A stretch of 64,000 nucleotides of DNA from Euprymna scolopes (lineage: Eukaryota), in assembly GCA_053919585.1 (NCBI GenBank), contig JBSSHM010000097.1. The stretch is one strand, 5' to 3'. This document shows, piece after piece, positions 1 to 64,000 of this stretch (positions within the stretch are counted from its first letter, which is position 1; each line of letters opens with the position of its first letter). The notes under the pieces were generated by a model. The model worked only from the letters and a program-made list of their open reading frames with translations. It did no database searches and was not told where the DNA came from. Both the position numbers and the translations under genes were made by a program.

Positions 1-392
1 AGTTGATCTGGGCGTCCATGGGCAACATCGCAGAATGGACATTTTCTTGTACAAACGCCACCCATAATCATAAAAGTCGCAGTGCCGTGGGAAAAACATT
101 CTGGAAGATTTGGACAGGAGGCTTCTTGACAAACACTTTTTAAATTGTTTTCAGCAAGTAGAGTTTTAATTTTTTGTACTTTGTGAAACCCTTCTGTTGT
201 AGGTGTGCTAACACGAATCCATGAAGGTTTTTTTAACTTTTCTTGATCAGGGATAATGGTGCGTTGGGGCAGCTTGCTATTTTTATATTCGGCTTTAGAT
301 AGTGACTCTCTTCGCTCTTTTAATGAAGCGTAGGGCAGGATGTTTTCAATGGCAACAAAATCTTTTTTACTTGTGCTTTTAGAGGCAATCAT
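1..392 (-). CDS. lipA: Lipoyl synthase, 5' part (runs off the window start)
   Basis: Manual translation gives [38 protein letters not shown], containing both LipA Cys motifs. Not in the ORF track. Confidence 0.95.
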
Positions 393-394
393 TA

Positions 395-661
395 CTAATT
401 ACAAGTTTTTTTATTGATACAATTATGGCAGTAAGGTTTGCCATTTATTTCATTGATGCTATGCATAGGAATATGAGTTTGGCATGTTGTACACTGTACT
501 AATAATTGCTCTTTCGTTTGCCTATCTTCTTGCTTTTTCGTTTGCCTATCTTCTTGCTTTTTTTTTGCTATTACAAGCAATTTTTTCCCTGCTTCATACA
601 GAAGAATAACGCCCAGAAGAATAACGCCAACTAAAAAGATAATACCTTTAAGCCATATCAT
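395..661 (-). CDS. Small membrane-anchored protein with C-terminal Zn-ribbon (PP0621-like)
   Basis: N-terminal TM; [11 protein letters not shown]...YCHNC; abuts the lipA start. Confidence 0.6.
512..559. repeat. 24-bp tandem duplication (KKQEDRQT x2); also a 15-bp duplication at 599-628 (GVILL x2)
   Basis: tttcgtttgcctatcttcttgctt twice; cagaagaataacgcc twice. Confidence 0.9.
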
Positions 662-778
662 CCTAACCTCAACTTAGCAAGCCCTACAATGGTTACACGT
701 TATTTTATGAGCAATCTATCTAGGTAATGACTTTTTATTTGACGGAAGTGCTAATGATAATGGATGCGGATTTGTTCG

Positions 779-1303
779 CTAACTTTTATAGCGATTAATT
801 CCGTCTATAATTTCCTTATATGCACCCTTCACATCATCCCATTTCTCTATTTTGACCCATTTTCCTGGTTCTAGAGACTTGTATTGCTCAAAAAAATGTT
901 CAATTTGTTCCTTAAGTAGAGGAATTTGCTCTATTTGGGTAACGTTTTTGTAGATTGGAGTAAGCTTATCAATTGGTAGGGCAATAACTTTAGCATCTTT
1001 CCCTCCATCATCGGTCATATTGAGTACACCAATTGGTCGGCATTTAATGACGGATCCAATCATAAGTGGGTAGGGAGTAATGACCAAGACATCAACGGGG
1101 TCACCATCTTCGGCTAAAGTATTGTTAATGTATCCGTAGTTTGCAGGATAAAACATGGGAGAAGACATAAAGCGATCTACCCAAATTGAATTGGTTGCTT
1201 TATCGACTTCGTATTTTATTGGTGAGGCATTTTGAGGAATCTCAATGATGACATTGATTTGTTCAGGTGTAGAATCACCTGCAGGTATTGTGGATAAACT
1301 CAT
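779..1303 (-). CDS. ppa: Inorganic pyrophosphatase
   Basis: [23 protein letters not shown] family I PPase motif. Confidence 0.97.
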
Positions 1304-1353
1304 TTTTTTGCTATGATGGTTAGAAATTTATTAGATTATTTGTATAGGTTGTC

Positions 1354-3410
1354 CTAGCCCCCACTTTGACTACTTGGAAAAAGGTCGCTTGTCTCTGGGT
1401 TAACAATTGGTTTTGATTTTAGGACTTCTAAATCATTTTTCAATTGTTCTCTTAAGATGGCACGAATGAAGTCACTAAAGTTTGTGTATGGGATACCATA
1501 ACGTTGAAACTGAAGTTGCTCTGCAGATATGGTTGCATCTCGTAATGCTGAGGGAACAATTTGATCGCCGCTTGATAATCTTCTTGGCTTGGCAATAAAT
1601 TTTCTTCCACGCCAGCGGATATGAATTTTTGATAATCTAACTCGAGATTCACTGATAAAATCAAAAACACCATTGCCAATGACAGTTCCTTTTGAGAGTT
1701 CTTTGTAAAAGAGTTTAGCAGGGGCACCTTGTGGCATTTTAAGCAAGAAGTCTTCACGATAAAAGGCTCGAGTAAAGCTGACTCGTATTTTCATAAGTTG
1801 TTGATCGGGATCATACGCCGGTCGACCATCAATACTCAGTGGAAATAAAATGGTTTCACCTAAAACTTTTTTTGTTGTTCTAATGGCAATATCACGAATT
1901 TGCTTGTTTACTAATGTGCGACTATCACGTTGGTTTTGCCGTAGTATAGCAATTTTTTTGTTTCTTTCATCAACTTTTTTACGGTAATTAACAATTTGTT
2001 TGTTAATGCGTGGACCATAAATACGAGCGGCACGATTAACAAAGACAAGTTGACTTTCGAAAGGATCTTTTCGTAGATTGCTCAATGAGGGTAATTGAGG
2101 TTTAGGGATTAATGGTAGACTGAGTACTCTCTGCCTATCTTTATAAAGCCTTGAAACTCGCTTTCGAATATCATCCCATGGCTTGTAGGTAAATCCACTG
2201 CTTGCCCAAATTTGAATATCTTGATTACCCCCACCAACAACTAAGATCCAATTTCTATTGGATACATATTCCAATGATTTTGAACGCAAGTAAGGAATGG
2301 TAAGGGACTGAAGGCTCGCCCATTAGGGAAAGACCAAATACGGATTCTATCATCTAAAGAGGAACTGATTAGCCAATATCCATCATCGGAGAAGACAGTT
2401 TTTACTACATCATCTGTATGTCCTCGTAAGATTTTGTATAGCGATCCTTTATTTAGATCCCATATTCTAATGGTGTTGTCACGGCTGGCTGTCACCACAT
2501 ATTTTTCATTAGGTGAAAAGTTAACGTTATTGACTACGGCTCGGTGTCCAGGTAGGCTGACTTCTAGTGAGTAAAAACGAGTTTCCCAAATTTGAACGGT
2601 ATAGTTAACATCATTTGAGGAGATGCCCGATGAGGCAAGCCTTAAGCCATCTCCGGAGAACTTGAGAGTGTTAACTCTGAGAATATCATCAATACTATAA
2701 AGTTGTTTCCCTGTTACTGTATCCCAAATAAAGATGTTACCACCAGTATCTGCAGAGGCGATACGAGAACCATCTTCAGATACTGTCATGGCACTGATGC
2801 TTCGTGAGTGTTGTAAGATAGCAATATTAAACCCAGTTTCTTGTTGCCAAATTCTGATAGTATTGTCCTCATGGACCGAGATGATTGTTCCCCCATCTGG
2901 AGTTAGGGCAATTTCCCGACCAACAGAATCAAGTTCCCAGCTGCGAATAAGCGATAAACTATCAAGATCCCAAATATTGATTTGTGCACCGATTGAAGCC
3001 ATAAATGCTCCGTTTCTTGAAACTCCTATGTCATGAATTACCTCATCAGCAATTTGCACATTGATTAAGGGTTGATTGGTATCCCTCCACGCGGATACAT
3101 CTTTGGAATTTTTCCAACGGCTTAGTGATATGCCTGGGATAACAAATGTTCCTAAATTTTTTCTAGCTCTATTTGAAGCACTGCGGATAAAACCGGAGGA
3201 TTCTTGGGCACGAACGGTGATTTCTTTATTGGTTTTATTGGTGTTTTTTGGTTTATTGCTACTGACTTTGTTAGTGCTTTTGTCTTCTTTAGAGATTAGG
3301 GACTTTAAGTCATCAAATTTAGAACTTATATATCCACAACCGCTGATTACCGAACTAAGGATAAGAAGCAATAAAATATTGCGTAATTGTTGAAATAAGT
3401 TTTTTCTCAT
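1354..3410 (-). CDS. WD40-repeat lipoprotein with uncharacterised C-terminal domain, split by one frameshift (~2290-2315)
   Basis: Lipobox ISGC; GH...WD repeats in ORF 2241-3410; the last repeat (ILVVGGGNQDIQIW) continues in ORF 1354-2289. Confidence 0.8.
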
Positions 3411-3793
3411 TGTGTCTTAATTCTTTTGATGTATCAATACAAATGCACCTGTTCAAGTGCGTCATAAACATGACGTTAGTATTTTTTAACGTATCGTTTG
3501 ATTTAATTCTGTAACCTGTTTTTTTAACTTTATTTAATAGCCTTTAAGAACCAGTAGTCATGGGATATCCCGTGTATATTTCTGACTAGCTACACCCTTC
3601 TAACGTACTATTATAAGTTAAAAGTCTTTAAAAAAAGATGTTTTTATGTATTTTTTGCCATTTATCAAAGAAAATTAAAGTAATTTATCAAAAGATAGAG
3701 GTTTTCTATCTTATTTAATTAAGTTTTTTTATAATATACTCTACAATTTTCCTTTGTTTAGATGGTTTAAATTAAATGATGTATGAATGATGT

Positions 3794-4714
3794 ATGAAGC
3801 ATAATTTCCTTAACTATATTCCTGTTATTTGTATCAGATTGGTAGCTAAAATTCCGGCTAAATTCATGTATGGTTTAGCATGGGTAGGTGCTAAGTTAGT
3901 AGCGCTTTCTAAATTGAATATAAAATATAAGACGAAATTAAATTTAAAAATTGCTTTTCCAGAGCTTCAAGAGGCGGTATTAAATCGTCATTTATTTCAG
4001 GCTATGCATCACTTGTTGTATAGTGCCTATGAAATTTCTAGGGTATGGTGTAGTCCTTTAAAAAAATTAAAACAACAAATTTTAACCGTACATGGAGAAG
4101 AGATATTAAAAATGCATCTTGATAACAATAGACCGGTTATTCTACTTTGTCCGCACTTAGGATGTTGGGAGATGGTTGGATATTGGGTGAACTCTATTGG
4201 CTATAACATATCCATACTTTATAAGCCTATGTCCAATCCTTGTTTAGATGATTTTATGATTCAAGCACGAGCTAAGGGAGGTAATGAGATTGTTCCAGTT
4301 ACCGCTAAAGGAGTAAAAAAAATCTATCAAGATTTAAAAAACAAAAAAATGGTGGGTATTCTTCCGGATCAAGTGCCGCAAGAAGAATCAAGTTATATGA
4401 TGAGTCCTTTTTTTTCAGAGGATGCAGCAACAATGACATTGATACACACGCTATGTAGTAGGACGAATTCATCAGTCGTTTTTATTACGGCGGTGCGTGA
4501 ATCTTATAAAGGATTTCATATCCATATTCAATCAGGAGAAGAGATAATTGATTCAGATGTGCGTCAATCAACAATGAAAATGAATAAAGGCATAGAAAAA
4601 TTAATTGAAATTGCTCCAGATCAATATCAATGGTCATATAGTAGATACCGCTATAATCCATCAGTTGATTATAAACAGGGGATGATAAAGAACTCTTGTG
4701 TTGTTAAAAAATAG
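3794..4714 (+). CDS. lpxL: Lipid A late acyltransferase (LpxL/HtrB family)
   Basis: PHLGCWE, ILPDQ and PDQYQWSYSRY motifs. Confidence 0.85.
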   Translation: MKHNFLNYIPVICIRLVAKIPAKFMYGLAWVGAKLVALSKLNIKYKTKLNLKIAFPELQEAVLNRHLFQAMHHLLYSAYEISRVWCSPLKKLKQQILTVHGEEILKMHLDNNRPVILLCPHLGCWEMVGYWVNSIGYNISILYKPMSNPCLDDFMIQARAKGGNEIVPVTAKGVKKIYQDLKNKKMVGILPDQVPQEESSYMMSPFFSEDAATMTLIHTLCSRTNSSVVFITAVRESYKGFHIHIQSGEEIIDSDVRQSTMKMNKGIEKLIEIAPDQYQWSYSRYRYNPSVDYKQGMIKNSCVVKK

Positions 4715-4719
4715 ATATT

Positions 4720-5199
4720 TTGATGAAAAAAATTATTTTATTATTGGTAGCCATTACAGTAAGTGCATGCTCACAACAGAATAATTACCACAATGTGGTA
4801 TGGAAAGATTTTACTAATCAGGAAGTGAGGTTAAAAGCCTATAAGGGGCGTTGGGTAGTGGTGAATTATTGGGCAACATGGTGTAAACCTTGTATAAAAG
4901 AGATGCCCATTTTACAAACTTATTATGAACAATTCTCTCCGAATGTTGTGATAATAGGTGCCAATATTGAGTATGGTGATGGTTTTGTTTCTGAGCAGGC
5001 AATTGTTCAATTTACACACAAGCTTAATCTAACCTTTCCAATTGTTAAGGCTAATCTAAATTTAGATAAGACTTCTTTGGGAAAAATCAAAGCTTTGCCT
5101 ACGACGAGCATTATTAATCCCAAAGGAGAGATTGTTTATACTCATATAGGGGAAATTAATCGCTCAATATTAGATCAACATATCATATTATCCCAATGA
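4720..5199 (+). CDS. TlpA-family thiol:disulfide oxidoreductase lipoprotein
   Basis: Lipobox VSAC; NYWATWCKPCIKEMP. Confidence 0.9.
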   Translation: MMKKIILLLVAITVSACSQQNNYHNVVWKDFTNQEVRLKAYKGRWVVVNYWATWCKPCIKEMPILQTYYEQFSPNVVIIGANIEYGDGFVSEQAIVQFTHKLNLTFPIVKANLNLDKTSLGKIKALPTTSIINPKGEIVYTHIGEINRSILDQHIILSQ

Positions 5200-5792
5200 A
5201 GTTTATAAATAAGCCGAATAAACGAGTCAAAACTACAGATGGGCAAGTTACTTATTTATCACGTTCTAACGCTGTGGTTGGAGAGGTGTTTCTTTATTCA
5301 ATTTGTGATCGGCAATGGTATGTATTGCTTGGTAAACGTGGTACAGGAGTTCCTGATTTTCAAGGTTATTGGGGATTTCCTTGTGGATATTTAGATTGGG
5401 ATGAACGTTTGGGAGAGGCAGTGATTCGTGAAATATGGGAGGAAACCGGACTGTTGATAAATGATTCAAGCCTGCAAGTTCATATAGAAAAATCATACAA
5501 TATTTTTAAGCATGAAGATCAGATGCCAACTTTTTGGCAAGTTATCGATGATCCAAAAAGTGGTATCAAGCAAAATATTAGCTTTCATTATGGATTTTTG
5601 TTGCGTTGGAGTGCAGAAATATTGCCTAAACTCACCATAGATAATGCTTTTGATAATGAGGCAGAAAGTGCCAATTGGATAAGAATGGAAGAGGCGTTGG
5701 AAAAAAAATTGGCATTTAATCATAACCAGCGATTAGAAGAGATTTTACATACTCAGAAATTATTATTCGATGAAATGGAGATACAGAAGTAG
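5196..5792 (+). CDS. NUDIX hydrolase
   Basis: Nudix box GYLDWDERLGEAVIREIWEETGL; LAFNH. Confidence 0.92.
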   Translation: MKFINKPNKRVKTTDGQVTYLSRSNAVVGEVFLYSICDRQWYVLLGKRGTGVPDFQGYWGFPCGYLDWDERLGEAVIREIWEETGLLINDSSLQVHIEKSYNIFKHEDQMPTFWQVIDDPKSGIKQNISFHYGFLLRWSAEILPKLTIDNAFDNEAESANWIRMEEALEKKLAFNHNQRLEEILHTQKLLFDEMEIQK

Positions 5793-5820
5793 ATATGCAA
5801 AAGTATCATGTTTAAGTTCA

Positions 5821-6285
5821 GAAATATTTTATGCTTATGGTGGACGTAGTTTTTCTATTTGGAACGCTGAAAGTTTGAATTTAGTATGGGATAGTGGTGA
5901 TAAATTCTCCTCTCTCATTGCTCACTATTAACCAGAACGTTTTAATTGGGATGGTCGTAGAATTGATAAACGTAGTGGCAACAAAGGTGGTGAGCCAGAG
6001 GCAATTGCTGTTGGAAAAATTGGTAATGAGTATTATGCTTTTATTGATCTTGAGTGACAATAAAGTGTATTGTTAGTGTACAACATATTTGATCCTAAAA
6101 ATCCCCGATTTGTTGATTATCATAATACAGCTGGGGAAAAGAACTTTTCACCAGAAGGAATTGTATTTGTGTCAGCTGAAGATTTGCCTAATAAAAAGTC
6201 TTCATTAATGGTGAGTTATGAGTATGCCCCAAGTGATCAGCAACCACAAGCAACGGTTATTTATCAAATAAACATCAAAGAGTAA
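5821..6285 (+). pseudogene. C-terminal remnant of a choice-of-anchor I / alkaline-phosphatase-associated beta-propeller gene
   Basis: One frame reads YAYGGRSFSIW...DKRSGNKGGEPEAIAVGKIG...AFIDLE*Q*SVLLVYNI...SPEGIVFVSA with three in-frame stops and no 5' part. Confidence 0.8.
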
Positions 6286-6299
6286 TTAATTACATGTGC

Positions 6300-6327
6300 A
6301 AGAGCCAAGGACATTGCCTTGGCTCTT
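6300..6327. terminator. Hairpin between convergent genes
   Basis: aagagccaagg-acattg-ccttggctctt, 11-bp stem. Confidence 0.75.
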
Positions 6328-6363
6328 CTATTATTAAAGGCAGCAAAGCTACTGTTCTTGAGA

Positions 6364-8031
6364 TTAGAATAGTCCTTCTATTTCCCCATTATCATTAAAA
6401 CAAATTTTCTCAGCTGATGGTGTTCTAGGTAAGCCGGGCATGGTCATAATGCTACCACATATAGCAACAATAAACCCAGCCCCAGCAGAGAGTCTTACTT
6501 CTCTTACTTCAATAATATGATCGCTAGGAGCACCAATTAATGCCTCATTTGTGGAAAAGCTATAAGGAGTTTTTGCCATACAGATAGGCAGATCCCCATA
6601 TCCTTGTTCTTCCCATTCCTTGAGTTGAGATTTTACTGCAGAAAATGTTTGCACATCTTTGGCACCATAAAGGCTTGTGCTGATTTGGGTGATTTTATCC
6701 AGTAGTGGTTGTTTGTAATCATAGAGTTGTTTAAAGCTATTTTCTTGATCACAAAGTTTTACTACGGATTCTGCTAAATCTGTAATGCCATCTGATCCTT
6801 TCCCCCAATGTTCAGCAACAAAGCTTCCAACACCATGCTCACGACTTGTGAATGCTTGAATGGTTGCTAATTCTTCATCGGTATCAGTGACAAATATATT
6901 AATTGCCACAGCGATAGGTAAGCCAAATTTTTTGATATTTTTTATGTGTCGATCAAGATTGCTCAATCCTTTTTTTAACGCTTCCACATTGGGTTCAGTA
7001 AGATTGTTTTTAGCAATGCCTCCATGCATTTTTAATGCTCGAACAGTTGCTACTAGCACAACAGCAGAAGGTTTTAAATCTCCATAATGACATTTAATGT
7101 CAAAGAATTTTTCTGCACCAAGATCTGCGCCAAACCCTGCTTCTGTTACAACATAGTCGGTAAGTTTTAGGGCAGATTTTGTTGCCATCATTGAGTTGCA
7201 TCCATGGGCGATATTGGCAAAGGGACCACCGTGAATAAAGGCAGGATTATTTTCTAAGGTTTGTACTAAGTTTGGTGAAATGGCATCTTTTAATAATACG
7301 CTCATTGCCCCAGTAACTTTCAATTGTTTGGCTGTAATAAGCTTGCCATCTTTACTAAAACCAATCACGATGTTTCCTAGGCGTTCTTGTAAACCTTTCA
7401 TATCGTTAGCAAGACATAGTATTGCCATAATCTCTGATGCAACAGTAATGTCAAATCCAGATTCACGAGGATAGCCGTGGGCAGTACCACCCATGGCAAT
7501 GACGTTATTACGTAGTGCACGATCATTCATATCTAAAACACGTTTCCATTGAATGCGACGTATATCTAAATTTAATGCATTTCCCCAGTGAATATGATTG
7601 TCAAGTGTTGCAGAGAGTAGATTGTGTGCAGAGGTAATTGCATGAAAGTCCCCAGTAAAATGTAGGTTAATATCTTCCATTGGTATAACTTGAGCATATC
7701 CTCCTCCGGCTGCTCCCCCTTTGACTCCAAAACAGGGTCCTAAGGATGGTTCTCTTAGGCACACCATGGCTTTTTTTCCAATACGATTAAGACCATCTCC
7801 TAAGCCAACAGTAGTGGTGGTTTTGCCTTCACCAGCAGGTGTTGGACTAATGGCTGAAACAAGAATGAGCTTGCTTTTTTTATTAGGAAGTGATTGTAGG
7901 TAATCTAAGTTGATTTTTGCTTTAGTGTGACCATAGGGTTCAAGATATTTTTCTTCAATACCTAATTTGTTAAGTGCAACATCTTTAATGGGCAGTATGT
8001 TGGCTTTTCTTGCGATTTCTATATCGGACAT
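6364..8031 (-). CDS. fhs: Formate--tetrahydrofolate ligase
   Basis: [35 protein letters not shown]. Confidence 0.98.
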
Positions 8032-8147
8032 AATGTTAAAAAAATTATTTTAAGTTGCAGTAAGAGATCTTAAAATAAAAAAACAATAATTTAAAAATTT
8101 TTCTTATTTTTTTTCATCTTTTTTTATGCAAAAATCCCAGTACATAA

Positions 8148-8176
8148 TAAAAAAGGCAACATTGTTGCCTTTTTTA
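8148..8176 (-). terminator. Intrinsic terminator downstream of the DUF2914-like gene
   Basis: taaaaaaggcaac-att-gttgcctttttta. Confidence 0.8.
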
Positions 8177-8218
8177 CATAATGATCATAGCCTTAAAGGC
8201 TAGTCATCGATCAATCAA

Positions 8219-8656
8219 TTAGTTAACAGAGAAATGTACAACACATAGAGTCTCTTCTGGCTCATCTACTGTGCTGATAACCACTCTCCAGTCTCCTTTG
8301 TGAAAATAAGGATCAAGATTCTTAGAACTCCATGTACGCCATCCACCACTGACGCCAATGCGTAGACTAACGTTAGCTTGTTCGCTCCATTCATCATCAA
8401 CTTTTTGTTGCCAGCTGTGTATTAAGCGAGTATCTTCATTGTTGCTAACACGATTCCACAAATAGATTTTATTAACCGAATCAGAATTTACAGAAGCAGG
8501 GCTTTCTTCATTGCCACATGCTTGAGTTTCAGAGATTGATCCGGAAGGATTACGTTCTACAATGTCTTCTGCAAGTACGGCCTCACGAATTTCAGTAGAA
8601 GCAAAAATAGGCGTAGATAACAACAGGGCGAATGTTATAAAGATTAATTTTTTCAT
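8219..8656 (-). CDS. Secreted DUF2914-like protein
   Basis: Signal peptide; WRTWSSKNL...GDWRV. Confidence 0.75.
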   Translation of the reverse strand: MKKLIFITFALLLSTPIFASTEIREAVLAEDIVERNPSGSISETQACGNEESPASVNSDSVNKIYLWNRVSNNEDTRLIHSWQQKVDDEWSEQANVSLRIGVSGGWRTWSSKNLDPYFHKGDWRVVISTVDEPEETLCVVHFSVN

Positions 8657-8760
8657 TTTGTTAAATTTCTTAGTTTTATTAAATAAATTACCTCAAGTAC
8701 AATTACTAATAATTATAATACACATTACAAAAGAAATTATTTATAAGGTGTTTAAACTTG

Positions 8761-9690
8761 CTAAATATTTGCATGTGTCATTAAGAGTGAACCAAAAATA
8801 CCTGATGAATCGCCAAGTTCATTTTGTACAATTTGAATGTTGAGTTTTTCTTGTTGGAAATGCCTTGCAATGGCTTTTTTTCCTTCTGTGTAGAGTAGGG
8901 GGATTTTTGAAACACCACCGCCAAGCACAATAATGTCAGGGTCAAACGTATAAATAAAGTTAGCAAACCCTTGACCAAAGTAGATAAAGTATTTTTCAAA
9001 TGTTGTTAGTGCTTGTGCTTCTTTATGTAGATAGCGTTGGTAAATTTCAGGGGTTTTAATTCCTGTTTCATGTGGATTATATTGTTGATAGATTCGTTCA
9101 ATCGCTGTTCCAGATAAGTAGTTCTCAATACAACCTTTATTACCACACCAACAGGGAATACCATTGTAATCAATACTAGTGTGTCCAAGTTCAGCAGCGT
9201 AACCATTTTTTCCAGTATGGATTTTTTGGTGGGTAATGAATCCTCCTCCTAATCCTGTACCAATAATAACCCCTAATACATTACTATATCCTTTTCCAGC
9301 TCCCAATATAGCTTCTGATAGGGTAAAACAATTGGCATCATTTTGTATATCAATGGGCAAGTTAAGTAACGAGCGTAAATCTTTTTGCAAAGGTTTACCA
9401 TTCATTACAGTAAGATTGCAATTTCTTACTAAATTAGTTTGAGGGTTAATTGATCCAGGGATTCCCATGCCAATAGTTTGAATGCTTTCATGTGCTAGGG
9501 AAAGACATTCATTGGTGAGGTGATGAATTTGTGCAAGTAAACCTCTATAGCCATTTTTTTTATTACAAGGCTCTCGTTTTCTGTGAATGATATTAAGAGG
9601 GTTATCTTTGCATAGGATTACTTCAATTTTGCTTCCACCAAGATCAATACCAATATTGTATCCATTGAGTAGGTTTTTTTGTTGATTCAC
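8761..9690 (-). CDS. ROK-family sugar kinase (Mak/fructokinase-like)
   Basis: GIDLGGSKIE, NDANCFTLSEA, ELGH...CWCGNKGCIE. Confidence 0.92.
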   Translation of the reverse strand: MNQQKNLLNGYNIGIDLGGSKIEVILCKDNPLNIIHRKREPCNKKNGYRGLLAQIHHLTNECLSLAHESIQTIGMGIPGSINPQTNLVRNCNLTVMNGKPLQKDLRSLLNLPIDIQNDANCFTLSEAILGAGKGYSNVLGVIIGTGLGGGFITHQKIHTGKNGYAAELGHTSIDYNGIPCWCGNKGCIENYLSGTAIERIYQQYNPHETGIKTPEIYQRYLHKEAQALTTFEKYFIYFGQGFANFIYTFDPDIIVLGGGVSKIPLLYTEGKKAIARHFQQEKLNIQIVQNELGDSSGIFGSLLMTHANI

Positions 9691-9705
9691 GAGGGGATAG
9701 GACGG

Positions 9706-10842
9706 CTATTTAGTAGCAGAAGTTGTATGAAAACGCCTTTCAGTGTCTATATCAAATAAACACAGTTGTTTTGTATTAACAGATAGGTTGAGGAAATCTC
9801 CCACGGATATGCATGTATCAGAAGGTAGACGAATGGTGAGTTGTGTATGTTTATTATTGGACTTTACTGAGCTAATAATATAGGTATCTGATCCAGCTGG
9901 TTCAACTACTTCTGATTTAAGTTGGATAGTGTTTGAGGTATGTGTAGTAGTTTCTGTATGCAGTGAAAAATGTTCTGGACGTATGCCAAGTATTACACGT
10001 TGCCCATTTTCAAGACCGCTAAATAATTGATTGGTAGTAATAGCAAGAGGACCTTCATTAGTATAAAAAGTCAAAGTGGTATGATTGTTGTTAATTGTAG
10101 CAACGGCATCAATTAAATTCATGCTTGGTGAACCCATAAATTGAGCAACAAAGCAATCATTAGGATAGCAGTATATCTCATGAGGTGTTCCAATTTGCTT
10201 AATTATGCCATCATGCATGACGACTATTTTTGTTGCCAAGGTCATTGCTTCAATTTGATCATGAGTAACGTATACCATTGTCGTGCCAAGTTCTTGATGT
10301 AGATATTTGATTTCTGTACGCATTGAAACACGAAGCTTAGCATCAAGATTTGATAGAGGTTCATCGAAGAGAAACAATTTTGGTTCACGTACCAATGCAC
10401 GTGCCATGGCAACACGTTGCCTTTGCCCACCAGAGAGTTGAGCAGGCTTTCTTTTTAATAATTGCCTAAGTTGTAATTTTTCAGAAACTTTGATGAGTTT
10501 CTCTTGTTGAATTTTTTTATCCACTTTATGCACACTCATGGCAAAAGTAATATTTTTCTCAACATTCATATTGGGATACAGTGCGTAGGATTGAAATACC
10601 ATAGCAATATCTCGTTCACTAGGGGGAGTGCCTGTGAGTTCTTTTCCTAAAAGGGAGATCGTTCCTGAGGTGGGTTCTTCAAAGCCAGCAATACAATTTA
10701 GCAGAGTTGATTTGCCACATCCAGAGGGACCAACTAAAACAAGAAATTCTCCTTCAATGGTATCAATATTAATATCGTGAAGAATTTTAGTATCACCAAA
10801 ATTTTTATAAACATTATGAATATATAAGGCTGAGTTTTTCAT
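9706..10842 (-). CDS. Sugar ABC transporter ATP-binding subunit (MalK/GtsD-like)
   Basis: GPSGCGKST, LSGGQRQR, DEPLSNLDAKLR. Confidence 0.95.
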   Translation of the reverse strand: MKNSALYIHNVYKNFGDTKILHDINIDTIEGEFLVLVGPSGCGKSTLLNCIAGFEEPTSGTISLLGKELTGTPPSERDIAMVFQSYALYPNMNVEKNITFAMSVHKVDKKIQQEKLIKVSEKLQLRQLLKRKPAQLSGGQRQRVAMARALVREPKLFLFDEPLSNLDAKLRVSMRTEIKYLHQELGTTMVYVTHDQIEAMTLATKIVVMHDGIIKQIGTPHEIYCYPNDCFVAQFMGSPSMNLIDAVATINNNHTTLTFYTNEGPLAITTNQLFSGLENGQRVILGIRPEHFSLHTETTTHTSNTIQLKSEVVEPAGSDTYIISSVKSNNKHTQLTIRLPSDTCISVGDFLNLSVNTKQLCLFDIDTERRFHTTSATK

Positions 10843-10859
10843 TATTAAGTTTGTTTTAA

Positions 10860-11727
10860 TTAACCTTTAACAGAACCGGCAGTTAATCCACGAATAAAAT
10901 ATTTTCCAGCAATAATATAAACTAAAATGGTGGGTATTGCGGCTAACAGTGCTGCTGCCATATCTACGTTATATTCTTTAACCCCAGTAGTGGATTGAAT
11001 AATATTTTGTAAGGCAACAGTGATTGGTTGTGAACCTGATTGAGAAAAGGAAACACCAAATAAAAAAATCATTCCATATTTGAGTAAATTGCCAAATAAT
11101 CGTGACGACTGTGATGGGAATGGAGATAGGTAGCATAATGCGGAAGAAAATTCTAAAGAATCCAGCACCATCTATTTTTGCTGCACGAATAATCTCAGGC
11201 GATACTGTAACAAAAAAGTTGCGGTAAAACAACGTAGTAAAAGCCAAGCCATACACAACATGAATAAAAATTAATCCATGTAAGCTACCGGCAAGCTTCA
11301 TTATCCCCAATAGCTTTGCCATCGGTAATAAAATGGCTTGAAAAGGAATAAAGCATCCAAAGAGCATTAATCCAAACAGAATATTGCTGCCATAGAAACG
11401 CCATTGAGCAAGAATATAACCATTCAATGCACCAATGATGGTAGAGATGGCAATAGCAGGGATTGTCATTTGTATGGAATTCCAAAAATACGGGCGTATG
11501 CCATCACATTGAATGCCTGCACAAGCCTCGCCCCAAGCCTTGATCCATGCATGAAAAGATGGATCGGTGGGTAAAGAGAGTAAACTACCGTTACGAATTT
11601 CTTGTAAGTCTTTAAAGCTTGTGATAAGCATAACATAAAGAGGCATCATATAGAATGCTAAGAATACAATGATAATACTATAGAGTAGTATTCTTAGAAT
11701 AGTATTTTGATTAGTATTCTTTATCAT
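10860..11727 (-). CDS. Sugar ABC permease (GtsC-like), frameshift at the A7 run 11062-11068
   Basis: RAAKIDGA loop; removing one base restores WNDFLFGVSFSQ...FIRGLTAGSVKG. Confidence 0.9.
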
Positions 11728-12608
11728 GAGATATTTTTTTGTCTAAGTTCTGAGTATAAATAAGGAATCATGATTGAAAAGACAATGAGTATCATCATCA
11801 TAGCTGAGGCGGCACCTTGACCCAGATCTCCTCGGGTGAACGCCATGGCATACATATAAGTAGCTGGCATATCAGAGGCATACCCAGGACCACCCCCAGT
11901 CATAGCAATAACTAGATCAAAACTTTTAATAGCAATATGTACAAGTACAACAAAAGAAGAGAAAAAAATCGGTGCCATAGCAGGAAAAATAATGGATAGA
12001 TAAATGCGATAATCTGGTACGCCGTCAATACGTGCAGATTGAATGATTTCTTGATTGATTGAGCGTAACCCAGCAAGAAATAAAGCCATAACAAAACCGG
12101 ATGATTGCCAAATAGCAGCAATAATAATTGCATAAATTGCCCATTTTGGATTGATAATCCAATCAAATTGAAAACTCTCCCACCCCCAACTATGCATCTG
12201 TGCCTCCAATCCCAATCCGGGATTCATCAGCCATTTCCAAGCAGTCCCAGTAACAATCATGCTAAGTGCAAGAGGATAAAGATAGATGGTTCGGATAAAC
12301 CCTTCAAAACGGATTTTTTGATCCAATAGTACAGCCAGCAATAAGCCAATGATCATGCTGATGCCAATAAAAAAGAAAATAAAGATGAATAGATTATCAA
12401 AAGCGACTTCCCAACGAGGGGAATCAAATAATCGTTCGTATTGAATCGTGCCTTTTAGATCATATTTTGGTAGGAGCTTTGATTTGGTAAAAGAAATATA
12501 AAGTGTCCATGCAATAAAGCCATAAACAAATACCGCAAGTGCAATCACTGATGGAGATAGCACAATCTTAGGTAAATGAGCTTCTAATTTTTTTAACATA
12601 GTAAGCAC
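11724..12608 (-). CDS. Sugar ABC permease (GtsB-like)
   Basis: SARIDG loop, MTGGGPGY, multiple TMs. Confidence 0.93.
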   Translation of the reverse strand: MLTMLKKLEAHLPKIVLSPSVIALAVFVYGFIAWTLYISFTKSKLLPKYDLKGTIQYERLFDSPRWEVAFDNLFIFIFFFIGISMIIGLLLAVLLDQKIRFEGFIRTIYLYPLALSMIVTGTAWKWLMNPGLGLEAQMHSWGWESFQFDWIINPKWAIYAIIIAAIWQSSGFVMALFLAGLRSINQEIIQSARIDGVPDYRIYLSIIFPAMAPIFFSSFVVLVHIAIKSFDLVIAMTGGGPGYASDMPATYMYAMAFTRGDLGQGAASAMMMILIVFSIMIPYLYSELRQKNIS

Positions 12609-12631
12609 AGGTATCTAGTGAGAGAGTGCAG

Positions 12632-12664
12632 TTCACAGCCCCAATATTTCATTGGAGCTGTGAA
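12632..12664 (-). promoter_or_regulatory. Intercistronic stem-loop after the binding-protein gene (mRNA stabiliser or partial terminator)
   Basis: Minus strand TTCACAGC-T-CCAAT/GAAAT/ATTGG-G-GCTGTGAA; the G-U pair forms only on the coding strand. Confidence 0.65.
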
Positions 12665-12677
12665 GATGGAAAATCCT

Positions 12678-13940
12678 TTATAAGGAATTTTTGACAGATT
12701 TTACTAATAGTTTAACAGCTTTTTCTGAACTCATATCACTATTAAAGTGTGCAGTGACTATATCAGTGATCGCCCCAGCTTGAGTTCCACGAAGAGCCAT
12801 TCCATGTGCATAGGATGGTAAAAGTGTTCCATTACCAGAAGAAACTGCCATATCATAGGCGGATTCTCTTGCACAATAATCAAAATCACCTAAGTCAGTA
12901 TTGGTTCTAGCAGGAATGGACCCCTTATTTAGGTTAAATGCTTTTTGGAAGTTATTACCCATAATTAATTTAGCCAATAACCTTTGCCCTTGTTTTTTGT
13001 TCGCACCAGATACTTTAAACATGGCAAAAGAATCAACATTATATAGATAACCACCACCTGGCGCAGAGGCACATAGATAATCGACACCGGGTAGTTTTCC
13101 AGCAACGCTAAATTCACCTTTTGCCCAATCCCCCATCACTTGGAAGGCGGCTTCACCTTTAATCACCATGGCGGTAGCTAGATTCCAGTCTCTTCCTGAA
13201 AAGTTTGGATCAACAAATCCTCTAAGCATGCGCATCTGATCAAATATTTTTTGCATTTTCTTTGAACCAAGTGTTTTAAGGTTCAAATCCACGAATGCAC
13301 GTTTAAAAAATTTTGGGCCACCAATACCTAAAGCAACTGTTTCAAACAAGGTAGCATCCTGCCAAGCTTGCCCACCATGAGCGAGGGGGATAATTCCTTG
13401 TTTTTTAAGTTTTTTTGCCATACGATTAAATTGTGCCCATGAATTTGGCATCTCATAGATTTTTGCTTTAGCTAATACTTTTGCATTTGCCCATAGCCAA
13501 TCAACTCGATGCACGTTTACGGGAGCTGCACACCACTTCCCTTCACATTTCATATGTTGAGCAATGGCCTCAGGTAACACTTCATCCCATTTCTCAGTTT
13601 TGGCAACATCACTGATGTCAGCGAGCACACCTTCTTCATACCATTCTTGAATGGTTGGTCCTTTAATTTGTGCAGCTGCAGGTGCATTACCAGAGAGTAC
13701 ACGAGCACGCAGTGCTGTTGCTGCAGCATCACCTCCACCACCAGCAACAGGCATATCTACCCATTTTCCGCCATTATCAGCAAATTCTTTTTTTAACACA
13801 CCAACAGACTTTGCTTCCCCTCCAGAAGTCCAATAGTGCAATACTTCAACTTCAGGGGCGGCTAGGGAGTTGCCGGCAAATAATCCAGCTACCATCAATG
13901 AGGCAGTGGCTACTTTCATTACTTTATGAGATTTCATCAT
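12678..13940 (-). CDS. Glucose/mannose-type ABC substrate-binding protein (GtsA-like)
   Basis: Signal peptide; EVLHYWTSGGEAK, PVNVHRVDW, MGDWAKGEF; next to hexR and ED genes. Confidence 0.9.
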   Translation of the reverse strand: MMKSHKVMKVATASLMVAGLFAGNSLAAPEVEVLHYWTSGGEAKSVGVLKKEFADNGGKWVDMPVAGGGGDAAATALRARVLSGNAPAAAQIKGPTIQEWYEEGVLADISDVAKTEKWDEVLPEAIAQHMKCEGKWCAAPVNVHRVDWLWANAKVLAKAKIYEMPNSWAQFNRMAKKLKKQGIIPLAHGGQAWQDATLFETVALGIGGPKFFKRAFVDLNLKTLGSKKMQKIFDQMRMLRGFVDPNFSGRDWNLATAMVIKGEAAFQVMGDWAKGEFSVAGKLPGVDYLCASAPGGGYLYNVDSFAMFKVSGANKKQGQRLLAKLIMGNNFQKAFNLNKGSIPARTNTDLGDFDYCARESAYDMAVSSGNGTLLPSYAHGMALRGTQAGAITDIVTAHFNSDMSSEKAVKLLVKSVKNSL

Positions 13941-13980
13941 ATCTTCTCCTTGTTGAGTTTACGTATGTACTTCACAATTT

Positions 13981-13995
13981 TTTAATGATACTACA
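13981..13995. promoter_or_regulatory. Candidate HexR operator upstream of the ABC operon
   Basis: Minus strand tGTAGTatcATTAAa resembles the HexR palindrome TGTAAT-N3-ATTACA. Confidence 0.45.
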
Positions 13996-14024
13996 TAAAT
14001 AACATTATTGTTATAGAATGAGCT

Positions 14025-14864
14025 TTACAAGCGGCTTTTTTTTACTTTTTCTCGTATGGTTTGAATGTTTTTTGCACTGACTATATCTTTTTTGGCAAGT
14101 AAAGTTATCAAAATATCAATGATGACCAAATGCATTATACGGGAACTCATGGGGTCTGACTGACTTTCTTCTAAGCTTGTTTCAGCATTTAGCACCACAT
14201 CACATAAACTGGCTAATTTTGAAGTTGAGCGAGTGATACCAATACAAGGGATAGCGTTTTGACGGGCAGAGTGTGCTATATCAATAATATGTGTGGTTTT
14301 TCCTGTATAGGAAATCAAACAAAGTACATCGGAGCTAGTAAATATTGAACAAAGCATTTGTTGATTGATATAATCATTTTTACAAAATGTAGGAATACCA
14401 AATCTAAGGAATTTATGTTGAGCATCTAAAGCAACGGAATCCGAAGCACCAACCCCAAAAAAAGCGATATGATTTGCTTGAGCAAATAATTCTACCGCCT
14501 TTTCTATTTCATCAATCGAGGTAGAAAATTTAATGGAATTGATACTCTGGGAAACAACATCTAAAATCCTATCACGAGTTTGCAGACTATCTTCTTCACC
14601 TGAAAAACTTACTTTCTTAACTTGATGCAATTGAGATATTTCTTGTGTGATTCGCATTTTAAAATCAGGAAACCCTTTACATCCTAATTTCTTTGTCAGC
14701 CTATTGATTGTTGGCTCACTGACTTGTGAATGTTTAGCTAAAGTTTGGATAGACATGGTGGTAATGCGAGCATAATCCCCATCAATGTAATGCAATATTT
14801 TCTCATCAGCTTTGCTAAGCTTAATATCGGGGCTATTGAGTTTTTTTAGTATGGAGGTATGCAT
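14025..14864 (-). CDS. hexR: RpiR/HexR-family transcriptional regulator
   Basis: VSEPTINRL HTH, GFPDFK, SIS domain; divergent from zwf; the start may extend to 14912. Confidence 0.88.
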   Translation of the reverse strand: MHTSILKKLNSPDIKLSKADEKILHYIDGDYARITTMSIQTLAKHSQVSEPTINRLTKKLGCKGFPDFKMRITQEISQLHQVKKVSFSGEEDSLQTRDRILDVVSQSINSIKFSTSIDEIEKAVELFAQANHIAFFGVGASDSVALDAQHKFLRFGIPTFCKNDYINQQMLCSIFTSSDVLCLISYTGKTTHIIDIAHSARQNAIPCIGITRSTSKLASLCDVVLNAETSLEESQSDPMSSRIMHLVIIDILITLLAKKDIVSAKNIQTIREKVKKSRL

Positions 14865-14947
14865 TGTGCATTGATTGTCTAGTTGATTATTTGTGTAAGA
14901 AATTCTTAACATTTAAAGTATAATATTATTACACAATCCTAATTAAA

Positions 14948-14962
14948 AGTAATTATATTACA
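14948..14962. promoter_or_regulatory. HexR operator between hexR and zwf
   Basis: aGTAAT-tat-ATTACa inverted repeat. Confidence 0.7.
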
Positions 14963-15002
14963 AAAAATAAGATCATAATCAAATTATATATTTAACCAAG
15001 GC

Positions 15003-16454
15003 ATGTCTATTTCTCATAAAAAACAAGATAATAAAGTTTTTGATTTATTGCTTTTTGGAGCTTCAGGAAACTTGGCGTTAACAAAGATTTTACCAAGTTT
15101 ATATTTGCGATTTTTAGGCAATGATATTGCAGAAAAATCACAAATTATTGGCACAGGGACAAAAAACCATTCTGATGAGACTTTTCGCAAAATTGTTGCT
15201 GAAAATCTCATCAAGCATCTCCCAGCTAAGCGAATTAACAAAAAAAAGGTTGTTGAATTTTGTATCTTGGTTACCTACCATAAAATGGATGTTCATCATG
15301 CTGATTTTGCATCCATCAAAAAACTTTTGCGTGTAGAGACCTTACGTATTATTTATCTTTCTATCCCCTCACAGCATTTTTATGTCAGCCTAGAAAAAAT
15401 ACATGAAAATGGCGTAATTAATGAGTATTCACGATTAATTGTTGAAAAACCATTGGGCAATGATTTATCTTCTATGCAAGTGATTAACAATAAAATCACT
15501 CAGTACTTTAATGAAAATCAAGTCTATCGAATTGATCACTACTTAGGTAAAGAATCTGTACAAAATCTGATGATTTTGCGTTTTGCTAATGCTTATTTTG
15601 AACCTTTATGGAATTCTACGCATATTGAGCATGTACAAATCTCTGTAGCAGAGAATATTGGCATTGAGGGTAGAGAAGAGTTTTATGATGCAGTGGGTGC
15701 CTTGCGAGATATGGTACAAAATCATCTTATGCAACTGTTATCACTGATCGCTATGGAGGCACCAGTTAGTTTAGATGCAGATAATATTCGAGATGAAAAG
15801 GTTAAGGTTATCAGTAGTTTACGAGTAGCTCCATTAGGTGATACGGTACGAGCTATTTATGAAGGTAACGATAAAGAAAATAGCTATTTACAAGATGTCA
15901 ATAATCCTAATTCAGAAACCGAGACTTACACAGCATTAGTTGCTTATATTGATAACTGGCGTTGGCATGGTGTGCCGTTTTATTTACGAACGGGTAAGAA
16001 GCTTTCTAAACGCACCTCTGAAATCATCATCACATTTAAAAATAAATCTCATATTCTCTTTCCTAGTCGAGTGAACAAATACACCAATAAATTGATTATT
16101 CGTTTACAGCCTAATGAAGGTGTACAGTTGATTACAACGGTTAAAGATCCTTATAAATCAAAACTATCTCTCAAAGACTTCCCTATTGACATGTTCTTTG
16201 ATGAGATGAAAGAAGATACGGATGTGGATGTATTATCTGCTTATGAGAAATTGCTCATGGAAGTGGTGGCAGGTAATCAAACATTATTTATGCGTTATGA
16301 TGAAATTCAAGCTTCATGGAAATGGATTGATGCTATTATTGAGCAATGGAGAAACTCAGCAGAAGGATTAGCAAGATACGATATTGGCACAGAAGGGCCA
16401 AAAGAGGCGGAACTATTGCTATTAAAAAATGGACATACGTGGGATAAACTATGA
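15003..16454 (+). CDS. zwf: Glucose-6-phosphate 1-dehydrogenase
   Basis: RIDHYLGKE, EKPLG, WHGVPFYLRTGK. Confidence 0.97.
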   Translation: MSISHKKQDNKVFDLLLFGASGNLALTKILPSLYLRFLGNDIAEKSQIIGTGTKNHSDETFRKIVAENLIKHLPAKRINKKKVVEFCILVTYHKMDVHHADFASIKKLLRVETLRIIYLSIPSQHFYVSLEKIHENGVINEYSRLIVEKPLGNDLSSMQVINNKITQYFNENQVYRIDHYLGKESVQNLMILRFANAYFEPLWNSTHIEHVQISVAENIGIEGREEFYDAVGALRDMVQNHLMQLLSLIAMEAPVSLDADNIRDEKVKVISSLRVAPLGDTVRAIYEGNDKENSYLQDVNNPNSETETYTALVAYIDNWRWHGVPFYLRTGKKLSKRTSEIIITFKNKSHILFPSRVNKYTNKLIIRLQPNEGVQLITTVKDPYKSKLSLKDFPIDMFFDEMKEDTDVDVLSAYEKLLMEVVAGNQTLFMRYDEIQASWKWIDAIIEQWRNSAEGLARYDIGTEGPKEAELLLLKNGHTWDKL

Positions 16455-17143
16455 ACAAGCAAATGCCGTCCATACAGCAATACAATAATCGACAACACTT
16501 TGCAGAGCAAGTAGCCAAAAGCATTTACCAGCCATTATCACAAGCATTGTCAGGTGATTTACAGGCTAAAGTATCCGTAGGTTTGAGTGGTGGTAATACA
16601 CCGATACAGGTATACCAACAATTATCTGCAAAAAACTTAGCGTGGTCACGAATACAAGCCATTGTCTGTGATGAAAGAATAGTTGACAGCACAAGCGAGG
16701 ATTTTAATGGGAGGATGATTGCCACATCATTATTGCAAAATCAAGCACAAGCATGCACATTTATACCTTTTGATTTATCGCAACATTCCCTATCTTTTTA
16801 TGCTAAGAAAATCAGCACCATACTTCCTCTTGATGTATGTGTGTTAGGGATGGGTACAGATTGCCACAGTGCATCAATTTTTCACGATGCCGAAAACTTA
16901 CAGGATTTACTGCTGGATAGAGAGAAAGAAATCTTGCTAAAAACCTCCTCACCGAGAATGCCACAACAACGGGTGACTCTAACCATGCCTGTGCTACAAC
17001 AAAGCAAAAGTATACACTTACTGATTCAAGGAGAGGAGAAGTTTGCTGCTTTGCAACATGCACTCACTCATCAATGCATAGAACATGCCCCCATACTTGG
17101 TGTGGCGTCCTTGCCACAAACGACCATACACTATTGCTTATAG
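16451..17143 (+). CDS. pgl: 6-phosphogluconolactonase
   Basis: LSGGNTP, DER, LGMGTDCHSASIF. Confidence 0.93.
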   Translation: MNKQMPSIQQYNNRQHFAEQVAKSIYQPLSQALSGDLQAKVSVGLSGGNTPIQVYQQLSAKNLAWSRIQAIVCDERIVDSTSEDFNGRMIATSLLQNQAQACTFIPFDLSQHSLSFYAKKISTILPLDVCVLGMGTDCHSASIFHDAENLQDLLLDREKEILLKTSSPRMPQQRVTLTMPVLQQSKSIHLLIQGEEKFAALQHALTHQCIEHAPILGVASLPQTTIHYCL

Positions 17144-17148
17144 ATACC

Positions 17149-18942
17149 ATGAACGTCAATTCTACCCTACAAAAAATCACTGAGCGAATTCAACAACGTT
17201 CGGCACAAACTAGAGAACACTATCTTGCCCGTATTGATCAGCAAATACAACAAGGACCAAGGCGACAATACCTAAGCTGTACAGCACAGGCACATACCTA
17301 TGCTGCTTCGCCAAAAAACGAAAAACTCACTTTAGTTTCATTAAGCAAGCCAAACTTTGCTATCATCAGTGCCTATAATGACATGCTCTCTGCTCACCAG
17401 CCATTTAAAAGTTATCCGGATTTGATTAAAAAAGAATTGGCACAATTAGGGGCAACGGCACAAGTTGCCTCGGGCGTACCAGCAATGTGTGATGGCATTA
17501 CGCAGGGTTCATCAGGCATGGAGCTTTCCTTGTTCTCACGTGATGTGATTGCTCTATCCAGTGCCATTGGCTTATCACATAATGTATTTGATGGAGCGAT
17601 ATTCCTTGGCATATGTGATAAGATTGCCCCTGGTATGTGCATTGCTGCAGCTCAATTTGGTTATTTGCCAGCGTTATTCATGCCAGCAGGACCGATGACC
17701 TCAAATATTCGGAACGATGAGAAAGCCTCCGCACGCAAGCGATATGCTCGTGGAGAAATTAGCCGAGAGGAGTTGCTCAATTCTGAAATGAAAGCCTATC
17801 ACAGCAGTGGTACGTGTACCTTTTATGGCACAGCCAACACTAACCAAATGCTCCTTGAAGTCATGGGGTTACAACTTCCTAATTCCTCTTTTGCTAATCC
17901 CGATAGTGAACTTCGCCATGCTTTTAATCAAAAAGCGTTAGAGGTGTTGATGGGTATGGCACAAAAAAAGATTCTAGGCAAGGATATTTTTGCAGTGAAA
18001 AATTTTGTTAATGCTATGGTGGCCTTAAATGCCACAGGTGGTTCAACCAATTTAGTAATTCATCTTATTGCCATGGCAAAAGCTAGTGGTATTATGCTGA
18101 CGGTAAAAGATATTGCTGATATATCAGACATTACACCATTAATTGCTCGCATATACCCAAATTCTCATGCCGATGTGAATTATTTTCATGCTCTAGGTGG
18201 TGTACCTTGGGTAATCAATCAGCTACATAAAAAAGGGTTATTACATCCAGATTGCCAAACCATTCTAGGCAAGGGTATTCAAGCATACTGCCAAGAAGCT
18301 TTTGTTGATGAAAAAGGCAAGCTTAATTATCGCCCTGTGGAAGAATGCAGTGCCGATGAAACTATCCTCACCTCCGTGCAAAAACCTTTCCAACAAACAG
18401 GTGGCATTACTCACCTTAGTGGCAACATTGGTGAGGCAGTGATTAAAAGTTCAGCAGTAAAGCCTAAGCATTTTGTGATTCAAGCTCCTGCACGTGTGTT
18501 TAGCAATCAAGAGCAAGTTAAAGTGGCCTATCAAGCAAATAAATTAAATGAAGATTGCGTCATTGTTGTGCGTTTTCAAGGTCCCAAATCAAATGGCATG
18601 CCAGAATTACATTCGCTCACTCCCATGCTTTCTAACTTGCAAGATTTAGGCTATCAAGTGGCAATTATTACTGATGGGCGTATGAGTGGGGCATCCGGCA
18701 CGGTACCAGCAGCTATTCACCTTACTCCTGAGGCAGCCAGTGGAGGAAATATCGCTCGTATAAAAGAGGGAGATCTTATCACCTTAGATATTCATACACA
18801 AATCCTCACTGTGCATGCAAATTTGGAAAATAGAGAATGTGCCACAGCAGTGGAAGAAAAACTATTGATTAATGGCACACAGATGTTTCACACGATGCGC
18901 AAGGTATGCACCCCTGCTACTGAAGGAGCAACCACTTTTTAA
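17149..18942 (+). CDS. edd: Phosphogluconate dehydratase
   Basis: AYNDMLSAHQP, AMCDGITQG, GTCTFYGTANTNQM, TDGRMSGASG; start re-assigned to ATG 17149. Confidence 0.97.
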   Translation: MNVNSTLQKITERIQQRSAQTREHYLARIDQQIQQGPRRQYLSCTAQAHTYAASPKNEKLTLVSLSKPNFAIISAYNDMLSAHQPFKSYPDLIKKELAQLGATAQVASGVPAMCDGITQGSSGMELSLFSRDVIALSSAIGLSHNVFDGAIFLGICDKIAPGMCIAAAQFGYLPALFMPAGPMTSNIRNDEKASARKRYARGEISREELLNSEMKAYHSSGTCTFYGTANTNQMLLEVMGLQLPNSSFANPDSELRHAFNQKALEVLMGMAQKKILGKDIFAVKNFVNAMVALNATGGSTNLVIHLIAMAKASGIMLTVKDIADISDITPLIARIYPNSHADVNYFHALGGVPWVINQLHKKGLLHPDCQTILGKGIQAYCQEAFVDEKGKLNYRPVEECSADETILTSVQKPFQQTGGITHLSGNIGEAVIKSSAVKPKHFVIQAPARVFSNQEQVKVAYQANKLNEDCVIVVRFQGPKSNGMPELHSLTPMLSNLQDLGYQVAIITDGRMSGASGTVPAAIHLTPEAASGGNIARIKEGDLITLDIHTQILTVHANLENRECATAVEEKLLINGTQMFHTMRKVCTPATEGATTF

Positions 18943-18965
18943 GCCTATTTTTATAAGATACAGCG

Positions 18966-19574
18966 ATGAATAAAATTCAACTTTCTGCCGAAAGCCAGCC
19001 ATTGAACCAGCCCAATCAACAATTGATTAGCGATTTAAAGAATTCCCCCATTATTGCGGTGCTGAGAGTCGATAATCTCAAGCAGACGCAGCAGCAGGTG
19101 GAAGAGTTAGCCAAACATGGTTGCAACACTATTGAAATTACCCTGCGTACGTCATTAGGGTTAACTGCTATTGAAACTTTAGCTAAGGACTCCTCATTGC
19201 GAGTGGGTGCTGGCACGATTACCAACTATCAACAATGCCTAGATGCTTATCACAGTGGGGCAAGCTTTATCGTTTCTCCCGGTGTGAATCAAGGGATTTT
19301 ACAAGCCGTGCAAACACACAACCTCCCCTTTATTGGAGGGGTGAGTACGCTCAGCGAAGCCATGTTTCTCTATGAGCAAGGCTATCAATTAATGAAATTC
19401 TTTCCAGCGGAGGCAAATGGTGGTGTGCAAACGCTCAAAGCATGGTCAGAACCCATGCCACATTTATACTTCTGTCCTACGGGAGGCATTAATGCCAATA
19501 ATTATCAAGAGTATCTGGCATTGCCGAATGTGGTGTGTGTGGGTAGCTCCAAGCCTTTAGAATTGGTAAAATAA
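18966..19574 (+). CDS. eda: KDPG aldolase
   Basis: EITLRT, VGAGT, KFFPAE, FCPTGGI. Confidence 0.96.
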   Translation: MNKIQLSAESQPLNQPNQQLISDLKNSPIIAVLRVDNLKQTQQQVEELAKHGCNTIEITLRTSLGLTAIETLAKDSSLRVGAGTITNYQQCLDAYHSGASFIVSPGVNQGILQAVQTHNLPFIGGVSTLSEAMFLYEQGYQLMKFFPAEANGGVQTLKAWSEPMPHLYFCPTGGINANNYQEYLALPNVVCVGSSKPLELVK

Positions 19575-19725
19575 CCATAGCTGATACAAAACAAAACTCT
19601 TGGCTTAGATTGGCTTGGCTCAAGGTCTTTGTTTTTGTAAGCAGAGGCTTGCGAGATGGTTTGTCAGTCATCAATCATCATCATATATGTGTGACTAAAC
19701 ATAAAAAATAACAAAAGAAGTATCC

Positions 19726-20936
19726 ATGATTGCTAGTATTTCTCCTCTTTTGCACAGCATCTTGTTAGTACTGGTGGTCTCCATAGCATTTATTGCCTTA
19801 TGGTTGTTGTTGGGCTTTTTTTTCCTTTGTGTGTGTGATAGGGAGACATTGCGTACTAGATTGCTAAAGTGTGAAGCAGTATGGCTACAGTATAGAAAAA
19901 TAGGTCTTTTGCTCAGTGTGGTGCTGGGTATTGGTTTAGCCGGTGGCTTGTATGTTTTATTAGCTAGTGTAGGGTGGTTTACTGCATTCAATAATCAGCA
20001 TGGCAATACCATGCTTTTACAAAATGTGTTATTAATTGTCTTGGCATTGCCCTTATCCTTTTATCTGTGGTACTTACGTAATTATGATAAGTTGAAGTCC
20101 ATTCAACAACAAGAAGAAAGCAATAATTTTGCCAATTTTTCGCATGCTGTGCAGCTTTTTTTAACTGAGAATAATCCCAATGCACAGGCAGTAGGAATAA
20201 TACTATTAGCGAAACTTAAGCAACAGGGGTTATTTAAGGAAGAGATTGATTTAGTCACGCCGAATAAACAGTTATCAGGTATTAATCTATACGGAGCAGA
20301 TTTATCAGGCATCAATTTATCGGGATCGGATTTATCGGGATCGGATTTATCGGGAGCGAATTTATCGGGAGCAGATTTATCAGGGGTGAATTTAAAGGGA
20401 TCGTATTTATCGGGATCGTATTTATCGGGATCGGATTTATCGGGAGCGAATTTATTGGAGCGAATTTATTGGGAGCGAATTTATTGGGAGCGAATTTATC
20501 GGGAGCGAATTTATCGGAAGCGAATTTATCGGGAGCGAATTTATTGAGAGTGAATTTATCGGAAGCGAATTTATCAGGGGTGAATTTAAAGGGATCGTAT
20601 TTATCGGGATCGGATTTATCGGGATCGGATTTATCGGGATCGGATTTATCGGGAGCGAATTTATTGAGAGCGAATTTATCGGGAGCGAATTTATTGAGAG
20701 CGAATTTATCGGGAGCGAATTTATCGGGAGCGAATTTATCGGGAGCGGATTTATCGGGAGTAAAGTTTTATGGAGTACGGATATCCATAGATAGATCTCA
20801 ACATCACGATCAATCGGTATGGACGCATCAGCAGATAATAGATTTAATACAGAGTGCTGAGTCTATATTTAAGGATGCTGTGCGAGTGTGGATTATTGAG
20901 CAGAGTAACAATACGTATAAATTGAAGGAAGTCTGA
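19726..20936 (+). CDS. Membrane protein with pentapeptide-repeat domain, one frameshift (~20455)
   Basis: Three TMs then (A/S)(N/D)LSG repeats in ORFs 19726-20547 and 20469-20936; one unit lacks a G. Confidence 0.85.
20275..20760 (+). repeat. 15-bp coding tandem repeat, roughly 30 units
   Basis: Units such as gcgaatttatcggga and tcggatttatcggga. Confidence 0.95.
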
Positions 20937-20951
20937 TAAGGGTTTGATGAA

Positions 20952-22148
20952 GTGACGATGCATAGTTTGGAAACTTTAGCCGATGAGGCGTTAGCCTTGT
21001 GTGAGAAGTTGGAGAGTTTTAGCTCGCAATCACAGGGGATTGAGCGTTTTGTGCTTACTCCTGCCATGCAGGCGGCACAGGCATATTTACAAGCGTATTT
21101 TGCCAAGTCGTTACACACACAAGTAGATAGAGTGGGGAATGTGTTGTTTTCTCCATTGCAGGATAGTTTTCCTAAAAAACGCCTGTTAATGGGTTCGCAT
21201 TTAGATAGCGTACGTCATGCAGGTAAATATGATGGGGTATTGGGGGTGGTGATGGGATTATTGTGTGCTAGGGAATACAGCAATGAGCGTGTGGCAGTTC
21301 ATACGGTGGCGTTTGCTGATGAGGAGGGGGGGCGTTTTGGCTCTCGTTTTTTGGGAAGTTTGAATTTTATTGGCGAGTTGCCTGATGCGTATTTGTTGGC
21401 TCAAGATGAGCAGGGATTTGCCTTGCAAGATGCTCTGCATGATGATAAGCGAGAGGATTTTTCTGATTTTCTGGCAGATGATGTTCCTACTAGTTTTATT
21501 GAATTACATAGTGAACAGGGTTTGGCTTTGCATCAGGCTGATTGTTCATTAGGGGTGGTGCAGTGTATTGGTGGGCAGGCGGTGTTGAGTATGACGTTTC
21601 GGGGGCGTACAGCTCATGCGGTGTCGCCATGTGCTAGGCAAGATGCATTATTAAGTGCGTGTGAGTTGGTGTCGCAGGCACAGAAAATTTTTGCTGAGAG
21701 TGAGGATTTGCGTTTAACTTTTGGTTATATGCATAATTCACCAAATCAAAGTAATGTGGTGAGTGATGTGACGGTGGTGAAGGCGGATGTGCGACATATT
21801 CATGATGAGAGAAGGGAGCAGGCAATAGAGCGTATTATTGGTTTAGCTGAGGAGATTGCTGGCTTGCATGGTACACAGGTGTCAGTAAAAATTGAGGCAC
21901 ATCCTAGCACGGTGATGGATGAAAAGTTGAGTAGCCAGTTAGCTAATGTGTGTAATGAGCAGAAGATTGCTTATCAATCGATGGTGAGTTATGCAGGGCA
22001 TGATGCGTTGGTGATGACAGATAAAGTGCCGAGTGCGTTAGTATTTTTGCGAGATGATAAGGGGGTGAGCCATCATCCGGATGAATCGGTAGATAGGCAG
22101 GCAATGATTGATGCTTTTTGTGTATTGAAAGCTTTTAGTGATAAGTAA
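20952..22148 (+). CDS. M20 Zn amidohydrolase (allantoate amidohydrolase / N-carbamoyl-amino-acid hydrolase family)
   Basis: GSHLDSV, GKYDG, DEEGGRF, ELHSEQG, AGHDA, SHHPDE. Confidence 0.9.
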   Translation: MTMHSLETLADEALALCEKLESFSSQSQGIERFVLTPAMQAAQAYLQAYFAKSLHTQVDRVGNVLFSPLQDSFPKKRLLMGSHLDSVRHAGKYDGVLGVVMGLLCAREYSNERVAVHTVAFADEEGGRFGSRFLGSLNFIGELPDAYLLAQDEQGFALQDALHDDKREDFSDFLADDVPTSFIELHSEQGLALHQADCSLGVVQCIGGQAVLSMTFRGRTAHAVSPCARQDALLSACELVSQAQKIFAESEDLRLTFGYMHNSPNQSNVVSDVTVVKADVRHIHDERREQAIERIIGLAEEIAGLHGTQVSVKIEAHPSTVMDEKLSSQLANVCNEQKIAYQSMVSYAGHDALVMTDKVPSALVFLRDDKGVSHHPDESVDRQAMIDAFCVLKAFSDK

Positions 22149-22159
22149 AAAAGGAGTGA

Positions 22160-22579
22160 TTGAGTATGAGTGAGTTATTTATTGATATTGCAGGAGTTCA
22201 TTTTTCTGCGAAGTTTGAAGCGGAGAAGGCGCCGCAAACGTGTGCGGCATTTAGAGGGCATGTGCCATTTGAGAGTAAGGTGATTCATGTGCGTTGGAGT
22301 GGCGAGGGGATGTGGATACCGTTGGATAATATGAATTTTAATGTCGGGTGTGAGGATCCGGTGAGTTATCCAGCTCCGGGGCATGTTTTATTGCATCCCC
22401 ATGGGGTGAGTGAAACAGAAATTCTGATTGCTTATGGGCATGTGAACTTTTCTTCTAAAGCTGGGCAATTAGCCGGCACGCATTTTGCGACCATTACCTC
22501 AGACTTAGATAAGTTAAAAGAAGTGGGGGTATCAACATTATGGGAGGGGGCTAAGCCCATTTGTTTTTCCATCAAATAG
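22160..22579 (+). CDS. DUF3830-family protein
   Basis: APQTCAAF, IHVRWSGEGMWIP, SETEILIAYG, SKAGQLAGTHF. Confidence 0.85.
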   Translation: MSMSELFIDIAGVHFSAKFEAEKAPQTCAAFRGHVPFESKVIHVRWSGEGMWIPLDNMNFNVGCEDPVSYPAPGHVLLHPHGVSETEILIAYGHVNFSSKAGQLAGTHFATITSDLDKLKEVGVSTLWEGAKPICFSIK

Positions 22580-22605
22580 TGCGGATGCTTGAGTATTGAT
22601 TTTTC

Positions 22606-23832
22606 ATGCGATCGGATAAGAGAATAGTGATGGTGGGAGCGGGGCAGGCTGCTTCGCAATGTGCATTGGCTTTGCGTAATGAGGGGTGGCAGGGAGAAAT
22701 TTTACTGGTGGGAGATGAGGGGAGTTTGCCTTATCATCGCCCGCCTTTATCTAAGAGTTATTTATGTGGTGAGCTTGCTGAGGATAAATTGCTCATTCGC
22801 CCAGCCCAGTTTTATCAACAAGCGAATATTGATGTACGCCTCAATACTCTAATTCGTAGCATTGATAGGCAGAATAAATGTGTGGTAACCGAGCAGGGTG
22901 AAGCAATCGGATACGATAAACTTTGCCTAGCTACGGGTGTGCGAGCGAGGAAACTAAATGGAATAGTTGGTGGAGATACGGGTGATGATTTACAAGGTGT
23001 TTTTTATTTGCGAACGATGGAGGACATTGAGCGTATGAAACACTATATGCACACAGATATTAAACATGAGCAGGCGAATGTGGTGATTATTGGTGGTGGT
23101 TACATTGGTTTGGAAGTGGCAGCGGCTTTGGTGCAGAAGAATCATCGGGTGAGTGTTTTGGAGGCTGAGGAACGAGTGTTAAAGCGTGTAACTTCGCCAG
23201 TTATTTCACAGTTTTTTTCTGCCTTACATGGGGAACATGGGGTGAGTATACGTACGCATGTTGAGATAAAAAATTTATGGGCTGAAAATGGAGTGGTAAA
23301 GGGGGTAAAATTAGTAGGAGGCAGTGTTCTTGATGCAGATATTGTGTTGGTCGGTATCGGTGTTGAAGTGAATGATCAGTTGGCTAAACAAGCAGGTTTG
23401 AAAACGAAACAAGGTATTGAGGTTAATGCGTATTGTCAAACCAGCGATGCCGATATTTTTGCGGTGGGAGATTGTACGTGGCATGTTAATCCCATTTATC
23501 AAAAATGGTTGCGAGTAGAGTCTGTGCAAAATGCCAATGATCAAGCAAAAATTGCTGCTAAGAACATGGCTGGTGAGCTATGCACCGAGCAGTATAGTAG
23601 CTTGCCTTGGTTTTGGTCTGACCAGTATGATGTTAAGCTACAAATTGCCGGTTTATCATCAGGTTATGATGATTGTAGAATTGATGGTGAGATAGCGGAT
23701 AAAAAATTTAGTGTATCTTATTATCGAGAAGGTTGTTTAATTTCAGTGGATACAGTGAATCAACCGAGAGTGTTTATGCAAGCAAAAAAACAGATAGTGG
23801 ATTCTTTACGATTGTTTGATGAGCGTTATTGA
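22606..23832 (+). CDS. FAD-dependent ferredoxin reductase (putidaredoxin-reductase-like)
   Basis: GAGQAA, PYHRPPLSK, GGGYIGLE, PWFWSDQYD. Confidence 0.93.
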   Translation: MRSDKRIVMVGAGQAASQCALALRNEGWQGEILLVGDEGSLPYHRPPLSKSYLCGELAEDKLLIRPAQFYQQANIDVRLNTLIRSIDRQNKCVVTEQGEAIGYDKLCLATGVRARKLNGIVGGDTGDDLQGVFYLRTMEDIERMKHYMHTDIKHEQANVVIIGGGYIGLEVAAALVQKNHRVSVLEAEERVLKRVTSPVISQFFSALHGEHGVSIRTHVEIKNLWAENGVVKGVKLVGGSVLDADIVLVGIGVEVNDQLAKQAGLKTKQGIEVNAYCQTSDADIFAVGDCTWHVNPIYQKWLRVESVQNANDQAKIAAKNMAGELCTEQYSSLPWFWSDQYDVKLQIAGLSSGYDDCRIDGEIADKKFSVSYYREGCLISVDTVNQPRVFMQAKKQIVDSLRLFDERY

Positions 23833-24535
23833 GAATTATTGTCAACTTGACAAGTTATTAAGAAAATTATGTGAAACACATAATTGCCATCCCCTCCCCC
23901 TTATATTACCTGTTTCTAAACGTAAGCCAGCTTCTGATATTCGCCAGTTATATGATAGTGGCGTACGTGATTTTGCTGAAAATTACTTGCAAGAGGCACA
24001 GCAAAAAAATGATGAGCTGAGCGATTTTGCGGATATTCGCTGGCATTATATTGGCAAAATTCAATCAAAAAAATGTAAGCATCTGGCTAAGCAAATGTCG
24101 TGGGTTCATACGATTGATGATGTGAAGCAGGCTATGTTGCTAGACCAGTATTGTTTGCATGAAAATAGGGAAAAATTGTTAAATGTTTGTATTCAAGTGA
24201 ATGTGCATCAAGAAGAACAGAAGAATGGTATTGCACCGAGTGATGTCCCTTCTTTTGCCCAACAACTTGTTGCATTCCCCAATCTATGTTTGCGCGGTTT
24301 AATGTTGATTGGCAAGTTTGGTTTGAGTGTTGAGCAACAAGTTGAAGCATTTACCCAAATGAAAAAATTATTTACTATGTGTAAAAAACGCCTGAATGCG
24401 ATTACAGGGAATGAACATGTTGTGGATTCTTTTGATACGTTATCAATGGGAATGAGCGGTGATTGGCAAACAGCGGTGGAAAATGGCTCAACGATTATTC
24501 GTATTGGCACGACTATTTTTGGAGAAAGAAAATAA
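23816..24535 (+). CDS. yggS: PLP homeostasis protein
   Basis: VSK, FAENYLQEA, WHYIGKIQS, LSMGMSGD, RIGTTIFG. Confidence 0.95.
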   Translation: MMSVIENYCQLDKLLRKLCETHNCHPLPLILPVSKRKPASDIRQLYDSGVRDFAENYLQEAQQKNDELSDFADIRWHYIGKIQSKKCKHLAKQMSWVHTIDDVKQAMLLDQYCLHENREKLLNVCIQVNVHQEEQKNGIAPSDVPSFAQQLVAFPNLCLRGLMLIGKFGLSVEQQVEAFTQMKKLFTMCKKRLNAITGNEHVVDSFDTLSMGMSGDWQTAVENGSTIIRIGTTIFGERK

Positions 24536-24561
24536 TGTTTGAGAAGAGAAAAGGATATTAC

Positions 24562-27396
24562 ATGAAAAAATCAAAGTTTCTGTGTATCACATTAATTGCT
24601 TTGTTACTTACAGCTTGCGGAAATGTTGATCCGGTTACTTTTACAGCTGAATCCTCTACTAATACGACTAGTGTAACAGGGGGTGGTACGGGTACTGGTG
24701 GAGGTGGTACAGGTACTGGTAGTGCATCTTTACAAATTACCTCAGGGGCTACGCATGATGTGTTAGAAGGTAGTGCAATTGGAACAAAGGTGTTTATTGC
24801 ATCAGCTAATAATATTTCAGGACGTGTTTATACGTATTCATTAACCCCTGCGGAATATTTTGCAATAGATACAGTAGGGAATGTATTGGTTGCCAAAGTT
24901 TCAGATTATGAGAAAGCTGTAGAGCATAAAGCAACACTATCAATTAGTAATGGTCAGTCAAGTGTGAGCCAACAACTCACATTTAGGGTGGTGAATGAGA
25001 ATGATACGGTTCCAACTATATCCAGTGCTAGCTCTATTTCAGTGAGTCAAACTGCTCAAGTTGGTGATGTGGTGTTAACGATTTTGGCAGATGGTGGTGA
25101 TGGCAGTAAGGATGGAACTTTGACCTATTTCTTAAGCCAAAGCACGGCTTTCTCATTGAATGGTAATAAGATTGTTGTAGCGAATTCAAATTTTTCCCAA
25201 ACTTCAAATCATAATCTAACTCTCGCCGTGAGCGATGGGAAATATCAAACCTCACAGTTAATCACTATCACAGTTTCAAGTAGTAAATCTATGCAACTTA
25301 AACAACCTTTACTAGATAAAAATTTCACCATTCGTCAAGGTGTTAAGTATGTGGGGCAATGGGTGTTGCCTACGGGCTATAGCACAAATTTTTATCCAAA
25401 AATTACTTCTTCTTTGCCTATGGATGCTTCGTTTCAGGTAACTAACCAAAGTATTCAAGAATTTTCTATGCTTTATAAAGGTGGGTTGAGTTCGTTTAGT
25501 TTAGACTATGTTTTAGTGGATGGTTCAGGACAGCAGAGTAAAGATTCTGCTAAGTTTACTTTTACTGTGGAGCAGTATGATCCCTTGCGTAAGCATCAGT
25601 GGTATTTGCAGAATACGGGGCAAAAAGCTTTTGCATCACTGTCTGGCACAGCTGGTGAAGATATTCGGGTTAGCCCTGTGCATGAGCAGAATATTTTAGG
25701 TTCAGGTGTGAAAGTGGCCATTGTTGATGAAGGATTAGAGATTACTCATGAGGATTTAAAAGATAATGTGGTGGTGGGAAAATCCTATGATTTTATTGAT
25801 AATGATACGAATCCTCAGCCAAGAGGAACAACTGGCGATCATGGAACATCTGTGGCAGGTATTACGGCAATGCGAGGCTGGAATAATAAAGGAGGGGTAG
25901 GGGTTGCCCCGGAATCAAGCATTGTCGGTTATAACTATTTAGCTCCTTCTTTAAAGGAAGGAAAGTTTCTCTTTACTTCCATGGGTTATGCTCATTTAGT
26001 TCAAATTAATACTCCTTCAAGAGAGAATCAAGTGTTTAATTTGAGCTTGGGTGAGGCACCGCAGACTATATATTCCGTGTATGGGGCGAGGGATGGATCA
26101 AGTTTATGGGTGGATACGGCACGTTGTGGGACAACGGGTAATTCCTTTCGCTTTGGTTCAACAGAGGGCTTTATTAATAAATCCAACTGTGTCCCTCTCA
26201 ATGCAGGTAAGGGAGCGGTGTATGTGAAATCAGCTGGGAATTATTACAGTGATAGTGCTTGTAAAAATCAGCCTAGTGAGTTAAGTTGTGATGTGGTAAA
26301 TGGGGCAGAAATTAGCGAAGGAAATCCTCATATGCTAGTGATTTCCTCTCTGAATGCAAGAGGAAAGCGAGCCTCCTATGCTTCGGTTGGTCCAGCTGTG
26401 TGGGTAAGTGCTCCAGGTGGTGAAGCAGGATATTCTAACAGTGTTTATGATACGATTAATAGCCGTTTTGGTTTGAATTATGTTTGGTCATCAGATGTAG
26501 TGAAAAGACCCTCTATGGTTACTACGGATGAGTCTGGTTGTAATAAAGGTTATTCAACGGAACGTCATAAACTTACTCATAATGGTACTAGTTATTTCCT
26601 CCCTTATACGCCTTTTCATGGCACATTAGTTTTTGCAAGTAATGGTAGTACTTCTATTGTTCCCAATGCAGAAAATAGTAACTGTAATTATGTTTCAGAT
26701 TTTATCGGTTCCTCCGCGGCAGCACCGGTTGTTTCTGGTGTGGCAGCGTTGTTATTATCTGTCAATAAAGATCTCACGTGGCGAGATGTACGCTATATTC
26801 TCGCAAAAACTGCTAGACAAACGGATAAGCAGGTGAGTGCTTACAGTAAACAAGTTTCAGATGGTTCACAATTATTGCGTGCGACGTGGCAAACCAATCA
26901 AGCAAATTTCCCCTTTCATCATTGGTACGGATTTGGTGTAGTGAATGCAGAGGCTGCGGTAACGATGGCAAAAAGCTATACTCATTTTCTTACCAATGAT
27001 AAATTGATACAAGGTGAATGGATTGATGGAACGTTTCCAAGTAATAATGCCATTGCGGATAATAGCGTTAAAGGAGTGGAGGGAACGGTGAATGTTCCAG
27101 CACAAAATATGCAGTGGATTGAAGGGGTGCAAATTCGCTTATCTGTTACCCATCCATATATTTCAGACATATCTGCTAAATTGATTTCCCCTAGTGGTAC
27201 AGAAAGTATTGTTGTGCGTGCCTTTAATTCATTTGGGGATAACGATAATTATAAGGATACGTTATTCTACACTAATAAATTTTATCGAGAAACGGCGATT
27301 GATGGGCAGTGGAAATTAGTGATTACTGATAGTCGTTCAGGTAATGTCGGTACGGCAACTGATTGGAAAATACGATTTTATGGTGAGAAGAAATAA
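24562..27396 (+). CDS. Lipoprotein S8 kexin/ASP-like serine protease with cadherin-like repeats and P-domain
   Basis: AAGGA before ATG 24562; lipobox LTAC; DYE and VVNEND cadherin-type motifs; VDEG, DHGT, SAGN, GSSAAAP; LTWRDV; C-terminal P-domain (LISPSGT...GQWKL). Confidence 0.9.
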   Translation: MKKSKFLCITLIALLLTACGNVDPVTFTAESSTNTTSVTGGGTGTGGGGTGTGSASLQITSGATHDVLEGSAIGTKVFIASANNISGRVYTYSLTPAEYFAIDTVGNVLVAKVSDYEKAVEHKATLSISNGQSSVSQQLTFRVVNENDTVPTISSASSISVSQTAQVGDVVLTILADGGDGSKDGTLTYFLSQSTAFSLNGNKIVVANSNFSQTSNHNLTLAVSDGKYQTSQLITITVSSSKSMQLKQPLLDKNFTIRQGVKYVGQWVLPTGYSTNFYPKITSSLPMDASFQVTNQSIQEFSMLYKGGLSSFSLDYVLVDGSGQQSKDSAKFTFTVEQYDPLRKHQWYLQNTGQKAFASLSGTAGEDIRVSPVHEQNILGSGVKVAIVDEGLEITHEDLKDNVVVGKSYDFIDNDTNPQPRGTTGDHGTSVAGITAMRGWNNKGGVGVAPESSIVGYNYLAPSLKEGKFLFTSMGYAHLVQINTPSRENQVFNLSLGEAPQTIYSVYGARDGSSLWVDTARCGTTGNSFRFGSTEGFINKSNCVPLNAGKGAVYVKSAGNYYSDSACKNQPSELSCDVVNGAEISEGNPHMLVISSLNARGKRASYASVGPAVWVSAPGGEAGYSNSVYDTINSRFGLNYVWSSDVVKRPSMVTTDESGCNKGYSTERHKLTHNGTSYFLPYTPFHGTLVFASNGSTSIVPNAENSNCNYVSDFIGSSAAAPVVSGVAALLLSVNKDLTWRDVRYILAKTARQTDKQVSAYSKQVSDGSQLLRATWQTNQANFPFHHWYGFGVVNAEAAVTMAKSYTHFLTNDKLIQGEWIDGTFPSNNAIADNSVKGVEGTVNVPAQNMQWIEGVQIRLSVTHPYISDISAKLISPSGTESIVVRAFNSFGDNDNYKDTLFYTNKFYRETAIDGQWKLVITDSRSGNVGTATDWKIRFYGEKK

Positions 27397-27431
27397 TGCG
27401 TAACTTTACCTATATAAACAAAGGAATAAAC

Positions 27432-28001
27432 ATGAACATATTACACTGTATCAGTTGGAAATCTTTCGCTTTTTTTATTGTTGTCTTTCAGTTTTCTTCA
27501 TTGGCATTAGCTAATGAATGGGCAACTGGAGAAACGTATCAGTCGGGAAGTGAAAGATATCAATTTGCTCCAGCATTAAAAGCTATGCCTAAAAATCAGG
27601 TGCTTAGATTAAAAAATATTGTTAGGGAGAAGGGGAATGTGGCAATTGTTCATGATCCTAAGATGCCAAAAAGTAACGTAGGGGTGTCGACTGAGAAATC
27701 TGTTTCAGCCCAACAGTCAGATTGTGGGAATTGCCAAGTTTTGTGGAATGAGAGAAGAAAAAAATATGCCGTATTACTTCCTACAGTGGCAATTCGTCCT
27801 AAAAATAATCAGGAGCAGGCAGTTATTCAGAAACTTGATGCGATGCCTTTAATTACCTATCGTATCCTCCCTATTTATATTGAGGTAATGGTGTCGGATA
27901 TGCAGAATTGGTCAACGGTCATGAAAGAACTCAATCAATTACAATCTTTAACAGATTTTATTCAACCAGAAATTATAGAAAATACGGTACTTCCTGAGTA
28001 A
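27432..28001 (+). CDS. Secreted protein, candidate external chaperone of the upstream protease
   Basis: AAGGA RBS, signal peptide ending ALA, directly after the protease; alternative start at 27396. Confidence 0.55.
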   Translation: MNILHCISWKSFAFFIVVFQFSSLALANEWATGETYQSGSERYQFAPALKAMPKNQVLRLKNIVREKGNVAIVHDPKMPKSNVGVSTEKSVSAQQSDCGNCQVLWNERRKKYAVLLPTVAIRPKNNQEQAVIQKLDAMPLITYRILPIYIEVMVSDMQNWSTVMKELNQLQSLTDFIQPEIIENTVLPE

Positions 28002-28018
28002 GGAACTTTTTTATTCAT

Positions 28019-29599
28019 TTAAGGAAAGACCATGCGGAAACCCAAATCGGGATTATGATAGTTTGGTGAGACGGCAGCAGATTGCGTGACTTGAGTGGCT
28101 TCTTTCGGGAGCGTGAAACTGCCACCTTTAATGATTACATGAAAGCGATTGCCGTAGTGTGAGACGGAAGATGTCCATTCTGCAACATTACCACTTAATC
28201 CCAATACCCCATGTAAAGAATCATCATCAGATAAGTCTGCATTGCGAGCATGGTTGTCACTACCTGGGTGATTTCTATCAATGCTGCGACCAATCTCATA
28301 TTCATTTCCCCATGGGTGCAGAGTTGAGCGAGCTCCAGCAATTTTTTTCCATTCTTGATCCGTTGGTAGGCGTCCGCCTGCCCAATTGCTAAAAGCCCAT
28401 GCACTCCACCAAGTGATGTCGGTGATAGGCTTTTTAGGGGTTTTCTGTTGTTGTTGCCAATTTTTTGGGCGATGTGTAATTTCTGATGGATGTTTGGGAT
28501 GATCAAAGAAGTGCAGTTTGGTGAGTGGGTCTTGTAAGAAAGCTTGATATTGCTTAACACTGATTTCAGTTCTGCTAATACGAATCTCTAGGGGTATTTG
28601 TTTGATGGGTAATGATGAAAGGCTTGGGTACTGTTCAGGGGTTAAGTATTGTAGCATTTTAACAATAATTGAGGAGGGAGGAGTGCCAATAGGATAGAAT
28701 CCTGATGGGATAGATTGTAGTTTGGTAGTTGATTTCCAAGGGGTTTGGCGTGCGATATTGGGTAAATTAGCGGGTCTTGGATAGACACAACGAAATCCAG
28801 AGTATTGTGAGCGATAATCAAAAGGCGCTGGTCTTTGGATAAGATTTAAGGCGTGTATATTAAGTGGGCGATTGTAAGCATTTCCTCCCATGAGTACGGC
28901 TTTGCCATTTTTTTTTGTTGCCCATTCTAATAAGTTATTGCCTAAGTCTTGTACGTGTGTTTCAGTAGTAGGTAATTTTGCTTTGCCACAAGCTTGCACA
29001 TTCAGTGTTGGATCTCTAAATGGCATGGCTCTGCGAATAATTTTTTTATCTGTATGATTGCCCCATGGGTAAATATTTCCTTTTTTTCCATTGGCTATCG
29101 CTTCAAATTCATAGTCATAGGGGAGTCTGCCACCTGCTGCTTGGCAATAGCTATGTGCTTCAAAATAACTTACCCCACTGACTGGCATGTTTAAGCGTCC
29201 CAGGAGTTTGTGTCCGGCTGTTTTACTTTGATATATCCAATTATCAGGCTGGGAAGGATGAGCGATATTGGGTCGATTTTCTTGGGTAGCGAGCCACTGG
29301 CGAAACTTTCCAAAATCTTTTTGCGTGACTTCGCATTCATCTATCCATAGAGCAGGCAGTTTGGTAAGTGAGGATGGGCGAGTAAAAAACTGGACTAATT
29401 TAGGCTTATTTTGTAAATGTTGAAGACTGCTTTGTAAAACTTTATCTAGTGGACTGAGGTCGGTTTGTTCTTGGATGTTAATGTCTACCGTATCAATATG
29501 AATATTGGCAATAAAAAACCATCGCCATGTCATAAAAGCAATGATACTTAGGCAGAATAAGATTAGTACAAGGGTGGTTGTATTACGTAGCTTTAACAA
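28019..29599 (-). CDS. Membrane-anchored protein with two FGE/SUMF1-like domains
   Basis: Two sets of PV..VS/IT W/Y..A, GGRLP, PWGN, GN..EW and GFR motifs; N-terminal TM. Confidence 0.88.
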   Translation of the reverse strand: MLKLRNTTTLVLILFCLSIIAFMTWRWFFIANIHIDTVDINIQEQTDLSPLDKVLQSSLQHLQNKPKLVQFFTRPSSLTKLPALWIDECEVTQKDFGKFRQWLATQENRPNIAHPSQPDNWIYQSKTAGHKLLGRLNMPVSGVSYFEAHSYCQAAGGRLPYDYEFEAIANGKKGNIYPWGNHTDKKIIRRAMPFRDPTLNVQACGKAKLPTTETHVQDLGNNLLEWATKKNGKAVLMGGNAYNRPLNIHALNLIQRPAPFDYRSQYSGFRCVYPRPANLPNIARQTPWKSTTKLQSIPSGFYPIGTPPSSIIVKMLQYLTPEQYPSLSSLPIKQIPLEIRISRTEISVKQYQAFLQDPLTKLHFFDHPKHPSEITHRPKNWQQQQKTPKKPITDITWWSAWAFSNWAGGRLPTDQEWKKIAGARSTLHPWGNEYEIGRSIDRNHPGSDNHARNADLSDDDSLHGVLGLSGNVAEWTSSVSHYGNRFHVIIKGGSFTLPKEATQVTQSAAVSPNYHNPDLGFRMVFP

Positions 29600-30281
29600 A
29601 GGCTTTGCTCAGATTTAGGAGGTAGGGTGGTATGAAGTCCATCAATGTGTTCTTGTAAATCTGGTTTGATAGTTGAACGCATGGGATCTAAAATAAATTC
29701 TATACCCTCTCTACGAGCTAATTTCGCAACAGGAACAAAGTCACTATCTCCGGAAATCAGTATAATTTTATTGACTAATTTTTTGTATGTCATGGAGGCA
29801 ATATCAAGACCAATTTTCATGTCCACACTTTTTTGTTGAGCATAATATACGACATCAGATTCTGTGAGAGAAGATGTGTGTAATTTTCCAGCAATAAATT
29901 TTTTTCTTTATGAGGGTCTTTGATTTTCCAACGAGCATGTCTTTCATCAAGAGATCCTAACCTTAATGCTACATTTCTTGTTTTTCTTAATTGATTGTGA
30001 AAATTCAGGCGAAATATAGCGGTTTTTGATTGGCTAAAATCAATGAGATTATTGCTGATAGGATGATGTATTTTTTTTTGTATAGGTGGGCAATCGTAGA
30101 AAAATATTCGGTAGAGTCTTTCATCCTCCCCTTTATTTTGTTGATGTTGTTTGCTTTGAATATGCTTTAAGCAATGATCCGTTAAGTTTCTAGCAACTAG
30201 CTCTGGGTTGGTTTGCTGAAAAAATCTACGATGTTTCTTTAAATAGAAATCCCCATCAACTAGAATAGCTACATTTCGCAT
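29593..30281 (-). CDS. NYN-domain (PIN-like, LabA/DUF88) ribonuclease, frameshift at the T7 run 29899-29905
   Basis: AILVDGDF, RIFFYDCPP, QKSVDMKIGLDIAS, SGDSDFVP; adding one A joins the two ORFs. Confidence 0.9.
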
Positions 30282-30301
30282 CGTACATTGTTATTTTGGA
30301 T

Positions 30302-30374
30302 AAAAAAAATCCAAAGGATCGGCGAAACACCTATTTATTAATATGTGATTAGCTTACTGCTTTGGATTGTGTAT
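30302..30374 (-). ncRNA. Candidate structured leader or small RNA upstream of the NYN gene
   Basis: 9-bp closing stem AATCCAAAG/CTTTGGATT (30368-30360 with 30316-30308), inner CAC-A-TATT/AATA-G-GTG helix, followed by a U-tract. Confidence 0.55.
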
Positions 30375-30380
30375 AAGATT

Positions 30381-30410
30381 ATTTTACAATAAATGATTAT
30401 TGTTTGTAAA
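30381..30410 (-). promoter_or_regulatory. Sigma70-like promoter for the leader RNA and NYN gene
   Basis: TTTACA-N18-TAAAAT. Confidence 0.5.
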
Positions 30411-30413
30411 TAA

Positions 30414-32285
30414 TCAAGAGGTGTTTTTTTGTGATGTGAAATTTTCTATGCTATGCTTAGGTGATGATTTCTTGCGAAGCATCAGAGAGAGACTTAGCCC
30501 TGCAATAATCAGTAAAAAGAGTAGAATGCCAATGCTGGTATAGAGGATGGTGGCAATGTTTTTGGCTTGATGATTCTCTTGTAATTTAGGTTCGGGGATG
30601 AGTGTTTTGTTCACTTGTGTGCCAAGGGTTTGGGCATCAAGTAGGAGTTTATTATTTGAAAATGCGGCATTGACAAAGCCGATGGAGGCATCTTCTAACC
30701 AAGGGTCAACGATGATGATTGGACGCCATTGCATAGCAGGATAGTTGGTTTCATTAGGGTGAACAATAAGTAGATGACCGGGAGGAAAGTCAAGCCGTTG
30801 TCCTTTGTATAGTCCCGGGAAGGAGCGTAGGACTAGGCTTATTTGAGCATTGTTTGTGCTAATGTTTTCGCTCCATAGGGAATCGCTTTGGTTAATGAGT
30901 AAGGTACTGGTAACATTTACGTGATTGGCACTGAGCTGGAGTTTGTTAGGGGCCTCAGTAAAAATTTTTGTGATTGGTGCAGGTTGGGTGGGTTTATTAA
31001 TAAAATATCTTTTGAGTTCGTTATCTAAACTGGTGATGAGTTTATTGTTGGGATGGTGGTTAATCATCTCTGGATTTCTGGCATAGCGATTTAGGATTTC
31101 TTTTATGCCCTTTATAAAGGTGGTTTTCTGTGCTCGAGCAAGCTGTAGCTGATCAAGAAAGAAGGCGAGTAATACTCGATTATAGTCTTGTTCATCAAGG
31201 GTAATTTGATGAGGAGGTTGTTGAGAGCCTTGTTTGGGTTGTCCATGATCTTTGGAATTGGGGACATGCATTTTTAGAGAGCGTCTGCCCTGTTGTCCGG
31301 ATTGCCCTTGATTTTGTTGTCCGTTGGGTTGATTGGATTGTCCAGAATTGGATTGTTGTGAGTTGCTGTTTTTATCTCCTAGTAAGTCAATGAGGGATTC
31401 AAACATGGAATCAAGGCTTCTTTGGTTATTACCTTGTTTTCCTTGTGAGTTTTGTTGATTAGCTGGTGAGGAATTATTTGTTTGTTCGCCTTGTTTCCCG
31501 TCTTCACTGTTTCCGGAATTCTCACTAGGCGGTAGGAGGCTATCATGTTGGAGTTCTTGTAAGGTTTGTAAATCAGCAAGTTGCGTATTATCCAATGATG
31601 AAGAGCCATTTTGTTGCGATTGTTCGTTACCATCTTGAGCATTTGCAGAATCATTATCAGAAAATTTATCTCCTTCACCAAGTTGTTCTTGTTCTTTGCC
31701 AGCGGCACCATGCTTACCATCAGCTAAAGCTTGTTCTGGAGAAATTAGTGGTTTAACATCTTCGCCAAGGTAGTGCCAGTGTCGAGGAGAGATGTCGTGT
31801 TCTTTTAATATACCAATGGCAAGATAATAGAGACTAACATCGTAAACATCAATACGTATGTTTAATTTTTCTTGAGGGTTGAAGGTTTTAATAAGTTGAT
31901 CAAAAGGGTTATTGGGTTTGAGCAGTTCTTTACGATAAAAACGCAGCCCCGTGTTGTATTCACGGATGTAGTTTTGTCTGAGTTCAACAATGGGGTAGAG
32001 AGAGGGGTCGCAGTCATGTGGGATGGCACAACTATTGTAGTCATGCAGGAGTGCTGGTGGACTGGAGGGGAGATCATTGTATACGACAGTTGTGGCGATT
32101 TGACGGGCAAGTATTGTAGTAATATCGGCATTTTTCTCTAGTTCAAGATCAGCTTTTTCTTGTTGGACAGATAAGGTAACAACAATTAAAATGAGAATGA
32201 CGGCAACGCTGTTGGCAAGAATATCTGCTAAGGCAACTCCACCTTGTCCCCATAGCGATATTTTTTTATTTCTCAGCTGACTCAT
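30414..32285 (-). CDS. Uncharacterised protein with MotB/ExbD-like N-terminal TM (ALADIL), Q/N/S/G-rich linker and C-terminal TM
   Basis: Asp in the N-terminal TM; low-complexity centre; hydrophobic tail followed by RKK. Confidence 0.7.
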   Translation of the reverse strand: MSQLRNKKISLWGQGGVALADILANSVAVILILIVVTLSVQQEKADLELEKNADITTILARQIATTVVYNDLPSSPPALLHDYNSCAIPHDCDPSLYPIVELRQNYIREYNTGLRFYRKELLKPNNPFDQLIKTFNPQEKLNIRIDVYDVSLYYLAIGILKEHDISPRHWHYLGEDVKPLISPEQALADGKHGAAGKEQEQLGEGDKFSDNDSANAQDGNEQSQQNGSSSLDNTQLADLQTLQELQHDSLLPPSENSGNSEDGKQGEQTNNSSPANQQNSQGKQGNNQRSLDSMFESLIDLLGDKNSNSQQSNSGQSNQPNGQQNQGQSGQQGRRSLKMHVPNSKDHGQPKQGSQQPPHQITLDEQDYNRVLLAFFLDQLQLARAQKTTFIKGIKEILNRYARNPEMINHHPNNKLITSLDNELKRYFINKPTQPAPITKIFTEAPNKLQLSANHVNVTSTLLINQSDSLWSENISTNNAQISLVLRSFPGLYKGQRLDFPPGHLLIVHPNETNYPAMQWRPIIIVDPWLEDASIGFVNAAFSNNKLLLDAQTLGTQVNKTLIPEPKLQENHQAKNIATILYTSIGILLFLLIIAGLSLSLMLRKKSSPKHSIENFTSQKNTS

Positions 32286-32294
32286 GGGTAATAA

Positions 32295-32828
32295 TTATCG
32301 GCTTTTGCTTAATGCACGTTTGATTCGTACCGGTAGATCTTCGAGTTTAACGGTGTTTAACAAATCGCTGTTTGCAATAATCCAACCAATGCTGATGCGT
32401 TTATTAGGATTGGAGGTTAACATGCAGTTGCGTGCAATTGCCATGGTTTTTACGCCACCTTCTAAAATGGCAAAAATAATTTGTTGTTTATGGTTGTTGT
32501 AGATTTTATTAATATAGTTAAGAAAATCTCCACCTGAGGTACATATATCTGCTCGTTTAATACTTTGGTTGGTTTCTAAAATGCGTAATTTATCTGGATA
32601 AGAGATAACGACAAGACCTTCCCCTCCATTTGTCCAGCTTACTTTGAACTCAGCATTTTCAGTTGAGCGTTCAAGCATGGCTTGGATATCTTCAGAGATA
32701 ACTAGGTTTATGAGTGCATAGAGAATAATTAATAGTGCTAATGTGCCACCAAATATTTCCACCATGGGGGCATCAATAACATTATCAATTTGATTTTTTC
32801 TGCGGTTTCTTCGTGAAAACCTATACAT
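32295..32828 (-). CDS. Bitopic ExbD/TolR-like protein
   Basis: Basic N-terminus, then APMVEIFGGTLALLIIL TM with an acidic residue; overlaps the stop of the MotA/TolQ gene. Confidence 0.6.
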   Translation of the reverse strand: MYRFSRRNRRKNQIDNVIDAPMVEIFGGTLALLIILYALINLVISEDIQAMLERSTENAEFKVSWTNGGEGLVVISYPDKLRILETNQSIKRADICTSGGDFLNYINKIYNNHKQQIIFAILEGGVKTMAIARNCMLTSNPNKRISIGWIIANSDLLNTVKLEDLPVRIKRALSKSR

Positions 32829-33885
32829 TTGAGTGAGTTATTTCGTGAGTGGTTGGTGCATTGATGGAAACAGGATTTTGCTCAAATTGTGAGAGTAATT
32901 TTTCTTCCCATCGGGCAATAAGTGTTTGTAAGAGGGTAAGGGTGACAGAAAGAGTCAGGGCAATGAGTGTTGTATCAAAAGCAATGCCAAGTGGAGAAAG
33001 TGCTTCAGAGAGTAGCTGACTATAATTTGATTCTGAGGTGGCAAGTAAGTCAGAGAGTCCTTCTGTAGCAAGAGAAATTCCAAGTACGGTGCCAATAAAA
33101 CCGAGAATGGGAATTGCCCAGTTGATGTATTTTGGTATGGCATAAAAGCTATCGAGTTGTTGCCAGCATAGTTCAATGAGTTTATTTTTGTTGTTTGATG
33201 TTTTGCTGGATTGATAAAGTTTCGCTAAGGCTTGAGCACGATTTTTTACCATGTAGAGATAAATAGTGATAAGCTTGCCAAGAATTAAAATAAGTCCCCA
33301 AAAAAACAATAGTAAGGTTAGGGGTGGAATAATGCCTCGGGTAAGAAATTTTGTAGCAATAATTTTTAGTACACCAGTATCTATGTTGTACATAATGATG
33401 AGCAGGGCATTCACAATAATGATTCCGATAATGAGACTGATAATCAGTGATGGACCTTGAAAAATACGCTGGACTTTTTCACTCACTGATAACTCATCTT
33501 CTGTTTTATTGAAGCGTATGAGATGCATTTGTAGTGTACTGGCAAGCAGCAGGCTAAAAAGTAGGGTGAGTAGATGGTTAACCAATGTAATGGATTCACC
33601 TTGTAGGATATCTTGCCATAAGTTTGCTGAAGTTCCACTAATAACAATTAGCAGGGTACTTAAGGTACTCCAATAGCTTATATTAATTGCACCTGGGGTT
33701 CTGAGTGCAAGCACACTGGGGATGCTGAGAAGAATGATAATTGTCCAGCCAAATAACAGCATGGCTCCCATATCTGCCATTTTGTATTGTTGGATGAAGA
33801 AGTAAAAGCAGATTAGGGGAATAATAGCATTGAGTAACAGTACGGTTTTTGAAAGTCCGTTGGGTTTGTTTGATGTAGATGACAT
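32821..33885 (-). CDS. MotA/TolQ/ExbB proton-channel family protein with extra N-terminal TMs
   Basis: AIPILGFIGTVLGI and LGIAFDTTLIAL helices. Confidence 0.9.
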   Translation of the reverse strand: MSSTSNKPNGLSKTVLLLNAIIPLICFYFFIQQYKMADMGAMLLFGWTIIILLSIPSVLALRTPGAINISYWSTLSTLLIVISGTSANLWQDILQGESITLVNHLLTLLFSLLLASTLQMHLIRFNKTEDELSVSEKVQRIFQGPSLIISLIIGIIIVNALLIIMYNIDTGVLKIIATKFLTRGIIPPLTLLLFFWGLILILGKLITIYLYMVKNRAQALAKLYQSSKTSNNKNKLIELCWQQLDSFYAIPKYINWAIPILGFIGTVLGISLATEGLSDLLATSESNYSQLLSEALSPLGIAFDTTLIALTLSVTLTLLQTLIARWEEKLLSQFEQNPVSINAPTTHEITHSNV

Positions 33886-33952
33886 AGTGATTGAATTGAT
33901 TGGTTATAAGTAATTTAGTTAGTAAGATACAAAAGTAGCAATGATTGATAGG

Positions 33953-34492
33953 TTATAGATTGACAGGAATACTAAATGACCCATCTCTTCTTATTTTTGG
34001 AATAGTGTTTAATAAATTTTGTAGTTCATGGTCATCTTTTTTAACGGTTACTTTACCAATTATTCGTGAAGGTTTTTTAGAGAAATCACCAATAGCTTTA
34101 ATGGATAAAGCAGCTTGGTTATCTTGTAATTGAAAGATTATGCCATTTAAGTCAACACCAACATAGGAAAAATAATTGCCTAATTTTTTTCCAGCGACTT
34201 GCACTTGATTTAGCTCAATTTTATAAACAATTTTGAGAGACAGAAGGCGCTTGTATTCAAGCGACCAATTGATGTGAGGGACATAGGCAATAATAGGGAT
34301 ATTAGGTTTAGTGGCAATGCTACTATGACCTTTCCAAATCGTTCCTGCTGGGAGTTTGACTTGGATGGGAAGATTGATTATTTCTGGTTTAATAAATTGT
34401 TTATATACCCAGCTTGCAGGGAGATTGACAATCATAAAAATGATAAAAAATAGAATAAATAGGAGAGAGCTAAGAATGATTTTTTTAATCAT
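33953..34492 (-). CDS. gspN: Short type II secretion GspN-like protein
   Basis: TM plus NLPASWV and GTIWKG; follows gspL and gspM. Confidence 0.7.
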   Translation of the reverse strand: MIKKIILSSLLFILFFIIFMIVNLPASWVYKQFIKPEIINLPIQVKLPAGTIWKGHSSIATKPNIPIIAYVPHINWSLEYKRLLSLKIVYKIELNQVQVAGKKLGNYFSYVGVDLNGIIFQLQDNQAALSIKAIGDFSKKPSRIIGKVTVKKDDHELQNLLNTIPKIRRDGSFSIPVNL

Positions 34493-34537
34493 TTGTATAG
34501 GGTGTCTTATTAGTGGTTATTTGTCTCAATCCATCCA

Positions 34538-35065
34538 TTATTTAAATGGGGAGTTGGCTCTTTGCTTGTCATGTGTAGTTGCTAAGGTAAGTTTAGCATC
34601 TACCTTTCCTGATGTTTTGGTAGCATTCATATTAACACTTCTAAAGACGACTTGATAATCAAAATTTAATTGACTCACCCAATCAATTAATTTTTTGTAA
34701 GGAACGTTTTCAAACGTGACAATGGTTTCTTTACGTTGGTTTTGAAAAATTCTTTTTTTCCATGGGTTGAGAGAGAGTTCTTCTAGGGTTTGTTCAACAA
34801 CACTTGGCAGATTGTTGGTACTCCAGTCAAATGTTTTAGTGGTGTCAGAAAGCAAGACACTTTGCTGGTTAAACCACTGGGTAAAACGTTGCTCATTAGT
34901 TAATTGGCTTTTGAGTTTTTTATTAGAGAGAGATATAGGTTCCCATATAGCAAGATAAAAAATAAAAATAATAATCATTGGTAGGCCGATGATTATCATG
35001 ATCTGTTCACGTGGTTCACGTGTTTCATAAAATTCAATTAAGGGTTGTATGAGATCTCGAATCAT
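34538..35065 (-). CDS. gspM: Type II secretion protein M
   Basis: PREQ, TM, IWEPI, coiled coil, ENVPYKKLIDWV. Confidence 0.85.
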   Translation of the reverse strand: MIRDLIQPLIEFYETREPREQIMIIIGLPMIIIFIFYLAIWEPISLSNKKLKSQLTNEQRFTQWFNQQSVLLSDTTKTFDWSTNNLPSVVEQTLEELSLNPWKKRIFQNQRKETIVTFENVPYKKLIDWVSQLNFDYQVVFRSVNMNATKTSGKVDAKLTLATTHDKQRANSPFK

Positions 35066-35089
35066 AGTTAACTAAGTTTCATACTATTT

Positions 35090-36136
35090 CTATGTAATTT
35101 TCTTTATGCTAATAGTTGATTTTGCCTTACCATCACTATCACCAAGCGATTGGACATTAATATCCAATGTTTTATTTTCTTTAAGTTTATTGATAAAGTC
35201 TTGAATGCCGGCGACTGAATTTGATTTTACATAAATTCGTAATGCGTAATTATTGTAGTTGACTTGTGTGAGGTTGATTTTTTTGCTGTTGTCTAAGGCG
35301 GTGATAACGGCTTCTGTTAAACCAATAAAATTCACACTGTAAAATTGCTTTTGTTGATTGATTTTGCGAAATTTTTGTTCAGCTTGTGTACGTAGATTGA
35401 CAATACGTTTTTCCTCAGGAAATAAACCTTTAAATTTTTGAATATTTGCTTGTCTAGTTTTATTTATAGAGGACTCAATTTGTTGGTTTTCTAGGTAATA
35501 ATAAGCACTGAGGCTTAACCAGAGCACGCCCCCCCATGCGGCAACTTTTAGCCATGGTTGTAATAGGGTTTTGTAGGGAGTGCTTTTATTGTATTCATTT
35601 TGTAATAGATTAATTATTGAGGAACTAATGTTGATGTCGCTTTCTAATAATTCGCCATAATTTTCAGCTATAAATGGTGCTGGAATGTCTTCCTCTGGGA
35701 GTAGATTGGCGACGTCTTCTATAATATTGGGGTGTATGGCTACGGGAAGTTTATCTGGAGAATTGATCAGGCATTGATCAGGTTCAATAAGAAAGTTACT
35801 TTCTTCAGGAAGGACAAGGACATCTGGGATAAATTTTTTCGGGTTGATTCCGTGCTCAATGCATAAATCAAGCCATTGTCGTATTTTTTCATGTGAGCAT
35901 ACGACCACAAACCATTGCTCGCCAGATCTCTGCACAGCATAGTGTAAATCAGAGATGTCTTGTGCGAGTTCTTCTTCTAAGCTAAAGGCAATAATGCGTT
36001 GACATTGTGCAATGCTTTTGGCAGGTAAAGAAAGCTTGAAGAAAGATAGGTGTATAGACGGAATGAGGATAGTATGACCAATAAAGTCATCACTCATTAC
36101 AAGTTCGTGGTTAGGGGTAATTCTTGCAACATCCAT
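35090..36136 (-). CDS. gspL: Type II secretion protein L
   Basis: FSLEEELAQDISDLHYA, IPDVLVLP, INLLQ, FP...RIVNLRTQ. Confidence 0.88.
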   Translation of the reverse strand: MDVARITPNHELVMSDDFIGHTILIPSIHLSFFKLSLPAKSIAQCQRIIAFSLEEELAQDISDLHYAVQRSGEQWFVVVCSHEKIRQWLDLCIEHGINPKKFIPDVLVLPEESNFLIEPDQCLINSPDKLPVAIHPNIIEDVANLLPEEDIPAPFIAENYGELLESDINISSSIINLLQNEYNKSTPYKTLLQPWLKVAAWGGVLWLSLSAYYYLENQQIESSINKTRQANIQKFKGLFPEEKRIVNLRTQAEQKFRKINQQKQFYSVNFIGLTEAVITALDNSKKINLTQVNYNNYALRIYVKSNSVAGIQDFINKLKENKTLDINVQSLGDSDGKAKSTISIKKIT

Positions 36137-36180
36137 AGCACCTTAAATTATAACGCTTTTATGCATGAGGCTTTTGTATG

Positions 36181-37923
36181 TTATTCTTCTAAATTTAAGT
36201 AAAGTTTAGCATAATGCCCATTTTTTTTAAGCAAATCTTGATGTCTGCCTTGCTCAATAATCTTTCCTTTATCCATCACAATGATGACATCAGCATTTTT
36301 CACGGTGGAGAGTCTGTGGGCAATAATGATGGTTGTACGATTTTTTGCGATGCGTTCTATTGCTTGTTGGATCTTTTTTTCAGTTTTGTTATCTAGTGCC
36401 GAAGAGGCTTCATCAAGGATAAGGATAGAGGCATTTTTTAAGAAAGCTCTAGCTAGTGCAAGGCGTTGCCTTTGACCACCAGAGATTTTTGAGCCAGCAT
36501 CACCAATTTTTTCAGATAATTGATGTGGAAGTTTTTGTACAAATTCCCAAGCATTTGAATCAGTGAGTGCTTGGATTATGTCAGCTTCTGTGTATGTGCC
36601 TGTGTTTTTGTGCGAATCACCATATGTGATGTTTGCTTGCACTGTATCATTAAATAGGACTAATTGTTGACTCACGAGGGCAATATGTTTTCGTAGGTTA
36701 CTAAGTTTAATATCTTGAATATCGGTACCATCAAGTAATATTTGCCCTTTATCAAGATTATAGAAGCGAGCGATAAGATTGCTTAATGTGGTTTTACCAC
36801 TGCCAGATTCCCCGACAATCGCAACGGTTTGTTGTGCGTGGATGGTAAGATTGAAATTGTTGAATAGAGGGTCGCTATCTTTATAGCTAAAATAGACATT
36901 TTTAAATTCAATTTTCCCAGTAACTTGGTTGAGGGTTTGTTTGCCGAAATCTTTTTCTATTGGGTGATCAATTAATTTGAATATGCTCTCGGCTGCGGCT
37001 AATCCTTTTTGTATTTCCGGGTTAACTTTGGTGAGTTGGCGTACGGGTTCAAAAATCAAGATCATTGCTGTGATATAGGCAACAAAGCCGCCTACTGATA
37101 GGGATTCTTGTGAATTAAGCATCACGGCAAGATAAAGCACAAGTACCAAAGCCAATGCTGCCAGAATTTGCACTAAGGGGACATTAAGTGCTGTGATGCG
37201 ACGTATTTTGATGTTGTTTTTTGCTACTTCTTCGGTGGCATTGTGCATACGTTCATTTTCATATTTTTGTGCACCGTATATTTTTACTTCACGATTGCCC
37301 TCAATCCCCTCTTCAAGTACGTGTGTTAAATCGCCCATGTTTGTTTGCAAGGCTTCGGAGCTGTGTCGCATTTTTTCGGAAGCTTTTTGTACGATGAAAA
37401 ATACGATAGGTGCAATGAGCAAAATGGAAACAGAAAGCTGCCATGAGTACCAAAAAAGTAAGCCTAATAAACCAACAATTACTAGAGTATCACGGACAAT
37501 AATAATCCAAGCCTCGCTCAGTGCTGTAGCAACTTGGCTAACGTCATAAGAAATTTTTGAAATTAAGTGTCCCGGAGTTTGTTCATCGAAAACATTTAAT
37601 GGTAATCGATGAAGCTTGGCATACATTTCTTGTCGAATAGTGGCAATGGCTTTTTGTGCGACGGTTTCAGTCATTACCGCTGTGAGATAATCAGCAATTC
37701 CCCAAAGGATAAATATACCAAGTAGGGCAAGTGGAACACCAATTATATACGTCATATCTTTGGCAATAAAACTGCCATCCATAAGTGGTTCCATCATGGC
37801 TGCCATCATCGGTTGGGTGGTGGCAGAGATAATCATGGCAATGATTGCAAACGTAACTTTTCCCTTGTAAGGGCGAATGTAGGTAAGTAGACGTTGGTAT
37901 AAAAGTTGGTTTTGACGGTTCAA
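36181..37923 (-). CDS. msbA: Lipid A flippase ABC exporter
   Basis: TMD-NBD fusion, GESGSGKTT, SGGQRQR, QKGLAAAESIF. Confidence 0.9.
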   Translation of the reverse strand: MNRQNQLLYQRLLTYIRPYKGKVTFAIIAMIISATTQPMMAAMMEPLMDGSFIAKDMTYIIGVPLALLGIFILWGIADYLTAVMTETVAQKAIATIRQEMYAKLHRLPLNVFDEQTPGHLISKISYDVSQVATALSEAWIIIVRDTLVIVGLLGLLFWYSWQLSVSILLIAPIVFFIVQKASEKMRHSSEALQTNMGDLTHVLEEGIEGNREVKIYGAQKYENERMHNATEEVAKNNIKIRRITALNVPLVQILAALALVLVLYLAVMLNSQESLSVGGFVAYITAMILIFEPVRQLTKVNPEIQKGLAAAESIFKLIDHPIEKDFGKQTLNQVTGKIEFKNVYFSYKDSDPLFNNFNLTIHAQQTVAIVGESGSGKTTLSNLIARFYNLDKGQILLDGTDIQDIKLSNLRKHIALVSQQLVLFNDTVQANITYGDSHKNTGTYTEADIIQALTDSNAWEFVQKLPHQLSEKIGDAGSKISGGQRQRLALARAFLKNASILILDEASSALDNKTEKKIQQAIERIAKNRTTIIIAHRLSTVKNADVIIVMDKGKIIEQGRHQDLLKKNGHYAKLYLNLEE

Positions 37924-38309
37924 GGTATGTAGAGAAAGATTATGATTTGCTGAAGAAGTGTTTGTACAGTAAAGTCTTGTATAAAGTTGAGTGATTAATA
38001 TGCCATATTTTAATAGTGCGAGCAGTAGCTATCAATTTGTTTTTCTTTCCAAATCGTATGATTCAATATAAAATTTTGCACTTGTTAAAATCATTATTTT
38101 CAAAACATTTTTTTATTTTTTAGAGATTTAGATATTTTGATCTTGCACGCATTTATGTGTATTACTTTTACAGCAATCATAATTGCTCAACACCTATTCA
38201 CAATTTTAGTGTAAATGTCTAGAGTTTATGCGACAAATGTGAGTTTTGGATTATAATTTATTTACAAGCATTAGTTCGTTTTGCTATCTTTGTGGCATTC
38301 AGTTTTTTG

Positions 38310-38345
38310 TCATTCAAAAAGAATTCTAGAATTCTTTTTGAATGA
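38310..38345. repeat. Perfect 36-bp palindrome followed by a T-tract, upstream of glnA
   Basis: tcattcaaaaagaattct|agaattctttttgaatga. Confidence 0.9.
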
Positions 38346-38489
38346 TTTTTTTCACACTGGCTAGTTGTATCTACTGAGCAATTTGTGATGATTTTTATCT
38401 GAATGAGTCTGTGTAATGACATATTTTCAAAGTTCAAGTTTTTAAACTAATAAACTTAAATAATTATAAAAAAGGAGAGATAGGTTCTT

Positions 38490-39905
38490 ATGAGTGATAA
38501 AGTGAGAAGTATTTTAGATAAAATCACAAATGATGAGGTAGAGTTTGTTGATTTTCGTTTTACCGATACCAAAGGAAAAGAGCAACATGTTACTATTCCA
38601 TCAGATCAAATAGACGACAATTTGCTGGAAAATGGTAAAACATTTGACGGTTCTTCTATTGCAGGATGGAAGGGTATTAATAATTCTGATATGATTTTGC
38701 AACCAGATTTGGATACAGCTGTTGTTGATCCTTTTGCACAAGCTAATCAATTAAATATTCGTTGTGATATTGTTGATCCAAATGATATGGGTGGCTACAA
38801 TCGTGATCCACGTTCAATTGCTAAAAAAGCCGAAGCGTATTTAACTTCAACTGGTATTGCAGATAGCTGTTTTATTGGTCCTGAGCCAGAGTTTTTTGTA
38901 TTAGATGATGTGCGTTGGAATTCAGATGTTAATGGTTGTTTTGCAGAAGTGCATTCAGCTGAAGCAGCATGGTCATCAGCACGTAAGTCTGATGAGGGTA
39001 ACTTAGGGCATCGTCCAGCAGTAAAAGGTGGTTATTTTCCTGTTCCTCCGGTGGATTCACTTTCGGATTTTCGTGGTGAAGTTTGTCAGATTTTATCTGA
39101 AGTAGGATTAACTCCAGAAGTGCATCACCATGAAGTTGCTACTGCAGGACAATGTGAAATTGGCGTGGCTGGAAATACCTTGGTCGCTAAAGCTGATGAA
39201 GTGCAAGTATTTAAATATATTGTTCATAATGTTGCTCATTTATATGGTAAAACAGCAACTTTTATGCCAAAGCCTTTAGTTGGTGATAACGGTTCTGGGA
39301 TGCATGTGAATATTTCATTGAGCAAGCAAGGTAAAAACATTTTTGATGGAAATCAGTACGCTAGTCTTTCTGAAGAAGCACTATTTTTCATCGGTGGAAT
39401 TCTCAAGCATTCTCGAGTGCTTAATGCATTTACTAACCCAAGTACTAATTCGTATAAGAGATTGGTTCCTGGTTTTGAAGCTCCTGTAATGCTAGCATAC
39501 TCTGCTCGCAATCGTTCTGCTTCAATCCGCATTCCTTTAGCACTTAATGCTAAGGCTCGTCGTGTGGAATTGCGTTATCCTGATCCATCATCAAACCCAT
39601 ATTTGGCTTTCTCAGCTGTATTGATGGCGGGTATTGATGGAATTAAGAATAAAATTCATCCAGGTGAGCCATCGGACAAAGATTTGTATGACTTGCCACC
39701 AGAAGAAGAAGCAACGTATGCTACAGTGTGTGCATCATTAGAGGAAGCATTGGCTAGTTTACAGAAAGATGGTGAGTTTTTATTACAAGGTGATGTGTTT
39801 AGCAAAGATATGCTAGAGGGATATATAGAGTTGAAAATGCAAGAGGTTCAAAGAATGCGTGCGACAACTCATCCAATCGAATATGAAATGTATTATTCGG
39901 TATAA
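38490..39905 (+). CDS. glnA: Glutamine synthetase type I
   Basis: [40 protein letters not shown]. Confidence 0.99.
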
Positions 39906-39928
39906 CCGTCATTGATGGTTAGTGGTAC

Positions 39929-40003
39929 TGGGCTGTCGCCAAGTGGTAAGGCAACGGGTTTTGATCCCGTCATTCGCAGGTTCGAATCCTGCCAGCCCAG
40001 CCA
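39929..40003 (+). tRNA. tRNA-Gln(TTG) with encoded CCA
   Basis: Acceptor tgggctg/cagccca, anticodon arm acggg-tt-TTG-at-cccgt, T-loop gttcgaatc. Confidence 0.98.
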
Positions 40004-40094
40004 TTACTTTATCTATCGTAATGACAACATGTTCTAACAATGAAAAAGTAAGATTATCATTGTGGTTAATCAAATGAATATATAAGAAACAGTT

Positions 40095-41057
40095 ATGTCA
40101 GCTGAGTACAGTATTGCTCTTTATACGGGAAATGCCAATCCATCATTAAGTAAGGAAGTGGCAAATAGATTAACTAAAAAGCTTAGTAATGCGACTGTTT
40201 CACGTTTTAATGATAATGAAATTCATGTCCAGCTTGATGAGTCAGTAAGGGGACAGGATGTATTCATTATTCAACCTAGTGGACCGCCTAATCCATCAGA
40301 AAATTTGATGGAGATTTTAGTTATGATTGATGCGGTCAAGCGTTCATCTGCAAAGAGAATTACAGCTGTTCTTCCTTATTTTGGTTTTGGTCGTCAAGAT
40401 CGTCGTCCTTGGTCTTCTCGAGTTCCTATTACTGCACGTTTGGTTGCTAATATGCTCACAACAGCTGGAGCTGATCGTATTCTTACCATCGATTTGCATG
40501 CTGATCAAATACAAGGTTTTTTTAATATTCCAGTGGATAATGTTTATGCTTCGCCTCTTTTTGTTGATTACATCGCTAAGAAAGTTGAAACCCCAATGGT
40601 AGTTTCTCCAGATGTCGGTGGAGTAGTGAGATCCCGTGCGGTAGCAAAACAGTTAAATGCAGATTTGGCTATTATTGATAAGCGTCGTCCAGCACCGAAT
40701 GTCTCTGAGGTGATGAATATTATTGGGGAAGTTCGGGGGCGTAATTGTGTGATTTTTGATGATATTATTGATACAGCAGGAACAATTTGTAAAGCTGCTA
40801 CGGCTTTAAAAAACAATGGTGCACTTTCTGTGTATGCCTATTGTACACATGGTGTGCTTTCTAAGGATGCTGTGAGTAAAGTAGAGAAGTCGCAATTAGA
40901 TGGGTTGGTGGTTTCAAACACCATTGATGTACAAGAAAAAATTAAAAATCACAGTAAAATTGATGTGATTTGTGTTTCTAAGATGCTTGCTGACTCAATT
41001 TCAAGAATTCATCAGGAAGATTCTATTCAGTCGATGTACCCCACCTCTATGGCATAA
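40095..41057 (+). CDS. prs: Ribose-phosphate pyrophosphokinase
   Basis: DLHADQIQGFF, VSPDVGGV, DDIIDTAGT. Confidence 0.98.
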   Translation: MSAEYSIALYTGNANPSLSKEVANRLTKKLSNATVSRFNDNEIHVQLDESVRGQDVFIIQPSGPPNPSENLMEILVMIDAVKRSSAKRITAVLPYFGFGRQDRRPWSSRVPITARLVANMLTTAGADRILTIDLHADQIQGFFNIPVDNVYASPLFVDYIAKKVETPMVVSPDVGGVVRSRAVAKQLNADLAIIDKRRPAPNVSEVMNIIGEVRGRNCVIFDDIIDTAGTICKAATALKNNGALSVYAYCTHGVLSKDAVSKVEKSQLDGLVVSNTIDVQEKIKNHSKIDVICVSKMLADSISRIHQEDSIQSMYPTSMA

Positions 41058-41267
41058 AGATAGAGAATATGTTTAGGCATATTTATGGTTTATGTTAAGC
41101 TTAGCCCGTTTTTGGATAGTTGTTTTTATTCTAAGCTTTGTGATATGGGCTATACTCAGGCGTGTATTTAACATTCAAATTCATTTCTATTGGAGCTACC
41201 TTATTAGTTTTTTATTTGCTACAAGTTCAATTTTTATATTGTGGATAGTGAGTAAACTTATTGATGG

Positions 41268-43055
41268 ATGATGCCAGAAAAAATTCGCAAATATTTATTT
41301 GATAGCATTTGCCAACTGGATTGGCAGATTGATTTGCCTATTGAAAAAATTCATATTAAACAAAATGTTTCGCAAGTTCATGGCGACTTTTCTAGTAATA
41401 TTGCCCTGCAATTAGCTAAACCATTATCAATGGAGGCACGTGCAGTTGCTCAAGATATTAGCAAGAAATTAGAGAGCATAGAAGAATTTGATAAGATAGA
41501 AATTGCTGGACCTGGATTTATTAATATTTTTATTAAAAAAGCACAACGTTATACGGTAGTGGAAAATATTCTTGTGCAAGGAGAAAATTATGCACAAGGA
41601 GTGCCTAATGGTAAGCGAATATTGGTTGAATTTGTTTCAGCCAATCCCACTGGTCCGTTACATGTTGGGCATGGTCGTGGTGCAGTGTATGGGGATTCTT
41701 TGGTTAGATTATTAAAAAAATCAGGTTGTCAAGTAGATGCAGAGTATTATGTGAATGATGCTGGGCGACAAATTGAAATTTTAACGATCTCAGTTTTTTT
41801 GCGCTATGTAGAAAAGTATACGCCCCTATCGGCTGATATTTTTCAAAAGCTTTATTCAAGTAATACCTATCAAGGTGAATATATTATTCATATTGCGGAT
41901 CAATTTGCTAGGCAACTCAATGAAGCACAAAAAAATATAATCAACAAAATTGATTATCAGCCCTTTCTCACTGATTATCAAGAAAAATATAGTGATAAGA
42001 AAGATGTCGAGCATTATATTGATCAATTGATAGCTTTCATTAAGCAAATACTGGGAGAGGAATACAAAGAGATACTTGTGCTATGTAAAACACTGACTTT
42101 AGATGAAATTTTGCAAAATATTGAAAATGATTTGCAAGAGACAAGCGTGGATTATAATCGGTGGTTTTCTGAGCAAAGTTTGGTTGAGGATGGTTCAGTA
42201 AGTGAAAGTCTGGAGTCCTTAAAAGAGGGCAATAAAGTTTATCAAAAGGATGGAGCAACGTGGTTTAAGTCTACAGAATTTGGTGATGATAAAGATAGAG
42301 TGCTTGTACGTCAAGATGGTTTTAAGACTTATTTAATGCATGATATTGCCTATCATAAAAATAAGTTTGATCGAGGATATGATCAAATGATTGATGTTTG
42401 GGGTGCTGATCATCATGGTTATATCGCTCGCATGAAATCAGCTATGCAGTCTCTGGGTTATGATGCGAGTAAGTTGTGTATTTGTTTGGTTCAATTTGCC
42501 AATCTTTATCGTGGTGAAGAGAAAGTGGCAATGAGTACCCGTAGTGGAGATTTTGTCCCATTACGTCAGCTTAGAGAAGAGGTTGGTAATGATGCCATGC
42601 GTTTTTTTTATAATTTAAACCGTTCAGATCAACATCTTAATTTTGATTTACAACTTGCTCTTGAGAAAAGTAATGATAATCCTGTATTTTATGTGCAATA
42701 TGCTTATGCACGTATCCAAAGCATTTTTCAACGCCTTAAGGAACGGGGCTATACTTGGCAATCAAAGGACTCGGATTTAAATCTATTAGATGTAGAATTA
42801 GAAGGGGATTTAATGCGAACATTGAGTATGTATCCACAAAAAATACAGGATGCTGCCAGTAAAAATATGCCACATATGATTACTCTGTATGTTCGTGAAC
42901 TAGCTGCACAAGTTCACCAGTACTACAACAAAAGTACTATTTTAGTTGCAGAATCGGCATTGCGAAATGCTCGTTTAGATTTGTTATTTTCTAGTGGGGT
43001 TGTAATCAAGGATGCCTTATCTATTCTTGGTGTGAGTGCACCTGAGAAAATGTAA
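41268..43055 (+). CDS. argS: Arginine--tRNA ligase
   Basis: SANPTGPLHVGH, GADHHGY, MSTRSG, YVQYAYAR. Confidence 0.98.
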   Translation: MMPEKIRKYLFDSICQLDWQIDLPIEKIHIKQNVSQVHGDFSSNIALQLAKPLSMEARAVAQDISKKLESIEEFDKIEIAGPGFINIFIKKAQRYTVVENILVQGENYAQGVPNGKRILVEFVSANPTGPLHVGHGRGAVYGDSLVRLLKKSGCQVDAEYYVNDAGRQIEILTISVFLRYVEKYTPLSADIFQKLYSSNTYQGEYIIHIADQFARQLNEAQKNIINKIDYQPFLTDYQEKYSDKKDVEHYIDQLIAFIKQILGEEYKEILVLCKTLTLDEILQNIENDLQETSVDYNRWFSEQSLVEDGSVSESLESLKEGNKVYQKDGATWFKSTEFGDDKDRVLVRQDGFKTYLMHDIAYHKNKFDRGYDQMIDVWGADHHGYIARMKSAMQSLGYDASKLCICLVQFANLYRGEEKVAMSTRSGDFVPLRQLREEVGNDAMRFFYNLNRSDQHLNFDLQLALEKSNDNPVFYVQYAYARIQSIFQRLKERGYTWQSKDSDLNLLDVELEGDLMRTLSMYPQKIQDAASKNMPHMITLYVRELAAQVHQYYNKSTILVAESALRNARLDLLFSSGVVIKDALSILGVSAPEKM

Positions 43056-43082
43056 AGATTTTTTTATTTTTTGCTTTAGTGT

Positions 43083-44215
43083 TTAAAGAATAATATTTTC
43101 TTGTGCCAGCAATCTTTTTTTCTCTTCTATTGCAGTACCATGTTTTTCTCCCATAAACCCTCCTATTGTTCCGTTATTGGCTATCACACGGTGGCAAGGT
43201 ATCCATGGGGCACAGGGGTTTTTTCTTAATACCTGACCAATGGCACGATAGGCTCGGCAATTAATTGTATCACCAACTTTACGATAACTTGTGGTTTCCC
43301 CCCATGGGATTTGTGCAACTTTATTAAGCACTTTTTGTTGAAAAGGAGTCATCTTTTGCCATCCTAGCCAAAAGGGTAGTTGTTCTGCAAATCCCTCTTT
43401 GTATGTTGGGTAGTTAAGTTTAAAATTAGCCAGCTTATCGATGTTATTTTTACAAAGCTTGCTTTGAAATTTTATAGGTTGCTTGGAGAGTTGTTTAATC
43501 TCCTCTTTTATATGAGTAGCGACAGGAAAATGTTGATGCTGTAACCAATCAATTATTTCATGATATGGACAGCTGTAATCATCACAGAGAATATAGCGTT
43601 TGAGATGATTAGAGGTGAGTATGCATTGTGTAATAAAGTTGATAAGATCTTGTTGATGAATTCGATTACTAATTTTTTTTAGATTAAGAGATATTGATTT
43701 TTTTCCATTAAGGTAATCAAATAACCACCAACGCATCATGCCATAGATTCCAGCACTATTCATGATGCATGCATCTGTATTCTCCAATAATTTTTTTTCA
43801 GCTTGAGCAAGTACTTGACCTTTCCAATTGCTTGGTTCTATAGGGGATTGGGTAGTAATTTTTTTTTGATTTTCTCCATATACAGCTGTGCTAGAGAGGA
43901 AGTAGAATTTAGCGGATTGTTTGTTATAATGAGTGATTATTTTTTCAATATTATGAATATAGCATTGAGTGTATCCCTTAGGAGAGCGTGAATTAGGAGT
44001 TAGGCTAATAAGAATTTTATCAGCTTTGGGAAGAGATTTTTCCCATTGCGTAAGTGGTAGATTTAAGATCTATTGAGAGGGGAGATATGCATTTAGCAAT
44101 AAGACTGGCTTGACGACGAATGCCATGAACAATATTGCCTTGCTGATGAAGTTGAATACCTACAGAGTTGCCAATTATTCCGCAACCAACAATAAGTATT
44201 CGTTGTGCTAATTGC
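43083..44215 (-). CDS. YeeZ-like NAD(P)-binding domain fused to an O6-methylguanine-DNA methyltransferase domain; one frameshift ~44063; start codon unresolved
   Basis: Manual translation: RILIVGCGIIG, FLSSTAVYG, AGIYG, YPTYKEG, then TPFQQKV...IPWGETTSY...IPCHRV. Confidence 0.75.
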
Positions 44216-44219
44216 GAAT

Positions 44220-44828
44220 CTATACGTTTATTTTCTTGCGAATAGAGGATAACAGTCCTTCTTTTTTCTTATTTCCTTTTTTAGCTGTACTTTCTGTAGT
44301 AGCTTTGCTTAATTTTCTTGGTGAGTGTCCTTTTTTACTTAAGGACATTAAGCCACTAAATTTTGATTTACTATTATTTTCTTTTTTTCTAGGCGGAGTA
44401 CTTCCTTTTCCTGAAGAACCTCTAGAGGTATGTTGTATGGAATTATCAGATCTTTTTACCGTATCAGCACTAATATCGCTTATTGCCTTTTGTGGAATAA
44501 AGTCATCAATATCAAAAACATAGCCAACTTCTTTCTCTTTTGCAATAATGGCCCCTACACAATTGAGCGGTAAAATAATTTCATATGGGGATTTGTCAAA
44601 ATATGCTTCAAAGGTAATGGAATCATTGCCTAACATCAATCCACTAATTGCCTGTGGTGATATATCTAGGGTAACTTGATTTTGACCACTAAGATGATCC
44701 GGAATCACCACATTATTAACCAGTGGGCAAACAACTATTCTTGGTGTATAACCAAAATCTAACATCCACTCATACATAGCCCTAATTAAATAAGGCTTTT
44801 GACTCATTATGACATCGTCATTAATCAT
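44220..44828 (-). CDS. sspB: ClpXP adaptor / stringent starvation protein B with long basic tail
   Basis: KPYLIRAMYEW; follows sspA. Confidence 0.88.
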   Translation of the reverse strand: MINDDVIMSQKPYLIRAMYEWMLDFGYTPRIVVCPLVNNVVIPDHLSGQNQVTLDISPQAISGLMLGNDSITFEAYFDKSPYEIILPLNCVGAIIAKEKEVGYVFDIDDFIPQKAISDISADTVKRSDNSIQHTSRGSSGKGSTPPRKKENNSKSKFSGLMSLSKKGHSPRKLSKATTESTAKKGNKKKEGLLSSIRKKINV

Positions 44829-45438
44829 TGCATACTCTCCTCAAAAAGTGACAGACTACTAGCAAAGCTTTGCGTGTGAAAATTTTTTTCATGTACAATT
44901 CATATTCTACACTAAATGAGTCCATAGGTATCTCATATTTTTTTAGTCTCCAAAGTATGGGGGCTAGCGTCACATCAATTAATGTATACTCATCACCCAT
45001 GCAGTACTCATTATGAGTAAAGGCTGGTCTAAGTTCTAAAAGATTTTTTTTCAGTTTTTTTCTAGCTCGTTCTTTTTGTTCTTCACTGGAGTTAAGATCA
45101 TCTAATATCTTCATCTGAGGAAACCAAAAGTCTCGCATAGTGGAGAGTACCATTCTAATTCTAGCCCGTTTGATTGGATCAACTGGAAGCAGAACTGGAT
45201 TGGGAAAACGTTCATCCAAATATTCCATAATCACCTGTGCTTCATTGAGTACCACATCTTTATCGCATAAGGTCGGGCAATTTCCTTGAGGATTTATTTT
45301 AAGCAATTCCTCAGGGATATCATGCTGATGAACCTCAACAATATCTACCAAGTCTTCTTTTTCAGCAGCAAGCAAGCGTACTCGATGACAATTAGGATCT
45401 AAGGGATCAGAATAGAGTGTTAGTAGGGTTGGATTCAT
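44821..45438 (-). CDS. sspA: Stringent starvation protein A (probable 3' frameshift; corrected end RKAFASSLSLFEESMQ)
   Basis: IMEYLDERFP, LLPVDP, LAPILWRL. Confidence 0.93.
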   Translation of the reverse strand: MNPTLLTLYSDPLDPNCHRVRLLAAEKEDLVDIVEVHQHDIPEELLKINPQGNCPTLCDKDVVLNEAQVIMEYLDERFPNPVLLPVDPIKRARIRMVLSTMRDFWFPQMKILDDLNSSEEQKERARKKLKKNLLELRPAFTHNEYCMGDEYTLIDVTLAPILWRLKKYEIPMDSFSVEYELYMKKIFTRKALLVVCHFLRRVCND

Positions 45439-45487
45439 AAGTTGTTTATATACTGTGTAGCGATAACTAAATAAGGTAAAGCAAAAA

Positions 45488-46264
45488 TTAGTGCTTTCTG
45501 ATATCTTGCCAATAATCTTTTTTCAGCAATGCAAAGATAATGAGTAACACTAATAAAAATAGAATGACTTTAATGCCTAAGTCATAGCGTTCTATTTTAT
45601 TAGGTTCGCTTGCGAATTCAAGGAAATTAGTAATATCACGCGCTAATTGATTAAATTTTGCTTCTTTTTCTTCTAGACGTAACTTTTCTGCTTGAGAAGT
45701 TGGATCAGGATAAGGTTTGGTGCCAATAATTACATTCTCACCATTAACATCACCATATACCGGCACCCTTGCTCCTTGATCTCCGGCAAGAATATTGGGC
45801 ATAGCTGTCCCAGGAAATGCATAGTTATTTGCTTTTCCATTCTCATCAGTGTAGTAGGCCTTTAGATAGGTATATAAAAAATTAGGACTTTTATACTTTG
45901 CTGCTAAGGTGAGATCAGGAATTTCAGTACCATACGTAGCAAGAGCTGATTCTTTGCTTATTCCTCCGATGAATATATCATGGAACTTTGCACGACCATG
46001 AATTAATTCTTTATCAACAGTTTCTTCATCCCATCCGAGGCGATCAGCAATGGTGCTATAACGAAGATATTTAAGCGAGTGACAGCTGGCACAACGATTA
46101 TTGAAGAGAATTGCTCCACGTTTAATTGAATCGGTATCTCTTAGATTATTGTACGATTCAAGTAGAGGAATAGAAGATCCTCCAGCGGCAAATACATTGA
46201 CAGAAATAAATAATGAAAGAGATAACTGTATCAGTGTAATGAGAGTTTTTATCACAGCGTTCAT
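45488..46264 (-). CDS. petC: Cytochrome c1
   Basis: CASCH, AMP, C-terminal anchor LKKDYW. Confidence 0.95.
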   Translation of the reverse strand: MNAVIKTLITLIQLSLSLFISVNVFAAGGSSIPLLESYNNLRDTDSIKRGAILFNNRCASCHSLKYLRYSTIADRLGWDEETVDKELIHGRAKFHDIFIGGISKESALATYGTEIPDLTLAAKYKSPNFLYTYLKAYYTDENGKANNYAFPGTAMPNILAGDQGARVPVYGDVNGENVIIGTKPYPDPTSQAEKLRLEEKEAKFNQLARDITNFLEFASEPNKIERYDLGIKVILFLLVLLIIFALLKKDYWQDIRKH

Positions 46265-46273
46265 CCTAATTAG

Positions 46274-47509
46274 TTAAGTTAATCTTGAAGGGAGTGTTTT
46301 TGCTTCATCCCATTTGGAATAAAATGGCATCAATAAGAAGTAAAGAAAGTATACTGCCGTGAATATTCTTGCCATTAATACGTATCCACCTGATGCAGGT
46401 TGTGTTCCTAGCCAACCTAACATAATAAAGCTGATGACAAAGGTTATCAATGATAACTTAGACATCCAACCCATGTAGCGAATGGATTTATTTTTCGCTT
46501 GATTAAGCCAAGGTAAGAAAAATAAAATCAAAATGCCTGCAAACATAATGAGTGCACCAATGAGTTTGTCCGGTACCGCTCGTAACATTGCATAGTAGGG
46601 AGTGAAATACCATACTGGAGCAATATGTGCAGGAGTTTTTAAAGCATTAGCTGGCTCAAAATTTGGTTTCTCAAGGAAATAGCCAAACATCTCAGGTAGA
46701 AAGAACAGTACGGCACAGAAAACAATTAGGAATCCAGTTGCCCCCATTAAATCTTTTACCGTGTAGTATGGATGAAAAGGAATGCCATCAACAGGTTTTC
46801 CATCCTCACCTTTATGTTCTTTAATTTCTATACCATCAGGGTTGTTTGACCCAACTTTATGTAGAGCAACAATATGCACATAAACCAAAGCAACGAGTAT
46901 AAGAGGTAAGGCAATAACGTGTAGAGCGAAAAAGCGATTAAGTGTGGCATCAGAGATAACAAAGTCTCCACGAATCCATGTAGCTAAATCATCTCCAACG
47001 ATGGGTACGGCTGAGAATAGCGAAATAATAACTTGTGCTCCCCAATAGGACATTTGCCCCCACGGTAATAAGTATCCCATGAATGCTTCTGCCATCATCA
47101 CTAGGTAAATGGTACATCCTAAAATCCACAGTAATTCACGTGGTGCACGGTATGAACCATACATGAAGCCACGAAACATATGTAGGTATACGACTAGGAA
47201 AAAGAATGATGCCCCAGTTGAATGCATGTAACGAATCATCCATCCCCAGTCTACATCACGCATAATGTATTGCACTGAGTCAAATGCAGTTGCCGCTCCG
47301 GGTTTATATGACATAGTTAGCCAAATTCCTGAAACAATTTGAATTACTAGTACAAAGATAGCAAAGCTACCAAAATAATACCAAAAATTAAAATTTTTCG
47401 GAGCCATATACTCCGAAAAATGTTGTTGCCAAGTGCTTAATAAAGGGAATCGTTTGTCAATCCAGCCAACAAAAGCATTTACTTCTTGGGTGTTTTGTGA
47501 ATCACTCAT
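46274..47509 (-). CDS. petB: Cytochrome b
   Basis: RYMHSTGAS, LPWGQMSYWG, PVWY variant of PEWY. Confidence 0.98.
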   Translation of the reverse strand: MSDSQNTQEVNAFVGWIDKRFPLLSTWQQHFSEYMAPKNFNFWYYFGSFAIFVLVIQIVSGIWLTMSYKPGAATAFDSVQYIMRDVDWGWMIRYMHSTGASFFFLVVYLHMFRGFMYGSYRAPRELLWILGCTIYLVMMAEAFMGYLLPWGQMSYWGAQVIISLFSAVPIVGDDLATWIRGDFVISDATLNRFFALHVIALPLILVALVYVHIVALHKVGSNNPDGIEIKEHKGEDGKPVDGIPFHPYYTVKDLMGATGFLIVFCAVLFFLPEMFGYFLEKPNFEPANALKTPAHIAPVWYFTPYYAMLRAVPDKLIGALIMFAGILILFFLPWLNQAKNKSIRYMGWMSKLSLITFVISFIMLGWLGTQPASGGYVLMARIFTAVYFLYFLLMPFYSKWDEAKTLPSRLT

Positions 47510-47511
47510 TG

Positions 47512-48096
47512 TTATGCCTCCTTAGTTTTGCCGATTAAAATTTTGTGATCGTTTACGAATTTGTATGGTGGAACAGACAAATTCGTTGGTGCAGGAACAT
47601 TTTTATAAACACGTCCAGCTAAGTCAAACTTTGATCCATGACAAGGGCAAAAGAATCCTCCCTCCCAGTCAGCTCCTAGTTCTACATCTTTTCCTGGACG
47701 ATAAAGTGGTACGCAACCAAGATGGGTACAAATTCCTTTCAAGACTAAATACTCAGGATTAATTGAGCGATATTCATTCTGAGAGCTTTTAGGTTGAATG
47801 CTATCTTTAGAATCTGGATCGCTTAATAAATCAGTTACATCATCTAAGGTTTTTAGTTGAGCTTTGTCTCTCCTTAAAATCCATATAGGTAAACTGCGCC
47901 ATTCAACCGTAATGAGTTGACCATATTGCATTTTACCGACGTCTATGGAGACAGGTGATCCAGCAGCGAGGGCTTTTTTACTTGGTTTCCAAGAACTAAG
48001 GAAAGGTGTGACGGCAACGGCGATCCCGACACCACCTACAACACTTGCAGTCGCAGTAAGAAATTTACGTCGACTTGGCGAAGGATTTTTTGACAT
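47512..48096 (-). CDS. petA: Rieske Fe-S subunit of bc1
   Basis: Tat motif SRRKFL; CTHLGC; CPCHGS. Confidence 0.98.
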   Translation of the reverse strand: MSKNPSPSRRKFLTATASVVGGVGIAVAVTPFLSSWKPSKKALAAGSPVSIDVGKMQYGQLITVEWRSLPIWILRRDKAQLKTLDDVTDLLSDPDSKDSIQPKSSQNEYRSINPEYLVLKGICTHLGCVPLYRPGKDVELGADWEGGFFCPCHGSKFDLAGRVYKNVPAPTNLSVPPYKFVNDHKILIGKTKEA

Positions 48097-48471
48097 ATTC
48101 TCTGACGGTGCTTTTAAATTATTAAAAATTGTTTATTAAAATCAATGAATTTTTAGTCTTGTTTTAATCTCAGAGAGATCTTGCAAAACATAGATTTTTT
48201 TAGACATGCATAAAATAAACAACTACATACTAAAAATTCACTATCAATAGGTAATTATATCATTAAATAGTATTTTTTATAGACTCGTATTTGTCATCTA
48301 AGCATGACAAACTTGAGTGCATGAACTTATACTTTTTATCCTTTTAAGAGGAGTATGGTGAGATAGCTAAATAGATAAAAATTTTTATCATCTAACTAAC
48401 ACATTGACTCATCAATATGTTGTAAAATCTTTTTTACAAAGGCGTTATTGTGCGTGAAAAAGACGAGAGTT

Positions 48472-48759
48472 CTATAGTTTAGGATGAGTCATGTTGTCTG
48501 ATACTTGATTGATAGAGTCTAATTGAGCAAATTTGTTCCATAAAGATTGTTCATCTTCAATATGCTCAGGATGTTGAATTACGCACTTATCTATGGGGCA
48601 GACTTTTTGGCACTGTGGTTCGTCATAGTAGCCAATGCATTCTGTACATTTATCAGGAATGATTTCATAATACTTTTCACCCATAATAATTGCCTCATTG
48701 GGACATTCTGGTTCGCACATATCACAATTTACACAAGTTGAGTTAATAAGTAATGCCAT
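48472..48759 (-). CDS. YfhL-family 2[4Fe-4S] ferredoxin
   Basis: CVNCDMCEPECP, CTECIGYYDEPQCQKVCP. Confidence 0.93.
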   Translation of the reverse strand: MALLINSTCVNCDMCEPECPNEAIIMGEKYYEIIPDKCTECIGYYDEPQCQKVCPIDKCVIQHPEHIEDEQSLWNKFAQLDSINQVSDNMTHPKL

Positions 48760-48863
48760 AATTGAAGTTTTTAGGTATAAGTAGGTATCAGGTTATCAGT
48801 GTAAAATGCAAAGACCTTAATATAATTAAATTATAGATAAAGAGTTCTAACTATTCACGAATT

Positions 48864-49556
48864 ATGACAGAGAGAATTAGACAGATATTTTTTGATACGG
48901 AAACCACCGGTATTGGTCGGGGACATCGTATCTTGGAATTAGGGGCTGTTGAGGCTATAGATCGTCAACTAACAAACAATACTTTTCATCAAATCATCAA
49001 TCCCGAGCGTGAGATTGATGAGGTAGCAATGAAAATACATGGTATTACCCATGAGATGGTAAAAGATAAACCATTATTTGTTGATGTGGTAGAGGATTTT
49101 TTGGCTTATATAGAGGGTGCTGAGGTAATTATTCATAATGCTGCTTTTGATGTTAAGATGGTGAATGAGGAATTGCAGCTATTATCACAAGAGGGTGGTA
49201 AGAATTATGGGAAAATTAATGAGTATTGTCAAATTACAGACAGCTTATCATTAGCAAGAAAAGTGCTAAAATCAGGCAAGCATAATTTAGATGCCTTATG
49301 TGATTATTTTCATGTTGATAGAAGTGCTAGAGAGAAACATTCTGCTGTGCTTGATTGCTCGTTATTGTTTCATGTTTATATTGCATTAACTAGTGGACAA
49401 AGAGAACTCTTTGCTGAAGGAAAAAAACACACCAGTTCTAAGGAGGTGGCTCAACCAGTGAGAGACTACCAAGGGATTGTCTTGCCTAGTGTGGTAGTGT
49501 TACCCGAAGAACATCAATCTCATCATGATTTTATGCAAAGATTATCTAGAGATTAG
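48864..49556 (+). CDS. dnaQ: DNA polymerase III epsilon subunit
   Basis: DTETTG, IIHNAAFD, HSAVLD, LTSGQ. Confidence 0.96.
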   Translation: MTERIRQIFFDTETTGIGRGHRILELGAVEAIDRQLTNNTFHQIINPEREIDEVAMKIHGITHEMVKDKPLFVDVVEDFLAYIEGAEVIIHNAAFDVKMVNEELQLLSQEGGKNYGKINEYCQITDSLSLARKVLKSGKHNLDALCDYFHVDRSAREKHSAVLDCSLLFHVYIALTSGQRELFAEGKKHTSSKEVAQPVRDYQGIVLPSVVVLPEEHQSHHDFMQRLSRD

Positions 49557-49596
49557 GGGATGATTTGCATGGTTGTTTATGTGCAGGGAATAGGGG

Positions 49597-50676
49597 TTAG
49601 CCAGTTTTTTCCTTAGTTTTAGTGGCTTGTTCAAGTAGTGATAATGCCTTTGAAACACTTTTAATCTCTCTTACATTAAGTGAGCCGCCAGCCGCTTGTG
49701 GATGCCCACCACCATTAAAGTAGCGTCTTGAGAGTTGCCCAACATCGATTTTTTCATTGCGACTACGTATAGATAGCCGAGCATTGCTTCCTACCCGCAT
49801 GGCAATATCAATATGTGGGTTTTTATCCAAATACATTGAACTGACATGCTGAAAAATTGTTCCATTCCAGCGGAAGAATATTGCCACGCTATAGTCATCA
49901 ATTTTTATTTGCGGAGGTTTGTTTTGGCTAAGGTATTGCAAAATTAGATGATGATATTTCCCTTCAAGACAAATATTGTCATCTTCAACAATCTCTATTT
50001 TAACCCCAGCATCATAAAGAAAATCTAGGCGAATTTGGTAGAGTTCTCGCTCAATTTGTACCACAGATTTTTGTTGATCAATGCGTTTAAAACATTGATC
50101 AATGAGGTGAAAATGATAATTTCTGGTATGCTCCTCCATATCATTTGTCATATGTGTGGGAGAAAACATTAAATCAGCCAGTAAGTTGGCTTGATTAAAA
50201 AGTGGGTTAGTGGTTTGCCATAAGTCGGTGACATTAACTAAAGCAGAGAGTCTATCCAAGTAGCCATCTAATTCTTCTGATAGTAAGGGTTTTAACCATT
50301 GATAAACTAAGCGAGTAGCACAGCAAGAGGTGTCTAACTGATACCAAGGGAATTTTTCAGCACAGTCTTTGCCTGTGGCATGATGGTCTAAAAGAAGTAA
50401 TTTAGGTGGGCTAGGTAAACTATTAATTTGTTTATCTAAATTTATGGCTATGTCGGTTGTAAGATTAATGTCTGTAATGAGAAATAGCTGTGGTGGAGAG
50501 CCAGCTAGCGTCTCCATTTTAACTTGCTTAAGTGCTTGACTGATTGTGTACTCTATATCTTTATAGTCACAATTAAACCAACTAACATTATAGAAAGCTC
50601 TTGATACTAAAAATTGTGCACCAATGCCATCAAGGTCGTTGTGGCTAATATGGATAATGCGAGTGGTGGGTTTCAT
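49597..50676 (-). CDS. DHH/DHHA1 phosphoesterase (nanoRNase-like)
   Basis: SHNDLDG, ITD, LLDHH, SIRS, GGGHPQAAG. Confidence 0.9.
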   Translation of the reverse strand: MKPTTRIIHISHNDLDGIGAQFLVSRAFYNVSWFNCDYKDIEYTISQALKQVKMETLAGSPPQLFLITDINLTTDIAINLDKQINSLPSPPKLLLLDHHATGKDCAEKFPWYQLDTSCCATRLVYQWLKPLLSEELDGYLDRLSALVNVTDLWQTTNPLFNQANLLADLMFSPTHMTNDMEEHTRNYHFHLIDQCFKRIDQQKSVVQIERELYQIRLDFLYDAGVKIEIVEDDNICLEGKYHHLILQYLSQNKPPQIKIDDYSVAIFFRWNGTIFQHVSSMYLDKNPHIDIAMRVGSNARLSIRSRNEKIDVGQLSRRYFNGGGHPQAAGGSLNVREIKSVSKALSLLEQATKTKEKTG

Positions 50677-50724
50677 TAATGGAAAAGTGCTAAAATCACG
50701 AGATTAGTTACTAATCTTATCACC

Positions 50725-51912
50725 TTATGCTTCTTTTTGTGCCTTCTCATATAGGCGCTTGTGAGCATCTAAGCCGGCGAAACGGAAATATCCATCAGTA
50801 AAATAGGGGGTGTGAAAAGATGTTCCATCTTGTGGTAAAGCAAAGTGATAAAAATCAAGATATTCTTGATAATTTAGACGTTTTCTATTGGCTAGTAAAC
50901 GTGTGTGTTGTTCTTTAAGTAGGTGTTTGTTGTATCCTTTTAATATTATCCCTGAGAAAAATTCAGCAACAAAACCCGAGCCATAGCTGAATAATCCCAC
51001 ACGTTGCCCCTCAAGGTTGTCTTCATTAAAGTCCAATAGTGAGCATAAATTGAGATAGAGAGAAGCAGTATAACTATTGCCAATCGTTTCGTTATAAAGT
51101 AACCCTGGTGCAATCTTACTTAAGCGGGATTGAAATTCTTCTTTACATCGAAATAATTGTTTAAGGGCTTTCTCTGCCATGCGTGTGAAAGGTAAATGAA
51201 AGCAGAGTTGGTGAATGTGTTCAGGAAGTCTTTTGCTTAACTCACTGTACTTTTTCCAGCATTCGTTTAATGCGTGCAGATAAACTCGAGTGGAGTATTG
51301 TCCATCGACAATAGCAGATTGTCTGTAATTAGGACGCCAAAAATCCATGACATCCTCACTGATGTAAGCACTTTCTGTTTCAATTTGCATGAGTCTTGGT
51401 TGCTCAGAGACTAATAATGCAACAGCTCCACAACCTTGTGTTGCCTCACCTGCTGAATGTAAATCATAGCGTGCAACATCGGAAGTAATCACCAGTACTT
51501 GCGAATCTTTTTCCAAGCTTACCAATCCCATTGCTGCACGCAATGAAAAGGTGCCGCTATAACAGGCTTGTTTGGTCTCAATAATTCGGCAATCTTTAGG
51601 CAAATCAAGGAGTTTATGCACAAATACCCCTGCAGATTTTGATTGATCAATGCCACTTTCTGTGGCAAAAATAAGTGCTTTAATACGATTTCTTTCTGTT
51701 TTTTCTAAAATTTGCAAGGCAGCATTTGCTCCCATGGTTACTACATCCTCATCAGGTGGTAACATGCTCATTTCTTTTTGCCCAATTCCTGTGGAGTATT
51801 TTTCCGCAGGAACACCCCGTTGCTTAGCTAAATCATCTAAGCTGAAAAAAAAGGGTGGGGTGTAAAAACTAATTAAATCAATTCCAATAGCCATAGCATT
51901 AAATTTTAACAT
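50725..51912 (-). CDS. mvaS: Hydroxymethylglutaryl-CoA synthase (bacterial MvaS type)
   Basis: ATESGIDQSKS, KQACYSGT, GEATQGCGA, DFWRP, FHLPF, GNSYTASLY, SYGSG. Confidence 0.95.
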   Translation of the reverse strand: MLKFNAMAIGIDLISFYTPPFFFSLDDLAKQRGVPAEKYSTGIGQKEMSMLPPDEDVVTMGANAALQILEKTERNRIKALIFATESGIDQSKSAGVFVHKLLDLPKDCRIIETKQACYSGTFSLRAAMGLVSLEKDSQVLVITSDVARYDLHSAGEATQGCGAVALLVSEQPRLMQIETESAYISEDVMDFWRPNYRQSAIVDGQYSTRVYLHALNECWKKYSELSKRLPEHIHQLCFHLPFTRMAEKALKQLFRCKEEFQSRLSKIAPGLLYNETIGNSYTASLYLNLCSLLDFNEDNLEGQRVGLFSYGSGFVAEFFSGIILKGYNKHLLKEQHTRLLANRKRLNYQEYLDFYHFALPQDGTSFHTPYFTDGYFRFAGLDAHKRLYEKAQKEA

Positions 51913-52091
51913 CTAAACAAGGGTAATCAAATGGCTTTTTTTATTTGTAAGCTAAGTTATGGTTAAGTTAAAAATATTATTGAAACAATTTCTTTATGGT
52001 GAGTTTGTAATGTTAGTAATGCTAAGTTTGGGAGTATAATTTTTCTTAGTTATCTTTACTTACTTTTAATTATTTAATTGACTAAAAAATC

Positions 52092-52859
52092 ATGAAGAAA
52101 ATCTTATCTATTGGCATCGTTATATTGCTATTTTCAGGAGTATTGCAAGCAAAAGATTTGCGTATTGGTATTGAGGGAGTCTATCCCCCTTTTAGCCAAA
52201 CAAACGCTGATGGAAGTTTTAGTGGATTTGATATTGATATCACCCATGCACTGTGTTCGCAGATGGGGGTTAAATGCAAGCTTATTCAACAAGATTGGGA
52301 TGGTATGATTCCAGCACTGCTTGCACGTAAATACGATGCAATTATTGCCTCCATGACGATTACAGAGAAGCGTAAGAAAAAAGTAAACTTCACTGATAAA
52401 TATTATGCTTCTCCAGCCCGTTTTGTGGTGCCTAAAAAATCTAATTTTGATATTGTTAATGCAGATCTTAAAGGAAAAACAGTGGGTGTGCAATCTGCAA
52501 CTATTATGGAAAAATTTCTTATTGATAATTATCAAAAATTTGGCATTCTAAAGGTGCGTGGTTACAATACACAAGATGAAGCCAATCTTGATTTAGCCGC
52601 AGGGCGTGTAGACATAGGTTTTATGGAGTTTGGTGTATCAGAAGAATTTCTCAAATCCAAATCTGGAGCAAACTTTAAAATGATAGGTCCAAGTTTTGCA
52701 CAGGAAAAATGGTTTGGTGAAGGGATTGGTATTGCTGTTCGTAAGAATAGCCAATCATTGCTTAAGGATCTGAACAAGGCAATTAAAAGCATTCGTCAAA
52801 ATGGTCAATACGATAAAATTCGTAAAAAATACTTTGCCTATGACATCTATGGTGAATAA
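52092..52859 (+). CDS. Basic amino acid ABC substrate-binding protein (ArgT/HisJ family)
   Basis: YPPF, GFDIDI, WDGMIPAL, FGEGIGIAVRK. Confidence 0.93.
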   Translation: MKKILSIGIVILLFSGVLQAKDLRIGIEGVYPPFSQTNADGSFSGFDIDITHALCSQMGVKCKLIQQDWDGMIPALLARKYDAIIASMTITEKRKKKVNFTDKYYASPARFVVPKKSNFDIVNADLKGKTVGVQSATIMEKFLIDNYQKFGILKVRGYNTQDEANLDLAAGRVDIGFMEFGVSEEFLKSKSGANFKMIGPSFAQEKWFGEGIGIAVRKNSQSLLKDLNKAIKSIRQNGQYDKIRKKYFAYDIYGE

Positions 52860-52897
52860 TTAATCTATAGATAACATCCTTAATTATTAATTATTGA

Positions 52898-53603
52898 GTG
52901 ATAAACTCTGAAATTGCGGGCTATTTTTTTAACATAGTCAAGGGAGCAGTGATCACCATTGAGGTGGCATTGCTCTCACTTCTTGTTGCAACGGTAATTG
53001 GGGTCAGTGGTGCCTTGGCAAAAAAATCGCAAAAACCCCTTCATAATTTTCATTCTTAATTTATATACCACGATTATTCGTGGTATTCCTGAGTTGGTGC
53101 TAATGCTACTGATCTTTTTTGGTGGGCAAATGGCACTCAACCATATCATTTTTCTTTTAGGTTACGATACCTATGTTGATGTGAACCCATTTATCACAGG
53201 TGTACTTACCATTGGCTTTATTTACGGTGCCTACATGATAGAAACTTTCCGTGGTGCAATTAATTCTATAGAACATGCACAAATTGAAACGGCATATGCT
53301 TTTGGTATGAGCAAATGGCAAGTGACGAAAAAAATCATTTTTCCACAAATGACCCTTTATGCCTTACCTAGTTTTACCAACAATTGGTTAGTGTTGCTTA
53401 AATCCACCGCATTAGTATCGGTGATTGGGTTAAATGACATGGTGCGCATTGCCAGAGTGGCCAGTGGTTCGATTAAAGAGCCTTTTATTTTCTATTTTTT
53501 TGTCTGCTTGATTTTTTTGGCATTTACTGCAATCTCTTTATGGTTATTAAAAGCGGTGTGCCGTCGCTATAACATTGATAGCGAACAGGCATTAAATTCC
53601 TAG
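52898..53603 (+). CDS. Amino acid ABC permease (HisQ-like), frameshift ~53031-53039
   Basis: Upstream frame VINSEIAGYF...GALAKKSQ joins NPF...YTTIIRGIPELV. Confidence 0.85.
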
Positions 53604-53614
53604 TCATTATCGCA

Positions 53615-54304
53615 ATGGATCTCAGCATTATTTTTGAAAATCTCTATCGCTACGAATCAGGATTGTGGGTAACACTTCAGTTGACTTTTTTATCCGTTGG
53701 GATTGGTTTGGTGTTTGCGGTGTTGATTGCTTTGATGCGTGATGCTTCCAATAAAATATTATCCTCTTTTGCTAAAAGCTACATTTATGTGGTGCGTGGC
53801 ACACCATTGCTGGTGCAACTATATTTGGTGTATTATGGCTTATCGCAATTTGCATGGATGCGAGAAAGCTGGCTATGGGTGTTTTTCCGTGAGCCGTATT
53901 TTTGTGCCTTATTCACGTTGGTTATCAACACCAGCGGCTACGGTGCAGAGATTATTCGCGGAGCGATTAAGCAAACTTCTGTGTATGAAATTGAAGCAGG
54001 TTATGCCTTTGCTATGTCAAAAATGCAATGCTACCGTCGGGTGATTTTTCCTTCGGTGGTGAGACAAGCCATGCCTGCCTATTTTAATGAAATTATTTTG
54101 ATGCTACATGCTACATCATTAGTGAGTACCATCACCATTATGGATATTACGGGTGCAGCTAATCAAATCAACTCACGTTATTATGCTCCCTTTGAAGCCT
54201 ATTTAAGTGCTGGGGCATTATATCTCATTATTACCATGCTCCTAGTGGGCTCTTTCACGCTGATTGAAAAGCACGTGAACCGACATATGGTAGCCACTGC
54301 TTGA
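53615..54304 (+). CDS. Amino acid ABC permease (HisM-like)
   Basis: RGTPLLVQLYLVYYG, NEIILMLHATSL. Confidence 0.93.
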   Translation: MDLSIIFENLYRYESGLWVTLQLTFLSVGIGLVFAVLIALMRDASNKILSSFAKSYIYVVRGTPLLVQLYLVYYGLSQFAWMRESWLWVFFREPYFCALFTLVINTSGYGAEIIRGAIKQTSVYEIEAGYAFAMSKMQCYRRVIFPSVVRQAMPAYFNEIILMLHATSLVSTITIMDITGAANQINSRYYAPFEAYLSAGALYLIITMLLVGSFTLIEKHVNRHMVATA

Positions 54305-54364
54305 TGGACTTAATCACTAGTTAAATAAGTTACATAAAGAATAAAGGCTAGCTAAACACCAATG

Positions 54365-54993
54365 CTAGCTAAATAAAGTTTGCAACCAAGCGAGTAAGCG
54401 ATTATCTGCTAAATGATAGGCGTTCCACATCACGAATATAAACAACAATATCTGCAACGCATAATCGGTGTAGACCAGCGATGCATTTAATTTGCCATGT
54501 TGGTAGGGGAGGTCTTCTTTTTCAAAATATAGAGAATACCGTACCCAAATTAGCGAAGGGAAAAAGATACTGGCAAGTATCAGCAAGAGCCATTGCTCCT
54601 GCTCCTGTTTCTACCACTGCTACTATTCCTAAGGCAAAAGCGGCAAAAAATAGTGCCATGCCAGTGAGATTAACCAGACATATTGTTGCCAGCCAATAGT
54701 TTAAGGTAAAGGTGGTGAGTGTGCTGAGGATAAGGATAAACCAGAACGCTCAATGTTTATACCAGCCTTCTTTTGGGATATAAATTGCTTTTAAAAATAA
54801 AGTATTGGCTTGCTTGATGGAGGCAGGGGTTTTGAGCAGCAGCAAGGGGGCAATGAGCAGAGCAGAAACAATATGCCCATACCAATCAAAATATAGAGCA
54901 ATGCCCCAGGTTAAGCCTGTGAAAAATACTGTTTCAATCATGGCTAAGAGCGAGATTTGTTGCTGGTTCATGCTTTGCTCTGTGGAGTGCATG
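54365..54993 (-). pseudogene. Disrupted multi-TM membrane protein
   Basis: Hydrophobic frame continues through an in-frame TGA at 54750-54752, then shifts into ORF 54365-54586. Confidence 0.55.
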
Positions 54994-55177
54994 ACCCAGT
55001 CTTTTTTTTGTATCCAATTTTTACACATAGTTTTTACACATAGCAAGCGTGTTGGTATGGGTTGGTATGGTGGTTATGATGAATATGTGCCGTATTGCCA
55101 TGCGACTTAACATACGGCTTAATAGTTAATTGTATGGGATAAGCGCTAGGGGTTGTTTGTGAGCGTTGTTGACTTGG

Positions 55178-56095
55178 TTATTGAGTGAGCGTGTAGGCAA
55201 TGGTGGGTGGGGGAGTGGGGCAGTGCTGATGGTAGCGGATGGGATGAATGTCTAGCCCACCACGGCGAGTGAAGGCACTACCGATGAGGAGGCTTTGAGA
55301 GTTCTCACCGTTTGCTAGCAAATAGTCTACAAAATCACAAAACATTTGTTCCACGCATTGCTCATGAAAGCTTTGATGATTGCGAAAGCTGAGCCAGTAG
55401 GTGAGTAGGAGTTGCGAGGGGATGGGATTGTGCTGGGTGTAGACTAAGGCAAAATCTGGCTGGGAAGTTACTGGGCAGAGGCTACGAAATAGCTGGCTAT
55501 ACAGCAGATGCTTATGTGCCTCTTCTTTTTGATTGATTGGTTTCTTTTCTTTTTTTCTTTGTATCATTTTCTGCTCCTCTTCTTGTATTCTGATGGAGTA
55601 TTCACTATGCCTTGGGTTAAGGGCTTGTAAACAATCACAACGATTCGCATAGGTGGGTAAGGTGGTAAGTTGGGAGCGATAACTATCCACACAGATTCCA
55701 TTTGGTTCAGCTCGTATAAGCTCGTTGGTGTCCAATATTTTTAGGGTGGGTGCAACGCCAAGTATGGGGGTGAGGTCTTTCTGTATCAGTGCTAAATAGT
55801 CTGTAGCTTTGCCAACGCAGTGATTATTGAGGCTATTAAGGTAGAGTTTGAGTGATTTGGATTCAACAATGTTTGGGCTATGGGCGGATACGCTCATTTG
55901 TACAACGGCGTGTTGGGGGATGCCTTTTTTATTTAACCAACTGCATTCCCATAAGGTCCATTTATCCACTCCTGTGAGGTGTTGAAGTATGTGTTGTGGT
56001 AGGGTGCTTCTTCCTAGGGTGCGAGCAATGGGTGATAGGGATTGGGGGGAGTATGTAGTGGGTTGTGGTGTGTCTTTTCCTAGTGGGATGTTCAT
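55178..56095 (-). CDS. queF: NADPH-dependent preQ0 reductase, long form
   Basis: VESKSLKLYLNS, SLCPVTSQPD, FHEQCVE, TRRGGLDI. Confidence 0.93.
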   Translation of the reverse strand: MNIPLGKDTPQPTTYSPQSLSPIARTLGRSTLPQHILQHLTGVDKWTLWECSWLNKKGIPQHAVVQMSVSAHSPNIVESKSLKLYLNSLNNHCVGKATDYLALIQKDLTPILGVAPTLKILDTNELIRAEPNGICVDSYRSQLTTLPTYANRCDCLQALNPRHSEYSIRIQEEEQKMIQRKKEKKPINQKEEAHKHLLYSQLFRSLCPVTSQPDFALVYTQHNPIPSQLLLTYWLSFRNHQSFHEQCVEQMFCDFVDYLLANGENSQSLLIGSAFTRRGGLDIHPIRYHQHCPTPPPTIAYTLTQ

Positions 56096-56270
56096 GGGGG
56101 TTATGGATTTGTTGGTTGCTGATGCAGTGAATACAGGCGTGTAAAAAGTTGTAAAAAATGGGTAATTAAGCGAATGATGAAATGAATTGTATATGCTTTA
56201 TATGTGCTTAGTGTAATAAGTTCATGCTTATTATCTATCATCATTTTTATGCTGTCAATTTTATTTACAA

Positions 56271-56302
56271 ATTAGTAACAGATTAGTAACAATTATGTTA
56301 CA
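56271..56302. promoter_or_regulatory. Direct plus inverted repeat upstream of the dcw cluster (candidate operator)
   Basis: ATTAGTAACA x2 with 11-bp period; GTAACA-atta-TGTTAC. Confidence 0.45.
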
Positions 56303-56367
56303 ATAATTTACTTAAGTAGTATGGGAAATCCTTTTTATAAAACCTATTTTGTTGCTGTTTGTCATCA

Positions 56368-56586
56368 ATGCCGAAAGAAAAAGCTGATACAGAAAAAATG
56401 CATCGAGTATCCATATCGCTCAATGATAGGACGTACAAGATGCTTTGCTACATGAGTGAAAATGGCTACATGAATGCGAATAAGCCAACTACTCTAGCTG
56501 CAGATGTGGTGAAAAATTTTGTGTGGGAGAACTTTAGCAAGGCAAGCCAAACATTTAAGGATATTGATGAAGATCTAGATGGCTGA
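56368..56586 (+). CDS. Small ribbon-helix-helix-like protein in the mraZ position
   Basis: RVSISLN strand plus two helices; overlaps the rsmH start; no MraZ DxxGR repeats. Confidence 0.6.
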   Translation: MPKEKADTEKMHRVSISLNDRTYKMLCYMSENGYMNANKPTTLAADVVKNFVWENFSKASQTFKDIDEDLDG

Positions 56587-57514
56587 AAAAGATGAAAATC
56601 AGGAGCATCATCCTGTTTTATTGCAATCTTCCATTGGCTATTTAATTACGGATAAAGACGGCGTTTATATTGATGGGACATATGGCAGAGGTGGTCATAG
56701 TCAGGAAATATTAAAGAGGATTTCTCAGCAGGCTAAACTGTTTGTTTTTGATCAAGATATTGAGGCAATAGCTGAGGCACAGAAGTTGGGGAAGAAAGAT
56801 GTGCGAGTGAGCATTTTTCATCAAAATTTCCGTCATATGCATAGAGAAATAAACCGATGTGGCGTGTTAGGAAAAGTGAGCGGTTTGTTTTTGGATATTG
56901 GAGTATCTTCTCCACAATTAGATAACCCAGAACGGGGCTTTAGTTTTCAGCATAGCGGACCGCTTGATATGCGCATGAATAATCAGCAAGGAATGAGTGC
57001 CTTGCAGTGGTTAAAAGAGGCAAAGGTTGAGCAAATTCGCCAGGCTTTTAAGGATTTTGCTGATGTGCGAGGAGCTGGGAAATGGGCACGATTGATTAAG
57101 GAAAAAGCGTTAGCTAATGAAATTTTAGGGACACAAGATTTGGCGAGTTTGGTTGAGAAGCATACGCCAAAAAAAGTGCAGATGCAAATGAATATTCATC
57201 CGGCAACGCGAATTTTTCAAGCTATTCGTATTGCGGTTAATGATGAGATTGCTTCGCTCAAGGAAGTTTTACAAAGTGCTAAGGAGGTGCTTGGTAAAGG
57301 AGGGCGTTTGGTGGTGATTAGTTTTCATTCTGTGGAACATCGTTTATTACGAAGTTTTGCAAGGGAGAAGCAATCACAATTGCCAGTAAATTTTCCAGTT
57401 ATTGAACAGGAAGATTGGAGGATTATTCGGATGTTGGAGCATCCGAGTGATGCTGAAGTAGAAAAAAACAGGAGAGCAAGAAGTGCACGTTTAACTGTTT
57501 TAGAAAAAGTGTAA
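56579..57514 (+). CDS. rsmH: 16S rRNA m4C1402 methyltransferase
   Basis: HHPVLL, DGTYGRGGHS, GVSSPQLD, PLDMRM, ISFHS. Confidence 0.98.
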   Translation: MAEKDENQEHHPVLLQSSIGYLITDKDGVYIDGTYGRGGHSQEILKRISQQAKLFVFDQDIEAIAEAQKLGKKDVRVSIFHQNFRHMHREINRCGVLGKVSGLFLDIGVSSPQLDNPERGFSFQHSGPLDMRMNNQQGMSALQWLKEAKVEQIRQAFKDFADVRGAGKWARLIKEKALANEILGTQDLASLVEKHTPKKVQMQMNIHPATRIFQAIRIAVNDEIASLKEVLQSAKEVLGKGGRLVVISFHSVEHRLLRSFAREKQSQLPVNFPVIEQEDWRIIRMLEHPSDAEVEKNRRARSARLTVLEKV

Positions 57515-57614
57515 ATCTTTTAACAGAGACTTACAGGATAGGCTTTTTCTGTTATGAAAGTATGCTCTGAGTGTGGGAGTATAAAAATTAACAAAATAAT
57601 TCAAGGAGATAGAC

Positions 57615-59117
57615 ATGGAATATACATTGTTAGAAAATGGTATGCCATTTGAAATTGTTGAGTCACCAGAGGTGATGACTGCAAGTAGTGGGATGAATTC
57701 ATCAGATAGTGAAAGTTTCTCATCAGAGGATGAGGTGGAGTTTCTAGAGGAAGATTCGTTTATGCAGAATAGTGTTCAATCAGTTAATCAATCAGTTGAG
57801 TCACCAATAAAACAATCGGGACACTTTAATTGTACGGTTGTGGGGATTGGTAATTATGGTTGTCAAAATATCGATTATATTAGTGAAAAAACAAATCGAT
57901 GTTCTTTTATTAAAATTAATGCAGATTTTACCCATCAGGATGATTGCTTTGAGTATATTACTCTTAGTGAGGATAAGCTAGGCAGTAGTGTGGATGAAAA
58001 GCTGAAAGAAGAATTGCAATCTCGGTTGCAGAAGGGGTTTGAACAGGCAGATATTGTGATTGTCGTAGCTTCTTTAACAGATGAGTTTGGCGAAATAACG
58101 CCTATTATTTGTGAGCAGTTAAATCGTATTGAAAAATCAAATGTAGTGGTGTTGTTTAAGCCAACGGATCATTTTCAGAGTGATGTCGATAAGGCAAATA
58201 TTATTTTAGATAAGGTTAAGGAAGCACAGCAAGGTGAAGAAGCAATAAAAAATTCCTTGGTTATTCTTTCAGAAAAAAAAGCTAGTGCACGCTATCAAAT
58301 TGTTACGGATAGGTGGGAAGGATTGTTTGCCACAGTTTATGATATTACCGAATGTTTAGATACATTTCTTAATCCTAAAAATAGTGCACAGATTAGTTTA
58401 TCTCGTGTGCGTAAGATGCTTAATTGTGGTGGTCCTACTTTTTATGGTCGTATTACCACTAAGATTGATGAAAATGATCAGGATGGAACATTGCTAGATA
58501 GCTTGCCAGAAAGCCTTAGAGAGCAATCTTTTGTTGATGATGCGGATTTGTTGCGCGCTCGTAATCTTGTGGCAATTGTGAAAAGTTCTGGTGAGTTTAG
58601 TACGATCATAGAAGGACAGTTAAAATCTCAGTTAGGTAAAATTGCCAATGCAAATTATAGCCAATCGTATCAGCAGCAGGTGGTACATCTTAGTCATCTT
58701 TATGATGAGAATATTTCTGAGGGAGAGATGGAGATTATTTTTCTTGCCACAGGCATCACTGGTGAGACAAATGCGATGGAAAGTGGTGTAGATTCTGAAC
58801 AAGAAGTATTGACAGGTGATGTTGAGCTTGAAACACTAACACAGGAAGCTAGTGAGCATAGGGAAGAGGCAGGCATGACACCGAAAATGGTTGCTCAACC
58901 ACCTTCTTCAGTTGCTCAGAAAAAAATGGAGGGACTTGCTCCCAAATCTTCTAAAATTATGCCCCTATCTTTAGGTAATTCAGTTGCTCAGAAAAAAATG
59001 GAGGGACTTGCTCCCAAATCTTCTAAAATTATGCCCCTATCTTTAGGTAAGCCACCTAGTGCAAATGAGGAAAATAGAGAAGATATTCCGCCTATCTTGA
59101 AAAATCAGTATAATTGA
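57615..59117 (+). CDS. Highly divergent FtsZ homologue with degenerate GTPase motifs
   Basis: Colinear FtsZ-like blocks VVGIGNYG, FIKINAD, ADIVIVVA, LFKP, NSLVIL, DLLRARNLV, IIFLATGI and tail EDIPPILKNQ; good RBS GGAGA. Confidence 0.8.
   Translation: MEYTLLENGMPFEIVESPEVMTASSGMNSSDSESFSSEDEVEFLEEDSFMQNSVQSVNQSVESPIKQSGHFNCTVVGIGNYGCQNIDYISEKTNRCSFIKINADFTHQDDCFEYITLSEDKLGSSVDEKLKEELQSRLQKGFEQADIVIVVASLTDEFGEITPIICEQLNRIEKSNVVVLFKPTDHFQSDVDKANIILDKVKEAQQGEEAIKNSLVILSEKKASARYQIVTDRWEGLFATVYDITECLDTFLNPKNSAQISLSRVRKMLNCGGPTFYGRITTKIDENDQDGTLLDSLPESLREQSFVDDADLLRARNLVAIVKSSGEFSTIIEGQLKSQLGKIANANYSQSYQQQVVHLSHLYDENISEGEMEIIFLATGITGETNAMESGVDSEQEVLTGDVELETLTQEASEHREEAGMTPKMVAQPPSSVAQKKMEGLAPKSSKIMPLSLGNSVAQKKMEGLAPKSSKIMPLSLGKPPSANEENREDIPPILKNQYN
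58907..59050 (+). repeat. Perfect 72-bp tandem duplication in the FtsZ-like linker
   Basis: 58907-58978 equals 58979-59050 (SVAQKKMEGLAPKSSKIMPLSLG x2). Confidence 0.95.
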
Positions 59118-59148
59118 AGAAAATTTTTCTAAATTGATATAAAGTATT

Positions 59149-59454
59149 TTGGCATCAGGAACACATACCCGTTGGCTCATATGGTTTGGAGCATTAGGCT
59201 TATTTGTGTTGAATTGCTTTTGGATTATTGATCAAGCATATAGCTATCGCAAAAGTGTAGCGGAATTGTATCAATTGCAGAAAGTACTGCATAGAACAAA
59301 AAGTATTCATACGCAAAGGCATATTTATTCTCAGTATCAACAATCTTTATACAATATTGAGCAATCAGCACGACAGCAGGGGCTATCTAAACCTAGTAAG
59401 GTAAGAAGCTATATCATTAAGTCACAGGAATATTCTCAACATTCAACACGGTGA
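59149..59454 (+). CDS. ftsL: Cell division protein FtsL (divergent)
   Basis: Single TM, coiled coil, IEQSARQQGLSKP; directly before ftsI. Confidence 0.7.
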   Translation: MASGTHTRWLIWFGALGLFVLNCFWIIDQAYSYRKSVAELYQLQKVLHRTKSIHTQRHIYSQYQQSLYNIEQSARQQGLSKPSKVRSYIIKSQEYSQHSTR

Positions 59455-59484
59455 TACATAATTGATGTGACCGTCTGACTCTTT

Positions 59485-61428
59485 ATGTTCTCTATCATAA
59501 AATTTATCCAAGCAAAGTGGCGCTTTTCTTTGGTTTTATTTGCTGGTTTGATGGGGCTATTATCTCTTGGTATCAAAGGGTATTTGAATACACAAAGTTC
59601 AATTCTTAAAGCTAAATCAAAAAATGTTATTCATCGTGTTGTTACGCATAATGCTCCCAGAGGCTCTATCTTAGATCATCAGGGACGTGTACTGGCAGTG
59701 GATGTGTCATTTTATGAGTATGATTTTGATATGGACTTATTGCATCAAAAATGGTTGGCTACTTATACTCGCAATATGTCAGAAGAGGAACTAAAAAGTA
59801 ATCCTTTTGATTTCACTCATTATTTAGATAAAGCAGAAATACAATTAGCAATTACTAAGATTGCCAAAATTTTTTCTATTTCAGAAAAAGAATTTAATAA
59901 AGTTTTACAGGCTAATGGAGGTAGCAAAAAGCAATGGGTGATACAAAAAAAAATCACTTTACAAGAACATGAAAATTTTCAAAGGCTTAAGAGGAATTTC
60001 TTGCAACAGCAAAAAGCGATAGTTAAAAAATATAAAAAGGGTTATCATACAGAGTTCAAAAAAATTAGTTAGTCAAGAAAAAAGTGATGAGATATTAAAT
60101 GAATATAGGAACAATGGTCGTGTAGCCTTTTTTAAATTGGAAACGACTCAACAAGTAGTGAGGAGTTTTTTTGATGCGATTTCTTTTTATGAGTACTATC
60201 AGCGGACGTATCCTTATCAAAATGTTTTATCGCAATTGCTTGGACATATGCGTATTGATAAAAATAGAGAGGCATTTGATGGTGTAGAAAAACGATTGGA
60301 TAAACAATTGCGAGGAAGTAGTGGTAGGATTGAATACCTTAAGAATATGTATGGTAAACGTGTGGAGATCGTGGATAATGCAAATACACATCCTACTAAG
60401 TCGGGCAAAGATGTTAGGTTGACAATTGATTATCGTTTGCAATATATCCTTAATAGAGAGCTTTATAAACAGTTACATAGGCATAGGGCAGAGAGTGCAT
60501 CGGCATTGTTGGTTGAGGTGGAAAGTGGTGCAATTAGAGCCGTTGCTTCACAGCCAAATTACAATCCAAATAATAATTATGAGCGTACAAGCTACCGAAC
60601 ACGTTTGCGTTCGTTATTAGATTATGTAGAACCTGGGTCAGTACAAAAACCTCTGTTAATTGCTGCAGGATTGGAGAGTGGGGAATTGATGGAGGATTCA
60701 AACGGTAAGCGTTAGCCGTTCAAATTATTTTACATGGCGGAATTCCCCTCTAGTTGAAAGACGCTACACAAAACCAACAACAATTGGTATTGAAGAAGTC
60801 ATTAAATATTCTATTAATAGCGGCATAGTGAAATTTGCTGAGAAAGTTAATAAAGAATCTTTGTGGATGCTTTATGATAAGTTAGGCTATGGGGCAGAAT
60901 ACGATATTTTTGAAGGCAGGAGAGGGATTTCCAATCTTGCCCATTCAGATAGCTGGAATGACAGTGATTATTTTACTCGTACTTATGGCTACTCTGAAAA
61001 ATTAACTATTTTTAATATTCTTGCTTTTTATCTTGCTGTTGCCAATAAAGGGATTTTGCCACCTATACATCTTTTACCTAAGAAGCAAGATGAGATTCGT
61101 AGACATTCAGTTCGTGTGTTAAACACGCATACTGCTGATATCATGACAGAAATTTTGTCTCAAGTTACTAAAGGTTATGGTACTGGGCGATTAGCGAGGG
61201 TGAAGGGGATTGATGTGTCAGGAAAAACAGGAACAAGTCGTAAGGGGGGGGTATCAATATTAAAATATCGAGCAACATTTATTGGTTTTGCACCACGGAA
61301 TAATCCAAAATATGTATTGGGCAGTCATGGTGGATGAACCAAGTCAAAATGAGGAGCTTTATTCTGGTGGCTCGGTTGCAGCCCCTTTGTTTGCTAGTAT
61401 TATGGAACAGGCTTTGAAGGAAATGTAA
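59485..61428 (+). CDS. ftsI: PBP3 transpeptidase, three apparent frameshifts (~60060, ~60700, ~61320)
   Basis: RGSILD, EPGSVQK (SxxK), SIN (SxN), GKTGT; each break is repaired by removing one base from an A or G run. Confidence 0.9.
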
Positions 61429-61435
61429 GTTGAAT

Positions 61436-62976
61436 ATGTTGAATTTATTGGCGTTTTTAGATGAGTATGATTTTAATTATGAGGTGGTTTTCTTCGTGTG
61501 TAGATAAAGTTGAATCGCTGACTTTTGATTCGTTTTGTTTGGATGGTCGTTTAGTCAAGAAAGATGCCGTTTTTTTAGGTATAGAGAAGAATCTCCCTTT
61601 TATTAACCAAGCAGTGAGGAATGGTTGCGTTGCCGTAATCGTTGATAAAAAAGATAGGATATGTACAGGTGATTGTACGGTTTCTGTGTTGGCGATTGAA
61701 AATTTGCAAGAGAAGTGGGCACATTTACTAAAATGTTTTTTTCAATTGACTTCTTTTGCACCAAAGCTCATTGGCATTACGGGTACAAATGGAAAAACCT
61801 CAAGTGCACATTTTGTGGCTCAATTGTTAAGCCAAGCTAATTATCAGGTAGGGATTTTAGGAACATTAGGCAATGGGGTGTTTGATCCTAAAAATCCAGT
61901 GTTATCATCATCTTCTTTAACAACGCTTGATACAATCAGCCTTTATCAGCAGTTATCTCACTTCAAGCAAAGAAATATGGATTATGTTGTGATGGAGGTG
62001 TCTTCACATGGTATTGATCAAAATCGTATTATGGGTTTGGTATTTGATGTGGTATGCTTTACAAACTTGAGTCGGGAACATTTGGATTATCACAATAATA
62101 TGGAGGAGTATTTTTTGTGTAAAGCACGTTTATTTAAAGATTATGTAGATAAGAATACTCATCATGTCATTAATGTGGGCAGATGGGTATGGTAGACGAT
62201 TGTATGATGAGATAAAGAAAGATATCCACGTACATGGAGAAAATCTGCTATCCTATTACTATTGTTATGAAGGATACTCGCCATCAATGTACGCCGATTT
62301 AACTTTATTAAGAGAGGGCGATCAACCATTAATGCTACAGTATCAGGGAAATTCATATCCCATTGCACCATCTTTGCTTGTTAATGATATTGAGTATCAA
62401 AATATGCTTTGTGGATTGGCAATTTTATTAGCTCTAGGTCAGCCAGTTAGAAAAATTGTTGAGTATGGTAGTAATTTGCACTCTGTGATTGGTAGGATGC
62501 AATATGTATCTTCCCTAGAGGATGATATTACGGTTATTGTTGATTATGCTCATACAGCTGATGCATTGAGTCATGTCTTGAATGCAATTTATAGGAGCAA
62601 GAAAGCTAATGAAAATTTGATTTGTGTGTTTGGTTGTGGTGGTAATCGTGATCAAGGTAAGAGAAGAGAAATGGCAGAAGTTGCGTCAAATTTGTGTAAT
62701 TATCTTTATATCACAGATGATAATCCAAGAAATGAAAATCCTGAGTGTATTCGTCAACAGATTATTGCAGGAATTAGTACACATAAAACTACCTATAAAG
62801 AAATTGCTGATAGAGGGATGGCAATTGAACAAGCGGTTATCAATGCTAAGTCAGGAGATGTTGTACTGATCGCAGGTAAAGGGCATGAAAAATATCAACT
62901 TGTGCAAGGTAATAAACTCCCTTTTGATGATGTTGAGCAAGTAAAAAATGCTTTGAAAAAAAGGCTATTAAGGTGA
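61436..62976 (+). CDS. murE: UDP-MurNAc-tripeptide ligase, frameshift ~62177 (possibly also ~61490)
   Basis: GITGTNGKTS, MEVSSHG, EHLDYH, DYAHT, DNPR, AGKGHE. Confidence 0.93.
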
Positions 62977-62982
62977 TTGAAA

Positions 62983-64000
62983 ATGGGAGATAAGTCTATT
63001 TTTTCTTTGCCTTTGCAACGTGCAGTTGGAATTTTATTGAGTGATTCTCATCAATTGACTCATCATGTTAGTGGGGATTTTATTGGCGTAAAAATAGATA
63101 GTCGCTTGATTCAAGCAGGTGATGTTTTTATTGCGATAAAAGGTAAGCAGGTTGATGGACATGATTTTATTAATGAGGCAATTAGTCAAGGTGCAGTAGC
63201 AATCGTTGTGAGTGAGGATTTTGATGGGTGCAAAGGAGAGCATAAAGTACCATTGATTAACGTACCTTGCCCGCAACATGCTTTTGGGAAATTAGCCAAT
63301 TTATGGCGAACGGAACTTTTTAAAGGTAAGGTAATCGCTTTAACAGGAAGTAATGGTAAGACCACAATTAAAAATATGTTAAAAAGTGTGTTGCAAATCC
63401 GTTACAAAACTGGCTCAACAGAGGGAAATTACAACAATGAATTAGGCTTACCAATCACTATTTTTGATTTGCCTTTGAATTGTGATTATTGGATATTGGA
63501 AATGGGAGCAAGGCATATTGGAGATATTGATTACCTTTGTCGCATTGCTTTGCCCGATATTACTTTTGTTAGCAATATCGGTCATGCACACATCGGTGAG
63601 TTTGGTGGTCGTAAAAAGCAATTGCAGGCTAAGTCAGAAATTTTTTCATACGGTGAGGTTTCATTACTGGATAGAGACTCACCGCATGATGAACTATTTT
63701 CTTTAGGTTGTCAGCATAAAAAATTAGACAATATTATAACCATAGCAAGAAAAGGTATCCGTAATAATGAAGAAGATATAAATGTTAAGTGGGATTTTGT
63801 AGAAGGAGAGAGTATCTTTTACACCGCTTATGGACACTTCAGATTACAATTAAATTGTTTAGGTGAGCATAATACACATAATGCTGCTTGGGTGGTGGCA
63901 TTAGCTGATTATTGTGGGCTTAATAAGGAAGAAATTATTGCAGGATTAAGCCGTGTTCAGCCTCAGGATGGTCGCTTGCAGATGATTCCATGCAAAGATT
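62983..64000 (+). CDS. murF: UDP-MurNAc-pentapeptide ligase, 5' part (runs off the window end)
   Basis: Manual translation: IDSR, DGHDF, LTGSNGKTT, NYNNELGLP, EMG, AHIGEFG; frame open to the end. Confidence 0.95.
   Translation, partial: MGDKSIFSLPLQRAVGILLSDSHQLTHHVSGDFIGVKIDSRLIQAGDVFIAIKGKQVDGHDFINEAISQGAVAIVVSEDFDGCKGEHKVPLINVPCPQHAFGKLANLWRTELFKGKVIALTGSNGKTTIKNMLKSVLQIRYKTGSTEGNYNNELGLPITIFDLPLNCDYWILEMGARHIGDIDYLCRIALPDITFVSNIGHAHIGEFGGRKKQLQAKSEIFSYGEVSLLDRDSPHDELFSLGCQHKKLDNIITIARKGIRNNEEDINVKWDFVEGESIFYTAYGHFRLQLNCLGEHNTHNAAWVVALADYCGLNKEEIIAGLSRVQPQDGRLQMIPCKD

What the first reader, a model, noticed from the sequence alone, without database searches (positions are those of the whole stretch)
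29593..30410. NYN ribonuclease with its own promoter and a structured, U-tailed leader RNA: candidate RNA-antitoxin module
Seen on the minus strand: TTTACA-N18-TAAAAT, then AATCCAAAG CAGTAAGCTAAT CAC A TATT aata AATA G GTG TTTCGCCGATC CTTTGGATT TTTTTT, ending ~20 nt before the NYN ATG. This is a 9-bp closing stem around a large internal loop and apical helix, far bigger than an ordinary terminator loop. The NYN acidic catalytic motifs (VDG, VD, GDSDF) are intact. The cassette sits inside an otherwise tightly packed envelope operon, like an insertion. Established: type III TA systems (ToxIN, AbiQ) and AbiF use a promoter, small RNA, terminator, RNase layout. Inference: the ~70-nt RNA is made in excess and binds or regulates the NYN nuclease, giving an abortive-infection or addiction module with a PIN-like toxin.
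Basis: partly seen in the sequence, partly recalled or inferred. Interest (0 to 1): 0.8.

Follow-up and report, generated by a model that had tools for sequence, protein, structure and literature searches.

The report
Conserved hairpin RNA guarding NYN nuclease
The hairpin in front of this broken NYN nuclease gene is a real structured RNA that sits in front of the same nuclease in many bacterial phyla, prophages and plasmids, so the two form a mobile RNA-plus-nuclease unit that has not been described and probably works like an RNA-controlled toxin or phage-exclusion gene.

Summary
The promoter-like site, the 61-nt hairpin with its U-tail, and the NYN gene (split by a one-base shift in an A7 run) are all where stated.

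- **Conservation:** The same promoter, hairpin, U-tract and NYN layout recurs upstream of this NYN subfamily in about 68 of 80 species-representative genomes, 79 of 80 viral contigs, and both plasmid loci tested.
- **Structure:** Every base pair covaries. The internal loop (CAGUAM / CRANC) is nearly invariant and resembles a sarcin-ricin loop.
- **Partners:** No protein partner is conserved.
- **Closest known RNA:** Rfam TEG147, an orphan 60-nt S. aureus sRNA, is the Staphylococcus member. There it sits beside a decayed NYN gene.
- **Origin in the window:** The cassette is an ~820-bp low-GC insertion between two operon genes that are adjacent in relatives.
- **Prophage position:** It lies next to the repressor gene, in the position rexAB holds in lambda.

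The mechanism is inferred, not shown. The hairpin probably terminates most transcripts, giving excess small RNA, and the NYN protein binds that RNA. This resembles a type III toxin-antitoxin or exclusion module, but it is not a member of the known type III families. A purely autoregulatory leader is the main rival.

The parts
30381..30410 (-). Sigma-70-type promoter-like site: TTTACA (30410-30405), 18-nt spacer, TAAAAT (30386-30381). It starts 4 nt after the stop codon of the upstream 623-aa gene.
   Evidence: 10 of 12 matches. The same position is occupied by TTGACA/TATAAT-like boxes in relatives. In 36 of the 56 loci whose best promoter match scores at least 8 of 12, the -10 box ends 9-15 nt before the stem.
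30308..30368 (-). Hairpin RNA: 9-bp closing stem (30368-30360 with 30316-30308), conserved asymmetric internal loop, inner helix and apical loop.
   Evidence: fold. Models R1 and R2 match 30294-30379 at 76.7 and 60.1 bits. Covariation is shown.
30354..30359 (-). 5' strand of the internal loop, CAGUAA. The family consensus is C-A-G-U-A-(A/C).
   Evidence: Column counts over 76 sequences: C 67, A 61, G 68, U 74, A 75, then A 38 / C 33.
30317..30321 (-). 3' strand of the internal loop, CGAUC. The family consensus is C-(G/A)-A-N-C. Together with AGUA this fits the sarcin-ricin / loop E (bulged-G) sequence pattern.
   Evidence: Column counts: C 70, G 59 / A 14, A 76 of 76, N, C 65. JAR3D scores the equivalent loop of Rfam TEG147 as sarcin-ricin (PMC13085918).
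30302..30309 (-). T8 run. Its first two bases pair in the stem and six follow it, giving the U-tail of an intrinsic-terminator-like element.
   Evidence: In 76 family members the 8 nt after the stem hold at least 4 T in all and at least 6 T in 57.
29817..30281 (-). NYN gene, N-terminal piece (154 aa up to an out-of-frame stop). It aligns with residues 1-~125 of intact 225-aa homologues.
29899..29905 (-). A7 homopolymer where the reading frame shifts by one base. Intact relatives L082, L084 and L001 have A8 in the same context.
29593..29901 (-). NYN gene, C-terminal piece in the other frame. It carries the VDM and GDSDF motifs.
   Evidence: Pfam NYN at 40.3 bits against a cutoff of 24.2. Alignment.
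29586..30413 (-). Approximate extent of the inserted cassette (promoter, RNA and NYN, nothing else).
   Evidence: Relatives L102 and L103 have the two flanking genes adjacent. There is a GC dip. Model R2 finds no motif in L102 or L103.
30414..32285 (-). Upstream flanking gene (623 aa, no Pfam family). It belongs to the envelope/T2SS-linked operon and is not part of the module.
28019..29599 (-). Downstream flanking gene (FGE-sulfatase domain, 526 aa). Its mechanical TTG start overlaps the NYN stop, and the original start region seen in relatives is displaced by the insertion.

Best explanation
The window holds a decayed copy of a mobile two-part module. A promoter fires about 5 nt upstream of a 55-60-nt hairpin. 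The base of that hairpin, together with the following U-run, forms an intrinsic terminator. The NYN (PIN-like) endonuclease gene starts 5-30 nt further on.

Proposed mechanism:
1. Most transcripts stop at the hairpin and give an abundant small RNA.
2. A minority read through and encode the nuclease.
3. The near-invariant sarcin-ricin-like internal loop is the recognition site of the NYN protein.
4. Excess RNA therefore holds the nuclease in check, acting as an antitoxin, an autoregulatory operator, or both. This parallels type III toxin-antitoxin loci.
5. On prophages (next to the repressor gene), conjugative plasmids and defence islands, the module would serve exclusion, abortive infection or addiction. 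The nuclease is released when transcription of the labile RNA stops.

Shown here: the module, its conservation, the RNA structure, its mobility, and its position in phages. Inferred: termination ratio, RNA-protein binding, toxicity and biological role. In this window the nuclease is frameshifted, so only the RNA half can still work.
For: **The RNA is real and acts as RNA**
- All 16 pairs covary. 93% of cells are paired, against 68% in shuffles and 53-56% when partners are slid.
- An independent MAFFT alignment of 12 close copies gives 100% pairing in the closing stem, with 5 of 9 pairs compensated.
- G-U pairs outnumber A-C by 64 to 11, which fits the sense strand only.
- Single-sequence folds of distant members give the same architecture.

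**Strict linkage to NYN**
- All 4 pattern hits in metagenome contigs lie directly upstream of NYN genes.
- Model hits lie directly upstream of NYN in 66 of 80 genome loci, plus 2 more by eye.
- The same holds in 79 of 80 viral loci and 2 of 2 plasmid loci.
- About 1.3 Mb of flanking DNA holds no other strong hit. The exceptions are a copy split from its gene by two IS transposases and second copies upstream of an integrase.

**No protein partner**
- 488 neighbouring ORFs fall into 425 clusters.

**Own promoter and U-tract are conserved**.

**A discrete small transcript exists**
- Rfam TEG147 matches at its gathering score in L096, directly upstream of an intact NYN gene.
- Model R2, built without Staphylococcus sequences, finds the TEG147 loci.
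- Teg147 is listed as an independently transcribed ~60-nt sRNA seen in at least two studies (PMC5826253).

**Mobile and defence context**
- Neighbours include integrase, methyltransferase/HNH, GmrSD and HicAB genes.
- 168 plasmid records carry the gene, 129 of them conjugative.
- At least 345 viral contigs carry it.
- In prophages the order is HTH repressor, NYN, integrase.
- In lambdoid phage ev099 the order is CI, NYN, N. From knowledge of the lambda map, that is the rexAB position.

**The nuclease decays while the RNA persists**
- This is seen in the window, L005, L034, L014, L058, L061 and the S. aureus-type loci.

**The catalytic acidic residues are at least 90% conserved**.
Against: - No experiment shows binding, toxicity or defence.
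- 12-14 of 80 genome loci lack the motif (the Rhodanobacteraceae clade and H. pylori). NYN can therefore exist without this RNA.
- The E. coli phage clade keeps the hairpin and U-tract but not the sarcin-ricin-like loop.
- The protein is unusually conserved for a toxin: 45-70% identity across phyla, and only 143 clusters at 50% identity with E <= 1e-30.
- A second hairpin copy upstream of an integrase hints at a gene-regulatory role instead.
- There are no tandem repeats as in known type III antitoxins.
- PADLOC gives only domain-level hits.
- Some broken copies may be assembly errors in MAGs.
Confidence: 0.45

Rival explanations
1. The hairpin is a purely cis-acting autoregulatory leader. NYN is a non-toxic RNA-processing enzyme of mobile elements. 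It binds or cleaves the hairpin at the 5' end of its own mRNA, and in some elements that of the integrase mRNA, to set expression. The terminator only keeps expression low, and the short RNA is a by-product.
For: - The hairpin sits 5-30 nt from the start codon, in some loci only 4-9 nt, where it could also affect translation initiation.
- A second copy lies right before an integrase gene in L036 and L114.
- Very high protein conservation is atypical of toxins.
- Some clades have NYN without the motif.
- Precedent from knowledge: RNase E and RNase III regulate their own mRNAs through leader hairpins.
Against: - No alternative (antiterminator) structure is possible, because the transcript starts at the hairpin. 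The design therefore always makes mostly short RNA.
- The RNA is retained and transcribed where NYN has decayed.
- The position in the lysogeny module and in defence islands fits an exclusion gene better.
Confidence: 0.3
2. The conserved loop is bound by a universal host component (a ribosomal protein, a translation factor or Hfq) and not by NYN. The hairpin is then a generic stabiliser or terminator cassette that travels with the gene.
For: - Sarcin-ricin / loop E motifs are common protein-binding sites in rRNA (knowledge).
- A hairpin plus U-tail is the usual Hfq-binding end of sRNAs (knowledge).
- A similar hairpin forms the 3' end of the S. aureus sRNA SprC, with no NYN gene nearby.
Against: - The motif is almost never found away from NYN across about 1.3 Mb searched on both strands.
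- A generic element should occur in front of many kinds of genes.
- Model R2 does not detect the SprC hairpin.
Confidence: 0.1
3. The short RNA is a trans-acting base-pairing sRNA that regulates host or phage mRNAs.
For: It is an independent small transcript in S. aureus. The related-looking SprC acts by base pairing (PMC4627067 abstract).
Against: Both stems covary freely, and the only conserved single-stranded bases are the structured internal loop and an AUA in the apical loop. There is no conserved seed that could serve across more than ten phyla.
Confidence: 0.05
4. The hairpin is only the terminator of the upstream 623-aa gene, or a chance structure.
For: It lies 46 nt downstream of that gene's stop and ends in a T-run. 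The single-sequence z-score is modest.
Against: - Relatives with the same two flanking genes lack both the hairpin and NYN.
- The hairpin follows NYN into unrelated neighbourhoods.
- A promoter lies between the upstream stop codon and the hairpin.
Confidence: 0.02

Closest known systems
Rfam RF03535 TEG147 (S. aureus small RNA Teg147 / srn_0960)
   Same: - Same architecture: an 8-9-bp closing stem, an AGUA / GAA-type internal loop, an inner helix and a U-tail, about 60 nt in all.
- TEG147 matches at its gathering score directly upstream of an intact NYN gene in L096.
- My model, built without Staphylococcus sequences, finds the TEG147 loci at 29.6-36.5 bits.
- TEG147 gives a sub-threshold hit on the Lachnospiraceae copy (33 bits).
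   Different: - The window's RNA is not detected by the Rfam model, even at E <= 10.
- The Rfam family is described only as an S. aureus RNA of unknown function.
- In S. aureus-type loci the NYN gene is reduced to about 45 nt of wreckage, so the link to NYN was not visible there.
- No paper in the searched library links the two.
Type III toxin-antitoxin systems (ToxIN, AbiQ/AntiQ, CptIN, TenpIN)
   Same: - One promoter, then the RNA gene, an intrinsic terminator and an endoribonuclease gene.
- No protein antitoxin.
- Carried by plasmids and prophages.
- In known systems the terminator is thought to set the RNA:toxin ratio (established knowledge of ToxIN).
   Different: - A single hairpin instead of tandem repeats processed by the toxin.
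- The hairpin is itself the terminator.
- The toxin has the NYN/PIN-like fold, not the ToxN fold.
- Binding and toxicity are untested.
VapC20/VapC26 of M. tuberculosis (PIN-domain toxins that cleave the 23S rRNA sarcin-ricin loop)
   Same: A PIN-like nuclease paired with a sarcin-ricin-type RNA structure (cited in PMC5499597).
   Different: Those are type II systems with protein antitoxins. The loop is their target in rRNA, not a cis-encoded RNA. No evidence here shows that NYN cleaves rRNA.
Lambda rexA-rexB (lysogen-expressed exclusion genes)
   Same: Same genomic slot. In phage ev099 the NYN gene lies between the CI-type repressor and N, on the same strand. In Gram-positive prophages it lies between an HTH repressor and the integrase.
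   Different: The proteins are unrelated, no RNA component is known for Rex, and the function of NYN is untested.
LabA-like NYN proteins (Pfam PF01936; PDB 2qip VPA0982; MARF1 NYN domain)
   Same: Same catalytic fold and acidic residues.
   Different: This subfamily is about 225 aa and has an inserted beta-subdomain (TM-score normalised to the query only 0.44-0.48). It also has extra near-invariant Cys/His and Trp residues. Bacterial PF01936 members have no studied function (PMC5499597).

Membership tests
NYN domain (Pfam PF01936, PIN-like superfamily) | Match to the family HMM above the gathering score | tested here: met
   C piece 40.3 bits against 24.2. Intact homologue P0002 47.1 bits.
NYN domain (Pfam PF01936, PIN-like superfamily) | Conserved acidic active-site residues | tested here: met
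   D9, D64, D154, D179 and D181 (P0002 numbering) are at least 90% conserved in 62 sequences. The window keeps VDG, YDC, VDM and GDSDF.
NYN domain (Pfam PF01936, PIN-like superfamily) | NYN/PIN-like fold | tested here: met
   AlphaFold2 model of P0002 has pLDDT 92.8. Top Foldseek PDB hits are 2qip and MARF1 NYN, probability 1.00.
NYN domain (Pfam PF01936, PIN-like superfamily) | Intact open reading frame in this window | tested here: not met
   One-base frame shift in the A7 run at 29899-29905.
Type III toxin-antitoxin systems | RNA gene directly upstream of an endoribonuclease gene, under one promoter, with no protein antitoxin | tested here: met
Type III toxin-antitoxin systems | Intrinsic terminator between the RNA and the toxin gene | tested here: met
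   The stem is followed by a U-run in all 76 copies. Termination in vivo is known only from the ~60-nt Teg147 transcript.
Type III toxin-antitoxin systems | Antitoxin made of tandem direct repeats processed by the toxin | tested here: not met
   No tandem repeat in 29400-30700. There is a single hairpin in every locus.
Type III toxin-antitoxin systems | Toxin of the ToxN/AbiQ, CptN or TenpN families | tested here: not met
   The only Pfam family matched is NYN, and the fold is NYN.
Type III toxin-antitoxin systems | The RNA binds and neutralises a growth-inhibiting protein | not testable with these tools
   Needs expression, binding and rescue experiments.
Rfam RF03535 TEG147 | Score at or above the gathering score (56.1 bits) | tested here: not met
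   The window gives no hit at E <= 10. L062 scores 33.1 bits. L096, L089 and L093 score 81-90 bits.
Rfam RF03535 TEG147 | Same secondary structure, internal loop type and U-tail; mutual detection by independent models | tested here: met
Sarcin-ricin / loop E (bulged-G) motif | 5'-AGUA-3' opposite 5'-GA(A/N)-3' inside a helix | tested here: met
   The window has CAGUAA / CGAUC, and the columns are near invariant. JAR3D accepts 100% of TEG147 sequences for this motif (PMC13085918). The three-dimensional geometry was not tested.
Intrinsic (Rho-independent) terminator | Stable stem immediately followed by a U-run | tested here: inconclusive
   There is a 9-bp stem with 3 G-C pairs followed by U6. 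The consensus scan did not list it because the enclosed region exceeds its loop limit. The window's hairpin is the weakest of those folded, at -14.8 against -19.6 to -26.3 kcal/mol.
Catalogued anti-phage defence systems (PADLOC-DB 2.0) | Significant full-length match to a system protein model | tested here: not met
   There are only short domain-level matches: PDLC01154 NYN at E 1e-4 to 2e-4, and HEC-09 at 5e-4 to 2e-3.

The most novel reading that the evidence does not exclude
[quoted passage not shown] The leader hairpin is a molecular mimic of that loop (consensus YAGUA / GANC on both). It acts as a decoy antitoxin made in excess by self-termination. This would be a fourth type III TA family. 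It would be the first with a PIN-like toxin and a single-hairpin, target-mimic antitoxin. It would occupy the rex slot of temperate phages across many phyla, and it would explain the orphan S. aureus sRNA Teg147 as a leftover antitoxin.
Probability: 0.15. Interest if true: 0.9.

Novelty: new variant of a known kind. Interest (0 to 1): 0.8.

Why it matters
- **A new RNA-protein partnership.** A structured RNA and a nuclease of unknown function travel together on prophages, conjugative plasmids and genomic islands in more than ten phyla. Neither has an assigned role. Bacterial PF01936 NYN proteins are described as unstudied (PMC5499597), and Teg147 is an orphan sRNA.
- **A testable function for both.** The link gives each a concrete hypothesis. 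It enlarges a one-genus Rfam family into a cross-phylum family. It also points to a candidate exclusion or addiction gene at the repressor-adjacent slot of temperate phages.
- **A possible extension of type III TA systems.** If the RNA is an antitoxin, type III systems would extend to PIN-like toxins and to non-repeat antitoxins.
- **Tractable hosts.** Homologues occur in E. coli lambdoid phages, Pseudomonas, Campylobacter pTet plasmids and Staphylococcus, so experiments are straightforward.

Tried and rejected
- **Rfam on the window.** The gathering search found only a tRNA. The permissive search of 29500-30600 found only a chance snoR71 hit.
- **PDB sequence search** with the family profile found nothing meaningful.
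- **NCBIfam** gave only a far sub-threshold TIGR00288 hit. **PADLOC** gave domain-level hits only.
- **Exact pattern scan of viral contigs** with the close-clade motif gave 0 hits. The protein-based scan was needed instead.
- **Hairpin as terminator of the upstream gene:** rejected.
- **DNA-level inverted repeat or recombination site:** rejected, because G-U pairs outnumber A-C by 64 to 11 on the sense strand.
- **Tandem-repeat antitoxin:** none.
- **Conserved protein partner:** none in genome loci.
- **SprC as a family member:** the hairpin looks alike, but R2 does not detect it, so I leave it as a resemblance.
- **The 12 loci with no recognisable motif** (H. pylori and the Rhodanobacteraceae clade, out of 14 that R2 missed). 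I inspected them by eye and found other upstream structures, but not this motif.
- **Literature searches** for NYN together with type III TA, sarcin-ricin, prophage/abortive infection, or structured-RNA surveys found no prior description.
- **Organism of the window.** I did not identify it beyond relatives among uncultured Gammaproteobacteria.
Full report
**What is in the window**

All features lie on the minus strand.
- The 623-aa gene ends at 30414.
- A promoter-like site follows: TTTACA-N18-TAAAAT at 30410..30381.
- Next comes a hairpin at 30368..30308. Its 9-bp closing stem encloses an asymmetric internal loop (CAGUAA opposite CGAUC), an imperfect inner helix and an apical loop.
- A T8 run sits at 30309..30302.
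- The NYN gene starts with ATG at 30281.

The NYN gene is in two frames.
- The N piece (154 aa) and the C piece (Pfam NYN, E 6e-10) align end to end with intact ~225-aa homologues.
- The frames change in an A7 run at 29905..29899. Intact relatives with the same local sequence have A8 there.
- The acidic motifs are present.

On its own the hairpin is unimpressive, with z -2.5 to -3.5. Promoter-like sites are no more frequent than in shuffles. No tandem repeats are present. Rfam finds nothing here.

**The cassette is an insertion**

- The nearest relatives of the 623-aa protein are 63-70% identical.
- In L102 and L103 they lie directly upstream of the FGE-sulfatase gene, 27 and 72 nt apart. Neither locus has NYN or the hairpin.
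- In the window the two genes are about 815 nt apart, and that stretch is 32-35% GC against 40-44% in the flanks.
- The insert holds the promoter, the RNA and NYN, and nothing else. Its right end displaces the start region of the FGE-sulfatase gene.

**The hairpin travels with NYN**

Among close homologues, alignment of the 200 nt upstream showed the same -35/-10 boxes, hairpin and T-run in unrelated neighbourhoods. The neighbours include an integrase, methyltransferase/HNH genes, GmrSD and HicAB. The closing stem carries compensatory changes.

An exact-pattern scan of metagenome contigs gave four hits. All four lie about 25 nt upstream of an NYN start codon.

I then built covariance models.
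- A model from 12 close copies (R1) found the element just upstream of NYN in distant phyla.
- A second model from 50 copies (R2) gave these results:

| Loci searched | Loci with a hit upstream of NYN |
|---|---|
| Species-representative genome loci | 66 of 80 (plus 2 more by eye) |
| Viral-contig loci | 79 of 80 |
| Campylobacter pTet and Thermus plasmid loci | 2 of 2 |

About 1.3 Mb was searched on both strands. The only strong hits away from an NYN start were two kinds of exception.
- In L004, two DDE transposase genes separate the RNA from its NYN gene.
- In L036 and L114, a second copy lies immediately upstream of an integrase gene.

**The structure is supported by covariation**

- On the 50-sequence alignment all 16 pairs show double changes. 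93% of cells pair, against 68% in shuffles and 53-56% with slid partners. That alignment is fitted to the model.
- The independent MAFFT alignment of 12 copies gives 100% pairing in the closing stem, with 5 of 9 pairs compensated.
- Single-sequence folds of six divergent members give the same architecture.
- G-U pairs outnumber A-C by 64 to 11. The structure therefore acts as RNA of the NYN-sense strand, not as DNA.
- The stems vary freely, but the internal loop is nearly fixed at C-A-G-U-A-(A/C) opposite C-(G/A)-A-N-C. This is the sequence pattern of the sarcin-ricin / loop E motif.

**Promoter, terminator and partners**

- In 56 of 76 loci the best sigma-70-type promoter match scores at least 8 of 12. 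In 36 of those 56 the -10 box ends 9-15 nt before the stem, so the transcript should start a few bases before the hairpin.
- The 8 nt after the stem hold at least 4 T in all 76 copies and at least 6 T in 57.
- The start codon follows within about 5-30 nt.
- No protein-coding neighbour is conserved in genome loci: 488 ORFs fall into 425 clusters.

**Link to a known RNA**

- Rfam RF03535 TEG147 gave a sub-threshold hit on the Lachnospiraceae copy, with the same architecture.
- A pattern taken from that consensus found Staphylococcus-type loci in viral contigs.
- In L096, TEG147 matches at its gathering score and lies directly upstream of an intact NYN gene.
- In L089, L090, L093 and L098, the RNA is followed by the ribosome-binding site and about 45 nt of broken NYN start. 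Unrelated DNA follows.
- R2 contains no Staphylococcus sequence, yet it detects these loci.
- Teg147 is listed as an independently transcribed ~60-nt sRNA seen in at least two expression studies (PMC5826253). It lies on a genomic island (PMC3053349).
- Its internal loop is scored as sarcin-ricin by JAR3D (PMC13085918).

Its connection to NYN seems to have gone unnoticed because the S. aureus gene has decayed.

**The protein**

- The subfamily is compact and highly conserved, at 45-70% identity across phyla. It forms 143 clusters at 50% identity with E <= 1e-30.
- The AlphaFold2 model of P0002 is confident (pLDDT 92.8). It matches NYN structures 2qip and MARF1, but the query-normalised TM-score is only 0.44-0.48, which implies an inserted beta-subdomain.
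- The catalytic aspartates, several Cys/His residues and a Trp are near invariant.
- No defence-system model matches beyond the domain level.

**Where the module lives**

- It occurs on 168 plasmid records. 136 are Campylobacter, and 129 records are typed conjugative.
- At least 345 viral contigs carry it.
- Cultured temperate phages carry it too, including Streptococcus, Lactococcus, Moraxella, Burkholderia and E. coli lambdoid phages.
- In viral contigs the usual order on one strand is HTH repressor, NYN, integrase.
- In phage ev099 the order is CI-type repressor, NYN, N. From knowledge of the lambda map, that is the slot of rexAB.
- The E. coli clade is more distant, at 40% identity. It keeps the promoter, a long hairpin and a U-run, but not the sarcin-ricin-like loop.

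**Mechanism**

The design always places a terminator hairpin between the promoter and the nuclease gene. No upstream sequence is available to form an antiterminator. The simplest reading is therefore a fixed excess of short RNA over nuclease mRNA.

Termination does not need the invariant loop. That loop is best explained as a binding site for the co-transferred NYN protein. This gives an RNA-restrained nuclease, which works like a type III TA. The lysogeny-module, plasmid and defence-island locations suggest exclusion or addiction.

Several loci have a broken nuclease gene with an intact RNA: the window, L005, L034, L014, L058, L061 and S. aureus. This fits toxin-first decay, though MAG errors could contribute.

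Evidence against this reading:
- 12-14 genome loci lack the motif.
- The protein is unusually conserved for a toxin.
- The hairpin copy upstream of an integrase fits a regulatory nuclease.

I put the TA-like reading at 0.45 and a purely autoregulatory leader at 0.30. Neither is shown.

**Membership**

- The protein is an NYN-domain protein.
- The module is not a member of the ToxIN, CptIN or TenpIN families, because it has no repeats and a different fold.
- The window's RNA fails the Rfam TEG147 threshold. It is nevertheless linked to that family by shared architecture, by the shared downstream gene, and by my model detecting the TEG147 loci.
- I found no publication describing the RNA-NYN association. 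Subscription-only literature was not searchable.

Noticed in passing
L036:5927-6003 and L114:3927-4003: A second copy of the hairpin (43.6 bits) lies downstream of NYN and immediately upstream of a tyrosine integrase gene, inside an element that also has XRE-HTH and ImmA-like genes. This suggests the hairpin may also control integrase expression.
   Followed up: partly
L091:5737-5886 and L099:482-631: The 3' terminator hairpin of the S. aureus sRNA SprC (Rfam RF02890) has the same closing stem and the same GAGUAG / CGAAA internal loop as TEG147. No NYN gene follows it, and my model R2 does not detect it.
   Followed up: partly
L184:3420-4358 (Escherichia phage ev099) and L185 (Stx2a-converting phage): E. 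coli lambdoid and Stx2a-converting phages carry a longer NYN homologue (285 aa as annotated in ev099) between the CI-type repressor and N. It is preceded by a promoter, a long hairpin and a U-run that lack the sarcin-ricin-like loop. The DNA matches in 275 of 5426 complete E. coli genomes, but at 80% or more of its length in only 74.
   Followed up: partly
L004:2542-4995: Two DDE transposase genes are inserted between the hairpin RNA and its NYN gene. An SNF2 helicase gene lies upstream, as on the Campylobacter pTet and Thermus plasmids.
   Followed up: yes
L014, L058 and L061 (NYN coding regions): These NYN genes have in-frame stop codons while the RNA motif is intact. In L014 and L058 the stops fall at adjacent codons of the same conserved ...ELRKxRKVAL... 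stretch.
   Followed up: no
L043, L051, L053, L056, L070-L072, L074 (Rhodanobacteraceae clade): The NYN genes of this clade lack the motif. Most loci share a TAAAAT box followed by a short GC-rich hairpin with a CUAUGG loop and no U-run. This may be a reduced or alternative partner RNA.
   Followed up: no
L100 (C. jejuni pTet-M129) and (Burkholderia phage phiE202 gp9 'Cpp15'): The family is the 'Cpp15' / mis-annotated 'helicase' gene of Campylobacter tetracycline-resistance conjugative plasmids (136 plasmid records). It sits between a very large SNF2-related gene and the relaxase region. The hairpin variant there lacks a clear U-run and is followed by a second hairpin.
   Followed up: partly
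window 28019-29599: The insertion displaces the start region of the FGE-sulfatase-domain gene. The only in-frame start that precedes its conserved N-terminal hydrophobic segment is a TTG overlapping the NYN stop codon.
   Followed up: partly
window 32821-36136: The upstream operon encodes T2SS L and M proteins, a weak T2SS N-like match and a weak MotA/ExbB-like match.
   Followed up: partly
window 30294-30379: The window's hairpin is the weakest of those folded (-14.8 kcal/mol). It has a 6-nt insertion and mismatches in the inner helix, and no clear Shine-Dalgarno sequence precedes the NYN ATG. The RNA half may be starting to decay too.
   Followed up: no
L034:4990-5010 compared with L045: Another homopolymer frameshift: L034 has A6 right after the NYN ATG where L045 has A7.
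   Followed up: no
window 39929-40003: tRNA-Gln (UUG), the only Rfam or ARAGORN hit in the window.
   Followed up: no

Follow-up and report, generated by a model that had tools for sequence, protein, structure and literature searches.

A conserved four-gene set for a putative Ton/Tol-like membrane motor with a tandem FGE-fold partner in a mollusc-associated bacterium

A bacterium living with the mollusc Euprymna scolopes carries a tightly packed set of four genes that appears to encode an ion-driven inner-membrane motor of the Ton/Tol kind, joined to a membrane-anchored, lectin-like protein that is predicted to be periplasmic. The set was examined in a 64,000-nucleotide stretch of contig JBSSHM010000097.1 (GenBank assembly GCA_053919585.1; hereafter the window), where it lies on the minus strand and comprises a MotA/TolQ/ExbB-type protein (A), two membrane proteins with TolR/ExbD-like predicted periplasmic domains (B1 and B2), and a protein with two FGE-fold domains that lack the catalytic cysteine pair (FGE). 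The same set recurs in hundreds of genomes (at least 587 related stretches among species-representative genomes), the nearest being mostly those of sponge symbionts, and no PADLOC, NCBIfam, virus-contig or literature match to it was found. An earlier note, made from the sequence alone, had described these genes as an uncharacterised ion-motor operon, and that description of the locus is borne out in full; its interpretation, a motor with a heterodimeric pair of acidic B subunits that transmits force through a long linker to a periplasmic FGE-fold scaffold, is supported only in part.

The four genes and their conservation

The A subunit (33885..32821, 354 aa) matches Pfam PF01618 (MotA_ExbB) at 24.3 bits against a cut-off of 22.9, a narrow margin, although 27 of 29 homologues also match the family and the nearest ESM Atlas clusters are all MotA/TolQ/ExbB; a profile of A finds no PDB sequence. 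A hydropathy scan identifies four clear hydrophobic segments, plus one weaker, ahead of the three canonical membrane helices, and only about 50 aa of cytoplasmic loop. The C-terminal half is invariant in an alignment of homologues, and the conserved core (residues 175–340, 32866..33363) holds the invariant motifs PILGFIGTVLGISLA (T266) and PLGIAFDTTLIAL (D304, T305, T306), so that the two C-terminal membrane helices carry the conserved Thr-bearing motifs that line the ion path in this family. In an hhalign comparison IPILGFIGTVLGI lines up with SPYIGLFGTVWGI of Escherichia coli TolQ, placing T266 (in GFIGTVLGI) opposite TolQ T145 of the G-T-V motif, although the score is not significant and the correspondence is at the level of the motif only.

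B1 (32828..32295, 177 aa) overlaps A by 8 nt and has a single N-terminal membrane helix (P21-M-V-E24-I-F26-G27-G), of which P21, F26, G27 and L32 are among the best conserved residues of the protein. None of 38 members matches any Pfam family, including ExbD (PF02472). In the structural model (pLDDT 79) the best matches are TolR 5by4 (Z 7.5, rmsd 2.6, 81 aa) and ExbD 8p9r (Z 6.7), values that remain below 8 and rest on a predicted structure. An hhalign comparison places P-M-V-E opposite P20-L-L-D23 of E. coli TolR, but again without significance. The codon of Glu24 lies at 32757..32759. The earlier note had named loss of the acidic membrane residues across homologues as grounds for rejecting its reading, and for B1 this is what is seen in half of the family: by a count of the motif rows the position is Glu in 36 loci, Ala in 40 and Ser in 1, with no other acidic residue in the helix, and the gene tree requires at least two changes. 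A pair of acidic partners is therefore not a rule of the family, and the apparent covariation between B1 and B2 rests on only about two evolutionary events.

B2 (32285..30414, 623 aa) begins 9 nt after B1 and carries A18-L-A-D21-I-L in its N-terminal membrane helix. Asp21 (codon 32223..32225), in the family motif (V/I)AL(A/V)D-ILAN, is invariant in 37/37 aligned homologues and in 77/77 loci, and is the candidate proton-binding residue. The first periplasmic domain (residues 89–172, 31770..32021) has a TolR/ExbD-like predicted fold: an exhaustive VIA search of 48,161 chains puts TolR 5by4 first (Z 6.9, 97 aa) and Haemophilus influenzae TolR 2jwk second (Z 6.0, rmsd 2.1), and the first ESM Atlas shape match is an ExbD/TolR cluster that is 100% PF02472, though here too Z is below 8 and the query is a model. 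None of 37 B2 members matches a Pfam family (neither PF02472 nor the MotB plug or OmpA domains), and hhalign against E. coli TolR is not significant. A low-complexity linker follows (residues 182–332, 31290..31742; Q 19%, S 15%, N 13%, G 11%), predicted to be disordered (pLDDT below 50 over residues 189–332), variable in length and sequence across the family and unalignable. The conserved C-terminal periplasmic domain (residues 365–550, 30636..31193) is modelled as a helical bundle plus a beta-sandwich, mostly with pLDDT above 90, and has no recognised fold; a Foldseek search of the PDB gave nothing significant. A C-terminal membrane helix (residues 585–603, hydropathy 2.76) followed by RKK, together at 30468..30533, would return the chain to the cytoplasm; a hydrophobic stretch with a basic tail is kept in all full-length homologues, without sequence conservation.

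The FGE protein (29599..28019, 526 aa, TTG start) has an N-terminal hydrophobic anchor and two FGE-sulfatase domains (about 28769–29410 and 28028–28582), matching PF03781 at 158 bits in two stretches; PDB profile hits to FGE and SUMF2 reach 1e-17, and the closest PDB sequence is the non-catalytic SUMF2/pFGE. The CxxxxC copper-binding pair expected between GG(N/S) and GFR is absent from both domains across 34 homologues, whereas C152 and C271, the structural pair of domain 1, are invariant, which fits a periplasmic location. Between B2 and FGE in this genome sits a NYN (LabA-like) nuclease gene (29593..30281), split by a frameshift at an A7 run (29899–29905) into two overlapping reading frames (30281..29817 and 29826..29593), of which only the second, of 77 aa, matches PF01936. 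This gene is an insertion and not part of the conserved system, being absent from all 80 loci examined and from the closest relatives, where B2 and FGE are 27 nt apart.

The arrangement is far beyond chance. Among the 80 best related genome loci, A-B1-B2-FGE occurs in the same order, on the same strand and abutting in 72, or in 72 of the 76 with enough downstream sequence, across at least five phyla. Of the eight exceptions four are contig ends and two carry a transposase directly after A. The overlapping or abutting reading frames suggest translational coupling, and no other flanking gene is conserved. No TonB, TolA, OmpA-like or flagellar gene was found among 20 neighbouring genes scanned against Pfam, as the earlier note had observed; these neighbours are gspL/M/N-like genes, an ABC exporter and housekeeping genes such as glnA, prs and argS, and a subtilase and yggS were named by NCBIfam.

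A predicted motor that acts in the periplasm

The best explanation (held with a probability of roughly 60 per cent) is that these genes form a conserved operon for an inner-membrane, ion-driven motor of the ExbB-ExbD/TolQ-TolR type whose work is done on the periplasmic side. In this view A would be the channel-forming subunit, assembled as a pentamer by analogy, with a minimal cytoplasmic domain, and B2 would be the TolR/ExbD-type subunit whose Asp21 takes up and releases the proton. B1 would be a second, short TolR/ExbD-like subunit with a highly conserved membrane helix that either pairs with B2 inside the A ring or docks on it as an accessory, and in this genome it still has a membrane Glu. 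A heterodimeric B axle is thus only one option. The FGE protein, which is non-catalytic by the cysteine criterion and has a C-type-lectin-like fold, is the most likely periplasmic partner or load, and may bind an envelope or host-derived ligand. What the analysis itself establishes is the gene set, its conservation, the fold predictions and the conservation of individual residues; the stoichiometry, the contacts between the four proteins, the ion used and any transmission of force through the linker to the FGE protein are inferences from sequence and predicted structure. No cytoplasmic effector is present in the set. It must also be weighed that B2 is anchored in the inner membrane at both ends, unlike TonB, TolA or MotB and a point that the earlier note did not consider, and that no outer-membrane or peptidoglycan-binding part was identified. 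The carriers seen here are uncultured and, where a host is named, come from sponges, an octocoral and here a mollusc, which points to envelope work linked to life inside an animal rather than to motility or nuclease-based defence.

Several known motors are instructive for comparison. Like the Ton system motor (ExbB-ExbD with TonB, including variants with two ExbD genes), the set has an ExbB-type channel subunit with a small cytoplasmic domain, bitopic partner genes directly downstream, a membrane acidic residue after a proline (P-x-x-D/E), ExbD/TolR-like predicted periplasmic domains, and a long flexible periplasmic segment that recalls the TonB linker. However, neither TonB nor a TonB-dependent receptor was found among the 20 neighbouring genes or as a conserved flank in the 80 loci, B1 and B2 do not match Pfam ExbD, A has four to five extra N-terminal helices, B2 carries the linker itself and returns to the inner membrane, and a tandem FGE-fold protein is the fixed fourth gene. 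The Tol-Pal motor (TolQ-TolR-TolA) supplies the best structural match for both B1 and B2 and the aligned GTV motif, and works in the periplasm as the present set is inferred to do, but TolA, TolB, Pal and CpoB are not in the cluster (nor are TolA, TolB and Pal in the conserved flanks) and sequence similarity to TolQ and TolR is not significant. The Myxococcus gliding motor AglR-AglQ-AglS likewise pairs one MotA/TolQ-type subunit with two different TolR-type subunits; both AglQ and AglS keep the acidic residue, whereas B1 loses it in half of this family, there are no Glt partners here, and the carriers are symbionts with small genomes.

The type IX secretion and gliding motor GldL-GldM, with the FGE-fold lipoprotein GldK/PorK, offers an analogy, drawn also by the earlier note, in that an ion-driven inner-membrane motor with a long periplasmic arm is encoded next to a non-catalytic FGE-fold protein. 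This is not homology: the FGE protein scores 26 bits on the NCBIfam GldK model against a cut-off of 350 and is a tandem, helix-anchored protein rather than a lipoprotein, A belongs to PF01618 and not to GldL, A, B1 and B2 have no NCBIfam hit, and there is no GldN or secretin-like part. The Zorya motor ZorA-ZorB is a MotA/MotB-related pair used outside motility and is spread horizontally, but the present set has no PADLOC match, no ZorC/ZorD-type effector, no long ZorA tail and no peptidoglycan-binding domain of the ZorB type.

Alternative readings

The alternative that survives best, although it is unlikely, keeps the motor but makes its output enzymatic, with the tandem FGE-fold protein acting as a periplasmic enzyme of another chemistry (as PvdO and the FGE-like domains of EgtB and OvsA show for this fold) that A, B1 and B2 would position, gate or energise to modify an envelope or host molecule. 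The FGE profile matches EgtB, OvsA, CalU17 and SenA-type enzymes about as well as FGE itself, and many columns of both domains are invariant, which fits an active or binding site. Against this, the closest PDB sequence is the non-catalytic SUMF2/pFGE, no DinB or other metal-binding partner domain is present, and no substrate-related gene is conserved nearby.

Less likely still is an anti-phage or anti-invader system of the Zorya kind, in which a MotA-like channel with B subunits would sense envelope perturbation and trigger a response. The patchy distribution, the horizontal transfer across phyla implied by the gene tree, the transposases beside two disrupted copies and the NYN nuclease gene inserted here might suggest as much, and sponge symbionts are rich in defence genes. 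Yet A, B1, B2 and FGE have no PADLOC hit, no nuclease, ATPase or other cytoplasmic effector is conserved with the set, A has a short C-terminus and cytoplasmic loop unlike the long tail of ZorA, the family was not found on virus contigs, the operon sits here among housekeeping genes, and NYN is absent from every relative.

An accessory role in type II secretion is doubtful: the set lies directly downstream of gspL, gspM and a gspN-like gene on the same strand, with only 67 nt between the gspN-like stop and the A start and the same synteny in the closest relatives (69–74% identity), but none of the 80 more distant loci has gspL/M/N next to it, and the link is therefore confined to one lineage. 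That the genes are merely neighbours, for which three loci with A alone could be cited (two of them with a transposase right after A), is already contradicted by the neighbourhood survey.

Significance for symbiont biology

Ion-driven motors of the MotA/ExbB type are known to power flagella, nutrient import, envelope division, gliding and secretion, and one phage defence, and each new partner set has revealed a new use of the same engine. What makes this set worth attention is its fixed and unusual composition, in which two unlike TolR-like subunits, one with its own long arm and a second membrane anchor, are joined by a tandem FGE-fold protein without the catalytic cysteines, and in which two of the four proteins have no family in Pfam, NCBIfam or PADLOC. 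The natural split between copies of B1 with and without the membrane Glu is a ready-made test of how many proton-binding residues such a motor needs.

A bolder possibility, speculative but not excluded, is that the set is a symbiosis-linked envelope machine, a horizontally shared, proton-driven motor specific to bacteria that live inside marine invertebrates, which would use lectin-like FGE domains to grip or remodel a host-matrix or envelope glycan, for example to hold position in host tissue or to escape uptake by host cells. It would then be a new functional class of 5:2-type motor and a marker of the symbiotic lifestyle. Short of that reading, all carriers seen here are uncultured and most are animal symbionts from several phyla, and the set may therefore be one of the few concrete molecular machines tied to that lifestyle.

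The gene set and its conservation

Between 28019 and 33885 the minus strand carries a run of tightly packed genes, beginning with A (33885..32821, 354 aa), which is followed by B1 (32828..32295, 177 aa), overlapping A by 8 nt, and by B2 (32285..30414, 623 aa), which starts 9 nt after B1. Two overlapping ORFs (30281..29817 and 29826..29593) together look like one NYN (LabA-like) gene whose frame changes at an A7 run at 29899-29905, and this break could be a true frameshift, slippage, or a homopolymer assembly error. The FGE gene (29599..28019, 526 aa) initiates at a TTG that overlaps the NYN stop. The description given in the earlier note is accurate, with the two corrections that the acidic residue of B1 is E24 and that the NYN gene is split.

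Upstream on the same strand lie an ABC exporter and, directly before the operon (33953-36136, minus strand), gspL, gspM and a weak gspN-like gene, set apart from any other T2SS gene. A subtilase and yggS (both named by NCBIfam) and housekeeping genes such as glnA, prs, argS and ilvD lie further out. The subtilase-like serine protease (977 aa, with weak mycosin and dentilisin-type matches) is followed by a 201-aa protein with a signal-like N-terminus and no family, and the pair (24463-28001, plus strand) converges on the 3' end of the FGE gene. No TonB, TolA, OmpA-like or flagellar gene was found among the neighboring genes scanned against Pfam.

Protein A has more than 1000 relatives in the protein collection searched, the closest at 74% identity. 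A scan of one genome per species found at least 587 related stretches, of which the 80 best were retrieved and compared with the proteins of the window by tblastn and blastp, giving A in 80 loci, B1 in 77, B2 in 76 and FGE in 72. The order was always A-B1-B2-FGE, on one strand, with genes abutting or overlapping. Of the eight loci without the full set, four are contig ends, one (locus L011) has gatA and gatB after B2, one has unrelated genes after A, and two (loci L022, 8844-9869, and L073, 8947-9810) have a transposase (YhgA-like; PD-(D/E)XK type) directly after A, with B1, B2 and FGE missing, and look like operons disrupted by mobile elements. Thus, 72 of the 76 loci with enough downstream sequence hold the full set.

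No other flanking gene is conserved, and NYN, gspL/M/N, the subtilase and the 201-aa neighbor were never found in the 80 loci. In the closest relatives (69-74% identity) gspL, gspM and the gspN-like gene are again upstream (locus L081, 7270-9529; locus L083, 7812-9983), but B2 and FGE are 27 nt apart with no NYN gene between them. NYN is therefore a recent insertion into the operon, and the T2SS adjacency is a trait of this lineage only.

Predicted identity of the subunits

Protein A hits Pfam MotA_ExbB just above threshold (24.3 against 22.9 bits), 27 of 29 homologues match PF01618, and the nearest ESM Atlas clusters are all MotA/TolQ/ExbB. Its C-terminal half is almost invariant, with motifs that include PILGFIGTVLGISLA and PLGIAFDTTLIALSLS. 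A hydropathy scan shows four clear segments and one weaker one ahead of the canonical three, with only about 50 aa between the first and second core helices, a condensed cytoplasmic domain of the ExbB/TolQ kind and not the flagellar kind. A profile alignment (hhalign) places IPILGFIGTVLGI on E. coli TolQ SPYIGLFGTVWGI, such that T266 sits opposite TolQ T145, but the score is not significant and the alignment served only to line up motifs. Searches of all PDB sequences with profiles of A and of B2 gave no meaningful hit, and PADLOC and NCBIfam scans of A, B1 and B2 gave nothing. A is thus a distant member of the superfamily.

Neither B1 nor B2 has a Pfam, NCBIfam or PADLOC family. The B1 model (pLDDT 79) shows an N-terminal helix and an alpha/beta domain, for which the best structural matches are E. 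coli TolR (Z 7.5, rmsd 2.6, 81 residues) and ExbD (Z 6.3-6.7). The B2 model (pLDDT 70) shows, in order, a long N-terminal helix, a domain at residues 89-172, a disordered Q/S/N/G-rich stretch at residues 182-332, a confident C-terminal domain at residues 365-550, and a C-terminal membrane helix. An exhaustive comparison of the first B2 domain with 48,161 chains puts TolR first and second (Z 6.9 and 6.0), and a shape search of the ESM Atlas puts an ExbD/TolR cluster first. These Z values are middling and could reflect a common arrangement of elements, and sequence methods do not confirm membership, hhalign of B1 and B2 against E. coli TolR being not significant. There is nevertheless reason to give them weight, given that the same family tops three different searches for two proteins, that each protein follows a MotA/ExbB gene, and that each carries the expected membrane motif. 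BLASTP of B1 against B2 showed no similarity and hhalign of their profiles gave only a weak 41-column match, and the two are therefore not recent duplicates. The C-terminal domain of B2 has no recognized fold so far, a Foldseek search of the PDB having found nothing clear.

The FGE protein carries two FGE-sulfatase stretches totaling 158 bits. Both domains are conserved across 34 homologues, and neither has a cysteine pair between the GG(N/S) and GFR motifs. Domain 1 keeps an invariant pair, C152 and C271, that corresponds to a structural disulfide of human FGE. The best PDB relative by sequence is SUMF2/pFGE, the non-catalytic paralogue, while PorK also matches, but weakly.

The acidic membrane residues differ in their conservation. 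B2 Asp21 is invariant in 77 of 77 loci, inside the near-invariant motif AL(A/V)DILAN. B1 Glu24, by contrast, is Glu in 36 loci, Ala in 40 and Ser in 1, with no other acidic residue in the helix, and on a tree built from A plus FGE the loss of Glu maps to one large clade of 39 loci and one pair of loci. Conservation of these residues was one criterion that the earlier note had set for itself, and by it the claim of two acidic partners holds for the clade of this genome and fails as a family rule. The interpretation in that note, a heterodimeric-B motor, is therefore only partly supported: B2 would be the proton-binding subunit, whereas B1 may be a co-axle or an accessory. The B1 helix is nevertheless among the best conserved parts of the protein (P21, F26, G27, L32), which speaks for a specific contact in the membrane rather than a plain anchor, while the FGE anchor and the C-terminal helix of B2 are conserved only in hydrophobicity. 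B1 Glu goes with Ala before the B2 Asp, and B1 Ala goes with Val, almost without exception, but on the same tree there are only 2 and 3 changes and 2 independent pairs, too few for a statistical test, and this apparent covariation cannot count as evidence of contact.

Distribution among uncultured bacteria

All 80 loci come from uncultured bacteria. Seventeen bear taxon names tied to sponges (Poriferihabitaceae, Spongiihabitans, Porisulfidus, symbionts of Iophon and Hymedesmia, and Thioalkalivibrio sp. HK1), 15 carry bin labels recognizable from sponge metagenome studies, 10 belong to Oxydemutatoraceae or Azotimanducaceae, names that appear mainly in sponge papers, and 26 are chromosome-level MAGs without a telling name. 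These loci are only the 80 best of at least 587 and are biased towards relatives of the query, and the counts are accordingly not a measure of enrichment. B1 relatives with names include Spongiihabitans and the bacterium AqS1, the symbiont of the sponge Amphimedon. A search for public sequencing runs holding the operon listed none.

The closest named relative of the copy in the window is GCA_929200535.1 (locus L082), of the GTDB genus CAKMZV01, the genus to which the bacterium of the window is closest, and GCA_929200605.1 (locus L081) is a further relative. A 2026 paper reports that genus from the octocoral Leptogorgia and says that one GTDB release (R226) assigned the nudibranch symbiont Ca. 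Felimaribacter (about 1.7 Mb genome) to it, although the authors themselves place Felimaribacter in a separate new order (PMC13393909). With a mollusc host, the present contig may come from such a symbiont. In the octocoral-associated relative L081, the neighborhood of the operon holds a giant HYR-repeat protein and a Fic-domain protein (1-4991 and 15183-16394), which are gene types typical of host-interacting bacteria.

Members from Nitrospirota (on a complete chromosome), Thermodesulfobacteriota, Alphaproteobacteria and Myxococcota (loci L057, L077, L074 and L025) are present, as is a Spirochaetota copy (locus L038), and those with the full set nest among gammaproteobacterial copies in the tree. 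This implies horizontal transfer, and points to transfer between phyla that share a host habitat.

Alternative readings and inferred mechanism

Several other readings of this gene set were considered. An enzymatic role for the FGE protein cannot be excluded. A defense function of the Zorya kind is disfavored, because there is no PADLOC match, no effector, no long tail on A, no relative in a scan of virus contigs, and a housekeeping neighborhood at the present locus. A role as a T2SS accessory would be confined to one lineage. Chance adjacency is excluded by the survey of loci.

Literature searches found no description of this set, and a 2025 survey of MotAB and its non-flagellar relatives contains no mention of FGE, sulfatase or sponge. 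Ion motors of the Ton/Tol type are already known, and what appears to be new is the present set of partners around such a motor. B2 is anchored at both ends and no outer-membrane or wall-binding module is evident, two features that are unlike any described system and for which there is as yet no explanation.

The manner in which the set most likely works may be informed by ExbB-ExbD and TolQ-TolR. The analysis establishes the gene set, its conservation, the fold predictions and the conservation of residues, whereas the assembly, the proton cycling, the periplasmic work and the binding of a target are inferred by analogy with those two systems. In this view, A would form the ring and B2 would sit within it with Asp21 cycling protons, and the TolR-like domains and the long arm of B2 would convert this into movement or conformational work in the periplasm. 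The tandem FGE-fold protein, anchored beside them, would be the partner that binds the target. Three features, namely the minimal cytoplasmic part of A, the absence of any conserved cytoplasmic gene, and the inferred periplasmic location of everything else, point to work in the periplasm rather than to torque on a cytoplasmic rotor or a nuclease response.

Follow-up and report, generated by a model that had tools for sequence, protein, structure and literature searches.

A divergent FtsZ descendant without canonical GTP-binding motifs, probably the only FtsZ-type protein of a squid-associated bacterium

Introduction

Canonical bacterial FtsZs (TIGR00065; Pfam PF00091 and PF12327) are composed of a Rossmann-like N-terminal domain, helix H7 and a C-terminal domain, followed by a disordered linker and a terminal peptide of the D-I-P-x-x-L-[KR] type, which binds FtsA. 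Their nucleotide-contact loops include T4, which bears the tubulin signature GGGTG[ST]G, and the T7 "synergy" loop (N-x-D-x-x-D) that completes the GTPase site of the next subunit. In E. coli, rsmH and ftsL are adjacent, and ftsZ is the last gene of the dcw cluster, after ftsQ and ftsA. GTP-driven treadmilling of FtsZ is regarded as the organising principle of division in nearly all bacteria. Two departures from this scheme are relevant here. SUP05 bacteria, including the free-living Ca. Thioglobus autotrophicus, and clam symbionts are published as lacking FtsZ (Shah et al. 2019, PMC6509183). In plants, ARC3 is an FtsZ-derived protein lacking GTPase activity that carries an added MORN domain and regulates chloroplast FtsZ by acting on the co-existing active FtsZ1 and FtsZ2.

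The DNA analysed here, termed "the window", is a 64,000-nucleotide stretch of contig JBSSHM010000097.1 from the Euprymna scolopes assembly GCA_053919585.1, and represents a contig of a bacterium associated with the squid. An earlier note, made from the sequence alone, proposed that the ORF at 57615-59117 is a catalytically dead FtsZ paralogue inserted between rsmH and ftsL, and that it could cap, bundle or tether the filaments of a canonical FtsZ, or titrate FtsA. The observation itself is confirmed by the analysis below, whereas its interpretation is supported only in part.

Genomic context

The gene (57615-59117, plus strand, as all features below) is an intact 500-aa ORF, overlapped in other frames by no ORF of 60 aa or more. 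A strong Shine-Dalgarno sequence, AAGGAG (57603-57608), is located 6 nt before the ATG, and no terminator-like site separates rsmH, this gene and ftsL. Upstream, rsmH (56579-57514), encoding the 16S rRNA m4C1402 methyltransferase, matches Pfam Methyltransf_5 over its full length (E 1e-90). It is preceded by a 75-aa ORF (56359-56586) without Pfam hit, in the place where mraZ normally lies; an ORF of 71-96 aa precedes rsmH in every related locus. Downstream, a 101-aa ftsL-like gene with a TTG start (59149-59454) is 47-50% identical to the ORFs found in the same position in two related loci (L003 and L004) and can be aligned with E. coli FtsL, while its orthologue in a further related locus (L006) hits Pfam FtsL.

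The next genes appear to be damaged. Using tblastn with the intact FtsI of related loci L001 and L004, ftsI (59485-61420) is found in four pieces in frames 1, 2, 3 and 1, with breaks near 60040-60140, 60700 and 61321 that are not at homopolymers, and Pfam shows split PBP_dimer and Transpeptidase domains; it is apparently a pseudogene. Likewise, murE (61461-62976) is apparently frameshifted near 62177, as residues 17-244 of the intact MurE of L001 match in frame 3 and residues 245-502 in frame 1. In contrast, murF (63079-64000) is intact as far as the window's end, with 59% identity over 305 aa in one frame. In relatives, ftsI and murE are intact. The rest of the window is ordinary gammaproteobacterial housekeeping, including Entner-Doudoroff genes, glutamine synthetase, ArgRS, cytochrome bc1, a T2SS part and HMG-CoA synthase, plus a WD40 protein, all of them intact.

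The order small ORF, rsmH, this gene, ftsL, ftsI is observed in all seven lineages, i.e., here and in six related ones, and in those with enough sequence the cluster ends after mraY. The gene position thus differs from that of E. coli ftsZ, but is conserved in relatives.

Descent from FtsZ and predicted fold

Direct HMM scans are silent: the window protein has no hit at E up to 1 in Pfam or NCBIfam, including PF00091, PF12327 and TIGR00065, and its homologues P0001-3 have none in NCBIfam. Taken alone, this would have wrongly refuted the finding. A search of about 15 billion proteins returned only three close homologues, P0001-3, at 47-57% identity, which form with the window protein what is termed here the window's clade; the name "ferritin" given to P0003 by JGI is supported by nothing. 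A scan of GTDB found a single species, and a scan of JGI metagenomes found no members. Beyond the clade itself, RsmH identity drops to 48% or less, so RsmH did not identify nearer relatives.

A profile of the four sequences, scored against 1.84 billion representatives, finds only seven proteins. Three are the clade's own members, one (P0004) is a repetitive, low-complexity false positive, and three (P0005-7; E 5e-10 to 3e-5) carry Pfam Tubulin (E 1e-21 to 1e-26) and match TIGR00065 ftsZ end to end at 144-178 bits, still below the 295-bit cut-off of that model. These three proteins define a sister clade of divergent FtsZs located in the same rsmH-ftsL slot. Profile-profile comparison (hhalign) links the window's clade to the sister clade with a probability of 98.6% (E 5e-16 over 297 columns), and the sister clade to E. 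coli FtsZ with a probability of 99.7% (E 3e-26). The sister clade is needed for this link, since hhalign of the window's clade against the single E. coli sequence is weak (E 0.044), and a sequence profile search of the PDB gives only marginal FtsZ hits (E 0.05). A word-indexed search with the seven-sequence alignment added no member of the family; its only new hit, P0008, is an ordinary, if divergent, FtsZ lying after ftsA in another organism.

Structure predictions agree with these results. An AlphaFold model built from the four clade members alone is weak overall (pLDDT 48, core 55-80), but its top-50 Foldseek matches in the PDB are already all FtsZs (E 1e-13). A second, core-only AF2 model with eight sequences reaches a pLDDT of 77.5 and a pTM of 0.82, and matches FtsZ structures with TM values of 0.76-0.82 (E 6e-18), again with only FtsZs among the top 50; it should be noted that its alignment contained true FtsZs, which favours an FtsZ fold, whereas that of the first model did not. 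Searches of AFDB clusters also return FtsZ. Independently of any alignment, 81 of the 100 best clusters of an ESM Atlas feature search carry Tubulin and FtsZ_C. The protein is not closest to other families of the tubulin superfamily (TubZ, CetZ, BtubA/B, FtsZ-like FtsZl), as all top PDB and AFDB hits are FtsZs and TubZ-type clusters appear only from rank 90 of the feature search. The predicted fold and the descent are considered settled.

Nucleotide-contact loops of the core

A nine-sequence alignment including E. coli FtsZ is colinear from strand S1 to S10 and on to the C-terminus. Every block of the by-eye alignment of the earlier note is reproduced by MAFFT against E. coli FtsZ (from NC_000913), among them KINAD against AVNTD and LFKP against VTKP. 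The two-domain core (57819-58760, residues 69-382) retains a single recognisable nucleotide-contact loop, the T1-like glycine loop GIGNYGCQNI (57843-57872), which aligns to E. coli residues 17-26 (GVGGGGGNAV). Nine of its ten positions are invariant in the window's clade (GIGN[YN]GCQNI), the position of Gly21 being Tyr or Asn; the sister clade exhibits G[IVL]GNGGCR, with the same G-x-G-N-x-G-C form.

The other loops are replaced. T3, GLGAGANPE in E. coli and GNGAGM[EK]PE in the sister clade, is variable and four residues shorter in the window's clade. T4 (58071-58103), GMGGGTGTGAAP in E. coli and SLGGGTG[ST]GA[LV]P in the sister clade, reads SLTDEFGE-ITP in the window protein, T-D-E-F-G-E replacing the tubulin signature with a one-residue deletion; the same change is seen in all four clade members (SL[TI]DExx[ED]-[IV]TP), in which D156 and E157 are invariant. 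T6, IPND in E. coli and IPN[DQ] in the sister clade, becomes [LI]S[EQ]E, with loss of the Asn. T7 (58380-58421), NVDFAD in E. coli and KID[FY]xD in the sister clade, is QISLSR in the window protein and Q[IV][SR]LS[RK] in its clade: both Asp residues are lost, and the position of catalytic Asp212 is Arg or Lys in all four members. As these replacements are shared by the four members, the loss happened once, in their common ancestor.

The replacing residues are themselves conserved. The former pocket loops are more conserved than the rest of the core, with 43 of 88 positions invariant against 73 of 226 (p = 0.009). Core identity within the clade is 47-67%, with dN of 0.23-0.43 and saturated dS, which is indistinguishable from the neighbouring RsmH (58-66%; dN 0.27-0.35). 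The gene is not decaying.

Terminal regions

The N-terminal region (57615-57818, residues 1-68) is predicted as disordered (pLDDT below 30) and, as the earlier note had claimed, is acidic and Ser-rich, with 15 Asp/Glu, 15 Ser and a single Lys/Arg. It starts with a short motif, L-x-N-G-x-P-F-E (residues 6-13), of which L6, N8, G9, P11, F12 and E13 are invariant in the window's clade. The motif is conserved in both clades, as P-F-E in the window's clade and A-F-E in the sister clade, which displays FAFE[FY], also followed by a spacer.

The core is followed by a C-terminal linker (58761-59069, residues 383-485) predicted as disordered (pLDDT below 40), fast-evolving (18-35% identity within the clade), and harbouring a perfect 72-bp (24-codon) tandem duplication (58907-59050; TRF, 2.0 copies, 100% match). 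The protein ends with a peptide of FtsZ type, E-D-I-P-P-I-L-K-N-Q-Y-N (59070-59117, including the stop codon). Its DIPPILKNQ segment aligns with E. coli DIPAFLRKQ and with D-I-P-A-I-L-K of the sister clade, whose peptide also ends in Asn; L495, Q498 and N500 are invariant in the window's clade. Binding of this peptide to FtsA is inferred from sequence alone.

FtsZ content of the closest sequenced relative

P0003 belongs to the MAG LS06H_Bin4, an octocoral symbiont assigned to GTDB order PS1, on a deep branch of "Ca. Thioglobaceae" and near SUP05, which the order contains. This MAG is 1.97 Mb long, with 37.5% GC, and 96.5% complete (PMC9502895, Table S1). The COG table of the same study (Table S3, column order confirmed by its header) gives identical counts for the four MAGs of this species, LS06H_Bin4, LS07H_Bin3, LS08H_Bin2 and EG16H_Bin2 (96.5, 92.1, 91.9 and 91.7% complete): FtsZ (COG0206) 0, FtsA (COG0849) 1, FtsQ (COG1589) 1, and ZipA (COG3115) 0. 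This evidence is second-hand, and concerns a relative whose protein is 47% identical to that of the window. No second FtsZ homologue lies in the window or in the related loci retrieved for either clade. The gene is most probably the only FtsZ-family gene of its genome, although for the window's own bacterium this remains an inference, and a canonical ftsZ located elsewhere cannot be excluded.

Discussion

The gene encodes a true descendant of FtsZ, which most likely acts as a GTP-independent scaffold or organiser of the divisome, tethered to the membrane through FtsA; this explanation is favoured with moderate confidence. The analysis itself establishes the homology and the predicted fold, the loss of the motifs, purifying selection, the conserved gene position, and the absence of annotated FtsZ in the MAGs of the relative. 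The lack of GTP binding, and with it of GTPase activity and GTP-dependent polymerisation, is on the other hand inferred from sequence alone, and FtsA binding through the C-terminal peptide, a role in division, and the absence of a second ftsZ in this particular genome are likewise inferences. The conserved T1-like loop and pocket could mean that some ligand is still bound, and, since ftsI and murE look broken in this genome, the division machinery may be decaying and the present role of the gene may differ from that in relatives. In the inferred history, ftsZ came to lie between rsmH and ftsL in an ancestor shared with the sister clade, at the head of a dcw cluster that now ends after mraY. 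The sister clade still has all GTP-contact loops, whereas in the window's clade loops T3, T4, T6 and T7 and the base-contacting part of helix H7 would have been replaced, the replacements being conserved since.

The earlier note was right that the protein has an FtsZ fold, lacks by sequence the motifs for GTP binding and hydrolysis, keeps an FtsZ-type C-terminal peptide, and occupies an unusual slot. Its proposal of an extra, dead paralogue working beside a canonical FtsZ is not supported, but is weakened rather than excluded, and is considered unlikely. In its favour, the window covers only 64 kb and does not contain the usual ftsQ-ftsA-ftsZ end of the cluster, the C-terminal peptide would let the protein compete for FtsA, and ARC3 provides a precedent for dead paralogues regulating an active one, although here no active FtsZ partner is evident. 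However, the four near-complete MAGs of the closest sequenced relative have no COG0206 FtsZ, the affiliated SUP05 clade is published as FtsZ-less, and the GTPase-competent sister clade occupies the same slot, which fits one relocated gene degenerating better than an added copy. The note had foreseen that, were this the only ftsZ, the paralogue model would be wrong but the case even more unusual.

A more doubtful alternative is that FtsZ-based division has been abandoned, as in SUP05, and that the protein is a relic on its way to being lost, or is kept for another task, such as anchoring or regulating FtsA or another partner through its two terminal peptides. The frameshifted ftsI and murE, the affiliation with FtsZ-less bacteria, the very recent duplication in the linker, and the conserved N-terminal motif, which has no known partner, agree with this view. 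Against it, the core is as constrained as RsmH across four species, the gene keeps its place and apparent co-transcription inside the division operon, and ftsI and murE are intact in relatives. Finally, a polymerising FtsZ that still binds nucleotide through non-canonical residues is very unlikely, despite the nearly invariant T1-like loop and the former pocket being the best-conserved part of the protein, given the changes observed in T1, T3, T4, T6 and T7, single changes at several of these positions abolishing GTP binding or hydrolysis in E. coli FtsZ.

A more speculative mechanism may be considered. The former T4 loop is now acidic (D156, E157, E160), while the former T7 loop carries Arg or Lys in place of Asp212. 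The acidic residues could take the place of the GTP phosphates and pair with the basic residues of the next subunit, forming a charge-swapped contact that stands in for the GTP/Mg bridge and would allow static, nucleotide-free filaments, rings or oligomers anchored by FtsA. In this view, the lineage divides with a nucleotide-free FtsZ, and the clade would be the missing intermediate between ordinary FtsZ and the "FtsZ-less" SUP05 bacteria, in the order relocated, then GTPase-dead, then lost or unrecognisable. This reading is possible but tentative, and rather unlikely on present evidence.

Literature searches found no description of such a protein. It is a variant of FtsZ rather than a new kind of system: the fold, the linker and the type of C-terminal peptide are shared with canonical FtsZ, whereas the replacement of the T3, T4, T6 and T7 motifs and the N-terminal extension with its own conserved motif distinguish it from canonical FtsZ. 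The MAGs of the closest sequenced relative are, as SUP05, scored as lacking FtsZ by standard annotation, yet an FtsZ-derived gene is present but invisible to HMM annotation; "FtsZ-less" calls in related genomes therefore deserve a re-check by profile or structure. The finding also bears on how SUP05/Thioglobaceae, published as the only free-living FtsZ-less proteobacteria, divide, and how they lost FtsZ. This lineage may divide with a "dead-enzyme" version of the protein that drives division in nearly all bacteria. Kept under purifying selection, still wired into the division operon, and still carrying an FtsA-binding-type tail, a natural FtsZ without the GTP-binding motifs would be a natural experiment on which FtsZ functions need the nucleotide cycle.

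Further features of the FtsZ-derived protein

The N-terminus of the FtsZ-derived protein harbors a conserved short motif (residues 6-15, window 57630-57659), which reads L-x-N-G-x-P-F-E-[IV]-[IV], and FAFE[FY] in the sister clade. A 50-90-aa acidic spacer separates this motif from the core. In the disordered linker of the same gene, a perfect in-frame tandem duplication of 72 bp is observed (window 58907-59050), which is evidently very recent. Of note, two different species of the clade inferred from sequence to be GTPase-dead occur in a single sequencing run (SRR26146373), from which the loci L003 and L004 both originate. Their proteins are 46% identical overall by tblastn (61% in the core), and each of them is accompanied by its own rsmH and ftsL.

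Organization of the dcw cluster

A small ORF of 71-96 aa, without any Pfam hit, lies where mraZ is normally found (window 56359-56586). It is present in every related locus of both clades: L001 (242-457), L003 (5809-6027), L004 (97-315), L006 (2404-2643), and L007 (8760-9050). In relatives, the dcw cluster stops after mraY and is followed by unrelated genes, XdhC plus an ABC transporter or ruvA/ruvC (L001 8168-10886, L006 10261-12080, and L007 16947-18633). Furthermore, a lone Mur ligase lies next to gidA in L007 (1062-2423). The cluster is fragmented in this lineage.

In the window, the two genes that follow ftsL in the cluster, ftsI and murE, appear to be disrupted (59485-62976). The ftsI gene carries at least three frameshifts, near 60040-60140, 60700, and 61321, and murE carries one, near 62177. 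None of these is located at a homopolymer, the thirty other genes checked in the window are intact, and so are the orthologues in relatives. The septal peptidoglycan genes may be decaying in this squid-associated bacterium.

Mevalonate-pathway and eukaryote-like genes

Mevalonate-pathway genes are present, which is unusual for Gammaproteobacteria. The window possesses HMG-CoA synthase (50725-51912), and in the sister clade HMG-CoA reductase and an FMN-dependent dehydrogenase (FMN_dh) gene lie beside the dcw head (L005 6827-8065, L006 1086-2153, and L007 7458-8531). In addition, the window encodes a WD40 beta-propeller protein (2241-3410) and a 977-aa subtilase with a proprotein-convertase P-domain (24463-27396). 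Such eukaryote-like features fit a host-associated life style.
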